From Bacteroidota bacterium (lineage in GTDB: Bacteria > Bacteroidota > Ignavibacteria > UBA10030 > UBA8401): a stretch of DNA of 64,000 bases. The stretch lies in NCBI GenBank assembly GCA_040751955.1, contig JBFMFY010000001.1:73405-137404 (forward strand), written 5' to 3'. This document shows, one piece after another, positions 1 to 64,000 of the stretch; within the stretch, counting starts at the first letter, position 1, and each line of letters begins with the position of its first letter. The position numbers were made by a program, and so were the translations under genes. Under the pieces are notes generated by a model that saw only the letters and a list, made by a program, of their open reading frames with translations, was not told the DNA's origin and searched no databases.

Positions 1-115
1 CCTGTGCCATTCCATCATTGAAGTTTTTCCATTGCGGTTCCTTGCCATAGATGTAGCCGCTCAAGAATGCAATACCGAAACTTAGGAACAAAAACCGGGA
101 AAATGATTTCTTCAT
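1..115 (-). CDS. Partial CDS (N-terminus only; continues beyond window start): signal-anchor/secreted protein, MKKSFSRFLFLSFGIAFLSGYIYGKEPQWKNF...
   Basis: Manual reverse-complement translation from ATG at 115. Hydrophobic N-terminus typical of a signal peptide/TM anchor. Shorter than the 60-aa ORF-track cutoff. Confidence 0.35.
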   Translation of the reverse strand, partial: MKKSFSRFLFLSFGIAFLSGYIYGKEPQWKNFNDGMAQ

Positions 116-182
116 ATGTTGTCCTTATTTTTTCTTACACACTAACTAACATAGATAGGATGCGCACTGTTCCTGAAAAGGT

Positions 183-1202
183 TCACAAAGAGATAACTTT
201 TTCTATGCGCTCTATTACCGACTCGATTGATATTTCATCAAACGGGCAGATTTTAGGGTTGCCCGGACATCTTCCCTGGCAATATCCATCAGGCGGTTCG
301 ATGATCTCTGATTTATTCCCTAATGGTCCCCACAGTTTGTATGAACATGCGGTGAGCGGGCAGAAGAGTGCGACCGTGGGGACATCCAGCGCCGCAGCAA
401 TGTGCATTGTGCCGGTACTGGATGAAACAAGAACGCTCACCTGGCTTGTCAATGCCATCAGTTCCCGCAGGTCGTTGTCATCATAGAGAATTATCCTGTC
501 GCCGAAATGCTCAAAATATTTCCGGAGTCCGGAGTCTTTTGGACCGGCATTAATGAATACTTGATTATTCGTCAATAATCGTTCAGTCAAACGCACATAT
601 CGTTCGGGAAGCCAATTGGGAGATGAATTCTTTGATCCCGGATTAATTCCGATCAACGGTTTGTTGAAATTGATCCCCCGTTCGATAAAAAACTTCCTTG
701 CACCGGCACGTTCACTGGGAGTGAGGAACAGTTGTGGAGTGAGATCATTCTTTGCTGTGCCAATTTTTCTTCCAAGGTCCATCACGTAATCTGCCTCATG
801 CCGCAGAGGAATATACTTATTCCTGCTGACGCTTTTCGTTCCTGTAAGGATCTGATAAATTTTCCCACCGACACCGATACGCGTTTTTATTCCCGCAAGC
901 AACATCATCCATGCATGTCGTTCACGCGGAAGAGGCATGAGACCGGTGTCGAATCGATATTTCCGGAGCGTTTGTACCTGTTTCCAAAACCCGGCGCGTC
1001 CCGAATCTTTTCCTGCCGGATCATCGGTGATGATTTCATCCACGTACGGATTTTCTTTTATCAACGGAACCGTGTATGATCCGACCATCACGCCGACAAA
1101 ACATCCGGGGAATGAGATTTTTACTGCTTTCATTAATGGTGTGGTGAGAACAACATCGCCGATGCGGTCTGGGCGAATGATGAGGATGCGTCGCTGTTTC
1201 AT
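183..1202 (-). CDS. Glycosyltransferase family 9 (ADP-heptose:LPS heptosyltransferase-like)
   Basis: N-terminal RILIIRPDRIGDVVLTTP motif resembles WaaC/WaaF GT9 enzymes. 339 aa. 4-nt overlap with the upstream GT4 gene. Confidence 0.8.
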   Translation of the reverse strand: MKQRRILIIRPDRIGDVVLTTPLMKAVKISFPGCFVGVMVGSYTVPLIKENPYVDEIITDDPAGKDSGRAGFWKQVQTLRKYRFDTGLMPLPRERHAWMMLLAGIKTRIGVGGKIYQILTGTKSVSRNKYIPLRHEADYVMDLGRKIGTAKNDLTPQLFLTPSERAGARKFFIERGINFNKPLIGINPGSKNSSPNWLPERYVRLTERLLTNNQVFINAGPKDSGLRKYFEHFGDRIILYDDNDLRELMALTSQVSVLVSSSTGTMHIAAALDVPTVALFCPLTACSYKLWGPLGNKSEIIEPPDGYCQGRCPGNPKICPFDEISIESVIERIEKVISL

Positions 1203-2230
1203 GCAAAGACTTGGTTGTACACGGAAAGTGTTTTTTCAGCCACTTTATTCCAAAGAAATTCTTTCTTGATATGATGCTGTAAGACGGAATTTTTTTTCTT
1301 GTTCAACGCTGATTGTATTCCATTTGAAATGGATGCTATATCGTACGGATCGACGTATTCCGCCATCGTTTCAAAATAATCTTTAGTCCCTCCGAATGGT
1401 GTAATGACTATTTTAGCACCGGCAAGTCCCGCTTCAAGAGCAGCGATGCCGGGTGTCTCAAACATTGACGGCAGAGCAAACACATCGCACGCAGCGTATG
1501 CAGAGGCGAGCATCTCTGAATTGTTCTCCAGACCCGGAATGATTAGAACGTTCTTGTTTGCTTTTGCTTCTTCCACACATTGTTGTCCGAGAGTCCCTTC
1601 GGCTACTTTTCCGATGATAACAGATGGATGATCGATCTGCTTGAGTGCGCGGATAAGGTTGAGAACGTTTTTTCTCTTCGGTCCAATGTGCCCTACGTTG
1701 AGAATGAAATTCTCCATTCCATATTTCTTTTTAAACAATGATGGATCGCCATGCTCAAATCGAGCTTCTACACCGTTGGGGACGATGTGGATTTTCTTGG
1801 ATTCGATGTTCATCCCTTCAGAGATCAATCGCCCTTCATCGGTCGTATTTGGGAGAACTGCAGCTGACAAATCACAAATCTCCCGGGTAATCTCGTACCC
1901 AGTCCATACCGCAGGTTTTATTTTTCTTACCCAATTTGTTGCGGCAATCGTCGTACGTATGGCAGAAGGAGAATGCCGTGTAAAGAAAATTGGAGAGACA
2001 ACAAAAGGGATTCGATAGGAATCCAATATTTTTGCAGTGTGATAAGTACCGATATTTGCGGCAAAGATGTGAAAACGCAATTTTTCGGTGGTGGAGTAAT
2101 GCTTCCATGGATCGAACAATTCAACGTCAACCCCCAGGCGTTCAAGTTCATTCTTTGTTTGCATGATCTGAACACGAGGTCCGCCATGGATGATGGATAC
2201 TGGCTGATACCCTGCAAGGATGATTTTCAT
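1199..2230 (-). CDS. Glycosyltransferase family 4 (GT-B, Glycos_transf_1-like)
   Basis: 343 aa GT-B protein with a GT4-like architecture. Translationally coupled to both neighbours (4-nt overlaps). Confidence 0.75.
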   Translation of the reverse strand: MKIILAGYQPVSIIHGGPRVQIMQTKNELERLGVDVELFDPWKHYSTTEKLRFHIFAANIGTYHTAKILDSYRIPFVVSPIFFTRHSPSAIRTTIAATNWVRKIKPAVWTGYEITREICDLSAAVLPNTTDEGRLISEGMNIESKKIHIVPNGVEARFEHGDPSLFKKKYGMENFILNVGHIGPKRKNVLNLIRALKQIDHPSVIIGKVAEGTLGQQCVEEAKANKNVLIIPGLENNSEMLASAYAACDVFALPSMFETPGIAALEAGLAGAKIVITPFGGTKDYFETMAEYVDPYDIASISNGIQSALNKKKNSVLQHHIKKEFLWNKVAEKTLSVYNQVFA

Positions 2231-3774
2231 TCTTTTAACCGATAATACATTTCGAGCATGTTGATAAGGATATGCCGCGGATCGAATTTTCGTGCTTTCA
2301 TGATATCGTGCGGAATAGATCCTTTTGTTGTCCTCTTGGTTTCTTCTATCGTATTCGGCAATGTTACTTTTTCCGGAGATACAATCGTTTCATTTCCCGA
2401 TGCGGATGAGATGCGAAGCCAGACATCCGAATATTTGAAACGATGTTGTCCGGTAATAGTTCCGGTCTCCGGTTGAAAAGAAAACTCATGTGAAGATTCC
2501 AACCGTTTATTCCACCATGATGCATACTCCTTATATGAAAGGGATGTAACTTGCTGCTCGTGAATATACCTGAAAATATTTTCGAATACATCACTGAAAT
2601 GATGTGTTGGGTGATGGTACAAACAGACAGGCTCATGCTGTGAAATCTTACGCTGTATCGTATCACGAAAATATGCTTCCTGATCGTGCGGAGTCATTCT
2701 CGCACGACGCATGACACCGGGGCAGACAGGATGAACGGGAAGTTGAAGGACGGATGAAAAACGATCTCCGAGCCACGGATACGAGGGAAGATTATCATAA
2801 TCAAAACTGAATTCTGATGAATACTGCAATCCTAATTTTTCGAATGCGAAACCGAGCGACACATTCCATTCACCGCGTGGAGCAGATGCCCCGGCAACGT
2901 CACCGCAATGTTTACGAATGTGCATTATTGCTTTTTCAAAATTCTTAAAGTTTTCATCCATCGATTTGTAAACCGTATGATCGTAACAGTGGACACCGAT
3001 TTCTTGGCTTTTAAATTTAGAAAAATATTCCACCCATGATTCATGACTTTTGACATCCAGAAACCAACTTGTCGGGATCGAATATTTTTCCGATAGTGCA
3101 AATAGTTCTTCCACTTCATCTCGGCTTCCCTTGTCCGAATCGATCCGAAATGTAAAAATCGTCGGTTCGTTCTTCGGGAAATACCATGTATGGATGAAGG
3201 GGAGATTTCGTCTGTGATAAAGATATTCTAACGCTGATGTGATGAGCGAGCGCAACGTTCCTTTCGAAACGGATGAAACGCGTTCATTCGGCATTCTTTC
3301 GGTTTGGGAATAGAAATTCTTTCTTTTATCTCTCTGTTGTATCATGAGTGCATTCACATCGAACGGAATGTTGATGATGAATCCGTTCAAATGATGATGT
3401 ACGGAGATTCCATGTACACTCGCAAATGTTTTGCCGTACGAATAAATATCGAGGATATCGTTGGCGGTGCCATATTCCGTTGTAATGGGGGGAATGGATC
3501 CGTAAAACATCTGTCGCGGTGAAATCGAGAGGAGTTGCTCAGCATTTCCATTGACTGATAAAATATTGCCGCTATGCGTCAGGAACTCATGCAGCAAATT
3601 CTTTTGAGCAGTAGAGCACCGGGAATTCAGAATGATGACACCGTAGTGCTGCCCAATGTTTGCATCGAAATCTGAAATGACTTTCCAGTTCAATCCGATC
3701 TGGCGCAAAATAATCTCCCATCCCGGTTCGTATGCCGTAATACCGACTGTTAAATTGATTGCCTGTTCATTCAT
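2227..3774 (-). CDS. Large hypothetical protein with divergent CE4/NodB-like polysaccharide deacetylase domain
   Basis: 515 aa. The C-terminal half has CE4-like motifs TFRIDSD, HCYDH and LYHHP that are degenerate relative to canonical TFDDG, H(S/T)xxH and LxHD. It sits inside the GT9/GT4 operon. Confidence 0.5.
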   Translation of the reverse strand: MNEQAINLTVGITAYEPGWEIILRQIGLNWKVISDFDANIGQHYGVIILNSRCSTAQKNLLHEFLTHSGNILSVNGNAEQLLSISPRQMFYGSIPPITTEYGTANDILDIYSYGKTFASVHGISVHHHLNGFIINIPFDVNALMIQQRDKRKNFYSQTERMPNERVSSVSKGTLRSLITSALEYLYHRRNLPFIHTWYFPKNEPTIFTFRIDSDKGSRDEVEELFALSEKYSIPTSWFLDVKSHESWVEYFSKFKSQEIGVHCYDHTVYKSMDENFKNFEKAIMHIRKHCGDVAGASAPRGEWNVSLGFAFEKLGLQYSSEFSFDYDNLPSYPWLGDRFSSVLQLPVHPVCPGVMRRARMTPHDQEAYFRDTIQRKISQHEPVCLYHHPTHHFSDVFENIFRYIHEQQVTSLSYKEYASWWNKRLESSHEFSFQPETGTITGQHRFKYSDVWLRISSASGNETIVSPEKVTLPNTIEETKRTTKGSIPHDIMKARKFDPRHILINMLEMYYRLKE

Positions 3775-4754
3775 ATATACAATGACCGTATCACTTGATG
3801 CAGCTGCTCGGTACGCAATGTCTGTGGAAAATTTTCAATGATCCTTTTTCTTGCTTTCTTCCCTGCGTCTGCATTCAGCATGAGGGCGTTACGGATGGCA
3901 CTAACGATATCGTTACGCCGCTCGGGATCAACAATGAATCCAGTATCACCGATGCCGTTTGGAATGCCGAACCTGTCCGATCCAACGGGAATGCATTCGC
4001 ACAGCATCGCTTCGCAGAGAGAATTTGGCAAACCTTCGTGTCTTGACAGTTGGCAATAGACATGAGCCCTCTGGTAGTACAGCAGCAGTTCTTCTTGAGT
4101 AAGCGAAGGGTATATGTGGACATTGTCGGGAACGGAGAATTGTTGTGCAACAGATTCTGCAATGCCGATGATGATAAATTGTACATCTGTCATGTTGTGT
4201 GCAACATCGAGGAGAATATCAAATCCTTTTTTCTTGAACCGCGCCAGCGTATGTATAGAACCGACACTGAGAACGAAATTCTCTTTCACCGCGCCGGGTT
4301 TCCAGCGTTCAGGATCGTATCCTGTCGGTACGACCTGAATGTTGTGTCCGTCGTACTTTGCCAATCGGATCGCTTCACGCTTCAATGACTCGTCAACAGC
4401 GAGCACGGCATCGGCATGGGTTATTCCGTAACGGACAATTATCGCCTTCCACCAGCTGTTCCAAATTCCATAGTCATATTCTTTTTCTTTTGCAACATCA
4501 ACACCGCCAAGAATGATGATCGATTTTTTCCCGAAGAGTTTTGCGATGAAGACCAGTGTTGATGAATACACTGAGGCAAACCATGAGAATGTAATATCGC
4601 AGTGTCTGATCTCATTCAGGAATTTCCTGAACGTACCGACTCCGGACGAGATGACTTCAGTGACAGAGTATTGCGAACGGAGTGTTTGCAAATCTTCCTG
4701 AATGAAAGGGGTTGAAAAAGTAGCAGTGAACAGTATTCTTGGTTTATTGTTCAC
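3771..4754 (-). CDS. Glycosyltransferase family 4
   Basis: Contains the RHEGLPNSLCEAMLCECIPV motif (EX7E, Glycos_transf_1). 327 aa. Confidence 0.8.
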   Translation of the reverse strand: MNNKPRILFTATFSTPFIQEDLQTLRSQYSVTEVISSGVGTFRKFLNEIRHCDITFSWFASVYSSTLVFIAKLFGKKSIIILGGVDVAKEKEYDYGIWNSWWKAIIVRYGITHADAVLAVDESLKREAIRLAKYDGHNIQVVPTGYDPERWKPGAVKENFVLSVGSIHTLARFKKKGFDILLDVAHNMTDVQFIIIGIAESVAQQFSVPDNVHIYPSLTQEELLLYYQRAHVYCQLSRHEGLPNSLCEAMLCECIPVGSDRFGIPNGIGDTGFIVDPERRNDIVSAIRNALMLNADAGKKARKRIIENFPQTLRTEQLHQVIRSLYI

Positions 4755-4768
4755 GTCGAAGAATGATG

Positions 4769-5653
4769 TTACAAGAGAAACGAGAATGAGAATGTATGGG
4801 TGGAGGTAAATCCCTCCGTGAATGGAACAAATGCATAATCGAACTTTACAATGCCGTAGCGCACGCCGAATCCACTTGTGAGAGATGTGTTGCTGTATCC
4901 CGTCCTGTACCCGGCACGAATTGCAAAGAGTCGATCATACATCGCTTCAACACCCGCATTGAAATGTGTCTGTTTGTCATTCAGTGTTTTAACAACATCT
5001 GCAGCGCCGATAAGAGAGATTTGTTCGATCCCGGAATAATTGTATGCAGCGCCTGCACGTATGGTTGTTGGCAATTCGGTCGCTTGACTTCTCAGCACAT
5101 TCATTGAACCGATATTCAGGATGCTTGCGCCGAACATAAGATCGTCGGAGTACCGGTACGATCCGCCGATATCGAATCCGTATCCCGATGCTTCATCAAC
5201 AAAGATCTTTTCATATAAAAACTTTCCGGTAAGACCGACTGCAAGTCGTTCGTCGATGGAGAATGAGAGCGTCATTCCTAATGCAAAATTCTGTGCGCTG
5301 AATGTTCCTTCGGGAGGACCCGGTTTTGTTCGAACTTCAATTTCCCCCACAGATGTATTCAGTGCGGAGAAACCGTAACTGAAATTCTCGCCCAGTACCG
5401 ATGCGCCAAGATACTCTGATGATGTCTCAGCAATCCATTCTTTGTGCATCAATTGAAGTTCATGTTCTTTTGCAAACCGCAACGAGGCGGGGTTGTAAAA
5501 AAGGGAAGAGTGGTCCGATGCCATTGCGGTGTACGCTTCGCCCATCGCAATTGAACGCGCACCCACGCCCAGTTTCAGGAACGACAATCCCGTTCCTGTT
5601 TCTTGAGCTGCCGCGCTTCCGGCTATAAGGATGATGAAGAAAGATTTTTTCAT
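4769..5653 (-). CDS. PorV/PorQ-family outer-membrane beta-barrel protein (T9SS-associated, FadL-like)
   Basis: Signal peptide followed by GxGARxxAMGxA...NPAS near the N-terminus, as in PorV/LptO-like proteins. 294 aa. ATGA overlap with the paralog upstream. Confidence 0.6.
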   Translation of the reverse strand: MKKSFFIILIAGSAAAQETGTGLSFLKLGVGARSIAMGEAYTAMASDHSSLFYNPASLRFAKEHELQLMHKEWIAETSSEYLGASVLGENFSYGFSALNTSVGEIEVRTKPGPPEGTFSAQNFALGMTLSFSIDERLAVGLTGKFLYEKIFVDEASGYGFDIGGSYRYSDDLMFGASILNIGSMNVLRSQATELPTTIRAGAAYNYSGIEQISLIGAADVVKTLNDKQTHFNAGVEAMYDRLFAIRAGYRTGYSNTSLTSGFGVRYGIVKFDYAFVPFTEGFTSTHTFSFSFLL

Positions 5654-6624
5654 TGAAGTTTTATTGAAAGGGCAAGGATATGCATGGCAAAAACATTGTA
5701 CGGCTCAACAACATACGCATACGTGAATGACGGATTCCAGTCATTCACTTCAGTCCGGACCGTGAATCCGAATGACGGGTGTGCTTGTTTTGTATCTTCC
5801 AGATCCCAACCATCCAATCCTGAACGAAGCGTCACGTACTCATTGACGGTATATTCGGCGCCGACCCGCAAGATGTTTGTTGCTCGATTGCTGTTCTCAT
5901 ATTCCACCGACAAAACGCCGGATTGGTTTTCCAGAGTGTACGAAATTCCGATTGCTTTCCGTATGGGAAATTTTTCGGTGGTCGTATTCCCTTCGGTATC
6001 GTACAACGGTGACGTATCCCACCTGTACTTGGCGTTAAGATCTTTCACCACCGCACCGATGACAATATTCGATGTCAACGAGTACAATACCCCGACATCA
6101 AATCCTAAACCGGTTGAAGACAGATCTTCGAACAATGAATAGTAATAAATCTTGGTGGATAAGCCAAGTGTGATCTTTCTGATCTTCAATGCAAACGACA
6201 GACTGAATTGATTTTCCGACGTCGAATACGTTTCTGTATGGAATCCGTCGATATCCCTTCCGTCAATATCTGAAACGCCAGTGTTGAGGATCCTGACTGC
6301 AACGCCGGCATTCGTGTCGATCGGTTGTCCGTAAAATAATGCATTTAAATTTCTGTCTAACGAAAGCGCACCATATGAAAGGGTGGCATATTGTCCATCG
6401 AGGTGTTTGACTGATGCAGGATTGTAATATCCGGAATTTTCTCCATGCAATACGGCAATCATCGCATTTCCCATTCCCATTCCCCGCGCGCCAAATCCCA
6501 ATCGCGTTGCTGCACCCGCCGTGCCGGCAAGCTGCGCATTCGTGATACTCGAGACGAGGATACACAATAGTGCGATATTCAATTTATTGGATGACAAGAA
6601 TTTTTCCCCAGCGTGGTTCGTCAT
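5650..6624 (-). CDS. PorV/PorQ-family outer-membrane beta-barrel protein (paralog)
   Basis: Has the same GFGARGMGMGNA...YYNPASV N-terminal signature. 324 aa. The start may be internal, because the listed ORF overlaps the upstream gene end by 41 nt. Confidence 0.55.
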   Translation of the reverse strand: MTNHAGEKFLSSNKLNIALLCILVSSITNAQLAGTAGAATRLGFGARGMGMGNAMIAVLHGENSGYYNPASVKHLDGQYATLSYGALSLDRNLNALFYGQPIDTNAGVAVRILNTGVSDIDGRDIDGFHTETYSTSENQFSLSFALKIRKITLGLSTKIYYYSLFEDLSSTGLGFDVGVLYSLTSNIVIGAVVKDLNAKYRWDTSPLYDTEGNTTTEKFPIRKAIGISYTLENQSGVLSVEYENSNRATNILRVGAEYTVNEYVTLRSGLDGWDLEDTKQAHPSFGFTVRTEVNDWNPSFTYAYVVEPYNVFAMHILALSIKLQ

Positions 6625-8158
6625 TATCGATTGTCAGTTGATAAAAATATACACCGTTACTCACGAATTCATTCTTTTCGTTTCTTCCGTTCCAGATCTC
6701 GTCATGTTCTCGGTTCGGTTCACGCAGAACATTTTGCACGATTGTCTTCACGAGGTTCATCCCATAATCAAAAATTCTCAGATTTACTTCTACACTGCCC
6801 GGCTTTCCGGTGGTATAATGAATTCGCACGATCTCATCATCCGGCGCAAACGGATTGGGATACGCGTATGTGTCTGTTTTTAAAGCGAGAGATTGAGATG
6901 CGTGAATGATGTTCCAGTTACTTCCAAACGGATTCGATGCATTATCAATTGTCGTTACAGTGCCATCCACTCCGCCAAACCACGCAGTGTCACCATGCGC
7001 TGCTGCGGAGTAAAATGCGGTTTGAGTATATCGTTGACGATTCATCGGATCATAGATCGTTCCAGTTTTAATCCACGACGCGCCGAAATCGCTTGAACGA
7101 AAAATTCCGTTGTCGGTCGGGATATAGACGACATCCCCTTTGAATCCAAAATTATGTGGAAACTCTTGCAGCAAAGTCTGTTTCCACGTCATCCCTCCGT
7201 CGTCGGAATAACTCACGCCACGTACTTCTGTATTGTCGTTCGCATTGATGGTTGCTGCCCACATGATCTTCTTCGATCCTGTCTGTTGATGTCCGAGTGC
7301 AACCACAAAATTCCCGCTGATAGGCTGGATCTGATTTTGTTTTGTAAATCGAACCCACGATTTGCCATTGTCGGTAGTTTTATTGATTCCTCCTGCTGTA
7401 CCGATCCAGATAGTGGAATCATTCTCAGCGAACACGGAAAATGCGCGATGGTTCAGATTTTCCCTTAGTCCGAGCGCGCCTCCGCTTGGGGAAAGATCGA
7501 AAGCGAGAGAGTCGTTGATAGATATTGAGTTCAAATTATCCGGTGGAATGATCACACGCTGCCACGTCTGTCCCTTGTCGGTTGATCTTCGGACCATTCC
7601 GGCAAACGATGTAATCCACACAGCGTTGTTTGTTAATGCGATATCGTACGTAATGTTGTTGATAGCAGTCGTGATCCCCAAAGCGCGAATCGTACTTTTC
7701 GAATTCCAGAACAGCGTATCGACATTGTTTGTGTCGAGCGGCTGGGGAATCGACACCCATGTTATTCCGCCATCCGTCGAACGTTTGAATCCGCTTCCTT
7801 CCGGCAGTGATGCATCGTTGCGGATCACGGAATGAGCGGTGGCTACCCATATCTCATTGCCGCGCACTGCAATAGCAGAGACATCTTCAGTGCCGAACTC
7901 CGGTGTGTTATAATAATTTTTCCACGATCTGCCGCCATCAATGGAACGGCTCAAACCTTTTCCCGTGCCGAGCCAAATGGTGTCGTTTTGAATGACGATA
8001 TCAGTGACAACATTGCTTGCCGGTAATGATTGAGAAACAGATGCCGATTGTAACGAAAGCGACAATGAACGGGGAATGGAAATCTGTGCAATCGCATTGA
8101 ATGAGATTGAAAGAAGAAGCAAAACAATGCGTGTGTATTTATTGAATGACGATGTCAT
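6584..8158 (-). CDS. BNR/Asp-box repeat beta-propeller protein with T9SS C-terminal sorting domain (secreted cargo)
   Basis: Six SxDxGxTW Asp-box repeats (SIDGGRSW, STDGGITW, STDKGQTW, TTDNGKSW, SDDGGMTW, SSDFGASW). C-terminus NPFAP...GVYFYQL...KILVIQ is a T9SS CTD. Start placed at the internal ATG (residue 58 of the ORF) just ahead of the signal peptide MTSSFNKYTRIVLLLLSISFNAIAQ. The longer ORF would overlap the upstream gene. Confidence 0.65.
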   Translation of the reverse strand: MTSSFNKYTRIVLLLLSISFNAIAQISIPRSLSLSLQSASVSQSLPASNVVTDIVIQNDTIWLGTGKGLSRSIDGGRSWKNYYNTPEFGTEDVSAIAVRGNEIWVATAHSVIRNDASLPEGSGFKRSTDGGITWVSIPQPLDTNNVDTLFWNSKSTIRALGITTAINNITYDIALTNNAVWITSFAGMVRRSTDKGQTWQRVIIPPDNLNSISINDSLAFDLSPSGGALGLRENLNHRAFSVFAENDSTIWIGTAGGINKTTDNGKSWVRFTKQNQIQPISGNFVVALGHQQTGSKKIMWAATINANDNTEVRGVSYSDDGGMTWKQTLLQEFPHNFGFKGDVVYIPTDNGIFRSSDFGASWIKTGTIYDPMNRQRYTQTAFYSAAAHGDTAWFGGVDGTVTTIDNASNPFGSNWNIIHASQSLALKTDTYAYPNPFAPDDEIVRIHYTTGKPGSVEVNLRIFDYGMNLVKTIVQNVLREPNREHDEIWNGRNEKNEFVSNGVYFYQLTIDNDEPRWGKILVIQ

Positions 8159-8999
8159 GCTTAACAGGAAGACTTTTTGTGTTTGCCAGATCAATTGCTT
8201 CAAAGACAAAGCGACGTGTTCCTTTCGGAACATCAGGCGGAAGAAAGAGCGTGACAGAATATTTTCCATCACCCGGGATTCTATCAGTGTTGCCGTTTCC
8301 AGCAGTATTGTCTTTGCCTCCGTCGTCAAACAGCCTAATTGGAAGACCGCGTGGATTCACAGTGTCGGGTAGTAGGTATGCATTAAAAAAAACCTGAGCA
8401 ATGTCCGCTGTTCCATCTTCATCACGCACATAGGCAAAGATTTCGACTGTCTGAGGTGTAGTGCCGAGTGTTAGAGTATCCGGGACTTGAACTGAATCAA
8501 TGACCGGATTTCTGTTATTTCGGGTGACAGTGTAGAATGTTGTAATTGTGGGACTTGTTGCCTGCGAATTGCCCCCTTCAACCGATACGATCAATTTTCC
8601 GTAGTAACTACGTTTAACAGAAAAATCTACGGATCCGGAGTATATGCTGTCTCCGCCGATAACATCCGGAAAAATTCCTTCGTCATTAAGAGAAGCAAAA
8701 CCTATTGAAGAATTATTCTGAAACACTTTGATAGATGTCGAAAGAGAAATTTGATTTCTATTTCGATTAGCTTTTACAAATACATTTGTGGCGAGAGAAA
8801 TATTATCATTGGGTGTTTGCGCACCGTTGACGAATATTGAATCTGTATTGACACTGTCCGGCGTGATGGTGATCGATGATACTGTCAATGTCTCTACCGT
8901 CGGTTCGATTACAGAAGAATCTTCAAGCGAGCACTGCAGGTTGATGACGGCAAGTAGAGCCGCTAAGGTAAGAAGAGTATGTCGAGTTGATTTCATCAT
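8139..8999 (-). CDS. Secreted hypothetical protein (signal peptide; possible T9SS/surface protein)
   Basis: N-terminal MMKSTRHTLLTLAALLAVINLQCS signal peptide. No recognisable catalytic motif. First ATG is at 8999; the ORF-track start at 9002 is TTG. Confidence 0.5.
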   Translation of the reverse strand: MMKSTRHTLLTLAALLAVINLQCSLEDSSVIEPTVETLTVSSITITPDSVNTDSIFVNGAQTPNDNISLATNVFVKANRNRNQISLSTSIKVFQNNSSIGFASLNDEGIFPDVIGGDSIYSGSVDFSVKRSYYGKLIVSVEGGNSQATSPTITTFYTVTRNNRNPVIDSVQVPDTLTLGTTPQTVEIFAYVRDEDGTADIAQVFFNAYLLPDTVNPRGLPIRLFDDGGKDNTAGNGNTDRIPGDGKYSVTLFLPPDVPKGTRRFVFEAIDLANTKSLPVKHDIVIQ

Positions 9000-9000
9000 C

Positions 9001-9029
9001 AAAAAAAAACCGAGGCTTTATCCTCGGTT
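9001..9029 (-). terminator. Rho-independent terminator after the M50 protease operon (hairpin ACCGAGG...CCTCGGT plus U9), abutting the start codon of the downstream gene
   Basis: Inverted repeat at 9009-9028 followed, on the minus-strand RNA, by about nine U residues. Confidence 0.5.
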
Positions 9030-9168
9030 CCTGATAAAGCAGTCTGCAATGAAAAAGTTGTTGAGTGCTATAAAACTGACAATTACTTCGTATCGAACTT
9101 TTCTATGGCTGACTGCCTGTTGTTAATGATTCTGGACTATGATACCGAAATTTCGCCCGATTGTCAAA

Positions 9169-10107
9169 CTAAAAACTGATGTTGAATGGGGAGGGAGCAA
9201 AACAGACGATAAGAATTCCATATGTAATCCAACCGATCAATTTTCTGTTCTGATCCAACTCAGTTTCATCGTTAACCGGGGGGTGATACAATTTTACAAA
9301 AAAGAATAAGATCAAAGCCCAGAATAACCATCCCGACCAGCCGTAGGGAGATCCGACGCCCAATTCGGGAAGCCAGCCGATAACTCCCATCGAAAGAATT
9401 ATTACGAATGCAATGCGCGAAATGATCTTGTGCTGATCGCCAAACATTGCATACGACAAATGTCCGCCGTCCAACTGTCCGACAGGGATCAGATTCATTG
9501 CAGTAACGAACAAGCCAAACCATCCTGTGATTAAGAACGGATAGTGATACATCTCGGTCATTGGCGGAATGAATTCGCGCGTGGGATCAGTTAGTGAGAG
9601 CGAGAAAAAATTGTACAGCATCGACGATCCGAATTCGAGTGCAACTCCCCCTTCTTGTCCCGTTCCGGAAAAATATTCGGGATGGATCTGCAAAATAAAT
9701 TCTTTGCCTGGGAGATGAGTAAATCCATAGATCAACACTCCTAAGGTTGCGATAAACCCGGCGATTGGTCCCGCCACACCGATGTCGAACATCGCTTTCT
9801 TTGAAGGAATAGGAGAGGTTGTCCTGATTACAGCACCGAACGTACCGAAATTGAGAAATCCGGGCAATGAGGGAGAGGGAATATAATACGGTAATGTTGC
9901 GCTCACTCCGTGATAGCGCGCTGCAAAGTAATGTCCGAACTCATGGCAGGTGAGTATGAACAATATTGAAAGTGAGTAGGGAAGCCCTGCCGTAAAGTTG
10001 TACAGATCAAACGGATCGAGATTTAGCCACGAGACTCCGGCAACCGTTGTTGTAAAGAATGTGATGATGAAAAGTGTACTGTGTATGATTATTTGCTTTA
10101 TAGTCAT
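9169..10107 (-). CDS. Peptidase M50 (site-2 protease family) membrane metalloprotease
   Basis: HEFGHY HExxH motif within a TM region, and the NLIPVGQLDGGH motif (LDG) conserved in the S2P family. 312 aa, multiple TM segments. Confidence 0.8.
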   Translation of the reverse strand: MTIKQIIIHSTLFIITFFTTTVAGVSWLNLDPFDLYNFTAGLPYSLSILFILTCHEFGHYFAARYHGVSATLPYYIPSPSLPGFLNFGTFGAVIRTTSPIPSKKAMFDIGVAGPIAGFIATLGVLIYGFTHLPGKEFILQIHPEYFSGTGQEGGVALEFGSSMLYNFFSLSLTDPTREFIPPMTEMYHYPFLITGWFGLFVTAMNLIPVGQLDGGHLSYAMFGDQHKIISRIAFVIILSMGVIGWLPELGVGSPYGWSGWLFWALILFFFVKLYHPPVNDETELDQNRKLIGWITYGILIVCFAPSPFNISF

Positions 10108-10109
10108 AA

Positions 10110-10928
10110 TTAAAGATCGATGTTGAATCCGATTCCGGAATACTCATCCTTTTGATCGTAGTATTCGCCGTGAATGCTGTTGCCGTTGTGATAAATGAAA
10201 TACAACTGAGTTCCTCTTCCGTTCCAATTCCCGATTTTTATTCCCGTCTGCAATTCATGCCGTGGTCTCATTCCTGTAACGGTGAATTGATATGCTGCGT
10301 AGAGATTGATCGCCTTCGTCACCGAGTAATGTATTTCTGATCCAACATAGAGTAATGACTTTGGTATTGACGTCGGATCGACGTGCCAGAGATATACAGA
10401 TCCGATATAGAAACGTAGCATATCATCCGGTTCATACCCGACTGTCAGATCGAAAAATTCTCTGCTGTACACTCGCGGACTCAATCCATCTTTCCATACT
10501 CCTGTCGGTCCGTCATAGTGTCCATCCACAAAATGCGCACTGATGTGGCTTAATCGCAATCGTGTTGTGAACACTCCGAGTTCGAATGTATCGCGATAAC
10601 TTGTATTGAATCCGAACAGGTAATCAACTGCATCAACCGGAAAATGGAAATTTTTTTCTCCGCGAAGAAGTGTGTATGTGAAAAAGTCTGAACCGATCGT
10701 CAGCAAGCGTCGTTTGTTCTCGTATTGATATCGTATGAGATCGATGGAATTCCCTATATCCAGCCGCAATCTGTTGTTGTTGGAATGCCAGATAAGTCCG
10801 ACGCGCGGTTCAAATGTGTTTGCAACGAGTGGCCTAAAATTAAGCGGTCCATTGTAAAACGCAAAACCTTCACCTTGAGAAAACAACAGAGAAGAGAAAA
10901 AAATAGAGAGCAGTGCAAACTTTTTCAT
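10110..10928 (-). CDS. Small outer-membrane beta-barrel-like hypothetical protein
   Basis: Internal start MKKFALLSIFFSSLLFSQ gives a signal peptide and an ATGA overlap with the upstream PHP gene. Alternating amphipathic, aromatic-rich segments suggest a beta-barrel. Confidence 0.45.
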   Translation of the reverse strand: MKKFALLSIFFSSLLFSQGEGFAFYNGPLNFRPLVANTFEPRVGLIWHSNNNRLRLDIGNSIDLIRYQYENKRRLLTIGSDFFTYTLLRGEKNFHFPVDAVDYLFGFNTSYRDTFELGVFTTRLRLSHISAHFVDGHYDGPTGVWKDGLSPRVYSREFFDLTVGYEPDDMLRFYIGSVYLWHVDPTSIPKSLLYVGSEIHYSVTKAINLYAAYQFTVTGMRPRHELQTGIKIGNWNGRGTQLYFIYHNGNSIHGEYYDQKDEYSGIGFNIDL

Positions 10929-12535
10929 TCCGGTGAAATCCAGATCGGGTTCGTGTAACAAAATCCATGACGGTCAGTCCCTTGTCCGTCGGTTGTAAAT
11001 CCTTCCGCTCTAATATACGAAAATGAGGAAACAGTTTCCCACTCGGAAATGGTGTGGATTGCGTACGGATCAGGAAAGGTGTTCTGTTCGATCAATATTT
11101 TTTCTTTTTTTCCGATTGTTCCGATATACACAATGATCGAAGTGAAGCGGCCGAACTCGGCAGACGTTTGTGCTTTAATTTTGAGAATGAATTTTTCTCC
11201 CCGTACCGTATCGCCGATTTTTCCATTGCCATTCTGATCTGTCTCAACTTCGATGACGATGAACGGTCCATTTGTAATGACGGAACGCCCCCGTTTTAGA
11301 GCGGCAATGACGGCGTTTTCATTCGGTGAGGAGAAGAGTGCGGTTTTCATCTTACCGAACAATTGAGTCTCTTTTTCCTTTATTGCAAAGAAAGGAATGC
11401 CGATCTGAATAAACCTGTTGAAATTTCCGTGCGCGTCGTTTCCCGCCGCAATAAATTTTTTCTCTCCCTTCAATAGCAACCACTTCCATACATCAAGACC
11501 GTTCCTGAACGAATCGGAAAGTTCGCCGTTCAGGATCTGAATGCCGTCCAATCCCGTCGAAGCCATATCACCTTTCGTCCATTCGCCGCGATTCAACAAC
11601 AGGCTCTGAAGAAAAGGTACCTCTTCAGTAGGATGACCGGCATAGGCAGCAACCGGCATCTCCTTGTTGTTCAGAACAGAGGGGACAGTGTGTTCACACT
11701 TGGTCTGCAACCATTTTTCAGCGCCGTCGCCGGAACCGTGAAAAAATTTTCTGTTGCCAAACAGAAGCAGATGAACTGTGCGCCCATCCGCATTTTCGCA
11801 TGATACTTCTTCACCACGCACAACTGCAAAATTTTGCTCATGGTGGTTGACGTCGGCAATTTCAGATTGAAAGTCTTGCCATTTTGGGAGTGTGGGATCG
11901 TTGACGAGATACGAATCGATGGAATCATCGAGATCGTACGAATGATCGGTGACGCAGAAGTATGAAAGTCCCATCGCTTTGCACAACGCCGGTGATGCGC
12001 CGATCGGAGATCCGAATTCGACCTGATCTTCGGTGTACGTTGAATGTGTATGGACATCGCCGAAGATCCATCCCGGGATCGAAGGGAGAGGAGTGCGCGA
12101 CCGATAGACGTTCAATGGTTTTTTTGTTGATGTGCGGTGATTATTATTAAGAATGGTTTTTATTTTTCCATTCTGCTTGATCGTCATTTCTACATCTACT
12201 TTAAGGTGACCGTATGTTTCGGAAAAATCATCCTTAAAGAAAATTTCTGTGACCTTCCACCAGTATTTTGATTCTATACGAATCGGGTGATCTGGCTGGA
12301 CGGTTTCAGAAAGGATGAATTTTCCATTCTGCCGCACAGTGATTTGTACTGAAATGATTTCAAACGGATACACGTGAGCATCTTTTGCCAACAACAAGAT
12401 CGGAAGCGGCTTGTCGGGATCCAATCGGTGCGGGGCGTCCGTTAGGATTTCCGGCTCCGGTTTTTTCAAGAAACTGAAAAAATATTTGAAACGATAATGC
12501 GTTTCAGCATACAGGAAGATTGGAGGAAATATCAT
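10925..12535 (-). CDS. PHP-domain (CehA/McbA-like) metallo-dependent phosphoesterase
   Basis: WIFGDVHTHSTYTED resembles the PHP-domain metal-binding motif (DxHxH). 536 aa. An N-terminal hydrophobic stretch is present. Confidence 0.55.
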   Translation of the reverse strand: MIFPPIFLYAETHYRFKYFFSFLKKPEPEILTDAPHRLDPDKPLPILLLAKDAHVYPFEIISVQITVRQNGKFILSETVQPDHPIRIESKYWWKVTEIFFKDDFSETYGHLKVDVEMTIKQNGKIKTILNNNHRTSTKKPLNVYRSRTPLPSIPGWIFGDVHTHSTYTEDQVEFGSPIGASPALCKAMGLSYFCVTDHSYDLDDSIDSYLVNDPTLPKWQDFQSEIADVNHHEQNFAVVRGEEVSCENADGRTVHLLLFGNRKFFHGSGDGAEKWLQTKCEHTVPSVLNNKEMPVAAYAGHPTEEVPFLQSLLLNRGEWTKGDMASTGLDGIQILNGELSDSFRNGLDVWKWLLLKGEKKFIAAGNDAHGNFNRFIQIGIPFFAIKEKETQLFGKMKTALFSSPNENAVIAALKRGRSVITNGPFIVIEVETDQNGNGKIGDTVRGEKFILKIKAQTSAEFGRFTSIIVYIGTIGKKEKILIEQNTFPDPYAIHTISEWETVSSFSYIRAEGFTTDGQGTDRHGFCYTNPIWISPE

Positions 12536-12545
12536 CGGGATTTTT

Positions 12546-13622
12546 CTATTGGTTCAACAAATGGCGAATCCGCTGCTGCAATATGGATGGATCGTACTTC
12601 ATTGCGGAAAAGCCGGAATATTCAGCTGACCGTGTCAGCGCACGTTCAAGATTAAACTCCGCCTGGCTTTCACAATAACAGATCTTGTTCTTCATCAACT
12701 CAGATGCAAGATATTCCTGCTCTGTCTGCTGCGGCGTCGGAATCAGTATCGCTTTCGCACCAACAAATGAAAGATCCATGACTGTACTATGTCCCGGACG
12801 CGAGATGATCATCCGCGACGAGGCAACCAGTTGAGACATTTCGCGTCCCGAAACTGCATTGATCATTGTGATATTCGGAGTCACTTTCATCATTGTGTTT
12901 TGTTCGGGCTTTCCACGCGCAAAGACTGCGACAAGTGAAGTATTCTTCAACTGTTCAAGGATCATTTCTTCAAAGATTGTCCGCTGCGGTTCAGGACCCG
13001 ATAGGATAACAAGCACGTCGATACTCTTTTCGATCTCCAGCCGTTCCAATCTCGTAAGCGGTCCGATGTAGTATGTGTTGTTCGGTAATTTCTTAGGACG
13101 AGCCAATTCGCCTGCAATATTTACAACGCCGGGAAAATCGGGCACCCATACTTCATCGTAGTTGTTACATTTCATCCGGTTAACGAATCGAACAACTCCG
13201 CGGCTCCATTGCAGCCACGGTGGAACCATAATGTTCAGCTGATGGATGACAAATATAGATGGAACTTTATTTGAATAAGCACCAAAGCGATTATCGGAGA
13301 TGACGGCATCAATTTTATATTTATCAATCAATGACTCCAAAACTTTGTGTTCCTTTGAAAACCCGTTGAGAATGGAAGGGAGCTGAACGATAATTGCACG
13401 TGTCAACGACTGTGTTGCCGAATAGTGAACGGAATATCCGGGAAATCGGATAAATTCCAAATGCGGAAACTCTTTTCGCAGCAAGTCATACGGACGATTA
13501 TCTGCTCCGATTATTACTTCGGCATTCTGGCGAAGCAATTCGTTGATGATGGCGATGCTTCGTGTTGCGTGACCTAAGCCCCAATCAAGCGGTGCAACAA
13601 GGATTCGTTTCTTCCGGCTCAT
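12546..13622 (-). CDS. GT-B glycosyltransferase (GT28/MGT/MJ1255-like, UDP-sugar dependent)
   Basis: N-terminal ILVAPLDWGLGHATRSIAI resembles the G-loop of GT28/GT1 family members (MurG/MGDG-synthase-like). 358 aa. ATGA overlap with the CE4 gene. Confidence 0.65.
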   Translation of the reverse strand: MSRKKRILVAPLDWGLGHATRSIAIINELLRQNAEVIIGADNRPYDLLRKEFPHLEFIRFPGYSVHYSATQSLTRAIIVQLPSILNGFSKEHKVLESLIDKYKIDAVISDNRFGAYSNKVPSIFVIHQLNIMVPPWLQWSRGVVRFVNRMKCNNYDEVWVPDFPGVVNIAGELARPKKLPNNTYYIGPLTRLERLEIEKSIDVLVILSGPEPQRTIFEEMILEQLKNTSLVAVFARGKPEQNTMMKVTPNITMINAVSGREMSQLVASSRMIISRPGHSTVMDLSFVGAKAILIPTPQQTEQEYLASELMKNKICYCESQAEFNLERALTRSAEYSGFSAMKYDPSILQQRIRHLLNQ

Positions 13623-14239
13623 CGGATTGCTCCGAATTCAAATCCAAGGTGTTGTATTTCGGTAATCGTCCGGTTCAAGACATTGGTTATTTTATGAAAT
13701 GTCAAATCGTTATCATGAAAGACGAGTATCGATCCTTTCCGCAGTTTCGAAATAGCAGTCGAAACGATCTTATCGTCAGACCAATTTCTGAAATCGCCCG
13801 TCAAGCAACTCCACATCACAAGTACGAAATTGAGTTCTTTTGCTGCCGCTATCGTGTTCCACGAAAAAAAACCAAACGGAGGGCGAAAGAGTCGGATTTT
13901 TTGGTTCGTCATCGATTGGAGCAGATGCTGAGTTTTCAGAATTTCTTCTTTTGTGCGCTCTTTGGAAAACGCAAGTGTCCGCGTATGCGTGTATGCGTGG
14001 ATGCCGATGGAATGTTCTTCTTCAACGATGCGTCGTACGATCTGTTCATTACCTGGAATATTTTTCCCTGTCAAAAAAAATGTGGCACGGATATTCATCT
14101 TTTTGCATACATCCAGCACCAATGGAGTTGCAGCAGGGTGCGGTCCATCGTCGAATGTGAGAAAGATTTTTTGTGACGGCATCCGCCACACCAATGAAGG
14201 GAAGAGCATCCGATGAATCATTCCGGTATGTGTGATCAT
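13619..14239 (-). CDS. Polysaccharide deacetylase (CE4/NodB family)
   Basis: All five CE4 motifs are present: TFDDGP, HAYTH, RPPFG, LVMWS and ILVFHD. The internal start MITHTG gives an ATGA overlap with the upstream GT2. The longer ORF would overlap that gene by about 330 nt. Confidence 0.8.
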   Translation of the reverse strand: MITHTGMIHRMLFPSLVWRMPSQKIFLTFDDGPHPAATPLVLDVCKKMNIRATFFLTGKNIPGNEQIVRRIVEEEHSIGIHAYTHTRTLAFSKERTKEEILKTQHLLQSMTNQKIRLFRPPFGFFSWNTIAAAKELNFVLVMWSCLTGDFRNWSDDKIVSTAISKLRKGSILVFHDNDLTFHKITNVLNRTITEIQHLGFEFGAIR

Positions 14240-15390
14240 GAAGCGGATTCCTTTTTCATGGTACGATCTTTCCATTCGAATGAAAAAAAGTATCCGCCAA
14301 TCGTAGCAACAAGGATCATCGGAATGTGAATAACAGCTGTCGGAATGAAATACTTCATCGCTTCGCGCGTCCCTGTGAGATGTGTAAATCTTCTCATGGT
14401 AATGTAATCCATTAAAAATTTTACGATCACCACTATCCACGGGACAATGTTCATCTGAATGAGTGTTAACGGAAGCATTATCGTCAATGTGACAAACATG
14501 ACAAACGTTGCAATCATAAACAACATCATGTATGGCGGATAATAAGCAGTTTGTCCAACCCATCTCAATCGTTGGTGGAGCATTTCACGGAACGACATGG
14601 CGGGTTGCGTAATAATAGTTGATTCGGGTGAGAGTGCAAATCGCGGTCTCCATCGTCTGCTGTGAGTAATTTTTTGCGCCAGCAGTGAATCGTCGCCGCT
14701 ATTAATGTGCTTTAACGATTCGAATCCTCCTTCGGTCTCAAACGCCTCCCTGCGAAATGCCATGTTGCTGCCGTTACTGATGAGCATGCGTTCCCACCCA
14801 ATCGCACCGGCGGCAATGGCAGTGTACGAAAGGAAATCCAGAAACTGAATTCCCCAGAACAGACGGTGCTGATTCTTATTTTTTTCAAATACTGTCAATC
14901 CTGTTACAACTCCGACATTTGCATCAAAATACGACATGACTGATGTGACCCATTTTTTTGGTGCGATGCAATCTGCATCGGTAGTAAGGATAATCGAACC
15001 GGATGCGTGCTGCATGCCGTGTGCAAGTGCTCTTATTTTGGGTGATGTAATATCGGTAAACTCTGAAGTTGCGACAAGCAAAACAGGAATTGGTGATCGC
15101 TGAGCGATACGCCGAACGATTTCCGCGGTAGCATCGGTCGATTGATCGTCAATGACGATGATGGATAGTTTTTCCTGAGGATAGTGCTGGTTCAAAAGTG
15201 AAAAGAGGCAGCGCTCGATGTTTTTTTCCTCGTTCCGTGCCGGAATAATGATTGTCACCGGAACCTGTTCAGTTGCTGTTCCGGGTGAAAGTTTTTTCAG
15301 TCCGCGAAAAAAGAAAAAGATTCTGTGTGCATAGATAATTATGAGAATTGAAAGAAGCAGTGAGCCGTATGTTACAATGTTCTCTACCAT
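14236..15390 (-). CDS. Processive family-2 glycosyltransferase (membrane; NodC/PgaC/chitin-cellulose-synthase-like)
   Basis: N-terminal TM, then IVIDDQSTD (DD), TTDADC (DxD) and HQRLRW (QxxRW), and C-terminal TMs. Start taken at the internal Met (MVENIV) adjacent to the upstream gene's stop. Confidence 0.8.
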   Translation of the reverse strand: MVENIVTYGSLLLSILIIIYAHRIFFFFRGLKKLSPGTATEQVPVTIIIPARNEEKNIERCLFSLLNQHYPQEKLSIIVIDDQSTDATAEIVRRIAQRSPIPVLLVATSEFTDITSPKIRALAHGMQHASGSIILTTDADCIAPKKWVTSVMSYFDANVGVVTGLTVFEKNKNQHRLFWGIQFLDFLSYTAIAAGAIGWERMLISNGSNMAFRREAFETEGGFESLKHINSGDDSLLAQKITHSRRWRPRFALSPESTIITQPAMSFREMLHQRLRWVGQTAYYPPYMMLFMIATFVMFVTLTIMLPLTLIQMNIVPWIVVIVKFLMDYITMRRFTHLTGTREAMKYFIPTAVIHIPMILVATIGGYFFSFEWKDRTMKKESAS

Positions 15391-16331
15391 TTCGTTTTTA
15401 ATCTCACGATCATCAATGAACCGATGGCGCTGGGGAGAAGAACATTGGCAAGGAACATACACATTGAGGCGTTGAACGCTGCTGCGGCTGAAACGCCGAC
15501 CTTTGAAAAGAAAAATATCGAAGCACTTTCCCGGACACCAAGATCACCGATGGATATCGGCAGGATAACCGCTTTGACGAAGTACACTGAAAGCGAACAG
15601 AGCACGGTATCAAAAAACGAGACAGACTCGAATGCATTGATAAATATGAAGAACTGTACGCCAATGATTGCATACAACATCGCGGTCAATGCAAAAAGCA
15701 GTCTCCCTTGTTGATTGAAGAAGGTCGTTTCTATGATGCCTATCATCGAATAGAGATTGTGTTGTCGTATTTTTTCTGGAATGTATTTTAAAAACTTTTT
15801 CATTGATTGAGGAAACAAAAAGACCGCACAGATCAGCACAAGAATCAGTACGATGGGGAGAACGTATAACAAATTCCAGTACTCAGAAAAATACTTTGCT
15901 GTATATACAGTAAGTGCCGATATCCCCGTAAGGAATGTTAAAGCAAGAATATAAAGTTTATCAATAATCGTTATTCCCACAACGTGACTTTTTCGCAATT
16001 CAGGATGGCTTGCAATGCGCCCTGCAATTTCACCCACCTGCGCCGGAGTGAAAAACCCTGCGGCAAAACCGACAAGGAGTGATGTAACAACTTCGCTATC
16101 TTGAATTTCCTTTGAAAGTAAACGAAGCAGATACCGCCATCTAATAAAATGGATCCCGGTATTCGCAATGACCAGCACAAACCCAAGTATCAACAGAGGA
16201 GTATTTGCCTGCCTAAACGAACGGACTATTTCATCAATCTCGATATAATAAAATAGTGCAACCAGGATCGAGAGAGTAATTGCAAACTTGAGCAGAAATG
16301 AGATGACCGGATGGGAAAAAAATTGTTTCAT
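15384..16331 (-). CDS. Flippase-like domain protein (LPG_synthase_TM / MprF N-terminal-like, UPF0104)
   Basis: About 8 predicted TM segments with IRWRYLL and FFTPAQVGEIAGR motifs characteristic of the lysyl-PG synthase TM (flippase-like) domain. 315 aa. Confidence 0.65.
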   Translation of the reverse strand: MKQFFSHPVISFLLKFAITLSILVALFYYIEIDEIVRSFRQANTPLLILGFVLVIANTGIHFIRWRYLLRLLSKEIQDSEVVTSLLVGFAAGFFTPAQVGEIAGRIASHPELRKSHVVGITIIDKLYILALTFLTGISALTVYTAKYFSEYWNLLYVLPIVLILVLICAVFLFPQSMKKFLKYIPEKIRQHNLYSMIGIIETTFFNQQGRLLFALTAMLYAIIGVQFFIFINAFESVSFFDTVLCSLSVYFVKAVILPISIGDLGVRESASIFFFSKVGVSAAAAFNASMCMFLANVLLPSAIGSLMIVRLKTKW

Positions 16332-17444
16332 CTATGCTGCAGCGCCTTTCCAGTCATATTTTTTTATAAATCCCATCGGTCCAATAACAATCGTGTAGCA
16401 GATGAGAAGAAGTTCATTCCGGAAGAACTCTGTTACCGTGAACTCTTCATTGAGTATCTTTTTTCCCTGAGCGATAATCACTGCATCGGCATTTATTCGA
16501 ACAAGAAAAAAAATAATGCTCCACAACGGAGTAACAAACAATCCTACAAGGAAAATCAAAAGATGCAGATGGAACAATCCAAGAAGTATTTTCATTTTTG
16601 GATCGTAGTACTTGCTCGCGGAGATATGCCGCGTCCGCTGATTAACAAAAGCTGCAACTGTTGTCGGCGGCACCGTGAGAATATAACTGTCGTAATCAGT
16701 CATGTATCGCACTTTCCACGATGTTTCTCGGCTGACGAGTTGCAAAAAGAGATCGTCATCGCCGCTCACGGAATGTTTAATCTTTTCGAAACCGCCGACC
16801 TCATCATATACTTTTTTCCTGTACGCAAAATTTCGCCCGGTACACATGTATGGCGTACCATTATTGATTGCCGCTGCGGCGTAGAGTGATCCTTTTAATT
16901 CTTCATACCGCAAAAAGGAAGGGAAGAGTCTGTTCCGATCAGGTAATTGAAATGGAGAATACCCTGCAACGGCACCTACGTCGTCGGTAAATTGCTCCGA
17001 TAATTTTTTTAACCACTGTTTCGGCACAACACAATCGGCATCGGTAAAAGCAAGAATGTCAAATCGTGCATTGGCAATCCCCGCGCGAAGTGCGTTCTTT
17101 TTGTGGGGCATGTCGGTTTCGTTTTTCAAGATCGAAATAATTTTGAGATTCGAGAGACGGGCAGTAAACTTTTCGGCAATCAACTTTGTCGAGTCGGTAG
17201 AACGGTCGTCAACAATGATGATCTCGAATTTCTCTTTTGGGTAGTCCAACTGAGAGAAAGAGTCTAACAACCGCGAAATGTTTTTTTCTTCATTCCTTGC
17301 GGCAATGATGATTGAAAAAGAGTGTATCTGGTCTGATTTATTTCCCGGGGTTGATCGTAATCCACGCCATTGCAACAATTGAATGAAAATTACACCAATC
17401 GTAGTGACTGCGAGTATCCAGAAGAAAAGTGTCTCAATAATCAT
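16332..17444 (-). CDS. Family-2 glycosyltransferase paralog (membrane) with degenerate QxxRW (QRTRH)
   Basis: IIVDDRSTD and FTDADC motifs are conserved, but the QxxRW position reads NQRTRH. N- and C-terminal TMs. The ATG start at residue 13 of the ORF is preferred; the ORF's first codon is TTG. Confidence 0.75.
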   Translation of the reverse strand: MIIETLFFWILAVTTIGVIFIQLLQWRGLRSTPGNKSDQIHSFSIIIAARNEEKNISRLLDSFSQLDYPKEKFEIIIVDDRSTDSTKLIAEKFTARLSNLKIISILKNETDMPHKKNALRAGIANARFDILAFTDADCVVPKQWLKKLSEQFTDDVGAVAGYSPFQLPDRNRLFPSFLRYEELKGSLYAAAAINNGTPYMCTGRNFAYRKKVYDEVGGFEKIKHSVSGDDDLFLQLVSRETSWKVRYMTDYDSYILTVPPTTVAAFVNQRTRHISASKYYDPKMKILLGLFHLHLLIFLVGLFVTPLWSIIFFLVRINADAVIIAQGKKILNEEFTVTEFFRNELLLICYTIVIGPMGFIKKYDWKGAAA

Positions 17445-17559
17445 TGTGCCCAAAATACGGAAACATTCACTTGCATTCAACGACTGAAAAAGGAGAGTGC
17501 CGTCTTAATTTAGCGGCACAACGTCATGCCGAACTTGTTTCGCATTTGTTTTGGGAAAG

Positions 17560-17579
17560 ATGCTGACATTCGTCAGCAT
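17560..17579. promoter_or_regulatory. Perfect 20-bp palindrome ATGCTGACATTCGTCAGCAT in the divergent intergenic region (candidate operator)
   Basis: Seen directly in sequence. It lies between the minus-strand GT2 operon start (17444) and the udk start (17685). Flanked by an outer GTCATGC...GCATGAC inverted repeat. Confidence 0.25.
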
Positions 17580-17684
17580 GACGAGTGTGTTAACAATTAA
17601 ATTACGACACTACCAAAAGGAGAATTCTGCCTTGCTTCTGCATCATCCTTCATCTATATTCTATTCGAAATTCTGAAAGTTTTT

Positions 17685-18311
17685 ATGAGACAACTTGTTA
17701 TTGGCATAGCCGGCGGAACCGGATCAGGAAAAACATCAGTCACCAACCGCATTCTTGAGCGGCTTCATGCAACGGAAAATGTCGTCGTCATTCAGCACGA
17801 TTCATATTATCGCGACATCTCTGCGTACAAAGGGAAAACACCCGATCAGATAAATTTCGATCATCCCGATTCTCTGGAAACATCCCTTCTTGAAGAGCAC
17901 ATCAAAGAACTGCGGTGCGGAAAACCGGTTGAGCAGCCGATCTATAATTTTACCACCCATTCGCGGATGAAAGAGACACGGCATCTTGAATCAAAGCAGA
18001 TCATTATTGTCGAAGGAATTTTGATCTTCGCTTCAGAGGAGTTGAGGAAACTTTTCGATATTAAAATCTTCATCGACACCGATGCTGATGAGCGGTTGCT
18101 TCGCCGTTTAAAACGGGATATTGTTGAACGGGGAAGGTCAATTGAATCTGTTATGAATCAATATGTCACAACCGTAAAACCGATGCATCTGGAATTTGTT
18201 GAGCCTAGCAAGCGTTATGCTGATATCATCATTCCGCGGGGGAGCGAGAATCTTGTTGGCATTGAAATGGTCGTTGTACGTATTGAGGCGTTGTTGAATT
18301 CGCTAAAATAG
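17685..18311 (+). CDS. udk: Uridine kinase
   Basis: P-loop GIAGGTGSGKTS plus overall uridine/cytidine kinase similarity. 208 aa. Confidence 0.9.
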   Translation: MRQLVIGIAGGTGSGKTSVTNRILERLHATENVVVIQHDSYYRDISAYKGKTPDQINFDHPDSLETSLLEEHIKELRCGKPVEQPIYNFTTHSRMKETRHLESKQIIIVEGILIFASEELRKLFDIKIFIDTDADERLLRRLKRDIVERGRSIESVMNQYVTTVKPMHLEFVEPSKRYADIIIPRGSENLVGIEMVVVRIEALLNSLK

Positions 18312-18421
18312 GCAGTATAATTAAGGTATTTTTACTATAAATTAAATTGTTTTCACTTTTAAGTTTCACGAAAATAATCTATCTTGCTTCCGCATAAATT
18401 TTGACATTTGAACCTTTTGAG

Positions 18422-19702
18422 ATGGCATACAGAACAAAAACCAACCTCGCACAAACGGTAGCAAACACGTCATACAAAAAAACGACGCTCTCCAACGGCA
18501 TTCGTGTAATCAGTGAAGAAATTCCCACGGTAAAATCGGCTTCCATCGGTATTTGGATCAACACCGGTTCGAGAAATGAATCGCAGGAGACCAATGGCAT
18601 CTCCCATTTCATCGAGCACATGATGTTTAAAGGGACGAAGAAGAGAAATTACCTGCAGATCGCACAAAGCCTTGAATCGGTCGGCGGTTACATGAATGCG
18701 TTTACGACAAAAGAGCACACCTGTTATTATGCCCGTGTGCTTGATGAATACGTCGAGCACGCAGTGGATGTCCTGGGAGATATGGTGCAAAATTCGATCT
18801 TTCCTATTAAGGAGATGGAGAAAGAGAAAACAGTGGTTCTGGAAGAGATTAAGCGATCGGAAGATGATCCTGATGATGTAGTACATGAATATTTTGAGAA
18901 GCATCTTTTTGGCGAACATCCTTTTGGCCGTGCTATCATCGGGACGGCAGAAAATATTATTCGGTTTTCGCAGAATGATCTGTTCGCATACACGAAAAGA
19001 TTTTATACGAATGAGAACATCATTCTTACTGCCGCTGGAAATTTGAAACATGAACAGTTGGTCCGGTTGGCGGAAAAATATTTGACTGCAAAACGAAAAT
19101 CGTCCGAACGTCCGGCAGCATTCTCACCGTCAAAGCAAAAACAATTCTTAAAAGAATACACAAAACCGATCCAACAGGCGCATCTCTGCACCGGAACCCT
19201 GGCATTCGATATTCATCACAAACTCCGCTATCCGGGTTTGGTGATGAACTCCGTTCTTGGCGATGGAATGAGCTCCCGCTTGTTTCAACAGATCAGAGAA
19301 AAACACGGACTCGCATATTCTGTCTATTCATTCCTTTCAATGATGAACGAAGCCGGCGCTTTTGGGATCTATGTTGGCACAGACAAAAAGATGGTAAAGA
19401 ACGCATTGGAGCTGTCGTACAAGGAACTCGAAAAGATCAAATCGACTCCGTTGAAGAAATCGGAGTTGCAGCGGGCAAAAGCGCAGTTGAAAGGGAGCAT
19501 GTTGATGAGTCTAGAAAGTACATCCAACAGGATGATGCGGCTCGGCAGCGGTGAATTATATTTTGGCGAATATAAGACGCTTGATTCCATTGTAAAGAGT
19601 ATTGACGCTGTGACGGCAGAAGATGTTCAGAAAGTGGCAAATCAATTATTTGAGATCGATAAGTTTACTACGGTAGTGTTATCGCCGGAAGTGAAGAATT
19701 AA
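18422..19702 (+). CDS. Peptidase M16 family zinc protease (insulinase-like)
   Basis: Inverted zinc motif HFIEHMMFKG...E (HxxEH). About 427 aa from ATG at 18422; the ORF-track start is TTG. Confidence 0.85.
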   Translation: MAYRTKTNLAQTVANTSYKKTTLSNGIRVISEEIPTVKSASIGIWINTGSRNESQETNGISHFIEHMMFKGTKKRNYLQIAQSLESVGGYMNAFTTKEHTCYYARVLDEYVEHAVDVLGDMVQNSIFPIKEMEKEKTVVLEEIKRSEDDPDDVVHEYFEKHLFGEHPFGRAIIGTAENIIRFSQNDLFAYTKRFYTNENIILTAAGNLKHEQLVRLAEKYLTAKRKSSERPAAFSPSKQKQFLKEYTKPIQQAHLCTGTLAFDIHHKLRYPGLVMNSVLGDGMSSRLFQQIREKHGLAYSVYSFLSMMNEAGAFGIYVGTDKKMVKNALELSYKELEKIKSTPLKKSELQRAKAQLKGSMLMSLESTSNRMMRLGSGELYFGEYKTLDSIVKSIDAVTAEDVQKVANQLFEIDKFTTVVLSPEVKN

Positions 19703-19761
19703 TTCTAAATGACGATACAGAAGACTGTATCTCTTAAAAAATAAACCAGTGAGATGATATC

Positions 19762-20877
19762 ATGATTATCGGAGTACCAAAAGAAATTAAAACAAACGAG
19801 AATCGCGTCGGGCTTGTTCCGGTCGGCGTGGAAACATTACGACAGTTCGGGCATACCGTTATTGTTGAAACCAAAGCAGGCGTCGGCAGCGGATTTGATG
19901 ATGCAGCATATATTGAAGCGGGCGCAAAGATTGCAAAGAATGCAAAGGAAGTGTACCACAAAGCGGATATGATTGTGAAAGTGAAAGAACCGATCAAACA
20001 GGAGTACCATTCCATCCGCCGCGATCAGATCGTCTTCACTTACTTTCATTTCGCAGCGAGCAAAGAATTGACCGTTGCCATGATGAAATCGCAGGCGGTT
20101 TGTATTGCGTATGAGACTGTTCAAAAGACCGACGGTTCTCTTCCGCTTCTCATCCCGATGAGTGAAGTTGCCGGACGTATGGCTCCCCAAGAAGGAGCAA
20201 AATATCTCGAACGAACAATGGGTGGACGGGGCATTCTCCTTGGTGGCGTGCCGGGAGTTGAACCTGCAAATGTTGTTGTCATCGGCGGCGGCATTGTTGG
20301 CACGAATGCAGCAAAAATTGCTGCAGGGTTAGGAGCAAAAGTGACGATCATGGATAATAATCTGTACCGCCTGCGTCAACTTGACGATATTATGCCGAAG
20401 AACGTGATTACAATGATGAGCAATCCGTACAATATCCGCAAAGTGATACAGACCGCAGACCTTGTCATTGGTGCAGTTCTTATTCCCGGAGCAAAAGCTC
20501 CTAAACTGGTGAAGAAAGAAATGTTGAAAACAATGAAACCGGGTTCGGTGATTGTTGATGTTGCGGTCGATCAGGGGGGCTGCATTGAAACATGCAAGCC
20601 GACTACACATGAAAATCCGACCTTCGTTGTCGATAATGTGATCCATTACTGCGTCGCAAATATGCCAGGCGCCGTTCCTTTTACATCGACGATCGCATTG
20701 ACGAACGCTACGCTCCCGTACGCAGTTGAACTGGCGAACAAAGGATGGGAGAAAGCGGTGCAGACAAACGCCGAACTCAAATACGGACTGAACATGGTGG
20801 ATGGCTTGATCACCTATAAAGGTGTTGCCGATGCATTTCACATGAAGCACACTTCGGTCGATACCATCCTTCGATAA
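19762..20877 (+). CDS. ald: Alanine dehydrogenase
   Basis: MIIGVPKEIKTNENRVGLVP N-terminus and Rossmann GGGIVGTNAAKIA. 371 aa. Confidence 0.9.
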   Translation: MIIGVPKEIKTNENRVGLVPVGVETLRQFGHTVIVETKAGVGSGFDDAAYIEAGAKIAKNAKEVYHKADMIVKVKEPIKQEYHSIRRDQIVFTYFHFAASKELTVAMMKSQAVCIAYETVQKTDGSLPLLIPMSEVAGRMAPQEGAKYLERTMGGRGILLGGVPGVEPANVVVIGGGIVGTNAAKIAAGLGAKVTIMDNNLYRLRQLDDIMPKNVITMMSNPYNIRKVIQTADLVIGAVLIPGAKAPKLVKKEMLKTMKPGSVIVDVAVDQGGCIETCKPTTHENPTFVVDNVIHYCVANMPGAVPFTSTIALTNATLPYAVELANKGWEKAVQTNAELKYGLNMVDGLITYKGVADAFHMKHTSVDTILR

Positions 20878-20883
20878 TATATC

Positions 20884-20921
20884 GTCTTGCGGAGGCGCAC
20901 CTCCGCAAGACAACATTTTTT
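20884..20921 (+). terminator. Rho-independent terminator after ald (GTCTTGCGGAGG-CGCA-CCTCCGCAAGAC plus T-tract)
   Basis: 12-bp perfect stem followed by ACATTTTTTCC. Confidence 0.55.
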
Positions 20922-21023
20922 CCGCTTCTCACGTAACTTTCCTCTTTCAAACCTGAACTTTTTTTTATACATTTATTAAGTTTTTATTGTATTGTTCAGA
21001 TCAGAATTAAATCTACGCTGCAC

Positions 21024-22697
21024 ATGCCGAACGTAAAAGTAACAATCGACGGAACCCAGCTCGAGGTCGACAACAAGAAGACGATCATTGAAGCGGCACG
21101 GGAAAACGGAATCTCCATCCCTCATTTTTGCTGGCACGAAAAACTGACTCCCGCAGGTAACTGCCGTATCTGTTTAGTGGAAGTGGAGAAGATGCCGAAA
21201 CTTGCGATCGCCTGTATGACGCAGGTTGCAGAGGGAATGGTCGTGAATACAAAGAACGACCGTGTGATCAACGCACGCGAAGCGGTAATGGAATTCATCC
21301 TGATCAATCATCCGCTCGATTGCCCCATCTGCGACGAAGCAGGGGAATGCAAACTTCAAGATTATGCCTACAAGTACAGTTCCGGATTCAGCAGATTTTT
21401 TGAAGATAAAGTCCACAAGCCGAAACGGGTCGAAGTCGGTCCCCGCGTCATGCTCGATACCGAGCGTTGCATAATGTGTTCACGCTGTATTCGGTTCTGC
21501 GACGAGATCGCCGGTGTGCATCAATTGGAATTTACGCAACGAGGTGATCGTGTGGAGTTGACCACGTTTCCCGGTCAGCAACTCGACAATCCGTATTCGA
21601 TGAATGTTGTTGACATCTGTCCAGTTGGTGCATTGACCAACAAAGATTTTCGTTTTAAATCCCGTGTGTGGGAAATGTCCTTCACCGATTCGGTCTGTAC
21701 CGGCTGTGCACGCGGCTGCAATATTGAAATCGGAGTCCGCAACAACGAAATTCTCCGCTTAACTCCGCGTAAGAATGACAACGTGAATAGTGTGTGGATG
21801 TGTGACCACGGAAGGATGGATACTTGGAAACACGTGAACGACGAATCGAGGATTAAGTCACCGATGGTGCGGAAAGATGGACAACTGGTAGAGGTTGGCT
21901 GGGACGAAGCAATAGCGAAGGTTGCATCGGAGTTGAAATCATTCAACGCATCTCAAGTAGCCGTTCTCGGTTCCGCCTTTGCGACAAACGAAGACAATTA
22001 CCTCCTTGCAAAATTTGCTAAAGAAGTTCTCGGCACACGGAACATCGATTTTGTCCGGCATTATTCTGGTACAGATGACAACGTGCTCATCCGTGCCGAT
22101 AAAACGCCGAATGCTGCAGGCGCCGAAGCGGTTGGTGTCTCTCCTCATGACGGCGGATTGCATTTCGAGCAGATGATCGCCGCGATTAAAGAAGGAAAGA
22201 TAAAAGCGCTTTACGCACTTGAGGATGACATCGCACGATATCCCGGTTTTGAAGAAGTATTATCCAAATTGGAATTTTTTGCGGTTCATGCGACGAACAA
22301 TTCCAAAACAACCCAACTTGCCGATGTTGTTCTTGCGGCTTCAACATATGCCGAAAAGAACGGGACGTGGACCAACTTCCAGCACCGTGTTCAGCGAATC
22401 CGCCCTGCGGTGACCACATTGGAGCAAGACCGCGCATTGGACAATTTTGAAATGAGCCGTTGGGATAAATTTGCAGCGCACAATGATAAATGGGGAAAAG
22501 GTCCGCGGAGAGATGCCCGTCCATCCTGGAAGATCGTGACAGGCGTCGCGAATGCAATGGGAACAAAATTTAAATTCACCAAAGTGGAAGATGTCTTCAA
22601 CGAACTGAGCCACAAAGTTGAAGGATTCAAAGGGCTCTCATATTTGAAGGTTGGTAAGCACGGAGCGCCAATGGAAGAATCAAAAGTCACTGCATAA
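21024..22697 (+). CDS. nuoG: NADH-quinone oxidoreductase subunit G (short form)
   Basis: N-terminal 2Fe-2S ferredoxin-like fold (CWHEKLTPAGNCRICLVEV), HPLDCPICDEAGEC 4Fe-4S motifs and a molybdopterin-like region. 557 aa. Confidence 0.85.
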   Translation: MPNVKVTIDGTQLEVDNKKTIIEAARENGISIPHFCWHEKLTPAGNCRICLVEVEKMPKLAIACMTQVAEGMVVNTKNDRVINAREAVMEFILINHPLDCPICDEAGECKLQDYAYKYSSGFSRFFEDKVHKPKRVEVGPRVMLDTERCIMCSRCIRFCDEIAGVHQLEFTQRGDRVELTTFPGQQLDNPYSMNVVDICPVGALTNKDFRFKSRVWEMSFTDSVCTGCARGCNIEIGVRNNEILRLTPRKNDNVNSVWMCDHGRMDTWKHVNDESRIKSPMVRKDGQLVEVGWDEAIAKVASELKSFNASQVAVLGSAFATNEDNYLLAKFAKEVLGTRNIDFVRHYSGTDDNVLIRADKTPNAAGAEAVGVSPHDGGLHFEQMIAAIKEGKIKALYALEDDIARYPGFEEVLSKLEFFAVHATNNSKTTQLADVVLAASTYAEKNGTWTNFQHRVQRIRPAVTTLEQDRALDNFEMSRWDKFAAHNDKWGKGPRRDARPSWKIVTGVANAMGTKFKFTKVEDVFNELSHKVEGFKGLSYLKVGKHGAPMEESKVTA

Positions 22698-22710
22698 CAC
22701 TGATGGCACT

Positions 22711-23772
22711 ATGGAATCGATCGATATCATCGAAGCGTTAATCAAAATCCTTATCGTTATTTTCGGCATACTCTTGCCATGTGTAACGTACCTCGGGGTG
22801 CAGCTTGAGCGGAAGCTGAGTGCGTACATTCAAAACCGCATTGGTCCGAACCGCGTCGGTCCGTTTGGATTGCTGCAGCCCCTTGCAGACATTCCAAAGT
22901 TATTCATGAAAGAAGATGTCGTTCCGGCGAATGCGAACAAGTTCATTCATTCGCTCGGACCTCTGATTTCCTTATCCATTGCCTTTTCGACCTTTGCCGT
23001 CATTCCATTTGGGAATGTGCTGCCGATCGTGATTGATGGTGTAACGCACAATATCAAATTGCAGATCGCCGATGTAAATATCGGCGTATTATATATCCTT
23101 GCACTCTCGTCGCTTGCAGTGTACGGAATTACGCTCAGCGGCTGGTCGTCAAACAACAAGTATTCGCTTCTCGGCGGTATCCGTTCTTCCGCACAGATGA
23201 TCAGTTATGAACTCTCGATGGGCTTATCGATCATCGGAGTAGTGATGGTGAATAACACACTGCAGTTGGATGACATCGTGGTTGCACAGGGAGGATATTT
23301 CTTCGATATCATCCCGAAATGGAACGTGTTCGTTCAGCCGATAGGTTTTATTACATTTTTTGTTGCGATGTTTGCCGAAACAAACCGTCTGCCGTTCGAT
23401 CTGCCGGAAGCAGAACCGGAACTTGTTGCCGGATACCATACGGAATATTCCGGCATGAAATTCGGAATGTTCATGTTGTCGGAGTATCTTGCCATGTTTA
23501 TGGCAGCAAGCATGATCACAACATTGTACTTCGGCGGCTGGCAGGCGCCGTACATCGAACGGTTCGATCTCTCACCGTTGTTTGTTAGTCTCTCGCAGCT
23601 TGGCGCATTCTTTACAAAGTTTGCTCTCATTGTCGTTTTCTTTATGATTGTCCGATGGTCAATGCCGCGGTTCCGGTACGACCAGTTGATGAATCTTGGA
23701 TGGAAAGTGATGCTTCCTCTTTCGTTGTTGAATATTGCGATCACGGGTTTCTTCATACTATATTTTTCGTAA
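22711..23772 (+). CDS. nuoH: NADH-quinone oxidoreductase subunit H
   Basis: Polytopic membrane protein with the conserved NuoH motifs GPFGLLQPLAD and NRLPFDLPEAE. ATG at 22711 chosen because the ORF-track start overlaps nuoG. Confidence 0.9.
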   Translation: MESIDIIEALIKILIVIFGILLPCVTYLGVQLERKLSAYIQNRIGPNRVGPFGLLQPLADIPKLFMKEDVVPANANKFIHSLGPLISLSIAFSTFAVIPFGNVLPIVIDGVTHNIKLQIADVNIGVLYILALSSLAVYGITLSGWSSNNKYSLLGGIRSSAQMISYELSMGLSIIGVVMVNNTLQLDDIVVAQGGYFFDIIPKWNVFVQPIGFITFFVAMFAETNRLPFDLPEAEPELVAGYHTEYSGMKFGMFMLSEYLAMFMAASMITTLYFGGWQAPYIERFDLSPLFVSLSQLGAFFTKFALIVVFFMIVRWSMPRFRYDQLMNLGWKVMLPLSLLNIAITGFFILYFS

Positions 23773-23778
23773 TGGCGC

Positions 23779-24297
23779 ATGCAGTCTATGAATAAACATC
23801 TGGAAAAAAACGAAGTCATTCGTCTCAAAGACCTGAAGTGGAATCAGAAGATGTACATTCCGGAGATCTTCAAAGGAATGTGGAGCGCCGTCAAACAGAT
23901 CTTTAAGCCGAAATTCACGTACCAATACCCGGAAGTGAAGTTTGAGCCTGCATCATCATTCAGAGGACGCCCCGTATTGGTGCATGAGAATGGTGTGGAG
24001 CGGTGTGTTGCGTGCGGATTGTGCAGCCGCGTCTGTCCCGCGCTTGCCATTCAGGTGCAGGCGGCGGAGACGGAGCTCGACAAAGAACGGTATCCCGAAC
24101 TCTTTGAAATCAACATGACGCGCTGCATCTTCTGCGGGTTCTGCGAAGAGGTTTGTCCCGAAGAGGCGATCATTATGAGCAATGAGTATGAACTTGCCTT
24201 CTCAAGTCAGCAAGAATCTATTTTTGGAAAGGATAAATTGCTCAAGTCGGTCGAGGAAATGAAACCGCGTCTCGATTTTTTGCGTGCGCATAGATAA
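23779..24297 (+). CDS. nuoI: NADH-quinone oxidoreductase subunit I (2x[4Fe-4S] ferredoxin)
   Basis: Two CxxCxxCxxxCP motifs (CVACGLCSRVCP, CIFCGFCEEVCP). 172 aa. Confidence 0.9.
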   Translation: MQSMNKHLEKNEVIRLKDLKWNQKMYIPEIFKGMWSAVKQIFKPKFTYQYPEVKFEPASSFRGRPVLVHENGVERCVACGLCSRVCPALAIQVQAAETELDKERYPELFEINMTRCIFCGFCEEVCPEEAIIMSNEYELAFSSQQESIFGKDKLLKSVEEMKPRLDFLRAHR

Positions 24298-24419
24298 TTG
24301 AGAGAATAAAATTTTCATTTTTCCCCTTGCGTTGAATAAGAAATTGTTCAGCGCATTTTTCTTTTAAAGAAATAGATTTTCCACATCAATGAGATTTGAA
24401 AAAATCTGAAAGAAAAACT

Positions 24420-25337
24420 ATGAAAGTCGGAATAGTAGGAGCAGGGTTTGTCGGCTCGGCAACCGGATATGCGATGGTATTGCGTAATTCATGCAGGGAA
24501 ATTGTCCTTATCGATGTGAACGATGCAAAAGCCAAAGCGGAAGCGAGTGACATTCAACATGCGACGCCTGTCTCGCATCCTGTATTGATCTCTGCCGGTT
24601 CTTACAAAGATTTAAAAGAGGCGAAAGTTATCATCGTTACGGCGGGCGTGAATCAACGCCAGGGAGAGACGCGTCTCGATCTCATCGGAAGGAATGTCGC
24701 CGTATTCCAAAACATCATCCCGCAAATTGTTGCTGTTGAACCGAACGCCGTAATTCTTGTTGCAACAAACCCGGTCGATATTTTAACGACGGTGACGGAA
24801 CGAATTGCAAAGTTGAATAAAGGCAAGATCATGGGTTCGGGTACAACGCTGGATACAGCACGCTTCCGCACACTGGTTGCAGAACATGTCGGTGTGGATG
24901 CACATCATGTCCACGGTTATGTCGTCGGTGAGCACGGCGACAGCGAAGTGATTGTATGGAGCAGTGCAATGGTGGCAGGAATGCCAGTCAAAGAATTTTG
25001 CGCCGCACGAGGCATTGAATGGTCCGATTCGATCAAACAAAAAATATCCGATCATGTACGGAAAGCAGCGTACCACATTATTCAAGGAAAAGGTGCGACG
25101 TATTACGGCATAGGTGCTGTCCTTGCAAATATTACCGAGCGCATCCTCCGCAACCAGCGCGCTATTTTGACCGTGAGCGAAACGATCGATGAATACGGTG
25201 TTGCTCTTTCACTTCCGCGATTGGTAGGAGGAGATGGAGTGATAGGGAATATTGGTTTGTCCATGAATGACGATGAGAAGAAATTACTGCAAACGAGCGC
25301 GGATGTGTTGAAGGAGGCGCTATCATCCGTTAAATAA
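24420..25337 (+). CDS. ldh: L-lactate dehydrogenase
   Basis: GAGFVGSA Rossmann motif, GVNQRQGETRLDL with Gln at the substrate-specificity position (LDH-type), and the GEHGDS active-site loop. Confidence 0.8.
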   Translation: MKVGIVGAGFVGSATGYAMVLRNSCREIVLIDVNDAKAKAEASDIQHATPVSHPVLISAGSYKDLKEAKVIIVTAGVNQRQGETRLDLIGRNVAVFQNIIPQIVAVEPNAVILVATNPVDILTTVTERIAKLNKGKIMGSGTTLDTARFRTLVAEHVGVDAHHVHGYVVGEHGDSEVIVWSSAMVAGMPVKEFCAARGIEWSDSIKQKISDHVRKAAYHIIQGKGATYYGIGAVLANITERILRNQRAILTVSETIDEYGVALSLPRLVGGDGVIGNIGLSMNDDEKKLLQTSADVLKEALSSVK

Positions 25338-25402
25338 AATCTCTTCTTGAAACTTACTCCCACACTGAATATATTCCTGCAATAATTTTTTTTGAGTAGG
25401 AA

Positions 25403-26941
25403 ATGCTTTCGACAGTCTTCTCTGCCGCAACGTACGGTATCAACGCATATCTCATTGAGATAGAAACGAACATCGAGAATACCGTACCTAACTTTTTTAT
25501 GGTCGGATTACCCGACAACGCAGTAAAAGAAAGCAGGGAACGTGTTGCTTCCGCAGTCAAAAATTCCGCATTCACCTATCCTAACAAACGCATCACTATC
25601 AATCTCGCCCCCGCAGATGTGAAGAAGGAAGGTTCGTCGTACGATCTTCCCATCGCAATCGGAATGCTTGCATCCAGCGGACAGGTGAGTACAGACCTGC
25701 TGAAAGATTTTGTGATACTCGGCGAACTTGCACTTGATGGTTCACTCCGACCGATCCATGGTGCGCTGCCCATTGCAGTTGAACTAAAGAAAAAAGGGAT
25801 CCGTGGTGTGATTCTCCCGGAATCAAATGCAAAAGAAGCTGCGATGGTTGAAGGGATCGATGTGTTCGGCGTTGCAGATCTGACCGATGCGGTCGATCTG
25901 TTGGAAGGGAAGAACAGGTTAAAACCGCTGCGTGTGAACATGAAGGAGGTATTTTCCGTTGATCAGAAATACAATGCTGATTTTTCAGATGTAAAAGGAC
26001 AGGAGAATGTAAAGCGTGCATTGGAAGTTGCCGCGGCAGGCGGGCACAACATCATCATGATCGGTCCCCCCGGTTCCGGAAAAACAATGCTTGCTCGCCG
26101 GCTCCCGAGTATTCTTCCTCCGATGACTTTTGAGGAGAGCATTGAAACGACGAAGATTCATTCAGTCTCCGGGTTGCTGCCTCCGGGGTCTGCGCTTGTT
26201 GCGCAGCGTCCGTTTCGTTCGCCGCATCATACAATTTCAGATTCAGCGCTTGTCGGCGGAGGAACAATTCCGCGTCCCGGAGAAATATCATTGTCGCATC
26301 ACGGCGTACTTTTTCTGGACGAACTCCCAGAATTTGCGCGCAACGTGCTCGAAGTAATGCGCCAGCCATTGGAAGACGGGAGGGTGACAATCAGCCGGTC
26401 AAAAATGTCAGTCGATTTTCCGGCAAATTTTATGCTCGTCTGCGCGATGAATCCATGTCCCTGCGGTAATTTCGGAAATCCGAATGCTGAGTGCACCTGC
26501 ACGCCGATGATGATTCAAAAATATATGGCAAAGATCTCCGGACCGCTGCTCGACAGGATCGATATCCATATTGAAGTGCCTGCTGTAAAGGTTGCCGAAC
26601 TCTCACAAAAGAAACCGGGTGAACAATCTTCTACTGTGCGCGAACGAGTGATCACCGCCAGAGAGAGGCAGCTCAAACGATTTTCTCTTCATAAAAAAAG
26701 TCTCTTCTCAAATGCCGGAATGCAGTCTAAAGAGATCAGGGAATTTTGCAAAATCGATTCTGCCGGAGAAGAACTTCTAAAAATGGCGATGACGAAATTA
26801 GGATTATCGGCACGTGCATACGACCGCATCCTCAAAGTCTCACGCACGATCGCCGACCTTGCAGGTTCCACAGAGATCGGCACGGAACATTTGAGCGAGG
26901 CAATTCAATACAGAAGTCTTGATAGAAATTTGTGGATGTAA
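25403..26941 (+). CDS. comM: YifB/ComM family Mg-chelatase-like AAA+ ATPase
   Basis: N-terminal Lon-protease-like domain, Walker A GPPGSGKT and a C-terminal Mg-chelatase domain. 512 aa. Confidence 0.9.
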
Positions 26942-26959
26942 AAATATCCACGGATGGTA

Positions 26960-26987
26960 TTGACAAATCATTTTTATCTGCTATATT
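26960..26987 (+). promoter_or_regulatory. Candidate sigma70-like promoter (TTGACA - 16 nt - TATATT) driving the SAM riboswitch/metYX leader
   Basis: Hexamers seen in sequence about 25 nt upstream of the riboswitch P1 helix. Assumes the organism uses E. coli-like -35/-10 elements. Confidence 0.35.
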
Positions 26988-27013
26988 ACATGTAGTTCTT
27001 TAGCATAAGTAAA

Positions 27014-27127
27014 CATTCATCAAGAGTGGACGAGGGACTGACCCGATGACTCCACAGCAACCGGCGCTCCAAACAGCAGCGCGTCAGGTGCTACATTCAG
27101 AATCCGCTTGAGCGGAGAAGATGAACA
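27014..27127 (+). ncRNA. SAM-I (S-box) riboswitch aptamer
   Basis: Matches the SAM-I consensus: P1 UUCAUC...GAUGAA, AAGAG, GAGGGA, UGACCCGAUGA, GCAACC, GGUGCUACAUUC and AGAUGAA. Located upstream of metY-metX. Confidence 0.8.
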
Positions 27128-27148
27128 AAAGACTGTGAAACTTTTTAC

Positions 27149-27189
27149 AACCTCTTTTAGTTCCTCTTCTAAAAGAGGTTTTTCATTTT
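27149..27189 (+). terminator. Riboswitch expression-platform intrinsic terminator (AACCTCTTTTAG...CTAAAAGAGGTT plus TTTCATTTT)
   Basis: 12-bp perfect inverted repeat immediately followed by a T-rich tract. Confidence 0.7.
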
Positions 27190-27433
27190 AAACATGTACG
27201 AACCATTCCGACGGCTTTGATCTACCGGATTGGTCAAGACAACAATGCAGCATAATTCAAACTTACATCTTTTCTACGCCTGCCGGCCCGTTATGGAGCA
27301 CCTCTCTCCATATTTCGACGGGAATTTCCTCTGTTGTCGTTAATCATATTTCCTATCATATTCATTAATTTTTTGAAGAAACGTGAGTGCTCCGCAATGG
27401 AGTCGTTTCTTTGTTTTCAACAATTTTTATTAA

Positions 27434-28786
<1,353 letters not shown>

Positions 28787-28794
28787 CGTTTCAA

Positions 28795-28824
28795 GATGAC
28801 CGTCGCCTTAAAGGTGACGTCATC
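28795..28824 (+). terminator. Imperfect GC-rich hairpin after metY (GATGACCGTCGCC-TTAAA-GGTGACGTCATC) followed by an A/T-rich tract
   Basis: Seen in sequence, 9 nt after the metY stop. Could be a partial terminator or an RNA-processing element between metY and metX. Confidence 0.35.
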
Positions 28825-28892
28825 AGTAATAAAAAATTTGGAATTCCACTCGACGCAGGCTGGAATCATTTCTCCGGCTTGCGTCACATTAA

Positions 28893-30029
28893 ATGATGAC
28901 TACTCAGATCGACAAAAAAAATATTGTTCAGACAAAATTTGTCACACTGTTTGACGAATCGAATCCATTGTTCATGGACATCGGCGAATATCTTGCCCCT
29001 GTAACAGTGGCGTACGAAACATACGGCGAGTTGAATGCCGAACGAACGAATGCAATTCTTGTCTGTCATGCATTAACCGGCAGTGCTCATGCTGCAGGTT
29101 ATTCATCCGATGACCCGAAATCTGTTGGATGGTGGGATACATTCATTGGTGAAGGGAAGCCGCTCGATACATCCAAGTACTTTGTCATTTGTTCTAATTT
29201 TCTCGGAAGCTGTTACGGTACTACCGGTTCTATTTCAACCAATCCGCATACGGAAAAGCCGTACGGTTTGATCTTTCCGCAGATGACGGTGAGAGATATG
29301 GTGCGGGTTCAAAAATCTCTTATAGTATATCTCGGTGTAAAAAAGTTAAAGAGTGTTATCGGCGGTTCATTGGGCGGCATGCAAGCGCTCGAGTGGGCAT
29401 TATTGTATCCCGATCTTGTCGAATCGATCATTCCGATTGCAACATCCGCGCAACATTCTGCGTGGAGTATCGGATTGAACGATATCGCCCGACAGGCAAT
29501 TATGAACGATCCTGATTGGCGTGCCGGCAATTATTACGACTTCGGTCAGCCGCAAAAGGGATTATCACTCGCCCGGCAGATCGCCATGGTCTCGTACAGA
29601 AGTGAGAAAGAATTCAAACATCGATTCGGACGTGAACGTCAGAAAAAAAACGGCACTCCGGCAACGTACCATTTTGAACCAGACAATCTATTTCAAGTAG
29701 AAAGCTACCTCCGCTATCAGGGAAAGAAACTAGTGGAACGGTTTGATGCCAACACGTACATCTACATCAGCCGTGCGATGGATTTGCACGATATTACAAT
29801 CGGACGCGGAACGCTGCCTGAAGTGCTCGGTTCTATTGCTGTTCCCACACTCAATATCGGTATCGATTCTGATATTCTCTATCCCGTGAGAGAACAAAAA
29901 GAAATTGCGCAGTACATCCCCCGCTCAACATATAAAGAGATCCCATCTCCGTACGGCCATGATGCATTTTTAATTGAATTTGATCAGATGGCACACCACG
30001 TTCGGGCATTTCTTTTTCAATTAAATTAA
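28893..30029 (+). CDS. metX: Homoserine O-acetyltransferase
   Basis: Alpha/beta-hydrolase MetX signature ([27 protein letters not shown]). 378 aa. Confidence 0.9.
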
Positions 30030-30138
30030 CCCGATTGTGCTCTCGTCGAAAAAGCCCTTTTCCCTATTAATTTACTTGACATTTTAGCAGCTCTTAATTA
30101 AACTTCTCGAGACAATAACTCATTTTAGGGGAGGTGTA

Positions 30139-31425
30139 ATGAAAAAAATATTATTCCAGGTAAGTTTTTTGATGTTGTTAATAGTTTCATCTTTAGTTGG
30201 AACTACGACGAGTTCAACTACAAGAGCTGTGGATATAAATGGAAACATAGCTGGTCAAAAGTCTGCAACAAATGGAACAAACGGTTCATCTTGGGAAAAT
30301 GATGAAGCTTTTTCAGGTAACGATGGAGTAGTGATGTATCTAACTTGGGACGATACCAATCTCTATGTAGGTTGGGAGGGTGGTGATGCATCGCAACAGC
30401 ATATTGTATGGATCGATATCGATCCACAAGTAACGCCTACCAATGGTACCGGCAGCACATCGACATTTTCTTATGGAGGAATTACTGCAACATTACCGTT
30501 CACAGGAAATTTTTTTGCAAATATACAATCGTCATATAATGAATACCGAACTAACACAACAGGAACATGGTCAGGTGGTACTTCGGCTGAGTTAACTGTT
30601 TCGAATACCAATTCAAATGATATAGAAGTTATTATTCCATGGTCTAAACTAGGTGGTAAACCAAGCAAAATATATATTCTTTCCTATATCAATGATCCTA
30701 GTGGAGGAGGTAGCGATGGATATGTTTACGGTGGTTCTCCTACAACTGTATCGAGCGGCGATTTTGATGGCGGAATGTCTATTGGTGCGTCAAATACGTG
30801 GTTTGCTGCCAATGTAACTTCTGGCATTGCTCCGTTTTCGGATCAGGGCGGGCTTCTCCCTGTCGAACTCACGACTTTTTCCGTGAATACTATCGGTAAA
30901 AATGTTCACTTACAATGGAGCACCGCAACAGAAACTAATAATGCCGGTTTTGAAATCGAGCGTCAGGATCAAACTTCGAATGCCTGGCATAAGATTGCAT
31001 TTATTGAAGGACACGGAACGACCAGTTCTCCCAAATCATACTCATATGTCGATTCAAAAGTCTCCGCTGGAAAATTTTTATACCGGTTGAAGCAGATCGA
31101 TCGCGATGGAAAATTTGAATACAGCAATACGGTTGAATCTAATGTGGGACTGACTGCTGAAGATTTTCATCTATCGCAGAATTATCCAAATCCGTTCAAT
31201 CCTTTAACAATAATCCAATTTGCAGTACCGTTGAGTGAATTTGTCTCACTGAAGGTGTACAATGCACTCGGACAGGAAATGAAGACCCTTTTCAATGGCA
31301 TAGCGGAGGGGAACACGTTACATAAAGTTGAATTCGATGGTTCGTCGTTACCAAGTGGTGTTTATTTCTATGCGCTGAAAACAAAAGAGCGTAATGATGT
31401 AAAGAAACTGTTGTTACTAAAATAG
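30139..31425 (+). CDS. Secreted protein with T9SS type-A C-terminal sorting domain (cargo of unknown function)
   Basis: Signal peptide. C-terminus LSQNYPNPFNPLTIIQF...SGVYFYALKTKERNDVKKLLLLK is a classic Por/T9SS CTD. RBS-like GGGGAGG upstream. Confidence 0.7.
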   Translation: MKKILFQVSFLMLLIVSSLVGTTTSSTTRAVDINGNIAGQKSATNGTNGSSWENDEAFSGNDGVVMYLTWDDTNLYVGWEGGDASQQHIVWIDIDPQVTPTNGTGSTSTFSYGGITATLPFTGNFFANIQSSYNEYRTNTTGTWSGGTSAELTVSNTNSNDIEVIIPWSKLGGKPSKIYILSYINDPSGGGSDGYVYGGSPTTVSSGDFDGGMSIGASNTWFAANVTSGIAPFSDQGGLLPVELTTFSVNTIGKNVHLQWSTATETNNAGFEIERQDQTSNAWHKIAFIEGHGTTSSPKSYSYVDSKVSAGKFLYRLKQIDRDGKFEYSNTVESNVGLTAEDFHLSQNYPNPFNPLTIIQFAVPLSEFVSLKVYNALGQEMKTLFNGIAEGNTLHKVEFDGSSLPSGVYFYALKTKERNDVKKLLLLK

Positions 31426-31444
31426 CAGTTTTTCAGTTCACGGC

Positions 31445-31476
31445 AAAAAATCCCGCTTCTCGCGGGATTTTTTTTG
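31445..31476 (+). terminator. Rho-independent terminator (ATCCCGC-TTCTC-GCGGGAT plus T9)
   Basis: Hairpin followed by TTTTTTTTT about 20 nt after the stop codon. Confidence 0.6.
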
Positions 31477-31526
31477 TCCATTAACTTTTGTATTTTGTTA
31501 ATAAATACTGAAAGCACATCTCTTCA

Positions 31527-32843
31527 ATGCCCAATCCTTTAATTGCCATTGTCGGCCGTCCCAACGTCGGAAAATCAACCCTCTTCAACAGAATTATCGG
31601 GGCACAGCACGCCATTGTGCATGACGAACCCGGCGTCACACGCGACCGTCATTACGGGCTTGCAGAATGGACCGGAAAAAAATTCATGCTGATCGATACG
31701 GGTGGGTTCGTTCCGGACTCCGACGAGGTTTTCGAAAAAGCGATTCGGGAACAATCGCAAGTTGCGATTGAAGAAGCTGATAAAATTATCTTTGTCGTTG
31801 ACGGAAAAGATGGAATGACACCGATTGACCGGGAGATCGCACAAATTCTCCGCAAGGCGAATAAGAAGGTGCACCTCGTTGTCAACAAAATTGATTCTCC
31901 CCGCGATGAACATTCGGCTGCACAGTTTCATAAACTCGGTTTTGCAGATCCGTACTCACTCGCTGCGCTTGGCGGGAGGAAGATCGGCGACTTTCTTGAT
32001 CTTATCACAGCCGAATTTCCGAAAGTACAGGATGACGATGATCTCGATACGCAATTAAAGATTGCTATCATCGGTAAACCGAATGTCGGAAAATCTTCCC
32101 TTGTCAATGCAATTCTCGGGAAAGAACGCTCGATTGTGACCCCGATTGCCGGTACAACACGTGATCCTATCGACTCTACCTTCACATATGCCGGAGAAGA
32201 AATCCTGTTGGTTGATACTGCCGGATTGATGCGGAAAAGTAAGATCAGGCAGAGTGTCGATTTTTTCTCAACAATCAGGACACTTAAAGCGATCGATCGT
32301 TGTAATCTTGCCATCGTTCTTTTCGACGCTTCCACGCCGCTTGAAAAGCAGGATCTTCGCATCGTTCAAACAGCAGTGGAAAAAAATATCAGTGTGATTA
32401 TTGCTGTGAACAAATGGGACGTTGTCGAAAAAGAGACCAATACGACGAAAGAGTACGAGCAGATACTTCGGAGTAAACTCCGAACGTATGATTATATTCC
32501 TCTAATCTTCATTTCTGCAAAAACGAAGCAGCGGATTTTCAAAGCGATTGATCTCGCGAAGCAGATTCATGCAAACCGTGGGATGCGCATACCGACAAGT
32601 TCATTGAACGAATCTCTTCTGGCGGATATCAAACATTATCCCCCTTCATCAAAAACCGGCAAAGATATAAAACTGAATTATGTCACGCAGGTGAAGTCAT
32701 CACCACCGGTGTTTGCGTTCTTTGCAAATGAACCGCAAATGGTTTCGGAAGTGTATAAGCGGTACCTTGAGAACAGGATTCGCCACCATTACGGCTTTCA
32801 TGGAGTTCCGCTGACATTGGTATTCAAGAAGAAAAGAAAATGA
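31527..32843 (+). CDS. der: Ribosome-associated GTPase Der (EngA), tandem GTPase domains
   Basis: Two G-domains (GRPNVGKST and GKPNVGKSS) plus a KH-like C-terminus. 438 aa. Confidence 0.9.
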   Translation: MPNPLIAIVGRPNVGKSTLFNRIIGAQHAIVHDEPGVTRDRHYGLAEWTGKKFMLIDTGGFVPDSDEVFEKAIREQSQVAIEEADKIIFVVDGKDGMTPIDREIAQILRKANKKVHLVVNKIDSPRDEHSAAQFHKLGFADPYSLAALGGRKIGDFLDLITAEFPKVQDDDDLDTQLKIAIIGKPNVGKSSLVNAILGKERSIVTPIAGTTRDPIDSTFTYAGEEILLVDTAGLMRKSKIRQSVDFFSTIRTLKAIDRCNLAIVLFDASTPLEKQDLRIVQTAVEKNISVIIAVNKWDVVEKETNTTKEYEQILRSKLRTYDYIPLIFISAKTKQRIFKAIDLAKQIHANRGMRIPTSSLNESLLADIKHYPPSSKTGKDIKLNYVTQVKSSPPVFAFFANEPQMVSEVYKRYLENRIRHHYGFHGVPLTLVFKKKRK

Positions 32844-34213
32844 AACGACGCATCGTCATTATAGGCGGGGTTGCCGCCGGACCCAGTGCCGCAGCAAAGG
32901 CAAAGAGAGTCAACCCCGACGCGGATGTTGTTTTGTACGAGTCGGGAGAACATATTTCGTACGGCGTGTGCGAAATTCCATACTATATCTCCGGCGAAGT
33001 TACTGATGCAAAAAAGCTGGAAGTTTTTACTCCGGAACGGCTGCAAAAAGAGAAGGGAGTTGTAGTTCACACGCAGCATCTGGTTGAAGAGATCGTTCCG
33101 TCCAAGAGGGAAGTTACAATCAAGAATCTTGTCTCCGGAATTTCATTCATCGACTCTTATGATAAACTGATCATTGCAACGGGGAATATTTCAAAGAAAT
33201 TGAATATAGATGGTGAGAACGCACGAAACGTTTTCCATATTAAGACACTCTCCGGAGCGCATAATCTTTTTAAGTTTATCAAGGAAGAACATCCCCGCTC
33301 TGCAACAATCATCGGCGCCGGTTTTATCGGACTCGAAATGGCTGATGCCTTATTGAAAAGAGGAATGGATGTCACTGTTGTTCAACGCTCCTTAGCACCG
33401 CTTTCAATAACACCTCCTGAGATTCAGAAAATAATTCTTGCAGAACTCAACTCCCATCACATAGAATTTATTCCTGATGCAACAGTGGAGTGGTTTGGAA
33501 TCGGCGCGAAACAAAATGTTGTTGCCGTCGGTCTCAAAAACAGAACTATTGATACCGATCTTGTTATCGTTGCTGTCGGAGTTGAACCGAACTCTTCGCT
33601 TGCAAAAGAATGTGGCATTCATATCGGAAATTTCGGCGGTATCCTTACCGGCGAACGGATGAATGCATTGGGAGCCGACAATGTGTATGCGGCTGGCGAC
33701 TGTTGCGAAGTGAAAAACATCGTGACAAAAAAACCATTCTATCTTTCTCTCGCGATGACAGCAAGTAAAACCGGCTGGGTTGCAGGTGAAAACGCAGCGG
33801 GAGGAAATGCACAATTCAAAGGAACAATACGAGCAATCGGACTGCGTGTTTGTGAAGTAGAAGTCGCTCAGGTCGGACTAACACCTGCGGAAGCAAAAGC
33901 AGCGGGATTCGATGTCGTTACTTCAACAATCATTTCCAACTCCCGCATCGGATTTATGCCGGGGAATTCACAATTGACGATAACGACACTTGTGGATAAG
34001 AAAAGCGGCAAACTGATCGGTGCATCTATTGCCGGCAAAGATGGTGCCGTTCAGCGTGCAAATATTTTTTCCGTTGCCATTCGCCACGGAATGACTCCAC
34101 GCGACATTTCTGAATTTGATCTAATTTATGCCCCGCCGTTTGCGCCGTTGTGGGATGGAGTTGTAATGAGCGGTATTCAACTTGATAAATTATTTAAAGG
34201 GGAGTACTCATGA
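32840..34213 (+). CDS. FAD-dependent pyridine nucleotide-disulfide oxidoreductase, single-Cys CoA-disulfide reductase/NADH oxidase family
   Basis: GGVAAGPSAA FAD motif and the redox-active Cys in SYGVCEIPY (compare SFANCALPY of CoADR/Nox/Npr). 457 aa. ATGA overlap with der. Confidence 0.75.
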   Translation: MKRRIVIIGGVAAGPSAAAKAKRVNPDADVVLYESGEHISYGVCEIPYYISGEVTDAKKLEVFTPERLQKEKGVVVHTQHLVEEIVPSKREVTIKNLVSGISFIDSYDKLIIATGNISKKLNIDGENARNVFHIKTLSGAHNLFKFIKEEHPRSATIIGAGFIGLEMADALLKRGMDVTVVQRSLAPLSITPPEIQKIILAELNSHHIEFIPDATVEWFGIGAKQNVVAVGLKNRTIDTDLVIVAVGVEPNSSLAKECGIHIGNFGGILTGERMNALGADNVYAAGDCCEVKNIVTKKPFYLSLAMTASKTGWVAGENAAGGNAQFKGTIRAIGLRVCEVEVAQVGLTPAEAKAAGFDVVTSTIISNSRIGFMPGNSQLTITTLVDKKSGKLIGASIAGKDGAVQRANIFSVAIRHGMTPRDISEFDLIYAPPFAPLWDGVVMSGIQLDKLFKGEYS

Positions 34214-34836
34214 AAAACCTGACTGTCATCAACCACCCGCTTGTGCAGCGCGATGTATCGATCTTGCGGGACAAGAATACACCGAACCACCTTTTTAGAA
34301 ACGTCCTATCCAGAATTGCAGGGATGATGGCATTTGAAGTGACGCATGATTTTCAGGTCGATCAGTATTCGCTTCAAACACCGCTGGAGAAGACAAAAGG
34401 ATATAAATTAAAAAATGATATTGTCATTGTACCAATCCTCCGCGCTGGATTAGGGATGGTGGAAGGATTTATGAATGTGCTTCCCGAGGCACGCGTCGGA
34501 CATGTCGGATTATACCGAGATGAAGAAACGCTCGAACCGGTTGATTATTATTCCAAATTTCCCAAGACACTTTCCAAAAGTTTGGTGCTGTTGATTGATC
34601 CGATGCTGGCAACAGGCGGCAGCGCGAAAGCGGCATTGACATTTCTCAAGAAGAAGGGAGCAAAGAATATCCGTTTGGTGTGTCTGGTCGCTTCTCCTGC
34701 CGGTGTGAAGATTGTAGAAAAAAATCATCCCGATGTTCATGTCTTCTGCGCAGTGGTCGATCGGGGATTGAATGATAGAGGATATATTTTGCCCGGACTC
34801 GGCGATGCCGGCGACCGTGTCTTTGGTACGGAGTGA
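34210..34836 (+). CDS. upp: Uracil phosphoribosyltransferase
   Basis: 208 aa with the PRPP-binding motif LIDPMLATGGSA. ATGA overlap with the upstream gene. Confidence 0.9.
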   Translation: MKNLTVINHPLVQRDVSILRDKNTPNHLFRNVLSRIAGMMAFEVTHDFQVDQYSLQTPLEKTKGYKLKNDIVIVPILRAGLGMVEGFMNVLPEARVGHVGLYRDEETLEPVDYYSKFPKTLSKSLVLLIDPMLATGGSAKAALTFLKKKGAKNIRLVCLVASPAGVKIVEKNHPDVHVFCAVVDRGLNDRGYILPGLGDAGDRVFGTE

Positions 34837-35831
34837 GTGTGAAGTTGTTGGTTGGAATCATATTCCTTCTTCCGGCATGCTACGGGCAAATTCTTCAAGA
34901 GAAGCGTTTGCACGAATTGTTACTTCGGGGCATTCATTACACGCTCAGTCAGCACTATGATTCTGCCGAGACGACGTTTCACACGATGATAAAAGAATTC
35001 CCGCAGCATCCCAGCGGATACTTGTATCTTGCCGGTATGTTTCAGGCAAAGTACACTGATTACGGCGACCGTTTCAATGAAGCGCAGTATGATTCGCTCT
35101 TAAACGAAGCAGAAGAACTGGCGGAACGAATGATCAGTACAAAAGAAACAACTGCGTGGGGATATTTTTATTCCGGTATGGCAGATGCTTTTCGTTCCTA
35201 CACTGCCTCGGAGAGCGGCAGCCTTCCCAGCGGCTTCTACTATGGTATCAGTGCCGGCAATGCGCTGGAAAAATGTCTTGAAATGGATTCAACATTCACC
35301 GAAGCGAAGAACATCCTCGGTTCATATTATTTCTGGCGGAGCAAATTGGCGTGGATTCCATTTGTTTCCGATAGAACGGACGAGGGAATCAGCATGATAA
35401 AGGAAGCATTTTTTCATCCGTACGAAAAACATCTTGCATCGCATAATCTGATGCTTATCTTTATAGATGAGAAACGATTTTCAGAAGCAGAATACTACGG
35501 TATGCAGATGCTGAAGGAATATCCGGAGAATCGCTCATACTTGTGGATTATGATGACTCTGTACGAGCAGTGGGGAAAGCAGGAAAGTCTAAAAAGAATA
35601 GTCGATCGTCTTCTGGAAAGTACTTTGAATGCGCCTGTTATTAATAGATACACGGAAGCAACCTGCCGACTTAAACTTGCACAGTTTGCAGCAAACCGCA
35701 ACGATGTGCAAACTGTGAAGTACGAGTGTGAGAAGATTATTGCACTCAAAAAGTATATCGGCAAAACAAAAGGTGACTTAAAGAAAAAAGTGCGTCAGGC
35801 AGAAGACCTTGTAAAGAGCATGGCACAATAA
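34833..35831 (+). CDS. TPR-like repeat hypothetical protein with signal peptide
   Basis: Probable GTG start overlapping the upp stop (GTGA). N-terminal VKLLVGIIFLLPACYGQ signal. Helical repeat-rich. Confidence 0.45.
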   Translation: MSVKLLVGIIFLLPACYGQILQEKRLHELLLRGIHYTLSQHYDSAETTFHTMIKEFPQHPSGYLYLAGMFQAKYTDYGDRFNEAQYDSLLNEAEELAERMISTKETTAWGYFYSGMADAFRSYTASESGSLPSGFYYGISAGNALEKCLEMDSTFTEAKNILGSYYFWRSKLAWIPFVSDRTDEGISMIKEAFFHPYEKHLASHNLMLIFIDEKRFSEAEYYGMQMLKEYPENRSYLWIMMTLYEQWGKQESLKRIVDRLLESTLNAPVINRYTEATCRLKLAQFAANRNDVQTVKYECEKIIALKKYIGKTKGDLKKKVRQAEDLVKSMAQ

Positions 35832-38029
35832 TGCTGCAAGCAAAACATAAAAAGAAACTGGACGATCTGCTCTCGGTATGTCGCAAGAATCTCCGCAAAG
35901 TGAATGAGGAGCTCATTACCAAAGCATTTGAGATGAGTGTGGAAGCGCATAAGCACGACCTGCGGAGTTCAGGCGAACCGTACTTTGGGCATCCGTTTGA
36001 AGTTGCGATGGTTGTTGCGAAAGAGATCGCACTGGATGACGTATCCGTTGCCTGTGCGTTGCTGCATGATGTCGTCGAAGATACCGAGGTCACGATTGAC
36101 GACATCCGCAAAGAATTTGGCGAAACAATTGCAGAAATTGTTGACGGTGCCACGAAGATCAGCAACATCTTTGAAAGCCACGAGATCACGCAGGCGGAGA
36201 ATTATCGGAAACTATTGTTGTCGATGGTCAACGATATCCGCGTTATGATCATCAAGTTTGCCGATCGCCTGCACAATATGCGCACACTCGAATATCTCCC
36301 GCCGGAAAAGCAGCAGCGTATTGCGAAAGAAACTCTCGATATTTACGCGCCGTTCGCCAACCGGTTCGGTCTTGCAAAGATCAAATGGGAGCTGGAAGAT
36401 CTTGCCTTTAAACACCTTCATCGCAAGGAGTACGAAGAAATTGCTCATTCACTGAACTCGAAACGAAGGGAAAGGGAACATTACGTCCGCAAGTTTACCG
36501 TACCGATTGAAAACAGGCTTCGTCAAGAAGGATTAAAATTCGAGATTGAGGGACGTCCGAAACACCTCTTCAGCATTTACAACAAAATGGTGAAACGGAA
36601 CAAACCCCTCGACGAAATTTACGATATGTTCGCGGTTCGCATCGTACTGTACACGGACGACAACAACGAATGCTTTACGGTGTACGGCATCGTATCCGAA
36701 ATTTACAAACCGATCCCGGAAAGGTTCAAGAACTACATTTCTATTCCGAAAAAGAACGGATACCAATCATTGCACACAACCGTCGTCGGTCCCGAAGGGA
36801 AAATGGTTGAAGTGCAGATACGCACGCGTCACATGCATGAGGTTGCCGAACGGGGTGTCGCAGCGCATTGGTACTACAAGGAGAATGGTTCGCAGGCTCC
36901 GCTCGATAAGGAATTGGAAAACTGGATTAACTGGGTGCGCGAAATCTTCGAACAGAAGCAAGGAGAAGATGTTTCGCCGAAAGAACTGATCGAAAGTTTC
37001 AAACTCAATCTCTATCAAGATGAAATTTACGTTTTCACCCCTAAAGGTGATTTAAAAATCCTTCCTAAAAACGCTACCGCCATTGATTTTGCGTTCGAGA
37101 TACATTCTGACGTCGGTTTCCACACCATCGGCGCAAAAGTGAACGGCAGGATCGTTCCGCTTAACACCATTCTGCGCAGCGGCGATCAGGTGGAAATCAT
37201 TACATCCAAAAAACAGATCCCGAATCGCGATTGGGAAAAATTTGCTATCACTCACAAAGCAAAGGCGCACATTCGCCGGTACTTGAAGGAAGAAGAACGA
37301 AAATTGATCGATGCAGGGAGAGAGATCTGGGAAAAGAAGATAAAAAAAGCGAAACTGCACGTCAATGATGATGAGTTGACAGAATTCGTACACACGAAAA
37401 AGTTTGACAACCTCCAGGCGTTTTATCTGGCAATTAAGAACGACGTGGTTGATGCCGATATCGTCATCGCTGAATTGAGCGACAGATCGAAAAATCCGCA
37501 GGGAGAAACGAAACAGGAAGCGAATGTTTCTTCTGATTCAATCTTTAACAAGTTTGTCGATACAGCGCGGAGCATTACAAGCGGTATCTCTATTTTTGGA
37601 ACGAAAGGAAATCTTCTCTACGCCTATGCGAAGTGTTGCAATCCTATCCCCGGCGATGAGATCGTCGGCTATGTGACGACAGGAGAGGGAATCAAGATTC
37701 ATAGGAAGAATTGTAAGAACGTACAATCGATGCTGAACAACGGAGAAGAAAGAATCGTCCATGTCGAGTGGCCCGAATCGACCGCAAGTGATTTTATAGC
37801 CGGCATCAGAATTTCGGGAGACGACAGAAACGGCTTGCTGAACGACGTGACAAATGCGATTTCGAATTATGAAAATACGAATATCCGGTCTGTGAATATC
37901 AATACGAAAGACTCGTTGTTCGACGGACAGTTTGTTGTTTATGTAAAAAATATTACCCATCTCAACAATATCATCGAGCGGTTGCGACGGCTGAAAAGCG
38001 TAACAAAAGTGGAGAGATTTGATGAATGA
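35831..38029 (+). CDS. relA: Bifunctional (p)ppGpp synthetase/hydrolase RelA/SpoT (Rel)
   Basis: HD hydrolase domain (HDVVEDT), RelA_SpoT synthetase domain, and TGS and ACT C-terminal domains. 732 aa. Confidence 0.9.
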   Translation: MLQAKHKKKLDDLLSVCRKNLRKVNEELITKAFEMSVEAHKHDLRSSGEPYFGHPFEVAMVVAKEIALDDVSVACALLHDVVEDTEVTIDDIRKEFGETIAEIVDGATKISNIFESHEITQAENYRKLLLSMVNDIRVMIIKFADRLHNMRTLEYLPPEKQQRIAKETLDIYAPFANRFGLAKIKWELEDLAFKHLHRKEYEEIAHSLNSKRREREHYVRKFTVPIENRLRQEGLKFEIEGRPKHLFSIYNKMVKRNKPLDEIYDMFAVRIVLYTDDNNECFTVYGIVSEIYKPIPERFKNYISIPKKNGYQSLHTTVVGPEGKMVEVQIRTRHMHEVAERGVAAHWYYKENGSQAPLDKELENWINWVREIFEQKQGEDVSPKELIESFKLNLYQDEIYVFTPKGDLKILPKNATAIDFAFEIHSDVGFHTIGAKVNGRIVPLNTILRSGDQVEIITSKKQIPNRDWEKFAITHKAKAHIRRYLKEEERKLIDAGREIWEKKIKKAKLHVNDDELTEFVHTKKFDNLQAFYLAIKNDVVDADIVIAELSDRSKNPQGETKQEANVSSDSIFNKFVDTARSITSGISIFGTKGNLLYAYAKCCNPIPGDEIVGYVTTGEGIKIHRKNCKNVQSMLNNGEERIVHVEWPESTASDFIAGIRISGDDRNGLLNDVTNAISNYENTNIRSVNINTKDSLFDGQFVVYVKNITHLNNIIERLRRLKSVTKVERFDE

Positions 38030-38450
38030 CGACTTCAGCAGAATCTTGGGTGTGGACTACGGTTCGGTGCGGATCGGGTTGGCGTTAAGCGATCCATTGA
38101 GAATTATCGCTCAAGGATTAAAAACGATTCAGAACACTACTCACGCATGGAAAGAAATTGCAGCGATTGTTGAAGAACATAATGTATCGTGCATTGTTGT
38201 GGGTAAGCCGTTGAATCTTAGCGGCACCGATAGCGCGAAATCGGCGGAAGTGGATGAGTTTGTGAAGAAGTTGAGACAAGAAACTGCAGCGGATATTGTA
38301 ATGGTTGATGAACGATTTACCTCTGTGATGGCTCAAAAATCAATCATCCAAATGGGTGCAAGAAAGAAGCAGCGGCAGAACAAAGGAAAAATAGATGAAG
38401 TGGCGTCGGCGATTTTACTGCAGGGATACTTAGATTCATTGAAACGATAA
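38022..38450 (+). CDS. ruvX: Holliday junction resolvase-like RuvX/YqgF
   Basis: N-terminus ILGVDYGSVRIGLALSD is typical of YqgF. About 142 aa. Confidence 0.85.
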   Translation: MNDDFSRILGVDYGSVRIGLALSDPLRIIAQGLKTIQNTTHAWKEIAAIVEEHNVSCIVVGKPLNLSGTDSAKSAEVDEFVKKLRQETAADIVMVDERFTSVMAQKSIIQMGARKKQRQNKGKIDEVASAILLQGYLDSLKR

Positions 38451-38451
38451 T

Positions 38452-39195
38452 GTGAGAACGTCGATAGAAGTATTCGGTACTCTTTTCCACAAAGGTATTG
38501 TATGGGTGAGGGCGAACCCATTGAAGGGAATCGTGTTTGCCGTCGGTGCGATTCTTGCCGTTCAATATCTTTTGCTGCCAAATATACGGCTGCAAGCTCT
38601 TCGCAAAACAAATCCAGTGCGCACCGCCTTGATGTACCAGCGAATGAATGAAGCAAAGTCTGCCGGAAAACAATTCTCGCTGGACCAACGGTGGGTACCG
38701 CTGTCAAAAATATCGAGACATTTGATCAATGCAGTGATCGTTGCAGAAGACGGAATGTTTTACGCGCATGAAGGAGTTGATTGGTACGAAGTAGAAGAGT
38801 CTATCCGGAAAAACATTGAAAAGGGGAAGGCAGCGCGTGGAGGAAGTACAATCACCCAGCAACTCGCGAAGAATTTATTCCTTTCAACATCGAAAGATCC
38901 CGTCCGGAAATTCAAAGAATTGATTGTAACGCTTCGCATGGAACGTGTTCTTTCCAAACGCCGCATACTGGAAATTTATCTGAATGTCATTGAGTGGGGG
39001 AACGGCGTGTTCGGCGCCGAAGCTGCGTCTCTGAAGTATTTCGGTAAACATGCATCCGATCTGACACGAGAAGAAGCGGCACAAATGGCAGCAGTAATTC
39101 CCAGTCCGCGGCGGTACAAGCCGAACGAGATGTCTCGATATGTCGAGCGACGTTCAGCGATAATTTTGAACCGTATGGCAGCGAGAGGTTTCTGA
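38452..39195 (+). CDS. mtgA: Monofunctional biosynthetic peptidoglycan transglycosylase
   Basis: GT51 motifs EDGMFYAHEGVD and GGSTITQQLAKN. Probable GTG start. Confidence 0.8.
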   Translation: MRTSIEVFGTLFHKGIVWVRANPLKGIVFAVGAILAVQYLLLPNIRLQALRKTNPVRTALMYQRMNEAKSAGKQFSLDQRWVPLSKISRHLINAVIVAEDGMFYAHEGVDWYEVEESIRKNIEKGKAARGGSTITQQLAKNLFLSTSKDPVRKFKELIVTLRMERVLSKRRILEIYLNVIEWGNGVFGAEAASLKYFGKHASDLTREEAAQMAAVIPSPRRYKPNEMSRYVERRSAIILNRMAARGF

Positions 39196-39887
39196 TGAAT
39201 ATTCATGATGTAAGGATGCTGATTGAAGAGGGGGAGGGATTTGAACTTGAATTTAAAAGGAAAACCTCATCTCCCGAAAAAATCGCAAAGACGATGTGTG
39301 CATTTGCCAACACGCAGGGGGGCATTCTGCTGTTCGGCGTGGATGATGACGGTTCACTGGTCGGAGTGGAAAGTGAAAAATCGGAAGTTGACTTGATTCG
39401 ACAAGCAGGAGAACAATTTTGCGATCCGCCCGTCTCGTTGCATATTCAATTCGTTCCGTATAACCATAAAGATGTTATTGTTGTAACCGTTGAAGAAAGT
39501 GATAAGAAACCGCACTTCGTTGTTCGCAATGGAGATGAACCGAAAGCATTTGTCCGTGTTAATGACAATACGGTTCTGGCTAGCCGTGAAGTGATCAAAG
39601 TCTTACGGGATGAATCTTCCCAAAAAGGGTTAACCCTGACCATTGGGGAGAATGAAAAGCGGCTCTTCGCATATTTCGAAGGACGGCAGCGTATTACTGT
39701 AAAGGAATTTTCTGAACTCATCAATGTTTCTCATCGGCGCGCCTCACGCATTTTGACCACCCTTGTCCGTGCCGGCGTGATCAGGATCCATACGTTGGAA
39801 AAGACAGACTATTTTACACTCGCTTCGCCTGCTGAAGTATCCTCACACAGTCGTACAGCACAATCCCGTATGCGACAGCGACATTGA
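39195..39887 (+). CDS. AlbA_2 (Schlafen-like, 'divergent AAA') domain protein with C-terminal winged-HTH; putative transcriptional regulator
   Basis: N-terminal EGEGFELEFKRK...AFANTQGGILLFGVDDDGSLVGV matches the AlbA_2 domain signature. C-terminal KEFSELINVSHRRASRILTTLVRAGVI is an HTH. 230 aa. Confidence 0.6.
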   Translation: MNIHDVRMLIEEGEGFELEFKRKTSSPEKIAKTMCAFANTQGGILLFGVDDDGSLVGVESEKSEVDLIRQAGEQFCDPPVSLHIQFVPYNHKDVIVVTVEESDKKPHFVVRNGDEPKAFVRVNDNTVLASREVIKVLRDESSQKGLTLTIGENEKRLFAYFEGRQRITVKEFSELINVSHRRASRILTTLVRAGVIRIHTLEKTDYFTLASPAEVSSHSRTAQSRMRQRH

Positions 39888-40359
39888 GCGATTGTTTATG
39901 CCCGTACATCGGAATTTCGATCGCCATGTCTGCTGCGTTTATCACTTCTTTTGAGACGCCGGTTATTTCATTTCCGATAACGAGACAGAGCGGAAAGTCT
40001 TGCGGCATCAGATCGTAATACGGCTTGCTGTGGCTGGTCAATTCTAAAAGACAAATTTTAATTTTTTGTTCTTTCATCTCTTCGATTGCATCCAATGGAT
40101 TTCTGAAATAGTTCCACGGAACAGTTTGTGTAGAACCCAACGCGGTCTTGTCTATCTCTTTTCGAGGTGGATACGGAGTATATCCCGTTAGGTACAATCG
40201 GTTCAGCATTGCACCATCCGAACTTCTAAATATCGACCCGACGTTGTACAGACTTCTGATATTATCAGCAAGGGCGTAAATGGGATTGCGAACGACATTG
40301 GGAAATTCTTCCAAATTCTTTCGGTTTTTTGCAATTTCATCATGAGTTAGTTTGCGCAT
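39814..40359 (-). CDS. TrmH/SpoU-family RNA 2'-O-methyltransferase
   Basis: SPOUT motifs LVIGNEITGVS and IPMYGHKQSLNVAVAYGIVLYD. 181 aa. The 3' end overlaps the convergent gene by 74 nt. Confidence 0.75.
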   Translation of the reverse strand: MRKLTHDEIAKNRKNLEEFPNVVRNPIYALADNIRSLYNVGSIFRSSDGAMLNRLYLTGYTPYPPRKEIDKTALGSTQTVPWNYFRNPLDAIEEMKEQKIKICLLELTSHSKPYYDLMPQDFPLCLVIGNEITGVSKEVINAADMAIEIPMYGHKQSLNVAVAYGIVLYDCVRILQQAKRV

Positions 40360-40433
40360 GGCTGAGAAAACTTTTTGAAAACAGACAGAAAATGAGTATA
40401 TTTAAGTCCAATTTAAGCGAAAAAAGTTGAGTT

Positions 40434-41120
40434 TTGAAGAAAATAATCATCGCCATTGACGGTCCGGCTGCATCCGGAAAGAGCACTACTGCGAAACTTG
40501 TCGCTGATCAATTGGGTTACTTACATATCGATACCGGTGCAATGTACCGCGCGATGGCGTTGAAGGTTCTGCGCAGCAAAATTTCTCCTACGGATTCTGC
40601 GTCGATTGCACGTTTAGCGGGTTCTACAACTGTTCGTCTTGTTCATAATCCGGGACAAAAGCAAAAACTCCGTGTGGAACTTGACGGGCACGAAGTGAGC
40701 GACGAGATACGGTTACCTGAAGTGACGAACATTGTGAGTCCTGTCAGTGCGATACAGGAAGTGCGAGCATTGATGGTGAAAGAGCAACGTGCAATGGGAA
40801 AAGATGGGGGGATTGTTCTTGAGGGGAGAGATATTGGTACCGTTGTTTTTCCGAATGCAGAATTGAAAATTTTTATGAAAGCCGAACCCCGCGAACGAGC
40901 ACTTCGGCGGAAAAAAGAATTTGATGCAAAAGGTGTCGCGGTAACACTCGATCAATTAGAGCAAGAGATCGTTGAACGTGACACAATCGATTCTCAGAGG
41001 GAAATAAGTCCGCTGCGCAAAGCGGACGACGCGGTTGAGGTTGATACAACAAATTTAACGATTGAACAGCAGGTTGCATTTATCGTTAATAAAGCAAAAG
41101 AGATCATTAACACGAGGTAA
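40434..41120 (+). CDS. cmk: Cytidylate kinase
   Basis: IAIDGPAASGKST P-loop and overall Cmk similarity. Apparent TTG start (no in-frame ATG downstream before the P-loop). Confidence 0.85.
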   Translation: MKKIIIAIDGPAASGKSTTAKLVADQLGYLHIDTGAMYRAMALKVLRSKISPTDSASIARLAGSTTVRLVHNPGQKQKLRVELDGHEVSDEIRLPEVTNIVSPVSAIQEVRALMVKEQRAMGKDGGIVLEGRDIGTVVFPNAELKIFMKAEPRERALRRKKEFDAKGVAVTLDQLEQEIVERDTIDSQREISPLRKADDAVEVDTTNLTIEQQVAFIVNKAKEIINTR

Positions 41121-41146
41121 CCGTCACTTTGAAGGTGACGGTTACC
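41116..41146 (+). terminator. Perfect 12-bp-stem hairpin GGTAACCGTCAC-TTTGAAG-GTGACGGTTACC overlapping the cmk stop codon; no T-tract
   Basis: Seen in sequence. Lies between cmk and ispH, 10 nt upstream of the ispH ATG. Function uncertain (weak terminator or processing/attenuation site). Confidence 0.35.
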
Positions 41147-41156
41147 TGAACTGAAC

Positions 41157-42038
41157 ATGAAAGTAACAGTCGATAATAATTCAGGTTTTTGCTGGGGCGT
41201 AGTCCGTACGGTGGATATTGCCGAGCAGGAACTTGCGGAATCAGGCAAGTTATATTCATTGGGTGAGATTATTCACAATCCTGTTGAAATCGATCGGCTG
41301 GGTGAAAAAGGATTGAAAACGATCCGCCACGACGATCTTCCGAACATTAAAGATGCAAAAGTGTTGATTCGTGCGCATGGTGAACCACCCGAGACATTCC
41401 GGAAAATGAGAGACCTTGGAATTGATGTGATTGATGCTACATGTCCTGTTGTGACGAAAGTGCAGGAGCGGATCAGGAAATTCTATGATAAGGGATATCA
41501 AATCGTTATCTTCGGCAAAAAAGACCATGCCGAAGTGATCGGGCTCGTCGGTCATACGATGGGTACTGCAATCGTTATCAAATCGCTTGATGAGTTAGAT
41601 AAACTGGATTTCACAAAAAAGACCGTCCTCTTCTCACAGACAACGATGGATAAAGCGACGTTCTATGCGATACGCGATGCAATTAAAGAACGGATCAACG
41701 CGGAATTTGAAGTCGGCACATTCGAAGAGATGGCGATTGATTTTCATGCTAAGGATACGATTTGCGGACAAGTTTCCGGTCGTGACAAAAAATTGCGTGA
41801 GTTCGCACAAAGCAACGATGTTGTCATCTTTGTCGCGGGAAGAATGAGTTCCAACGGCAAAGTGTTGTACGAAATTGCAAAATCTGAGAATCCAAGAACG
41901 TACTTCGTCGAAAATGAATCTGAATTGAACAACGACTGGTTTAACGGATGTGAGACAGTCGGTATCAGCGGCGCAACTTCAACACCGCAGTGGCTGATGG
42001 AGCGTGTGAAGAAAGCAATTGAAGCTAAGTATAATTGA
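41157..42038 (+). CDS. ispH: 4-hydroxy-3-methylbut-2-enyl diphosphate reductase
   Basis: LytB/IspH signature with conserved Cys in GFCWGV and ATCPVV. 293 aa. Confidence 0.9.
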   Translation: MKVTVDNNSGFCWGVVRTVDIAEQELAESGKLYSLGEIIHNPVEIDRLGEKGLKTIRHDDLPNIKDAKVLIRAHGEPPETFRKMRDLGIDVIDATCPVVTKVQERIRKFYDKGYQIVIFGKKDHAEVIGLVGHTMGTAIVIKSLDELDKLDFTKKTVLFSQTTMDKATFYAIRDAIKERINAEFEVGTFEEMAIDFHAKDTICGQVSGRDKKLREFAQSNDVVIFVAGRMSSNGKVLYEIAKSENPRTYFVENESELNNDWFNGCETVGISGATSTPQWLMERVKKAIEAKYN

Positions 42039-42197
42039 TTTGTAAGGTCATCAATAAAAAACTAAATCATCAACTCATATATGGTATCGTTGTGGATGTG
42101 CGTCGTTAAACCCGATGACCGTTTAACCAAACACCGATCAACGATTTGTTCCCGTCCCAAAGAAACGCTTTGAAGGCGGTGAACGTGAAAGGTTCTA

Positions 42198-43940
42198 ATG
42201 TCAAAACGTAAAGATTTACTTATCGACGAGTCGCAGTACTCCGGTGAGGAAATGAAACAATTGATGGAGATGTACGAAGGAACGCTGGGGAAAATTACCC
42301 AGGGTGAAATCGTGAAAGGGAAGATCGTCTTCATCGGACAAAACGATGTCGTGCTCGATATCGGTTTCAAATCGGAAGGAACAGTCCCTGTCAACGAATT
42401 CCCGAACATCAAGGAATTGAAGATCGGCGACGAAGTCGAGGTCTTCCTTGAAAGCATCGAAGATAAAGACGGTCAGATGGTCCTCTCCCGCAAACGCGCA
42501 GATTTCATGCGTGTATGGGAAAAAGTGACCAAATCATTTACCACCGGCGAAGTGATCAAAGGAAAGATCATGCGTCGTATCAAAGGAGGTTTGGTCGTAG
42601 ATGTGCTTGGTATCGATGCATTCCTACCCGGTTCGCAGATCGATGTTCGTCCCGTTCGTGATTTTGATGCATTACTTGGAAGAGAAATGGATTTCCGTGT
42701 CGTTAAAGTAAATCATCCCTCAGAAAATATCGTGGTCAGTCACAAAATTCTGGTTGAAGAAGAACTTGCCGATCAACGCAAAGCAATTCTTTCCGGTCTT
42801 GAAAAAGGTCAGATCCTCGAAGGTACCGTGAAAGCGATCTCCGATTTCGGTGTCTTCATCGATCTTGGCGGCGTGGATGGACTTGTGCACATCACTGATC
42901 TGTCGTGGGGACGCATCAACCATCCGTCCGAAGTTGTGAAACTTGATCAGACAGTGAATGTTGTTGTGCTCGATTTCGATCAGGAAAAGAAACGCATCTC
43001 GCTTGGCATGAAACAGTTGCAGCCGCATCCATGGGAAAAGATCGACGAGAAGTATCCTGTCGGCACAAAAGTCAGTGGAAAGGTTGTATCGCTTACTGAC
43101 TACGGCGCATTCATTGAAATTGAAAAAGGAATCGAAGGACTCATTCACATTTCCGAGATGAGCTGGACGCAGCATATCAAGCATCCATCGCAAATGGTAT
43201 CGATGGGACAAGTGATTGAAGCCGTGATCTTGTCGCTCGATGTTCAGGGAAAGAAAATTTCTCTAGGTATGAAGCAATTGGAACCGGATCCGTGGAATAC
43301 CATTCTCGCAAAATATCCGATCGGATCGAAACACAAAGGCGCCGTTCGCAATCTCACCAACTTTGGAGTGTTTGTTGAACTTGAGCAGGGGATCGACGGT
43401 CTCATTCACATCTCCGATTTGTCGTGGACAAAGAAGATCCGCCACCCCGGGGAAGTAGTGAAGAAAGGGGAATCGATCGATGTAATTATACTCGGCATCG
43501 ATGTCGAACAGCGTCGTATCTCCCTCGGTCACAAACAGTTAAATGATAATCCGTGGGATGCATTTGCAAATGCGTACAAGGTCGGCACCGAGATTGAAGG
43601 GAAAGTGGTTCGCATCATCGAAAAAGGTGTGATCGTTGAACTGCCGCTTGGTGTAGATGGTTTTGTGCCGCTCTCTCAATTGTCGCAGACTCCGATCAAG
43701 AATCTTGCCGAAGCATTTCAGGTCGGCGATTCACTGCCGATGACAGTCATCGAATTCGACGGCGAGAGCAAGAAGATCGTGCTTTCCGTGGTGGAATATC
43801 TCCGCGGCAAGGAACAGAAGATCATCGATGAGTACGTTGCGAAACACAAACTTCCTCCGATTACACTGAAAGATGCACTTCCGATTGAATTGACTCCTGA
43901 AGAGAAAAAAGCGATTGAAGAAGAAGCATCGATGAAGTAA
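42198..43940 (+). CDS. rpsA: 30S ribosomal protein S1
   Basis: Six tandem S1 domains. 580 aa. RBS-like GAAAGG upstream. Confidence 0.9.
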   Translation: MSKRKDLLIDESQYSGEEMKQLMEMYEGTLGKITQGEIVKGKIVFIGQNDVVLDIGFKSEGTVPVNEFPNIKELKIGDEVEVFLESIEDKDGQMVLSRKRADFMRVWEKVTKSFTTGEVIKGKIMRRIKGGLVVDVLGIDAFLPGSQIDVRPVRDFDALLGREMDFRVVKVNHPSENIVVSHKILVEEELADQRKAILSGLEKGQILEGTVKAISDFGVFIDLGGVDGLVHITDLSWGRINHPSEVVKLDQTVNVVVLDFDQEKKRISLGMKQLQPHPWEKIDEKYPVGTKVSGKVVSLTDYGAFIEIEKGIEGLIHISEMSWTQHIKHPSQMVSMGQVIEAVILSLDVQGKKISLGMKQLEPDPWNTILAKYPIGSKHKGAVRNLTNFGVFVELEQGIDGLIHISDLSWTKKIRHPGEVVKKGESIDVIILGIDVEQRRISLGHKQLNDNPWDAFANAYKVGTEIEGKVVRIIEKGVIVELPLGVDGFVPLSQLSQTPIKNLAEAFQVGDSLPMTVIEFDGESKKIVLSVVEYLRGKEQKIIDEYVAKHKLPPITLKDALPIELTPEEKKAIEEEASMK

Positions 43941-43968
43941 AAGGATGATTCCTTAATATATCCTGTGG

Positions 43969-43992
43969 TAGGTCGGCGTTAACGCCGACCTG
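43969..43992 (+). terminator. Hairpin AGGTCGGCGTT-AACGCCGACCT after rpsA (weak T-tract)
   Basis: 11-bp palindromic stem 29 nt after the rpsA stop. Confidence 0.35.
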
Positions 43993-44009
43993 CCAGTTTT
44001 AAATCAACA

Positions 44010-45362
44010 ATGAAAGTATCATTCTACACACTGGGCTGTAAATTGAACTATGCCGAAACGGCGGCACTTGAACGACAGTTTAAAGACCGCGGATTCGATA
44101 TCGTTCCTTTCTCTGAACAGTCAGATGTGTGTGTGATCAATACATGCTCCGTTACGGAGCGTGCAGACCGCGAAGCACGACAGATCGTCCGCCGGGCATT
44201 GCGCTCTTCTCCCCACGCATTTGTTGCCGTAGTCGGCTGTTATGCCCAGCTTGCGCCGGAGGAAATTTCCTCTATCGACGGTGTTGATGTTGTATTAGGT
44301 GCCAGCGAAAAATTCCGGCTCTTTGATTATTCCGGGCAGTTTCAAAAACTCGATTCTCCACGCATCCATGTCTCTCCCATAGAATCCATCAGCGACTTTG
44401 GTCCGGCATTTTCCGGCGGTGTTGATGATCGGACGCGTGCGTTTCTGAAAGTGCAAGACGGCTGCGATTTCAATTGTTCATTCTGCACCATACCTCTTGC
44501 GCGGGGCGAAAGCAGAAGCCAGTCGATTGAAGCATGCGTGTCGCAAGCAGAACAACTTGTCCGGATGGGGTACAAAGAGATCATCCTTACCGGAGTGAAT
44601 GTAGGGGATTATGGAAAGAAGGATGGCACTGCTCTTTTACAGCTGCTTCAGTCATTGGAAAATGTTGACGGTGTGCAACGAATTCGCATCAGTTCCATCG
44701 AACCGAATTTATTGTATGACGAGGTGCTCGACTTCTGGCTCTCTTCGGAAAAAATTTGCAATCACTTCCATATCCCGCTTCAGAACGGCACGGACGAGAT
44801 ACTGAAAAAAATGCGCCGCCGATATACTTCATCCGAATATAAAAAACTGATATATTCCATTCGTGAGAAAGCGCCGGACGCCGGCATCGGCGTTGATGTG
44901 ATTGTCGGTTTTCCGGGGGAGACAGAAGCATTGTTTGAACAGAATTACAATTTTATCCATGAACTTCCTGTCAGCTATTTGCACGTCTTCACATATTCGG
45001 AACGTCCGAATACGCCATCGGTCAATTTCCCCGGGAGAGTGGAACCGAGGATACGATATTCTCACAGCGACCGGCTGAGGATTCTCGGACAGATGAAAAA
45101 ATCGTCGTTCTATCAATTGCAGCATGGAACAATGCACAATGTACTGATCGAGGGATCGATCGAGAACAATAAGTTATCGGGTTATACCGAAAATTATGTT
45201 CGTGTCGAAGTTCCGTATCATCCAACATTAGAAAACTCAATCGCTCTTGTTCGTGTGGGAAATTTCAACGGTGAAACATGCGAGGGAGAAATAGTCAGCG
45301 TAGAATCTGGATCAGCGCCAAGTACAATTGATATACCGCTTGTCTCATCGGTCAATCGCTAA
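44010..45362 (+). CDS. mtaB: tRNA t6A37 methylthiotransferase MtaB-like radical-SAM enzyme (MiaB family)
   Basis: N-terminal MTTase domain (FYTLGCKLNYAETAAL, VINTCSVT), radical SAM CDFNCSFC and a C-terminal TRAM-like region. 450 aa. Confidence 0.75.
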   Translation: MKVSFYTLGCKLNYAETAALERQFKDRGFDIVPFSEQSDVCVINTCSVTERADREARQIVRRALRSSPHAFVAVVGCYAQLAPEEISSIDGVDVVLGASEKFRLFDYSGQFQKLDSPRIHVSPIESISDFGPAFSGGVDDRTRAFLKVQDGCDFNCSFCTIPLARGESRSQSIEACVSQAEQLVRMGYKEIILTGVNVGDYGKKDGTALLQLLQSLENVDGVQRIRISSIEPNLLYDEVLDFWLSSEKICNHFHIPLQNGTDEILKKMRRRYTSSEYKKLIYSIREKAPDAGIGVDVIVGFPGETEALFEQNYNFIHELPVSYLHVFTYSERPNTPSVNFPGRVEPRIRYSHSDRLRILGQMKKSSFYQLQHGTMHNVLIEGSIENNKLSGYTENYVRVEVPYHPTLENSIALVRVGNFNGETCEGEIVSVESGSAPSTIDIPLVSSVNR

Positions 45363-45421
45363 AAAGGGATATCTGGGAACGCTTGTTACTACTTCATAAC
45401 ATTCACATACGGAGAGGTAGT

Positions 45422-46156
45422 ATGACCATGTCAAAAATATTTTGTGGAGTATTCATACTTGTTACAATGCTTACTGCACAAACCGATCTTTATCAGCTGC
45501 GGTCTGAATTTCAGAAACCGGTTGAACCATCTTTCATAAAATTTCAAGAAGCGGCATCATCTCAACATCGCAAATCCCCAGCCACGGCTGTTATTTATTC
45601 TTTGCTCATGCCCGGTATGGGTGAGCTGTATGCCGATGGCTTTGATCAAGGAAAATATTCATTGATTGCAGAAGGGGGATTATGGCTGACATATTTTTCA
45701 TTCCGCCAATACGGAGGATGGCTGCGGGATGATGCAAGGCGATTTGCAGCAGTCCATTCCGGTGCACAGATCGATTCAAAGAACGATCAATTCTTTGTCG
45801 ATGTCGGCAACTTTAACGACACCTACGAGTACAACGAAAAAAAACTAATCGACCGCGCTCCTGAAAAATTGTATGATGTCAACCAAGGGTATTATTGGCG
45901 GTGGGATTCGGATGCGAAACGGAGTGAATTCAGGGCAATGCGTGTTTCGAGTGAACGTGTGTTCAACAATTCAAAATTTGTTATCGGTGCAGTGATTGTC
46001 AATCATTTATTCAGCGCAATCAATGCCGCGCGGTTGACGCGTCAGTACAACAAACAATTGGAAGAAGGGCTTGGCTCGTGGTGGCTGGAATCATCATTGA
46101 TCGATGACGGGGTGAAACCTGACGGCATCAAACTGAGTTTGGTGCACAGATTTTAA
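45422..46156 (+). CDS. DUF5683-like hypothetical exported/membrane protein
   Basis: Signal peptide MTMSKIFCGVFILVTMLTAQ. SLLMPGMGELYADG motif resembles Bacteroidota DUF5683. ATG at 45422 preceded by GGAGAGG. Confidence 0.45.
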   Translation: MTMSKIFCGVFILVTMLTAQTDLYQLRSEFQKPVEPSFIKFQEAASSQHRKSPATAVIYSLLMPGMGELYADGFDQGKYSLIAEGGLWLTYFSFRQYGGWLRDDARRFAAVHSGAQIDSKNDQFFVDVGNFNDTYEYNEKKLIDRAPEKLYDVNQGYYWRWDSDAKRSEFRAMRVSSERVFNNSKFVIGAVIVNHLFSAINAARLTRQYNKQLEEGLGSWWLESSLIDDGVKPDGIKLSLVHRF

Positions 46157-46160
46157 CGCA

Positions 46161-46189
46161 GAGCCCCGAAATCAATCGGGGCTTTTTTT
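46161..46189 (+). terminator. Rho-independent terminator (GAGCCCCGA...TCGGGGCT plus T7) ending 2 nt before the truA ATG
   Basis: Hairpin plus T-tract seen in sequence. Confidence 0.6.
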
Positions 46190-46191
46190 GT

Positions 46192-46923
46192 ATGAAGCGA
46201 AATATAAAATTGACTATAGAGTACGACGGGACAGATTTTGTTGGTTGGCAGCGCCAGCCGAACGGTAGAAGTGTGCAGCAGGTATTGGAAGAAGCGATCC
46301 AGCAAGTCATTCAGGAAAAGGTTTCTCTTGTTGGCGCGGGACGAACTGATTCAGGAGTCCATGCAAGGGGACAAGCAGCAAATTTCTTTTCGCATTCCAC
46401 ATTGACAACATCAGATTTGTACAGGGCACTGAATGGTGTTGTTCCGGACGATATCATTGTCCACAGCGTGGAAGAGGTTGACGAGAAATTTTCTGCCCGT
46501 TACAGCGCCAAAGAACGGGAGTATCGCTATTATATCGCACAAAAGCCGACAGCAATTAACCGCAAGTACTCCTGGCGTTTGAACTACGATTTGGATATTT
46601 CTATCATGAATGGTGTGTCAAAGAAGATTTTAGGAACGCATGATTTTCAATCTTTCTGCAAAGCGGAGTCGAACGTCGATCATTTTATATGCAATGTTTT
46701 TCATGCTGAATGGTATCGAGAGGCATCAACATTAATTTTCGAGATCCGTGCCAATAGATTTTTACACGGGATGGTACGGGCATTGGTGGGAACAATAGTG
46801 AACGTAGGAAGAGGATATACTCCTGCAGATAATTTTGAAACGATCATACTTGCAAAGGACAGAACAAAAGCAGGACAGGCGGCTCCCCCGCACGGGCTTT
46901 TCCTGGAACGTGTGATTTATTGA
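46192..46923 (+). CDS. truA: tRNA pseudouridine(38-40) synthase
   Basis: TruA motifs GWQRQ and GAGRTDSGVHA (catalytic Asp). 243 aa. Confidence 0.9.
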   Translation: MKRNIKLTIEYDGTDFVGWQRQPNGRSVQQVLEEAIQQVIQEKVSLVGAGRTDSGVHARGQAANFFSHSTLTTSDLYRALNGVVPDDIIVHSVEEVDEKFSARYSAKEREYRYYIAQKPTAINRKYSWRLNYDLDISIMNGVSKKILGTHDFQSFCKAESNVDHFICNVFHAEWYREASTLIFEIRANRFLHGMVRALVGTIVNVGRGYTPADNFETIILAKDRTKAGQAAPPHGLFLERVIY

Positions 46924-46953
46924 ATATCAGTCTCATTTACAGTAAATTAAACT

Positions 46954-47961
46954 ATGCTGCAAGATGCAATACACAAATTGATCGACAAACAAGATCTTAC
47001 CAAGCACGAGGCATATGAATGTGTCGTTGAAATAATGTCGGGTAAGGCAACCGATGCTTTGATCGCATCCTGCCTGACTGCATTGAGGATGAAAGGCGAA
47101 ACGATTCCCGAAATAGCCGGATGTGCGCTTGCGATGCGTGAGATGGCGACAAAGATCAATACCCAACACGACAATGTCATCGATACCTGTGGTACCGGCG
47201 GCGACGGACTTGGAACATTTAATATCTCGACCGCAGCAGCCATAGTTGCTGCATCCGCCGGCGCTAAAGTTGCAAAGCATGGCAACAGAGCTATTTCCAG
47301 TAAAAGCGGCAGCGCTGATGTACTGAAAGCGCTGGGTGTAAATATTGAAGCATCGAAAGAAAAGACAGAGCGATGCCTGAATGAGATAGGGATTGCATTT
47401 CTGTTTGCGCCCTTGTTGCATGGTGCGATGAAATATGCGACGCCTGTCCGCAGAGAACTGGGGATTCGGACCGTTTTCAATATCCTTGGTCCGTTGACGA
47501 ATCCTGCTGGCGCGAAAAGACAGTTGCTTGGTGTGTACCGGACGAAATTGACCGAGATACTTGCGTACGTGCTGCAAGATCTCGGATCGGAACGGGCTCT
47601 CGTTGTTCATGGTGTGGGAGGGATGGACGAAATTTCCACCATCGGTGAGACAAAGATTACAGAGATCAAGAATGGTGAAATATCAACATATTCGATAACA
47701 CCTGAATCGTTTGGAATACAACGTTGCGAAATAGCAGAGTTAGCAGGGAGTGATGCGGCGACCAACGCAGAGATCGTTCGGTCTATCATGAATGGAAAGA
47801 AAGGTTCGTACAGGGATATTACAATTTTCAATGCAGGTGCGGCGCTGTATGTTGCCGGCATTGCGGATTCAATTCAGGATGGCGTACATCGCTCTGCAGA
47901 GGCGATTGATGCCGGGCATTCAAAAAAGAAACTGCAGGAATTGATCGAGTACACTCAATAA
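46954..47961 (+). CDS. trpD: Anthranilate phosphoribosyltransferase
   Basis: DTCGTGGDG motif and overall TrpD similarity. 335 aa. Confidence 0.9.
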   Translation: MLQDAIHKLIDKQDLTKHEAYECVVEIMSGKATDALIASCLTALRMKGETIPEIAGCALAMREMATKINTQHDNVIDTCGTGGDGLGTFNISTAAAIVAASAGAKVAKHGNRAISSKSGSADVLKALGVNIEASKEKTERCLNEIGIAFLFAPLLHGAMKYATPVRRELGIRTVFNILGPLTNPAGAKRQLLGVYRTKLTEILAYVLQDLGSERALVVHGVGGMDEISTIGETKITEIKNGEISTYSITPESFGIQRCEIAELAGSDAATNAEIVRSIMNGKKGSYRDITIFNAGAALYVAGIADSIQDGVHRSAEAIDAGHSKKKLQELIEYTQ

Positions 47962-48860
47962 TGGAATACAGAACACTCGGAAGAACCGGATTAGCTGTCT
48001 CAACGTTAGGTTTCGGCGCATTGGAAATAGGAAGGAACTGGCCCTATTGGCGGCAGGATAAAGAAGATTTTTCACGTCCAGCGGAGTCGGATGCAATCAA
48101 AGTTATTTACAGTGCATTGGATAATGGCATTAATTTTTTTGATACAGCACCCGCATACTTTCAGAGCGAAGAGATTCTCGGCAAAGCATTCAAGGGGATG
48201 AGAAAAGATGTTCTGATAGCCACTAAATGCGGTGAGTGGTTTGACGGAAAAAATTCCGTGTATGATTATTCATACAACGAGACAAAGAAATTTATTGACA
48301 ATAGTTTACGGTTGCTGCAGACAGAGTATATTGACCTTCTTCAGATCCACAGTGCAAGTGCCGATGTTATTAAGCAAGGGGAAACCCTCAGGGCGATGAA
48401 AGAAGCCCAACGAGCAGGCAAGGTACGCTATCTCGGTCTCAGCACCGATTTTGTGGATGCAGCACTGTTGGCGATCGAGTTGGGCGATTATGACTCCATT
48501 CAAGTGAGCTATAATACAATTAATCTGGAGTATGAACAGAAGGTGTTTCCGACAGCAAAAGAAAAAAATATTGGTGTCATTGTAAAAGATGGAATGGCGC
48601 GCGGAAAATTATCGCCAAAGTTCGCCGATGTTACGACGCCTGATGAGAGAAAGAACATTGAGAAGATCAAATTACTTTCCGACAAAAATAAAATGAGTTT
48701 ATCAGAGTTGGCTCTTCGATTTGTGATTTCGAATCCGATTGTCTCATCCGTAATCATCGGAACAAAAAAAATTGACCATCTGACTTTGAATATTGCTGCA
48801 GTTCGACAAGGCGGTCTGCCGCCGGAGCTTGTCCATGCAATACACGAGCTGAACGCATAA
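47961..48860 (+). CDS. Aldo/keto reductase family oxidoreductase
   Basis: AKR fold motifs (GINFFDTAPAY, LLQIHS). 299 aa. TAATG 1-nt overlap with trpD. Confidence 0.85.
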   Translation: MEYRTLGRTGLAVSTLGFGALEIGRNWPYWRQDKEDFSRPAESDAIKVIYSALDNGINFFDTAPAYFQSEEILGKAFKGMRKDVLIATKCGEWFDGKNSVYDYSYNETKKFIDNSLRLLQTEYIDLLQIHSASADVIKQGETLRAMKEAQRAGKVRYLGLSTDFVDAALLAIELGDYDSIQVSYNTINLEYEQKVFPTAKEKNIGVIVKDGMARGKLSPKFADVTTPDERKNIEKIKLLSDKNKMSLSELALRFVISNPIVSSVIIGTKKIDHLTLNIAAVRQGGLPPELVHAIHELNA

Positions 48861-49717
48861 TGTCTGAACAAAAACAGAACATATCGTTCTTACAATTGTT
48901 GAGCGGAATATTCTCGAAGCGACCAAAAGCAAAATCAGTCTCTGAAGAAGAGGTAAAACAATTCCTCGAAGAAGGAGAGCGGAGCGGCGCGATTGACAAG
49001 ACTGAACACGAGCTGATTAAATCGATCTTCGAATTCACCGACACCACGGTGAAGGAGATCATGGTACCCCGCACCGATGTCTTTGCCGTGGACATAACAA
49101 CGCCGCGCGACCAACTGATCCATATTTTAATCGATCAAGGATATACGCGTGTGCCGGCGTACCGGGACTCGATCGATAATATCATCGGCATCATTTATAC
49201 AAAAGATCTTCTCGGTGTTCTTGAGCATCGCGACCTTATCATCCTTCAGGATATTATCCGTCCTGCGTACATGGTTCCTGAATCAAAAAAAATCAGCGTC
49301 CTGCTCCGCGAACTGCAAAAGAAGCGCCAGCACATGGCAATTGTGATTGACGAATTCGGAGGAACGGAAGGAATCATCACCGTTGAAGATATCGTCGAAG
49401 AGATCGTGGGAGAGATCCGGGATGAATATGATGAAGAGCATTCCGATGTTGTTACCGCGAGTGACGGTTCCGTTCAGGTGAGCGGCGGCATTACGATCCA
49501 TGATTTCAATGAGAAATTCAAAGCGGAAATTCCGGAAGATAGCGATTATGACACAATCAGCGGATTTTTGCACAAACAAACGGGAAGGATACCCGAACTT
49601 CAGGAAGAAATTAAATACAAGAATATTTCATTTACCGTAACAAAGAAAAATGAACGGCGAATTCGACTCGTGAAGATCCGGGTCGCTCCCGTAGAAATTT
49701 TATCTCCTAATGAATAA
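48860..49717 (+). CDS. CBS-pair plus CorC/HlyC-domain protein (soluble CorC/YbeX-like, Mg/Co homeostasis factor)
   Basis: Two CBS motifs followed by the transporter-associated CorC_HlyC C-terminal domain. No TM segments. 285 aa. Confidence 0.7.
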   Translation: MSEQKQNISFLQLLSGIFSKRPKAKSVSEEEVKQFLEEGERSGAIDKTEHELIKSIFEFTDTTVKEIMVPRTDVFAVDITTPRDQLIHILIDQGYTRVPAYRDSIDNIIGIIYTKDLLGVLEHRDLIILQDIIRPAYMVPESKKISVLLRELQKKRQHMAIVIDEFGGTEGIITVEDIVEEIVGEIRDEYDEEHSDVVTASDGSVQVSGGITIHDFNEKFKAEIPEDSDYDTISGFLHKQTGRIPELQEEIKYKNISFTVTKKNERRIRLVKIRVAPVEILSPNE

Positions 49718-50510
49718 TAAACTGGACGAAATTCTTGAGTATAAAAAAAAGGAGGTCGAACTTGCTAAAGAGCACCTTCCTTTTGCAATGCTGATAGATC
49801 AGATTTCGACGTTATCACCTACTGCTGAATTTGCGGATGCTCTCCGTTCCCACGATAACGGAGAAGTAACCTGCATTGCTGAGATTAAGAAGGCGTCTCC
49901 TTCCAAAGGAGTGATTTCAAAATCATTCAATGTTGAAAAAATTGCGCGGGAATACCGGCAGGGGGGCGCTGCCGCTTTGTCCGTCTTGACAGACATGAAA
50001 TACTTTCAAGGACATAACAACCATATTGGTTCTGCAAAAGGGGCAAGCCATCTCCCGATCCTGCGTAAAGATTTTATTGTTGATGAATACCAGATTTATG
50101 AATCGCGATTGATCGGTGCGGACGCTATTTTGCTCATCGTGGCGGCATTGACGGATCATCAACTCCGGTCATATCTTACAACTGCGGAAGACCTTACGCT
50201 TTCAGTCCTTGTTGAGTGTCACTCAAAAGAAGAGATTGATCGTGCATTGCAAGCGGGTGCAACGATGATAGGTGTCAACAACAGGGACCTGCAAACATTC
50301 ACTGTCAATGTGAACCTTTCGGTGCACTTAAAGAATTTCATACCGAATGAATGTATTGCGGTGAGTGAAAGCGGAATACGGAACTACCATACTGTAGAAG
50401 CATTGGCGCAAGCGGGGTTCGATGCAATTCTTGTCGGCGAACATCTGATGCAGCAAACGGATAAAGCAAGGGGATTGAAAGAATTGCTTGGGAAGCGTAT
50501 TGAAGCATGA
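49710..50510 (+). CDS. trpC: Indole-3-glycerol phosphate synthase
   Basis: IAEIKKASPSKG motif. 266 aa. Confidence 0.9.
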   Translation: MNNKLDEILEYKKKEVELAKEHLPFAMLIDQISTLSPTAEFADALRSHDNGEVTCIAEIKKASPSKGVISKSFNVEKIAREYRQGGAAALSVLTDMKYFQGHNNHIGSAKGASHLPILRKDFIVDEYQIYESRLIGADAILLIVAALTDHQLRSYLTTAEDLTLSVLVECHSKEEIDRALQAGATMIGVNNRDLQTFTVNVNLSVHLKNFIPNECIAVSESGIRNYHTVEALAQAGFDAILVGEHLMQQTDKARGLKELLGKRIEA

Positions 50511-51133
50511 AAGCGCCTTTCTTTATCAAGATTTGCGGAATTACTACCACCGACGATGCACTACTTGCCGTTGCCGCCGGTGCTACAGCGATCGGGTTAA
50601 ATTTTTATACACGCAGCAAACGATTTGTTACAATCGAAAGAGCAAAGGAAATTGCAGACAGCGTGCGGGGAAAAGTGTCCATTGTCGGGGTCTTTGTTAA
50701 TGAGCCGATTGAATCGGTGAAAAGAATTGCATCAACAGTGAAATTGACGTACTGTCAGTTTCACGGTGAAGAATCTGCGGAGTACGTCAACAAATTTTCA
50801 AATGCGATCAAAGCATTTCGTGTCAATGATTCGTTGAAGAATGTGTACTTCGATGATTTTACGTGTTCGTCATTTTTGCTGGATTCATTCAGCGAGAAGG
50901 AATACGGCGGAACAGGCAAGACATTCAACTGGCTGCTGGCACGTGAAGCGAATGAATTCGGGAAAATCATCGTTGCTGGCGGATTGACTCCGGATACCGT
51001 GACACAGGCAATTGAGATCGCGCAGCCGTGGGGAGTTGACGTCAGCAGCGGCGTTGAAATTGAACCGGGAAAAAAAGACAGAGATAAAGTGTTTCAATTC
51101 GTACGCAGCGCACGGGAAGCATTTCAGGACTAA
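50507..51133 (+). CDS. trpF: Phosphoribosylanthranilate isomerase
   Basis: FIKICGIT N-terminus typical of TrpF. 208 aa. ATGA overlap with trpC. Confidence 0.85.
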
Positions 51134-51138
51134 TCGGC

Positions 51139-52353
51139 ATGAACAGTACTATACAAAGAAAATATCCCCATGTCCCGGATGACAGAGGTCATTTTGGTAT
51201 CTATGGCGGACGATTTATTCCAGAAACTCTTCTTCCTGCGGCTGAAGAATTAACCGTTTGGTACGAAAAATTAAAGCACGACGAATCATTCAACAAGGAA
51301 TTCAGATACTATCTAACATATTTTGTTGGACGCGAAACGCCGCTTTACTTTGCCGAAAGACTGACTACCCATGCCGGCGGTGCTAAAATTTACCTCAAGA
51401 GAGAAGATCTTTGTCATACAGGAGCGCATAAAATCAACAACACGATCGGGCAGATTCTTATTGCGCAAAGAATGGGAAAGAAACGAATCATTGCGGAAAC
51501 CGGAGCCGGGCAACATGGCGTTGCAACGGCAACTGTATGCGCGTTGTTCGGGCTCCACTGTGTTGTGTACATGGGAGAGGAGGATATGGAACGTCAGGCG
51601 CCGAATGTGTACCGCATGAAATTACTTGGAGCAGAAGTCCGTCCCGTTTCATCAGGCAGCAAGACTTTGAAAGATGCAACCAGCGAAGCGATTCGAGATT
51701 GGGTAACGAATGTGAACGATACATTTTATATCATCGGCTCCGTTGTCGGTATGCATCCGTATCCTATGATGGTACGTGACTTTCAATCAGTTATTGGTCG
51801 AGAGACGCGAGAGCAGATCATGCAGTTGGAATATAAACTCCCCAACGCCATTGTCGCTTGTGTCGGCGGTGGAAGTAATGCGATGGGAATTTTTTATCCT
51901 TTTTTGGATGATACAGAGACAGTGCGGTTGTACGGCGTTGAAGCGGCTGGTCTTGGTATTGATACGGACAAACACGCTGCAGCGCTTGCTAAGGGAAAGC
52001 GAGGCGTATTGCACGGCTCTATGCAGTATCTTTTGCAAAATGAAGACGGACAAGTTGAGATTGCACATTCAATTTCTGCGGGACTTGACTATCCCGGAGT
52101 AGGTCCGGAGCATTGCTACCTGAAAGACAATGAGTATGTTCGGTATGTCTCCGTTACAGATACTCAGGCACTTGAAGCTCTTCAGCTGCTTGCACGAAAA
52201 GAGGGAATCATTCCTGCGCTGGAATCCGCTCACGCCGTTTCGTATGCTGTTACTCTTGCCGCAACGATGAAAAAGGATGAAGTTATCGTCGTCAACTTAT
52301 CTGGAAGGGGAGATAAAGATTTAGGGACGGTGATGAAAGAACTGCATCTCTAA
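51139..52353 (+). CDS. trpB: Tryptophan synthase beta chain
   Basis: PLP motif HTGAHKINN and GGGSNAMG. 404 aa, TrpB1 type. Confidence 0.9.
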
Positions 52354-52354
52354 T

Positions 52355-53461
52355 ATGCATATTGTTCATTGTCTTACCCATAGCACACACGGTGGCGGAC
52401 AGGCAGTTCCGTATTTGCTCGTTAAAAATCTCCTTCGATACCATTCCGAAATACGCCACACAGTTCTGCTTCCTTCCAATGGGATTTTTATTGAACGTTT
52501 CAGAGATATTGGTATCCAAGTAGTCGAATTTCCATTTGATGTTTTGAACCCGTTAAATTTTTTTCGTATTAAAACTATCGTGCAAAATCTCAACCCGGAT
52601 ATCATCCATTCCCATGGCAGAGGCGCAGGATTGTATCTTCGTTCGATTTCAAAATCGAGACTGAAGTCAAAGCGAGTACACACCCATCACGGATTTCACT
52701 TACCGGAAAAAATACTCCCGAGATTGATGTTCCGGTTGAGCGAAGATTTCTTTCTGCAAAATACCGACCGTGTTATTTCGGTCTCCGATAGTGAGGCGGA
52801 CGTCATCAGAAAGACAAATCCCAGGTCGCGGGAAATAATTAAGATCATCCCTAACATTGTTGACCGCGAAAGCGTTCAAGACAATGCAAAACGTGAAAGT
52901 GGTGAGGATGATTCAATTGCAAAAAAATTAGATGGAAAATTTGTTGTTACAATGATTGGACGTGACGATCCGGTGAAGAACTATGCTCTTGCATTTTCAG
53001 CAATGAAAGAAGTGCTGGAATCCGATCGATCCATGCTTTTCTTGCTGATCGGTATTGGTGAGCGGACTGCGCAGCAAGCCGATGTATTCCACAGGTATCC
53101 CGAAAATGTCATTATACTACCGGCAAGTCCAAACCCACTGCCTTTGCTTTCAAAAAGTTCCGTGCTGTTAGTGACATCAAAAAGAGAAGCGGGTGCGCCA
53201 TTAGTGATGATGGAAGCGGCGTGCCTCGGCATTCCAGTTGTCAGTGTTAGGGTTCGGGGTTTGTTTGATGCCATACAACATGAGCGAAATGGTCTCTGCG
53301 TTGAGAATAATTCACACTCCGTAGCCCAAGCGCTTTTACGTTGTGCCAAAGAAAAAACGTTAATGGATCGAATGTCAAAAGGTGCAATGGAATATGCAAT
53401 GTCATTCGATACACAATCATGGTGTGATCAATACTATTCGATGTACACGGAACTACTCTAA
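52355..53461 (+). CDS. Glycosyltransferase family 4
   Basis: GT-B protein with REAGAPLVMMEAACLGIPVV (EX7E-like). 368 aa. Starts 1 nt after the trpB stop. Confidence 0.75.
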   Translation: MHIVHCLTHSTHGGGQAVPYLLVKNLLRYHSEIRHTVLLPSNGIFIERFRDIGIQVVEFPFDVLNPLNFFRIKTIVQNLNPDIIHSHGRGAGLYLRSISKSRLKSKRVHTHHGFHLPEKILPRLMFRLSEDFFLQNTDRVISVSDSEADVIRKTNPRSREIIKIIPNIVDRESVQDNAKRESGEDDSIAKKLDGKFVVTMIGRDDPVKNYALAFSAMKEVLESDRSMLFLLIGIGERTAQQADVFHRYPENVIILPASPNPLPLLSKSSVLLVTSKREAGAPLVMMEAACLGIPVVSVRVRGLFDAIQHERNGLCVENNSHSVAQALLRCAKEKTLMDRMSKGAMEYAMSFDTQSWCDQYYSMYTELL

Positions 53462-54462
53462 TGCTTTATTTTTGCACACTCTTTGATAAAAATTATCTGT
53501 CCCGCGGCGTAGCGCTCTACGAATCTCTGGAGAAAGTATCTGCAGGGTTCCATTTGTACGTGTTTGCCTTCGATGGCGAAACTGAGGATGTGCTATCGCG
53601 TCTGACATGGAAACATGCTACCATTATTCCGTTAAAAGACTTTGAGAATGAACGTTTGCGTTCTGTGAAAGCAGACCGTACACGTGCAGAATATTATTGG
53701 ACATCAACGCCGGCAACAATTCTTTATGTGCTGGAGCACTTCGGTGTTGACCATTGCACATATATCGACTCAGATCTCTATTTTTATCGAGATCCGGACA
53801 TCCTGTTTCAGGAGCTTGGTAATTCATCTGTATTGATAACGGAACACCGTTACACGAAGGGATATGACAAATCGAAACAAAGCGGCATCTATTGCGTTCA
53901 GTTTAACACATTCCGAAACAACTCAGAAGGTTTAATGGTGCTGCGCTGGTGGAACGACCGCTGTTTAGAGTGGTGCTACAACAGAGAAGAGGATGGGAAG
54001 TTTGGCGACCAAAAATACCTGGATGATTGGACAACTCGGTTCAAAGGGGTGCATGTCCTTCAAAATATGGGTGGCGCAATCGCTCCATGGAATGTGCAGC
54101 AATATTCATTTCACCGTCAGAATTCAAAACTTCTGTGTCGGTATCAGCATAGTACAGAATCGTTGGAAGTTGTATTTTACCACTTTCACTACCTGCGGTT
54201 TTATGAGCATACAACGATAGAGTTAGGAGATTACTATCTCTCAGACGAAGTCCGTCAAATACTGTATTATCCGTACATACGGCACTTGCAGGAAATTAAA
54301 AAAAAGATATCTGCCTTTGAACCTTTAATTGATGTACATGGTAACAGGCAATTTGAACGGGGGCTGAAACAGATGTACATTAAGGCGAAGCGAACGCTGT
54401 ACAGACGCTATAATCGCTATGACCTAAATTCATTTTTACATTCCATCGATGCCCATGAATGA
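53461..54462 (+). CDS. Putative nucleotide-diphospho-sugar transferase (GT8-like, DxD motif)
   Basis: N-terminal LYFCTLFDKNYL...HLYVF and YIDSDLYFY (DxD) resemble GT8/GT-A enzymes. 333 aa. Assignment is tentative. Confidence 0.45.
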   Translation: MLYFCTLFDKNYLSRGVALYESLEKVSAGFHLYVFAFDGETEDVLSRLTWKHATIIPLKDFENERLRSVKADRTRAEYYWTSTPATILYVLEHFGVDHCTYIDSDLYFYRDPDILFQELGNSSVLITEHRYTKGYDKSKQSGIYCVQFNTFRNNSEGLMVLRWWNDRCLEWCYNREEDGKFGDQKYLDDWTTRFKGVHVLQNMGGAIAPWNVQQYSFHRQNSKLLCRYQHSTESLEVVFYHFHYLRFYEHTTIELGDYYLSDEVRQILYYPYIRHLQEIKKKISAFEPLIDVHGNRQFERGLKQMYIKAKRTLYRRYNRYDLNSFLHSIDAHE

Positions 54463-55210
54463 AACGCAGCCGCTCGTTAGCGTTATTACAGTTTGTTTCA
54501 ATGCAGCAAAAAGTATTCGGCAGACAATCGAATCCGTTCTCGCTCAAACATACACAAATATAGAATATATTATCATCGATGGCGGATCAAAAGACGGGAC
54601 GATGGATATTGTTCGGGAGTATGGTACCCGCATTTCAAAACTAATTTCGGAACCGGATAAAGGAATTAGTGATGCATTCAATAAGGGGATTAAGTCTGCA
54701 CGTGGAGAATACATCCAGTTTATTCATGCCGATGACCGTTTGGAGCAAACGAAGATTGAAAAATCCGTTGCTATTCTCTCGGCAAAACCGGAATTCGGTT
54801 TTGTCTTTGGCGATATTCAAAAAATTCACAATTCAAAAATCGAATTGGTTCCAGGAGACCCATCCTACGGGAAGTCGCTCCATTATGTGATGGGCAGGAT
54901 CAATCACCCGACTGTTATGGTTCGGAAACAAATCTTTGAGAAGTATGGGATGTTTGACCTCCGGTGGAAAATTGCGATGGATTACGAGTGGCATTTGCGG
55001 ATTCATAATGAAGGGGTGCAGGGAATTTATTCTTCAGAACTTGTTGTGCACACAACCGCAGGTGGAATTTCAGATTCGCAACGGTTCCAGGCATTTGCAG
55101 AATGTCGCGATATTTCGATAATACATGGATTGCATCCGGTTGTTGCCTACTTATATTTTATTCTTCGGTGTACAAAACACGTTATTCTCACAGTAACGGG
55201 CTTGCGATGA
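54449..55210 (+). CDS. Glycosyltransferase family 2 (soluble GT-A)
   Basis: VSVITVCFNAAKSIRQTIESVLAQTY...IIIDGGSKDGT and HADD motifs. 253 aa. Confidence 0.8.
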   Translation: MPMNETQPLVSVITVCFNAAKSIRQTIESVLAQTYTNIEYIIIDGGSKDGTMDIVREYGTRISKLISEPDKGISDAFNKGIKSARGEYIQFIHADDRLEQTKIEKSVAILSAKPEFGFVFGDIQKIHNSKIELVPGDPSYGKSLHYVMGRINHPTVMVRKQIFEKYGMFDLRWKIAMDYEWHLRIHNEGVQGIYSSELVVHTTAGGISDSQRFQAFAECRDISIIHGLHPVVAYLYFILRCTKHVILTVTGLR

Positions 55211-55788
55211 GAAAAATCGGAATCTATGGCGGTACATTCAATCCCCCTCACATAGGGCATTTGATCACTGCAGAGTGTGTAAAGGAAAGCCTCGGACTTG
55301 ATGAGATTTTTTTTATCCCATCATTTATTTCTCCGCATAAGCAAGAAGGGGAAGAGTTCTCCGCTGTGCACCGGTTCGAGATGATGCAACGTGCAATTGA
55401 AGGAAATGAATACTTCAATGTATCGGATTTCGAAATTCTACGACGTGAAACTTCCTATTCTGTGACAACACTTGAACATTTTAAAAAAGAATTTCCCCAA
55501 GATGAGTTGTACCTGATCATTGGCATGGATAATTATCTGACATTTCACTTATGGAAAGAGCCCGAAAGGATCATGGAAATCGCTCTTCTCGCTGTTATGA
55601 ATCGTCCGAATTATCCACGGAAGGTCAACGTAGTGATCGGCACAAAGAAGACGGTTTTCGTCGATGTTCCCGACATCGATGTCTCTTCCTCTGATATTCG
55701 TTTCCGGGTGAAATCGGGGAAATCGATCCGTTACTTGGTGCCGTTCAGTGTCGAAAGGTATATCCGGGAACACAACCTGTATAAATGA
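55207..55788 (+). CDS. nadD: Nicotinate-nucleotide adenylyltransferase
   Basis: GGTFNPPHIGH (HxGH) motif. ATG at 55207 forms an ATGA overlap with the GT2 stop. Confidence 0.85.
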   Translation: MRKIGIYGGTFNPPHIGHLITAECVKESLGLDEIFFIPSFISPHKQEGEEFSAVHRFEMMQRAIEGNEYFNVSDFEILRRETSYSVTTLEHFKKEFPQDELYLIIGMDNYLTFHLWKEPERIMEIALLAVMNRPNYPRKVNVVIGTKKTVFVDVPDIDVSSSDIRFRVKSGKSIRYLVPFSVERYIREHNLYK

Positions 55789-55817
55789 AAAAATCCCGTC
55801 TTAGACGGGATTTTTTT
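55789..55817. terminator. Bidirectional Rho-independent terminator (A6-ATCCCGTC-TTA-GACGGGAT-T7) shared by nadD (+) and tRNA-Phe (-)
   Basis: Perfect 8-bp stem flanked by an A-tract and a T-tract. Confidence 0.6.
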
Positions 55818-55892
55818 GGTGGACAGGGCCAGAATCGAACTGGCGACACACGGCTTTTCAGGCCGTTGCTCTACCGACTGAGCTACCTGTCC
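55817..55892 (-). tRNA. tRNA-Phe (anticodon GAA), 76 nt with encoded CCA
   Basis: Reverse complement folds as a canonical cloverleaf: GGACAGG acceptor stem, GCUC/GAGC D-stem, anticodon loop CUGAAAA, T-loop UUCGAUU. Confidence 0.85.
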
Positions 55893-55952
55893 ATAATTTC
55901 TACACAAATATACGTAAAAATAATTTTTATCAAAAGAGATTTTTCGTACCAA

Positions 55953-55990
55953 TAAAAAATCCTCGAAGTCTTGCAAGGACTTCGAGGATT
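55953..55990 (-). terminator. Rho-independent terminator after hppA (AATCCTCGAAGTC...GACTTCGAGGATT plus U-tract on minus strand)
   Basis: 13-bp stem. A-tract on the plus strand equals a T-tract downstream of the hairpin on the minus strand. Confidence 0.55.
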
Positions 55991-56003
55991 TAAGTTTTAA
56001 AGA

Positions 56004-58163
56004 TCAGATGAACAACGGCGCCATCACAAGTGTAATCGTGGAGAGCAATTTGATCAAAACATGTAGTGACGGTCCCGCTGTATCTTTGAACGGATCGCCG
56101 ACCGTATCGCCGACGACTGTCGCCTTGTGCCAATCGGTACCTTTCTTGCTTTCTACTTCAACAAATTTCTTTGCGTTATCCCAGGCACCGCCGCCGTTGT
56201 TTAGGAAGAGCGCAACAAGTATTCCGACGATTGTTCCTACCATCAACAACCCACCGACAACTTCTGCACCACTTGCACCGTGCACAGGATTTCCTGTGGA
56301 GACATACAGCCATTTGAACAATATTCCAACAGCAATGGGCATGAGCACAACGAGCAAGCCGGGGACAACCATTTCTTTTAATGCAGCGCGGGTGACGATG
56401 TCAACGCATTGTCCGTAGTCGGGCTTTGAGGTACCCTGCATGATTCCGGGATTGTTTTTGAACTGCTCGCGAACGTTGTTGATAACCGCATATGCTGCTC
56501 GGCCTACCGCTTTAATTGCAAGAGAAGAGAATAAGAAAACCAGCATTGCACCGAGCATTGAGCCGACAAATACAGCCGGTTTAGAAAGATCAATATGTGT
56601 TAATGAAAATCCGTAGTTCCGTACTTCATCAAAATAAGCGGAGAAGAGAAGGAACGCAGCAAGCGCAGCAGAACCGACCGCATACCCCTTTGTCAGCGCT
56701 TTAGTCGTATTGCCGACCGCATCAAGACGATCTGTTTTGCGACGGATCTCTTCCGGTTGATGCGACATTTCAATGATTCCGCCGGCGTTATCTGTAATTG
56801 GACCGAATGTATCCATGGCAAGAATATACGCTGCTGTGCCGAGCATACCCATCGTTGCAACCGCTGTTCCAAATAATCCGGCATCTTTTAATCCGGAAGA
56901 CTCGCCGAGAAAATATGCTGAGATGAGCGCGGCGCCGATAACCAGTACGGGATATCCGGTTGATTCCATGCCGACAGCAATTCCAGCAATGATGTTTGTT
57001 GCAGGTCCCGTTTTCGATTGCTCTGCAATAGTCTGCACAGGCCGATACTTGTATTCAGTGTAATATTGGGTTATAAACACGAATGCAAGTGATGTTAATA
57101 CGCCGATCACTCCGCAAAGAAAGAAATTAAAATAATATTCATTGCCCAGAAGCCACTTTGATGCAACAAAAAATCCAATCATAGCAAGTACTGCAGTGAC
57201 ATAGAAACCGCGGTTCAATGCATTCATCGGATCTTCGGTATCATTAGTCTTAACGATCATGATGCCGATGATTGATGCAAGAATACCGAAGGCACGTGCG
57301 ACGAGAGGGAAAAGGAGTACGCTGAAGAGTGTGAGATTGTGCAGTGCAAAAGCATCAGCATTCACTTTGTACAATCCTGCAGCAAGAATCATCGCTCCGA
57401 TATTTTCAGCGGCTGTTGATTCAAAAAGATCGGCACCACGCCCGGCACAGTCGCCCACATTGTCACCGACAAGGTCGGCGATAACTGCGGGGTTTCGCGG
57501 ATCATCTTCCGGAATACCCGCTTCAACTTTTCCGACAAGATCTGCACCAACGTCTGCAGCTTTTGTATAAATACCGCCGCCAAGTTGGGCAAACAAAGCA
57601 ACAAACGAAGCTCCAAACCCATATCCAACAATTAAGAGCGGAATTTTTGAAGGATCAGGTACGATTTCCATCCATTCCACAATTGCAAAAAGCCCCGCAA
57701 CACCGAGCAGACTCATTGCAACAACAAAAAATCCTGATACGGCACCGCCGCGAAGTGCAGTTTGCAGCGCGCCATTCATTCCCTTTGTTGCCGCTGCAGC
57801 AGTGCGAATGTTGGTACGAATAGAAGTCCACATACCCATATATCCTGCCGCAACGGAACATGCGGCACCAAGCACAAAAGAGATTGTCGTCCACAGAGCA
57901 AGCATTGAAGGCGTTGCAGGGTCGTGTTCGTTTGGAGTGCGTACAAACGCGTAGAGAATGTAAATCAATGCAGCAAGTGCTATCGAAAGATAGACGATAG
58001 TCTTATTTTGACGACTTAAAAATGCTTCCGCACCTGCTTTAATTGCGTTTGAAATTTCCTGCATGGCAGGAGTGCCTGTGTCGCGCTTCATTACGTCGCG
58101 GATGAGATACCAGGCGAACAGCAGTCCGAAAATGGAGATTGCAAGAATCAGAAAGAGTTCCAT
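56004..58163 (-). CDS. hppA: Membrane-bound H+/Na+-translocating pyrophosphatase (V-PPase)
   Basis: 719 aa polytopic protein with the V-PPase motifs GGIYTKAADVGADLVGKVE and DNVGDNVGD. Confidence 0.9.
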   Translation of the reverse strand: MELFLILAISIFGLLFAWYLIRDVMKRDTGTPAMQEISNAIKAGAEAFLSRQNKTIVYLSIALAALIYILYAFVRTPNEHDPATPSMLALWTTISFVLGAACSVAAGYMGMWTSIRTNIRTAAAATKGMNGALQTALRGGAVSGFFVVAMSLLGVAGLFAIVEWMEIVPDPSKIPLLIVGYGFGASFVALFAQLGGGIYTKAADVGADLVGKVEAGIPEDDPRNPAVIADLVGDNVGDCAGRGADLFESTAAENIGAMILAAGLYKVNADAFALHNLTLFSVLLFPLVARAFGILASIIGIMIVKTNDTEDPMNALNRGFYVTAVLAMIGFFVASKWLLGNEYYFNFFLCGVIGVLTSLAFVFITQYYTEYKYRPVQTIAEQSKTGPATNIIAGIAVGMESTGYPVLVIGAALISAYFLGESSGLKDAGLFGTAVATMGMLGTAAYILAMDTFGPITDNAGGIIEMSHQPEEIRRKTDRLDAVGNTTKALTKGYAVGSAALAAFLLFSAYFDEVRNYGFSLTHIDLSKPAVFVGSMLGAMLVFLFSSLAIKAVGRAAYAVINNVREQFKNNPGIMQGTSKPDYGQCVDIVTRAALKEMVVPGLLVVLMPIAVGILFKWLYVSTGNPVHGASGAEVVGGLLMVGTIVGILVALFLNNGGGAWDNAKKFVEVESKKGTDWHKATVVGDTVGDPFKDTAGPSLHVLIKLLSTITLVMAPLFI

Positions 58164-58222
58164 ACGGGGTCCGTAAATCCTTTCTTAATACTACGATTGT
58201 TGGTGATTATGTAACACGTACC

Positions 58223-58259
58223 TCAAAAAAAAGCCCCGAATGTTTGTCGGGGCTTTTTC
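58223..58259. terminator. Hairpin AGCCCCGA-ATGTTTG-TCGGGGCT flanked by an A9 tract and a T5 tract (terminates the antiporter gene on the minus strand)
   Basis: Seen in sequence between the hppA start and the upstream gene's stop. Confidence 0.55.
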
Positions 58260-58317
58260 TGGTGGGAATTTGACTGCACAAATGTAAAAAAGTTCCGCTG
58301 ATTTTCCAAGAAAAAAT

Positions 58318-59574
58318 TTACAGGAAGAACAAAATCCAAACAATAATCAGCATCGGCATCATGAAGGGAAGTGTAAAGTGAGAAATGTACCTCACAAATG
58401 ACGGTGTTGGAACATGGTAATGGTCTGCAATAGATTTTACCATGAAGTTCGGACCGTTACCGATATACGTGTTTGCGCCAAAGAAAACCGCTCCCACACT
58501 AATGGCAACAATGTGTCGTGAAAATTCGTCCGTGAGCAGCAATGTTTGAATGGGGAGACTGCTGTTATGTGTGCTGCCGACTGCAACACTAAAAAAGCTG
58601 AGATATGTTGGTGCATTATCTAAAAAGCTTGAAAGGATCCCCGTATTCCAAAAGAAAAATGAAGTTGAAAGGTAGCTCATTGTTGATGCACTTTTTGCTA
58701 GCAGTTCCAGCGCCGGGATCATGGTAGCAAATATTCCCGCAAAAATAATCGCTACCTCCTGTATCGGATGGAATGTAAAATGATTTGCATGATGAATTGT
58801 TTTTTTTGTCGTAACGTATGATGCGATTGTTGCGATGATGATGACCGCTTCCCGCAATAAAGGAGGAGAAGAAATAAACACTGCCGCCAGGATGATCAAC
58901 AGAAACAGAATATTGTTCAATCCCTCGATCCTCCATTCATCGTGCTTCTCTATTTTCTTTTGCACGGATCGCGCCGTAGCGTAATAATTTTTTTTATCGA
59001 GAATGTAAAACATTACGAGCAAGATACCGATTCCGACGATCCACATCGGAAATGTTTTTGTGATCACCCAGAAGAACGGGATCCCTTTCAGATAACCGAT
59101 AAACAACGGAGGATCGCCGATCGGTGTCAGCGCACCGCCGACATTCGATACTATGAATATAAAAAAGACGATATGGTACGGTGCAATGCGGACCTTGTTC
59201 ATTCGAATCCACGGACGGATCAACAACATCGATGCACCTGTTGTGCCGACAAGATTAGCAATAATGGCTCCGCCAAGGAGAAACAAAATATTCTCTTTCG
59301 GATTCGTGAGGTCTTTGGTAGAAATATTAATGCCTCCGGAAACAACGAACAGCGAACCGATCAATGTGATGAAACTGAAATACTCCTGACCGGTGTGAAA
59401 AACAACGTCAGATCTTTGTAAAAAGAATACGTAGTACAAAATTACTGCACTGCCCAATCCGAGTGAGACCTTGGGATAATGCCTGTTCCACCAGTCCTGA
59501 AATAAGAGCGGAGCTAATGCGATCAAAAGAAGAAGCAGAATAAATGGTGCAACAAGAACCAATTCTGAATTCAC
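58318..59574 (-). CDS. ArsB/NhaD-superfamily ion transporter (putative Na+/H+ antiporter NhaD-like)
   Basis: 418 aa with about 11-12 TM segments. A GDPPLFIGYL-type motif resembles NhaD/YbiR-like permeases. Assignment is tentative. Confidence 0.55.
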   Translation of the reverse strand: MNSELVLVAPFILLLLLIALAPLLFQDWWNRHYPKVSLGLGSAVILYYVFFLQRSDVVFHTGQEYFSFITLIGSLFVVSGGINISTKDLTNPKENILFLLGGAIIANLVGTTGASMLLIRPWIRMNKVRIAPYHIVFFIFIVSNVGGALTPIGDPPLFIGYLKGIPFFWVITKTFPMWIVGIGILLVMFYILDKKNYYATARSVQKKIEKHDEWRIEGLNNILFLLIILAAVFISSPPLLREAVIIIATIASYVTTKKTIHHANHFTFHPIQEVAIIFAGIFATMIPALELLAKSASTMSYLSTSFFFWNTGILSSFLDNAPTYLSFFSVAVGSTHNSSLPIQTLLLTDEFSRHIVAISVGAVFFGANTYIGNGPNFMVKSIADHYHVPTPSFVRYISHFTLPFMMPMLIIVWILFFL

Positions 59575-61031
59575 GATTTACTCCGTAGTGAGAATTTTTT
59601 CCAAATATAATACACAGGCACGCCGGACAACACAATGAAAACTCCGGGCCAGGTATATGTTGGCTTAAAAATCAGTAAGTCAATGCAAATTGCCGATGCG
59701 AGCAATATATAGATTGCCGGAATAACCGGATACCCGAACGCTTTGTACGGACGCTCTGCGTCGGGTTGCTTTTTTCTCAATATAAATATTCCTGCAACCG
59801 TAAGAATGTAGAAAATCAAAACTGCAAAGACGACATAATCAAGCAAATCACCATAGCTGCCTGAGAGACAAAGAAGTGATGCCCAAATTCCCTGTACGAC
59901 CAACGCCGCTCCGGGTACCGAATGTTTGTTTAGTGTTCCGGTCCTCTGAAAAAACAATCCATCTTTCGCCATCGCATAATACACGCGCGCTCCGGCAAGA
60001 ATCAATCCGTTGTTGCAGCCGAACGTAGAAATCATGATGAGCACTGCCATCACAACAGCAGCCGGTTCTCCAAAAATATACGATGCAACCGCAGTACCGA
60101 CACGATCTGAAGTCGCAAATTGAATTCCGCGGCCTGCAACATCGGCAGCATCAGGTGTTCCGACGATCGGCAGGACAAGGATATAGGAGATATTTGCAAG
60201 AATGTAGAGTAGTGTCACAACACCCGTTCCGATGGCAAGGCTGAGCGGAATATTTTTTTTCGGATCGATCACTTCGCCTGCAGTAAACGTAATGTTATTC
60301 CACGCATCGCTCGAGAACAGCGATCCGACCATTGCGGTACCGATTGCTGCGAGAATCATCAAACCGGATAATTGCTCGATGGAAATGATTTTTCCGTCTT
60401 CAACTTTCGTCCATGTTGCAGACCAGAAGCTTGAAAAATTTACTGAAATCGCCTCGGTGTTACTTGCAACAAATACACCAAGGAGTATGATCGAAAGGAG
60501 AGCGAGAGTTTTTGTAAATGTAAAGATGTTCTGAACAATCTTCGCTTCTTTCAATCCACCCAAATTAACGGCTGTGAGAACGATAATGCTGAATATTGCA
60601 AGCAGTTGTGCCGCAGAGATATTTTTGCCAAACAGCGGGAAGAGTATGTGCTGTTCGCTAAACCAAGGGATAACGACCGCTGTGAATTTTGCGAATGCCA
60701 CCGCTACTGCGGCAATAGTTCCGGTTTGGATCACGAGGAACACCGTCCAGCCGTACAAAAATCCGACGAGAGGATTATATGCCTCTCTCAGGTAAACGTA
60801 CTGACCGCCAGCTTTTGGCATCATTCCGGAAAGTTCGCCGTAACTAAGCGCAGCAGTGAGTGTAATACATCCTGTAATAATCCATACAACAAGCAGCAAT
60901 CCTGCTGAACCTACGTTGCGAGCTATATCAGCACTGACAATAAAAATTCCTGATCCGATCATTGATCCGATAACGATCATAGTGGAATCAAATAGATTCA
61001 AGCCTCTCTGGAACTCTCTGTGTTCAGACAT
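59571..61031 (-). CDS. APC-superfamily amino acid permease
   Basis: 486 aa with 12 TM segments. N-terminal STMIVIGSMIGSGIF is typical of the APC family. Confidence 0.8.
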   Translation of the reverse strand: MSEHREFQRGLNLFDSTMIVIGSMIGSGIFIVSADIARNVGSAGLLLVVWIITGCITLTAALSYGELSGMMPKAGGQYVYLREAYNPLVGFLYGWTVFLVIQTGTIAAVAVAFAKFTAVVIPWFSEQHILFPLFGKNISAAQLLAIFSIIVLTAVNLGGLKEAKIVQNIFTFTKTLALLSIILLGVFVASNTEAISVNFSSFWSATWTKVEDGKIISIEQLSGLMILAAIGTAMVGSLFSSDAWNNITFTAGEVIDPKKNIPLSLAIGTGVVTLLYILANISYILVLPIVGTPDAADVAGRGIQFATSDRVGTAVASYIFGEPAAVVMAVLIMISTFGCNNGLILAGARVYYAMAKDGLFFQRTGTLNKHSVPGAALVVQGIWASLLCLSGSYGDLLDYVVFAVLIFYILTVAGIFILRKKQPDAERPYKAFGYPVIPAIYILLASAICIDLLIFKPTYTWPGVFIVLSGVPVYYIWKKFSLRSKS

Positions 61032-61045
61032 TCATTCCTCCTGTA

Positions 61046-61078
61046 ATAAAAAACCTCACAGATATTGTATCTGTGAGG
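61046..61078 (-). terminator. Rho-independent terminator between the two APC permease genes (CCTCACAGATA-TTGT-ATCTGTGAGG plus U-tract)
   Basis: Perfect stem with an adjacent A8 on the plus strand. Confidence 0.55.
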
Positions 61079-61101
61079 CGGTATGAAATGAAAAAAACAA
61101 T

Positions 61102-62574
61102 TTACTGACTGTTCCGCAAGTTGCTGTGCTTTCTGCTGTAGGTAAAGTAAATCACGAAACCGATCAACAGCCACACAATAAGCCGGATCCAGTTTTCAAA
61201 ACCTAAACCGTAGATCATCGCAGAACAAACAACAATGCCCATAATTGGCACAAAAGGAACAAGCGGTGTCTTAAATCCGCGCTGCATATCAGGACGGCGG
61301 ACACGCATGATCCAAACACCAGCAGAGACCAACACGAATGCAAACAGCGTACCGATGCTTGTCATGTCGCCTGCGACACTACCGGGCAGGAATGCAGCGA
61401 ACAATCCCACAAAAATGAAAAATGCAATATTAGATTTCCATGGCGTTTGAAATTTCGGATGCACGGCTGAAAACAACGGAGGTACCAGACCGTCGAGCGA
61501 CATAGAAAAGAATACTCTCGACTGTCCCAACAGCATGACAAGGATAACTGATGAGAATCCTGCAAGAATCGCAATGGTAATGAAGTTTGCAAGCCATTCG
61601 TATCCGTGCATATACGTGAGAATTGCGTACGCTACCGAAGCTTCTTTTCCTGCTGTGCGGAAGTCTGCTGTTGTTGCAATTCCGGTGAGTACGTATGAAA
61701 AGAGAATATACAATACAGTACAGATTGCAAGTGAAACCAAAATTCCAATCGGCATATCGCGTTTCGGGTTTTTTGTTTCCTGTGCAGCAGTTGAAACAGC
61801 ATCAAATCCGATGAAGGCGAAGAAGACAACGCCTGCGCCGCCAAGTATTCCGAGAATGCCGCCGAAATTATGTGTAACCCCCAGATCTGTAACAAACGTT
61901 GTCGGTTCCGGCACCATCGGTGTATGATTTGCCGGATTAATGAATGACCATCCGAAAAATATAAAGAGCAATACGATGGCGACTTTAAGTATGACGATTA
62001 AACCGTTTACAAATGCAGATTCCTTTGTTCCTCTAATGAGCAGCAGTGTCAGTAAAAACAAAATCACCAATGCGGGAATATTCATTATCCCGTGTACACC
62101 GTCGGGAGAAACTTCAAAAGGAGAGTGGGAGAATTGATAGGGCACCTCGATAGCCCAAATGGAAAGTAATTTGTTAAGATATTCTGACCATGCGATAGCA
62201 ACAGTTGCAGCGCCAAAAGCATACTCCAAAATTAAATCCCAGCCGATAATCCAGGCAATAAATTCGCCGAGTGTTGCGTATGAATATGTGTATGCACTCC
62301 CCGCAATTGGAATGGACGAAGCAAATTCCGCATAACACAAACCTGCAAAAGCACAACCTACCGCAGCAACGATGTACGAAATAACTACGGCAGGACCAGC
62401 ATATTCTGCAGCAGCAGCAGCAGTACGAACGAACAATCCGGCGCCAATGATTGCACCAATACCAAGCAGAGTCAAATTCACCGGACCCAATGTACGCTTA
62501 AGCGTATGCTCGCTATCTTCAGATTGCTTAATAATTGTTTCAATTGATTTCGTTGCAAAGAGTTTTGACGGCAT
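61102..62574 (-). CDS. APC-superfamily amino acid permease (cationic amino acid transporter-like)
   Basis: 490 aa. TLLGIGAIIGAGLFV and GSAYTYSYATLGE motifs are typical of the CAT/YfnA subfamily. Confidence 0.8.
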   Translation of the reverse strand: MPSKLFATKSIETIIKQSEDSEHTLKRTLGPVNLTLLGIGAIIGAGLFVRTAAAAAEYAGPAVVISYIVAAVGCAFAGLCYAEFASSIPIAGSAYTYSYATLGEFIAWIIGWDLILEYAFGAATVAIAWSEYLNKLLSIWAIEVPYQFSHSPFEVSPDGVHGIMNIPALVILFLLTLLLIRGTKESAFVNGLIVILKVAIVLLFIFFGWSFINPANHTPMVPEPTTFVTDLGVTHNFGGILGILGGAGVVFFAFIGFDAVSTAAQETKNPKRDMPIGILVSLAICTVLYILFSYVLTGIATTADFRTAGKEASVAYAILTYMHGYEWLANFITIAILAGFSSVILVMLLGQSRVFFSMSLDGLVPPLFSAVHPKFQTPWKSNIAFFIFVGLFAAFLPGSVAGDMTSIGTLFAFVLVSAGVWIMRVRRPDMQRGFKTPLVPFVPIMGIVVCSAMIYGLGFENWIRLIVWLLIGFVIYFTYSRKHSNLRNSQ

Positions 62575-62641
62575 ACAGAGCTCCTTTTGGTTTGATAAAA
62601 ATACAGTGATACATACGGAAACAAAGGTTTTTATGCAAGTA

Positions 62642-63784
62642 TTATTTGCTTTTTCTGCTTACTACGAGAGCGCCAAGGGAGCAGACGATACCGGCAATAA
62701 ACGGCAGCCATGTCTTTTTCTCAAACAGGTACCCCCCCAGTAATGGACCTATTACCATTGCTGCGGTCATCATCGAAGTCATGATTCCCATGATTTCGCC
62801 TTTCCTGGCAGGGTCCGCTTTTGAAATCGCTTGATTCGACATTACAATTCTCATAATTGCCTGGCTGGTGCCGATGAAAAGAAAAGAAGCGTAGTATAAA
62901 AACAGATTTTCAAACGCCAGGAATAATAAACCGAGCAGAGTAATCACCAGCATTATTGTTTCAAGTTGCTTCATCGTGAAATGTTTCGTCCAAAATTTAT
63001 TGAGAAGTATAAGCTGATTGAGAGCCATGATAATGCCGATGGATGTAAAGAACATTCCGGTTGCAAACGACTCAAAGCCAAACACTTGCTTCGAATAGAG
63101 TGCAAAGATTGATTGGACAATGATAAAAGACATGGAAAAAAGAAACCAGATGATATAGAGCGGGCGAATTAATTGTGAACGATATGCATCTATGAGAGGC
63201 TTTACTGGGTTATAAACCAATCGAGATTTATTTTTAGTCTGATTGGATTCTTGAAGAATAAAAAATGCGACGACACCGTTTATAAGCGCCATAGTTCCTG
63301 CAATATAAAAGGGAAATGCATGTGATATCGTGCTGAGGATTGCTCCGATGAAAGGTCCTAGGATGAATCCTATACCAAACGTTGCTCCAATAATACCAAG
63401 ATTCGTTACTCTTTCTTTTTCATCCCTTGAAATGTCAATAAGATAATTTTGTGCCGTTGTGAAATTTCCCGCAGCAAGACCGTCAATAATTCTTCCAGCA
63501 AACAACATTGGAATGGATGCTGCACTTGCAAAAACAAACCATCCTATTGATGTTGAAAAAATACTCAGGAGTAATATCGGCCTTCTGCCGATTCGGTCTG
63601 AAAGCGCTCCAAGTAACGGTGCGCTGAAAAACGCACAGAAAGAAAAAACAGAAAAGAGGAGTGTTATAGTAAATGCTGAAGCCCCAAACTCACCGAGATA
63701 AAAAGGGAGGATTGGGATAACAATTCCAAATCCTAACACATCAATGAAGACGGTCGTTAAAATGATTATTTTTTGCTTCGACAT
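62642..63784 (-). CDS. MFS transporter (drug:H+ antiporter-like)
   Basis: 380 aa with 12 TM segments. MFS signature GALSDRIGRRPILL. Confidence 0.8.
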   Translation of the reverse strand: MSKQKIIILTTVFIDVLGFGIVIPILPFYLGEFGASAFTITLLFSVFSFCAFFSAPLLGALSDRIGRRPILLLSIFSTSIGWFVFASAASIPMLFAGRIIDGLAAGNFTTAQNYLIDISRDEKERVTNLGIIGATFGIGFILGPFIGAILSTISHAFPFYIAGTMALINGVVAFFILQESNQTKNKSRLVYNPVKPLIDAYRSQLIRPLYIIWFLFSMSFIIVQSIFALYSKQVFGFESFATGMFFTSIGIIMALNQLILLNKFWTKHFTMKQLETIMLVITLLGLLFLAFENLFLYYASFLFIGTSQAIMRIVMSNQAISKADPARKGEIMGIMTSMMTAAMVIGPLLGGYLFEKKTWLPFIAGIVCSLGALVVSRKSK

Positions 63785-63858
63785 TCATGCAGAAGATACT
63801 GAATAATTGTATATTCACAAACCTGCTACCATCATTTCATAATTACGCGGAGGAATAC

Positions 63859-64000
63859 ATGCAGCTACATTTACACTCCAGCAATGACATTGATCGCCGT
63901 ACATTCATTTCAAACATTGGAAAAGGACTCGGATTGGCAACTCTTTCGTCCGCTTACCTCACGGGCATTTACAATGAAATGACAGCAATGACGAAAAAGA
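63859..64000 (+). CDS. Partial CDS (5' end only): Tat-signal (twin-arginine) exported protein
   Basis: DRRTFISNIGKGLGLATL resembles a Tat motif plus h-region. Preceded by GGAGGA. Runs off the window end. Confidence 0.5.
   Translation, partial: MQLHLHSSNDIDRRTFISNIGKGLGLATLSSAYLTGIYNEMTAMTKK

Follow-up and report, generated by a model that had tools for sequence, protein, structure and literature searches.

A compact operon that encodes several glycosyltransferases, a deacetylase and a flippase-like membrane protein raises the question of what is made, and of which of its genes act together. Such an operon lies at positions 9169-17444 of the window, i.e., the whole 64,000-nt stretch of contig JBFMFY010000001.1 from a Bacteroidota bacterium (Ignavibacteria) that was analyzed here. 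Eight minus-strand genes encode, in order, a membrane GT2 glycosyltransferase (GT2a; 16332..17444), a stand-alone MprF-type flippase-like protein of the PplT/UPF0104 type (15384..16331), a second, GT21/HpnI-like membrane GT2 (GT2b; 14236..15390), a CE4 de-N-acetylase of 206 aa (13619..14239), a soluble, MJ1255-like GT-B glycosyltransferase with a GT28 C-terminal domain (12546..13622), a PHP-fold metal-dependent hydrolase of 536 aa (10925..12535), a DUF1207 outer-membrane beta-barrel with a signal peptide (10110..10928), and a site-2-protease-type M50 membrane metalloprotease devoid of a PDZ domain (9169..10107). Open reading frame and start analysis gave successive junctions of 0, -7, -4, -4, +10, -4, and +2 nt, which bears out the co-directional operon proposed in the initial annotation; its three ATGA overlaps (14236/14239, 13619/13622, and 10925/10928) are exact, and a 7-nt overlap (ATGGTAG) that it did not list joins the flippase-like and GT2b genes. 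Terminator-like matches inside the operon were weak and no more frequent than expected by chance (15 versus 10.9 ± 3.3), and no convincing internal terminator was found. Packing of this kind is in itself ordinary operon structure; the locus stands above chance because the set of GT2a, flippase, GT2b, and CE4 genes upstream of the PHP gene is kept in 48 of 57 related species loci. Profile searches confirmed all eight domain assignments, with matches above the Pfam cut-offs, and the catalytic motifs are invariant across 60-74 homologues.

Both GT2 enzymes resemble GT21 lipid glycosyltransferases. GT2a, with one N-terminal and two C-terminal transmembrane (TM) segments by hydropathy, matched Pfam Glycos_transf_2 (98 bits) and Glyco_transf_21 (43 bits), and its best NCBIfam matches were all below cut-off. 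It has conserved DxD, GDD, and QxxR(H/W) motifs, with D135, D137, D229, Q269, and R272 invariant in 63 homologues, and its relatives in the PDB include ceramide glucosyltransferase and a minimal cellulose-synthase-like mannosyltransferase. GT2b, with one N-terminal and three C-terminal TM segments by hydropathy, carries DDxxxD, DAD, GDD, and QRLRW motifs, matched Glycos_transf_2 (95 bits) and Glyco_transf_21 (71 bits), and has 6yv7 as its best PDB match (69 bits). Because the D,D,D,QxxRW signature also occurs in non-processive GT21 lipid glycosyltransferases, it is not specific to processive enzymes, and the earlier description of these GT2s as processive, with a beta-glycan as product, is not supported. 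The third glycosyltransferase, GT-B, showed no TM or signal segments by hydropathy and matched Pfam Glyco_tran_28_C with 47.5 bits and NCBIfam TIGR00661 with 52 bits against a cut-off of 196. GT-B was found in 27 of the 57 loci, at least three GT2s in 34, and either one in 48; in relatives, therefore, GT-B swaps with, or adds to, a third GT2.

The flippase-like protein comprises about eight TM segments by hydropathy and lacks an aminoacyl-phosphatidylglycerol synthase domain. It matched Pfam LPG_synthase_TM with 82 bits (cut-off 33) and, as its sole NCBIfam match, the generic flippase-like domain TIGR00374 with 46 bits (cut-off 43); alignment of homologues revealed conserved W65, TPxxxGExxGR, and DxGxRE. 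No match to a solved structure was obtained by sequence or profile, and its putative assignment as a flippase is based on this single Pfam/TIGRFAM family. The deacetylase matched Pfam Polysacc_deac_1 with 116 bits, and its 74 homologues show no or almost no variation at D30, D31, H81, H85, R119, and H175. Its NCBIfam scores were 110 bits for NodB (cut-off 240) and 146 bits for PdaB (cut-off 237). Hydropathy analysis detected neither a signal peptide nor a TM segment, and the CE4 enzyme is thus predicted to be cytoplasmic.

The PHP-fold protein is the signature gene product of the cluster across phyla. Its PHP fold lies between two beta-sandwich domains, its conserved N-terminal peptide is aromatic/basic (FLYAETHYRFKYFF), and hydropathy analysis detected no TM or signal segments. 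Its subcellular location is uncertain, because one distant homologue (P0351) has an N-terminal multi-TM extension and another (P0374) a signal-peptide-like N-terminus. In 48 of 57 species loci of the class Ignavibacteria, the PHP gene is preceded by those for GT2a, the flippase, GT2b, and CE4; within-class identities are 43-80% for PHP, 52-80% for M50, and 26-75% for the flippase. Much of this within-class conservation is general synteny, which also spans flanking housekeeping genes such as those for an M16 peptidase and uridine kinase. Two or three GT2 genes together with CE4, LPG_synthase_TM, and PHP genes were also found between unrelated flanks in Gemmatimonadota (L086), KSB1 (L088), and a further lineage (L090). 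The initial annotation had named dispersed homologues, or a firm match to a characterised pathway, as grounds for abandoning a single system; instead, the neighbourhood is conserved and all NCBIfam equivalog scores, including those for Pga/Ica, Nod, and Hpn proteins, are far below cut-off, and the proposal therefore stands in both respects. In relatives, the GT2 gene is often separated from the CE4 or flippase gene by one or two genes of the radical SAM/SPASM type (L084, L088, L090, and L091); the operon of the window has none. The PHP gene occurs without an adjoining cassette in several loci (L051, L067, L074, and L089) and with only GT2a and a radical SAM gene in two (L087 and L091), GT2a being the GT2 that remains beside it in reduced clusters. 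The unit may therefore consist of two sub-modules.

The last two genes of the operon are lineage-specific neighbours outside the conserved core. The M50 protein matched Peptidase_M50 with 71 bits, and its HExxH and NxxPxxxxDG motifs are invariant in the homologue alignment. Of 46 loci, 30 have its gene no more than 500 nt from the cluster and 15 have it 3-4 kb away; opposite-strand genes intervene in one locus (L003), and the clusters of other phyla lack it. These findings weaken the suggestion that M50 is a pathway part; the gene is co-transcribed here but probably belongs to the conserved surroundings, not to the pathway itself. The idea that the small outer-membrane protein handles the product at the outer membrane is likewise weakened, since DUF1207 is restricted to the nearer clade (in 25 of 46 loci) and its 12-stranded barrel most resembles, in fold, the phospholipase OMPLA rather than an export porin.

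Downstream of the operon, the strong hairpin at 9032..9005 of the minus strand (11 pairs and a U9 tract) had been placed at about 9001-9029 as the operon terminator; the position was right within a few bases, and the hairpin is the 3' end of a separate, conserved and structured RNA of about 135 nt. This RNA and its own conserved promoter (TTGACA-17-TATCAT, 9167..9139) occupy 9000..9167 (minus strand). A covariance model (R1) found one copy at the equivalent position in 23 close and six more distant loci, 10 pairs were changed on both sides versus 4.4 ± 1.4 in shuffles, and a search against Rfam gave no match. The RNA abuts the start codon of a further minus-strand block of four genes (4769..8999). 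By Pfam matches, their products are a lipoprotein-like protein, a BNR beta-propeller that carries a C-terminal domain (CTD) of the T9SS type, and two outer-membrane barrels resembling PorV/FadL. Within the class, M50 is always followed by this block. In L091, homologues of all four genes lie directly upstream of DUF3108-GT2-rSAM-PHP, and in L090 a homologue of the fourth adjoins the cluster; an association of the block with the cluster is tentatively suggested.

Taken together, we favor, with a probability of roughly 0.55, a cell-envelope glycoconjugate pathway built on a synthase-deacetylase-flippase core, with PHP as a partner and with M50 and DUF1207 outside the core. GT2a, GT2b, and the third glycosyltransferase, here the soluble GT-B, would act on the cytoplasmic side of the membrane and transfer sugars to a lipid acceptor there, at least one of these sugars being an N-acetyl-hexosamine. 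The literature on Ignavibacterium and Melioribacter lipids yielded nothing useful. The small cytoplasmic CE4 would then remove the N-acetyl group to leave a free amine, and the stand-alone flippase-like protein would translocate the lipid-bound product into the periplasmic leaflet. The PHP-fold protein is a true partner of the core across phyla and is most likely a metal-dependent hydrolase at the membrane periphery, where its target would be a phosphoester (or ester) in the acceptor or head group.

Were the product instead an oligo- or polysaccharide, free or secreted and similar to PNAG/chitosan or to the chito-oligosaccharide of NodBC, the GT2s would be processive, CE4 would deacetylate the chain in part, and the flippase-like protein would be a channel partner of the synthase in the manner of PgaD/IcaD. 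The pairing of D,D,D,QxxRW GT2s with a CE4 enzyme is shared with NodBC and PgaBC-IcaAB, the GT2s aligned over most of PgaC_IcaA (75-79 bits; 75 bits for GT2b) and NodC (31-36 bits), the deacetylase has the NodB score given above and is cytoplasmic like NodB, and outer-membrane proteins adjoin the cluster (DUF1207 here, Wzi-like in L086, and PorV-like elsewhere). Nevertheless, these scores fall well short of the equivalog thresholds (422, 550, and 240), the operon contains no PgaA, PgaB, PgaD, NodA, NodIJ, TPR-porin or polysaccharide co-polymerase gene, and GT2s with 1+2 and 1+3 TM segments look like minimal GT21/PcManGT-type enzymes. A cytoplasmic deacetylase is also at odds with Pga/Ica, in which the action of PgaB and IcaB is extracytoplasmic. 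LPG_synthase_TM proteins, moreover, have been tied to lipid translocation wherever studied (PMC5898192; 10.1101/2022.03.11.483950). A free or secreted saccharide is thus considered unlikely.

Glycosylation of a hopanoid, carotenoid or similar isoprenoid lipid appears quite improbable. In the formation of bacteriohopanetetrol glucosamine and cyclitol ether, HpnI (GT2), HpnK (a YdjC-like deacetylase), HpnJ (radical SAM), and HpnL (LPG_synthase_TM-type) form a set that the cluster echoes, including the radical SAM/SPASM genes of many relatives, and GT2b has HpnB (92 bits) and HpnI (86 bits) as its best NCBIfam matches, with CruG also matching. These scores, however, are far below the cut-offs (379 and 310, respectively), the deacetylase here is CE4, the flippase-like protein matches no Hpn model, and the SPASM-type radical SAM proteins of relatives have no match to HpnJ or HpnH. 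Nor was a gene for hopanoids or carotenoids found within the 64-kb window. The eight genes might also not form one system, with a five- to six-gene glycosylation module co-transcribed with unrelated PHP and M50 genes in an order kept by lineage-wide synteny. The equally syntenic flanks (M16 peptidase, uridine kinase, and the four-gene block), the slow, housekeeping-like divergence of PHP and M50 relative to the flippase, and the detached M50 and solitary PHP genes in some loci are consistent with this. For PHP, its recurrence with GT2, CE4, and flippase in three lineages with wholly different flanks argues against it. As a whole this explanation is therefore distinctly unlikely; for M50 and DUF1207 it is probably correct, and the favored glycoconjugate pathway already includes it to that extent.

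The closest known logic is that of two recently described, experimentally characterised three-gene modules, HexSDF and GpgSDF. HexSDF of Clostridioides difficile makes aminohexosyl-hexosyl-diradylglycerol, an N-acetyl-hexosamine on a membrane lipid being de-N-acetylated to give an amine-bearing glycolipid (PMC10128005), as in our model. It differs, as judged from descriptions, in that HexS is an MGDG-synthase-like GT-B and the sole glycosyltransferase, in its Gram-positive host, and in having no PHP protein, second or third GT2 or outer-membrane component. GpgSDF of the Gram-negative Pseudomonas aeruginosa makes GlcN-phosphatidylglycerol with a synthase, a deacetylase (GpgD) predicted to be cytoplasmic, like ours, and a UPF0104/COG0392 flippase-like protein (PMC12713373). 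GpgS, in contrast, is a soluble GT4, GpgD is COG3233-type rather than CE4/NodB-like, and a single sugar is added to a defined phosphatidylglycerol acceptor with no PHP protein. Flipping by HexF and GpgF is itself putative (PMC10128005; PMC12713373). Archaeal UPF0104 proteins (arCOG00899) were predicted in 2015 to act with a polysaccharide deacetylase and a glycosyltransferase (PMC5898192), and AglD proteins are GT2-flippase fusions (PMC5898192; 10.1101/2022.03.11.483950); lipid-linked saccharide translocation was predicted for these GT-A (GT2)-containing sets, which use different lipid carriers and lack a PHP partner. In the T9SS linking-sugar pathway of Porphyromonas gingivalis, the VimE/VimA step employs CE4 to expose an amine on a lipid-linked sugar, to which secreted proteins are then attached (PMC7468200). 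The cluster-bearing phyla belong to the FCB group and PorV-like/CTD-protein genes adjoin the cluster, whereas the precursor in the Wbp/Vim pathway is a nucleotide sugar or of the O-antigen type, and that pathway depends on VimA and Wbp enzymes, none of which is encoded in the operon; the likeness is an analogy only. GlcNAc transfer, N-deacetylation, and MprF-like flipping, as originally proposed, thus match HexSDF, GpgSDF, and the archaeal context, which the initial annotation did not cite, and the description as undescribed is fair for the gene set, the principle being already known. The operon most likely represents a larger variant, common to several related phyla, of the logic seen in HexSDF and GpgSDF.

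Eight consecutive open reading frames (ORFs) on the minus strand (g1 to g8, numbered from the most upstream gene; 9169-17444) follow one another, with the most plausible starts, at junctions of 0, -7, -4, -4, +10, -4, and +2 nt. The packed co-directional run proposed in the initial annotation was thus borne out by the ORFs and by junctions of -7 to +10 nt, and the three ATGA overlaps claimed there were exact when start and stop codons were mapped. A consensus terminator scan found 15 sites within the operon versus 10.9 ± 3.3 expected, none of which beat chance, and a single strong hairpin followed by nine U's at 9032..9005. Because the upstream neighbor, a uridine kinase gene (17685-18311), is divergent from g1, the transcription unit is well delimited. 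The 240-nt gap between these two genes carries two small inverted repeats at 17514-17585 (GTCATGCTGAC/GTCAGCATC and CGGCAC..TGCCG), which have no further copy within the window and belong to no Rfam family. The idea that the leader or tail of the operon contains a riboswitch or some other known RNA was rejected, as Rfam gave no match.

Pfam and NCBIfam searches agreed with each of the eight domain assignments made from the sequence. The g1 and g3 products (GT2a and GT2b) are GT2 enzymes (Glycos_transf_2, 98 and 95 bits; Glyco_transf_21, 43 and 71 bits). The g2 product is an MprF-type flippase-like protein of 315 aa, in which LPG_synthase_TM (82 bits, cut-off 33) spans residues 13-304 and is the sole domain matched in Pfam; no C-terminal aminoacyl-PG synthase domain (DUF2156) was found, and hence g2 is not an MprF proper. 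The g4 product is a CE4 deacetylase (Polysacc_deac_1, 116 bits), and g5 encodes a GT-B enzyme (Glyco_tran_28_C, 47.5 bits) in which Pfam detected no MGDG_synth N-terminal domain. For g6 there was no Pfam match, and the CehA/McbA metallohydrolase model scored 70 bits (cut-off 80); its product has the distorted (beta/alpha)7 barrel and the HxH, D/H, E, H, H, DxH metal ligands of the PHP superfamily, and is thus a PHP-fold hydrolase. The g7 product carries a signal peptide and a DUF1207 domain barely over the cut-off (24.8 versus 22 bits). The phospholipase OMPLA is a 12-stranded barrel with catalytic His142-Ser144-Asn156; hhalign of the DUF1207 alignment against the Escherichia coli enzyme (PldA) was insignificant, so that g7 was assigned no catalytic role. 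The g8 product is an M50/site-2 protease (Peptidase M50, 71 versus 27 bits), with HEFGH (HExxH) in one TM helix and N205..P208..D213-G214 (NxxPxxxxDG) in a second, both invariant in 61 sequences; it scored 18 bits on the RseP equivalog (cut-off 148) and lacks a PDZ domain.

Hydropathy analysis placed 1+2 and 1+3 transmembrane (TM) segments in the two GT2s, about 8 in g2, and at least 5 in the M50 protease, and none, nor any signal segment, in the CE4, GT-B, and PHP proteins, so that deacetylation is predicted to be cytoplasmic. The catalytic motifs of GT2a, CE4, and M50 and the family motifs of the flippase are invariant or nearly so among 60-74 homologues. Sequence and profile searches of solved structures with g2, g5, and g6 gave no useful match. 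In two distant g6 homologues, the conserved N-terminal aromatic/basic peptide of the PHP family is replaced, by a multi-TM extension of about 160 aa in P0351 and by a signal-peptide-like segment in P0374. On account of these replacements, the N-terminus was taken as a membrane-association element, and the topology of the family may differ between lineages.

Whether the homologues co-localize in related genomes was then the natural check of the operon, and the gene set proved to be conserved. The g6 product is identical to a protein from an NCBI metagenome-assembled genome with the label 'Bacteroidota bacterium', and the labels on its relatives are Ignavibacteriales, Ignavibacteriae, or Bacteroidota. 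When GTDB was scanned with a single genome for each species, g6 relatives were found in 358 genomes; 80 loci were fetched, and all window proteins were mapped on them. GT2a, flippase, GT2b, and CE4 genes lie co-oriented upstream of the PHP gene in 48 of the 57 loci for which 7.5 kb or more of upstream sequence is available, and a third glycosyltransferase is likewise present in 48/57 (GT-B in 27/57, three or more GT2s in 34/57). Among the 46 loci whose sequence extends 6 kb or more beyond the PHP gene on the downstream side, DUF1207 adjoins in 25, in the nearer clade only, and the M50 gene lies within 500 nt in 30, lies 3-4 kb off in 15, and is missing in one; in locus L003, the genes between M50 and the cluster are on the opposite strand. 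The M16 peptidase, uridine kinase, and d1-d4 flanks (the last being the block next downstream of g8) are equally syntenic, so that conserved order within the class is, taken by itself, a weak argument for function. A metagenome-assembled genome (MAG) labelled Ignavibacterium album (L061) has a partial cluster, the sole sign of it in that species. A homologue labelled 'Acidobacteriota' was rejected as a representative of a separate phylum, since its locus synteny is that of Ignavibacteria loci. MAGs with the exact cluster synteny also bear the labels Synechococcus sp., Acidobacteriota, Bacteriovoracaceae, or Chitinophagaceae (L019, L084, L007, and others); such labels probably stem from misbinning or mislabelling, and taxon names in this family need care.

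For the PHP gene, loci outside the class are the decisive evidence. In an exhaustive HMMER search at E<=1e-30, the g6 relatives formed 335 clusters when grouped at 50% identity, and some full-length ones were as low as 32% identical. When the high-GC relative P0373 served as a second query, it brought up proteins whose labels were Gemmatimonadetes, Latescibacteria, Zhuqueibacterota, and KSB1. The flanks of the PHP loci outside the class (L086-L091) are unrelated to those in Ignavibacteria. In Gemmatimonadota (L086), the order is Wzi-like, GT2, GT2, CE4, a 271-aa protein, LPG_synthase_TM, and PHP; in KSB1 (L088), GT2, radical SAM/SPASM, LPG_synthase_TM, CE4, GT2, a T9SS-CTD protein, GT2, and PHP; and in L090, a divergent PorV-like gene, GT2, GT2, radical SAM, CE4, radical SAM, LPG_synthase_TM, DUF3108, and PHP. 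Shorter sets are found in Zhuqueibacterota (L087: DUF3108, GT2a-like, radical SAM, a toxin-antitoxin pair, PHP) and L091 (d1-d4 homologues, DUF3108, GT2a-like, radical SAM, PHP), and PHP stands alone in L089. Re-association with GT2, CE4, and flippase genes among unrelated flanks marks the PHP protein as a true partner of these genes; GT2a may be bound to PHP in a tighter sub-module, and M50 and DUF1207 are outside the conserved core.

Radical SAM genes, mostly of the SPASM type, are frequent accessories of the cluster in relatives (L084 5942-6943; L088 2886-3902; L090 5296-6399 and 7103-8170; L091 8805-9758; L087 7900-8859; L040 5926-7026), and L028 and L040 have insertions at the same position; the window operon has none. 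They were rejected as HpnJ or HpnH, matching neither these nor other named equivalogs. Outside Ignavibacteria, DUF3108 proteins fill the slot next to PHP (L087 5988-6764; L090 9161-9967; L091 6923-7693), and in L086 they are replaced by a Wzi-like outer-membrane protein (2680-4314) and the unannotated 271-aa protein (7424-8239); the literature on DUF3108 offered nothing usable. That the exported or outer-membrane partners vary with lineage is a hint of a product that travels as far as the outer membrane. Small toxin-antitoxin-like genes (DUF4258/MqsA-like, BrnA-like) also lie inside the cluster at L087 9187-9727 and L088 2566-2826. An 86-aa ORF in L088 looks like an antitoxin insertion; its candidacy as a precursor or recognition protein for a RiPP was rejected.

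Judged from sequence, this is a real, widely conserved envelope glycoconjugate cluster. We favor, at a probability of roughly 0.55, a reading in four steps. At the cytoplasmic face, the GT2s and a third glycosyltransferase would build up a short glycan, with an N-acetyl-hexosamine in it, on a lipid of the membrane; CE4 would de-N-acetylate it in the cytoplasm; the PHP protein would perform a hydrolytic step, probably on a phosphoester; and the MprF-type protein would translocate the product. We infer the sugar identity, the acceptor, the step order, and the PHP substrate in this scheme; the literature on Ignavibacterium and Melioribacter glycolipids gave nothing usable. The glycoconjugate core first interpreted from the sequence (GT2s, CE4, flippase, PHP) is retained, and M50 and DUF1207 are dropped from it. 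To that extent, the opposing view that the eight genes lack one joint function is probably true, for M50 and DUF1207; it is not true for PHP, and as an account of the whole operon it is improbable.

The lack of a firm fit to canonical pga/ica, nod, or hpn systems also held, all NCBIfam equivalog scores being far under the curated cut-offs. The product could instead be an oligomer or polymer of GlcNAc/GlcN, either free or secreted, which we consider unlikely, if somewhat less so than the other alternatives: PgaC_IcaA scored 79 / 75 bits versus 422, no PgaA- or PgaD-like gene was found among the window genes scanned, and CE4 has no signal peptide, unlike what an extracytoplasmic PgaB/IcaB deacetylase would need, so that the set is not of the Pga/Ica type. 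NodC (31 / 36 bits versus 550) and NodB (110 versus 240) gave the same picture, and no NodA acyltransferase was found among the scanned window genes, which run from 183 to 45362 and no further, so that a NodABC set is not present there. An isoprenoid-lipid glycoside of the Hpn type is an improbable product as well; HpnI reached 52 / 86 bits versus 310 and HpnB 57 / 92 versus 379, and the sole NCBIfam match of g2 is the generic TIGR00374 'flippase-like domain', so that an Hpn side-chain set, to which a YdjC-type HpnK, a radical SAM HpnJ, and HpnL also belong, is not found.

The four-step reading has its closest parallels in HexSDF of Clostridioides difficile, which yields aminohexosyl-hexosyl-diradylglycerol (PMC10128005), and GpgSDF of Pseudomonas aeruginosa, which yields GlcN-phosphatidylglycerol with a cytoplasmic deacetylase (PMC12713373). 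The synthase-deacetylase-flippase (SDF) logic is common to all three, and the genes of such a module are present here, with GT2, CE4, and flippase adjacent and co-oriented (junctions 0, -7, and -4 nt). However, whereas Hex and Gpg have one GT-B, the present cluster has two or three membrane GT2 (GT21-like) enzymes, a CE4/NodB-like deacetylase, and a PHP partner. Since its conserved synthases are GT2/GT21-like and not homologues of HexS (GT28/MGDG-synthase-like) or GpgS (GT4), and the GT-B g5 is optional, the cluster is a functional analogue and not an orthologue. An archaeal context of UPF0104, deacetylase, and glycosyltransferase was noted by Makarova and colleagues (PMC5898192), and the PplT preprint catalogues proteins in which the MprF flippase domain is fused to a GT-A or GT-B enzyme (10.1101/2022.03.11.483950). 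The principle is already known; the chemistry and the PHP step would be the new part.

A conserved promoter and a structured RNA of about 135 nt lie between the g8 stop and the d1 start (9000-9167, minus strand), in a spacer conserved in nucleotides although the species' proteins are only about 55-75% identical. The promoter (TTGACA-17-TATCAT, 9167..9139, minus) directly follows the g8 stop and is succeeded by a long helix, a conserved CUUUAU, a hairpin, and the d1 start. CUUUAU is complementary to the AUAAAG loop of this final hairpin (CCGAGG-AUAAAG-CCUCGG plus nine U's), and the d1 start codon is 3-6 nt beyond. The window copy folds with z = -4.35, and a covariance model detected a single copy here in each of 29 loci, 23 of them close and 6 more distant. 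In a model-fitted alignment that includes three reverse-strand matches, 10 pairs are changed on both sides; shuffles gave 4.4 ± 1.4 such pairs, and slid controls 1-4. No Rfam family matched. The RNA is a new candidate, either for a small RNA or for a cis-regulatory leader or attenuator that would act on the outer-membrane genes d1-d4, and its hairpin can also stop operon read-through; the operon terminator initially placed at about 9001-9029 is thus real as a hairpin with nine U's (9032..9005), and is the 3' part of the conserved RNA. Elsewhere in the window, a SAM riboswitch (27014-27127, plus strand; 68 bits, cut-off 44) precedes a Cys/Met-metabolism PLP enzyme gene (27440-28786) and an alpha/beta hydrolase gene.

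The d1-d4 block (4769-8999, minus) encodes a lipoprotein-like protein, a BNR propeller whose C-terminal domain (CTD) is of the T9SS type, and two PorV/FadL/DUF5723-like barrels. Throughout the class, this block comes after the operon; it reappears directly upstream of DUF3108-GT2-rSAM-PHP in L091 (2009-6668), and a d1-d4-type (PorV-like) homologue is found in L090 (1843-2808), which suggests that the block is functionally linked to the cluster. Directly downstream of d4, 183-4754 (minus) encodes a GT4, a 515-aa protein (weak CE4, 18 bits), a GT4, and a GT9 heptosyltransferase-like protein, a second envelope glycosylation block that is kept in L001 and is LPS-core-type in look.

In P. gingivalis, type IX secretion system (T9SS) cargo is peptide-bonded to a linking sugar whose amine is exposed by the CE4 enzyme VimE (PMC7468200). 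In several lineages, the cluster adjoins or contains genes for PorV/FadL-like barrels and CTD-bearing proteins, and the window organism encodes Por_Secre_tail proteins. By analogy, and as a speculative suggestion to which we give little weight, the amine-bearing glycolipid might be the covalent anchor of T9SS cargo in cluster-bearing FCB lineages (Ignavibacteria, Gemmatimonadota, KSB1, Zhuqueibacterota, and Latescibacterota), which would do without the Porphyromonas-type Wbp/Vim A-LPS linker. CE4 would then expose a nucleophilic amine, the flippase would make the lipid accessible on the periplasmic side, the barrels and CTD-bearing proteins would use or move it, and the RNA leader would couple outer-membrane gene expression to the pathway.

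In the two systems that have so far been studied, those of C. difficile and P. aeruginosa, amine-bearing glycolipids alter the charge of the surface and the susceptibility to antibiotics or peptides. The present cluster would carry this principle to a whole group of little-studied environmental phyla, with different synthases (membrane GT2/GT21-like) and an obligatory-looking PHP-fold partner that could be a new enzymatic step of lipid head-group synthesis. Quite apart from the pathway, the structured RNA beside the operon is a new regulatory candidate. I. album and Melioribacter roseus are cultured members of the class, in which the operon would be directly testable if carried. Because the cluster lies in the conserved chromosome core of hundreds of species, its product is probably a major envelope constituent and not a niche decoration.
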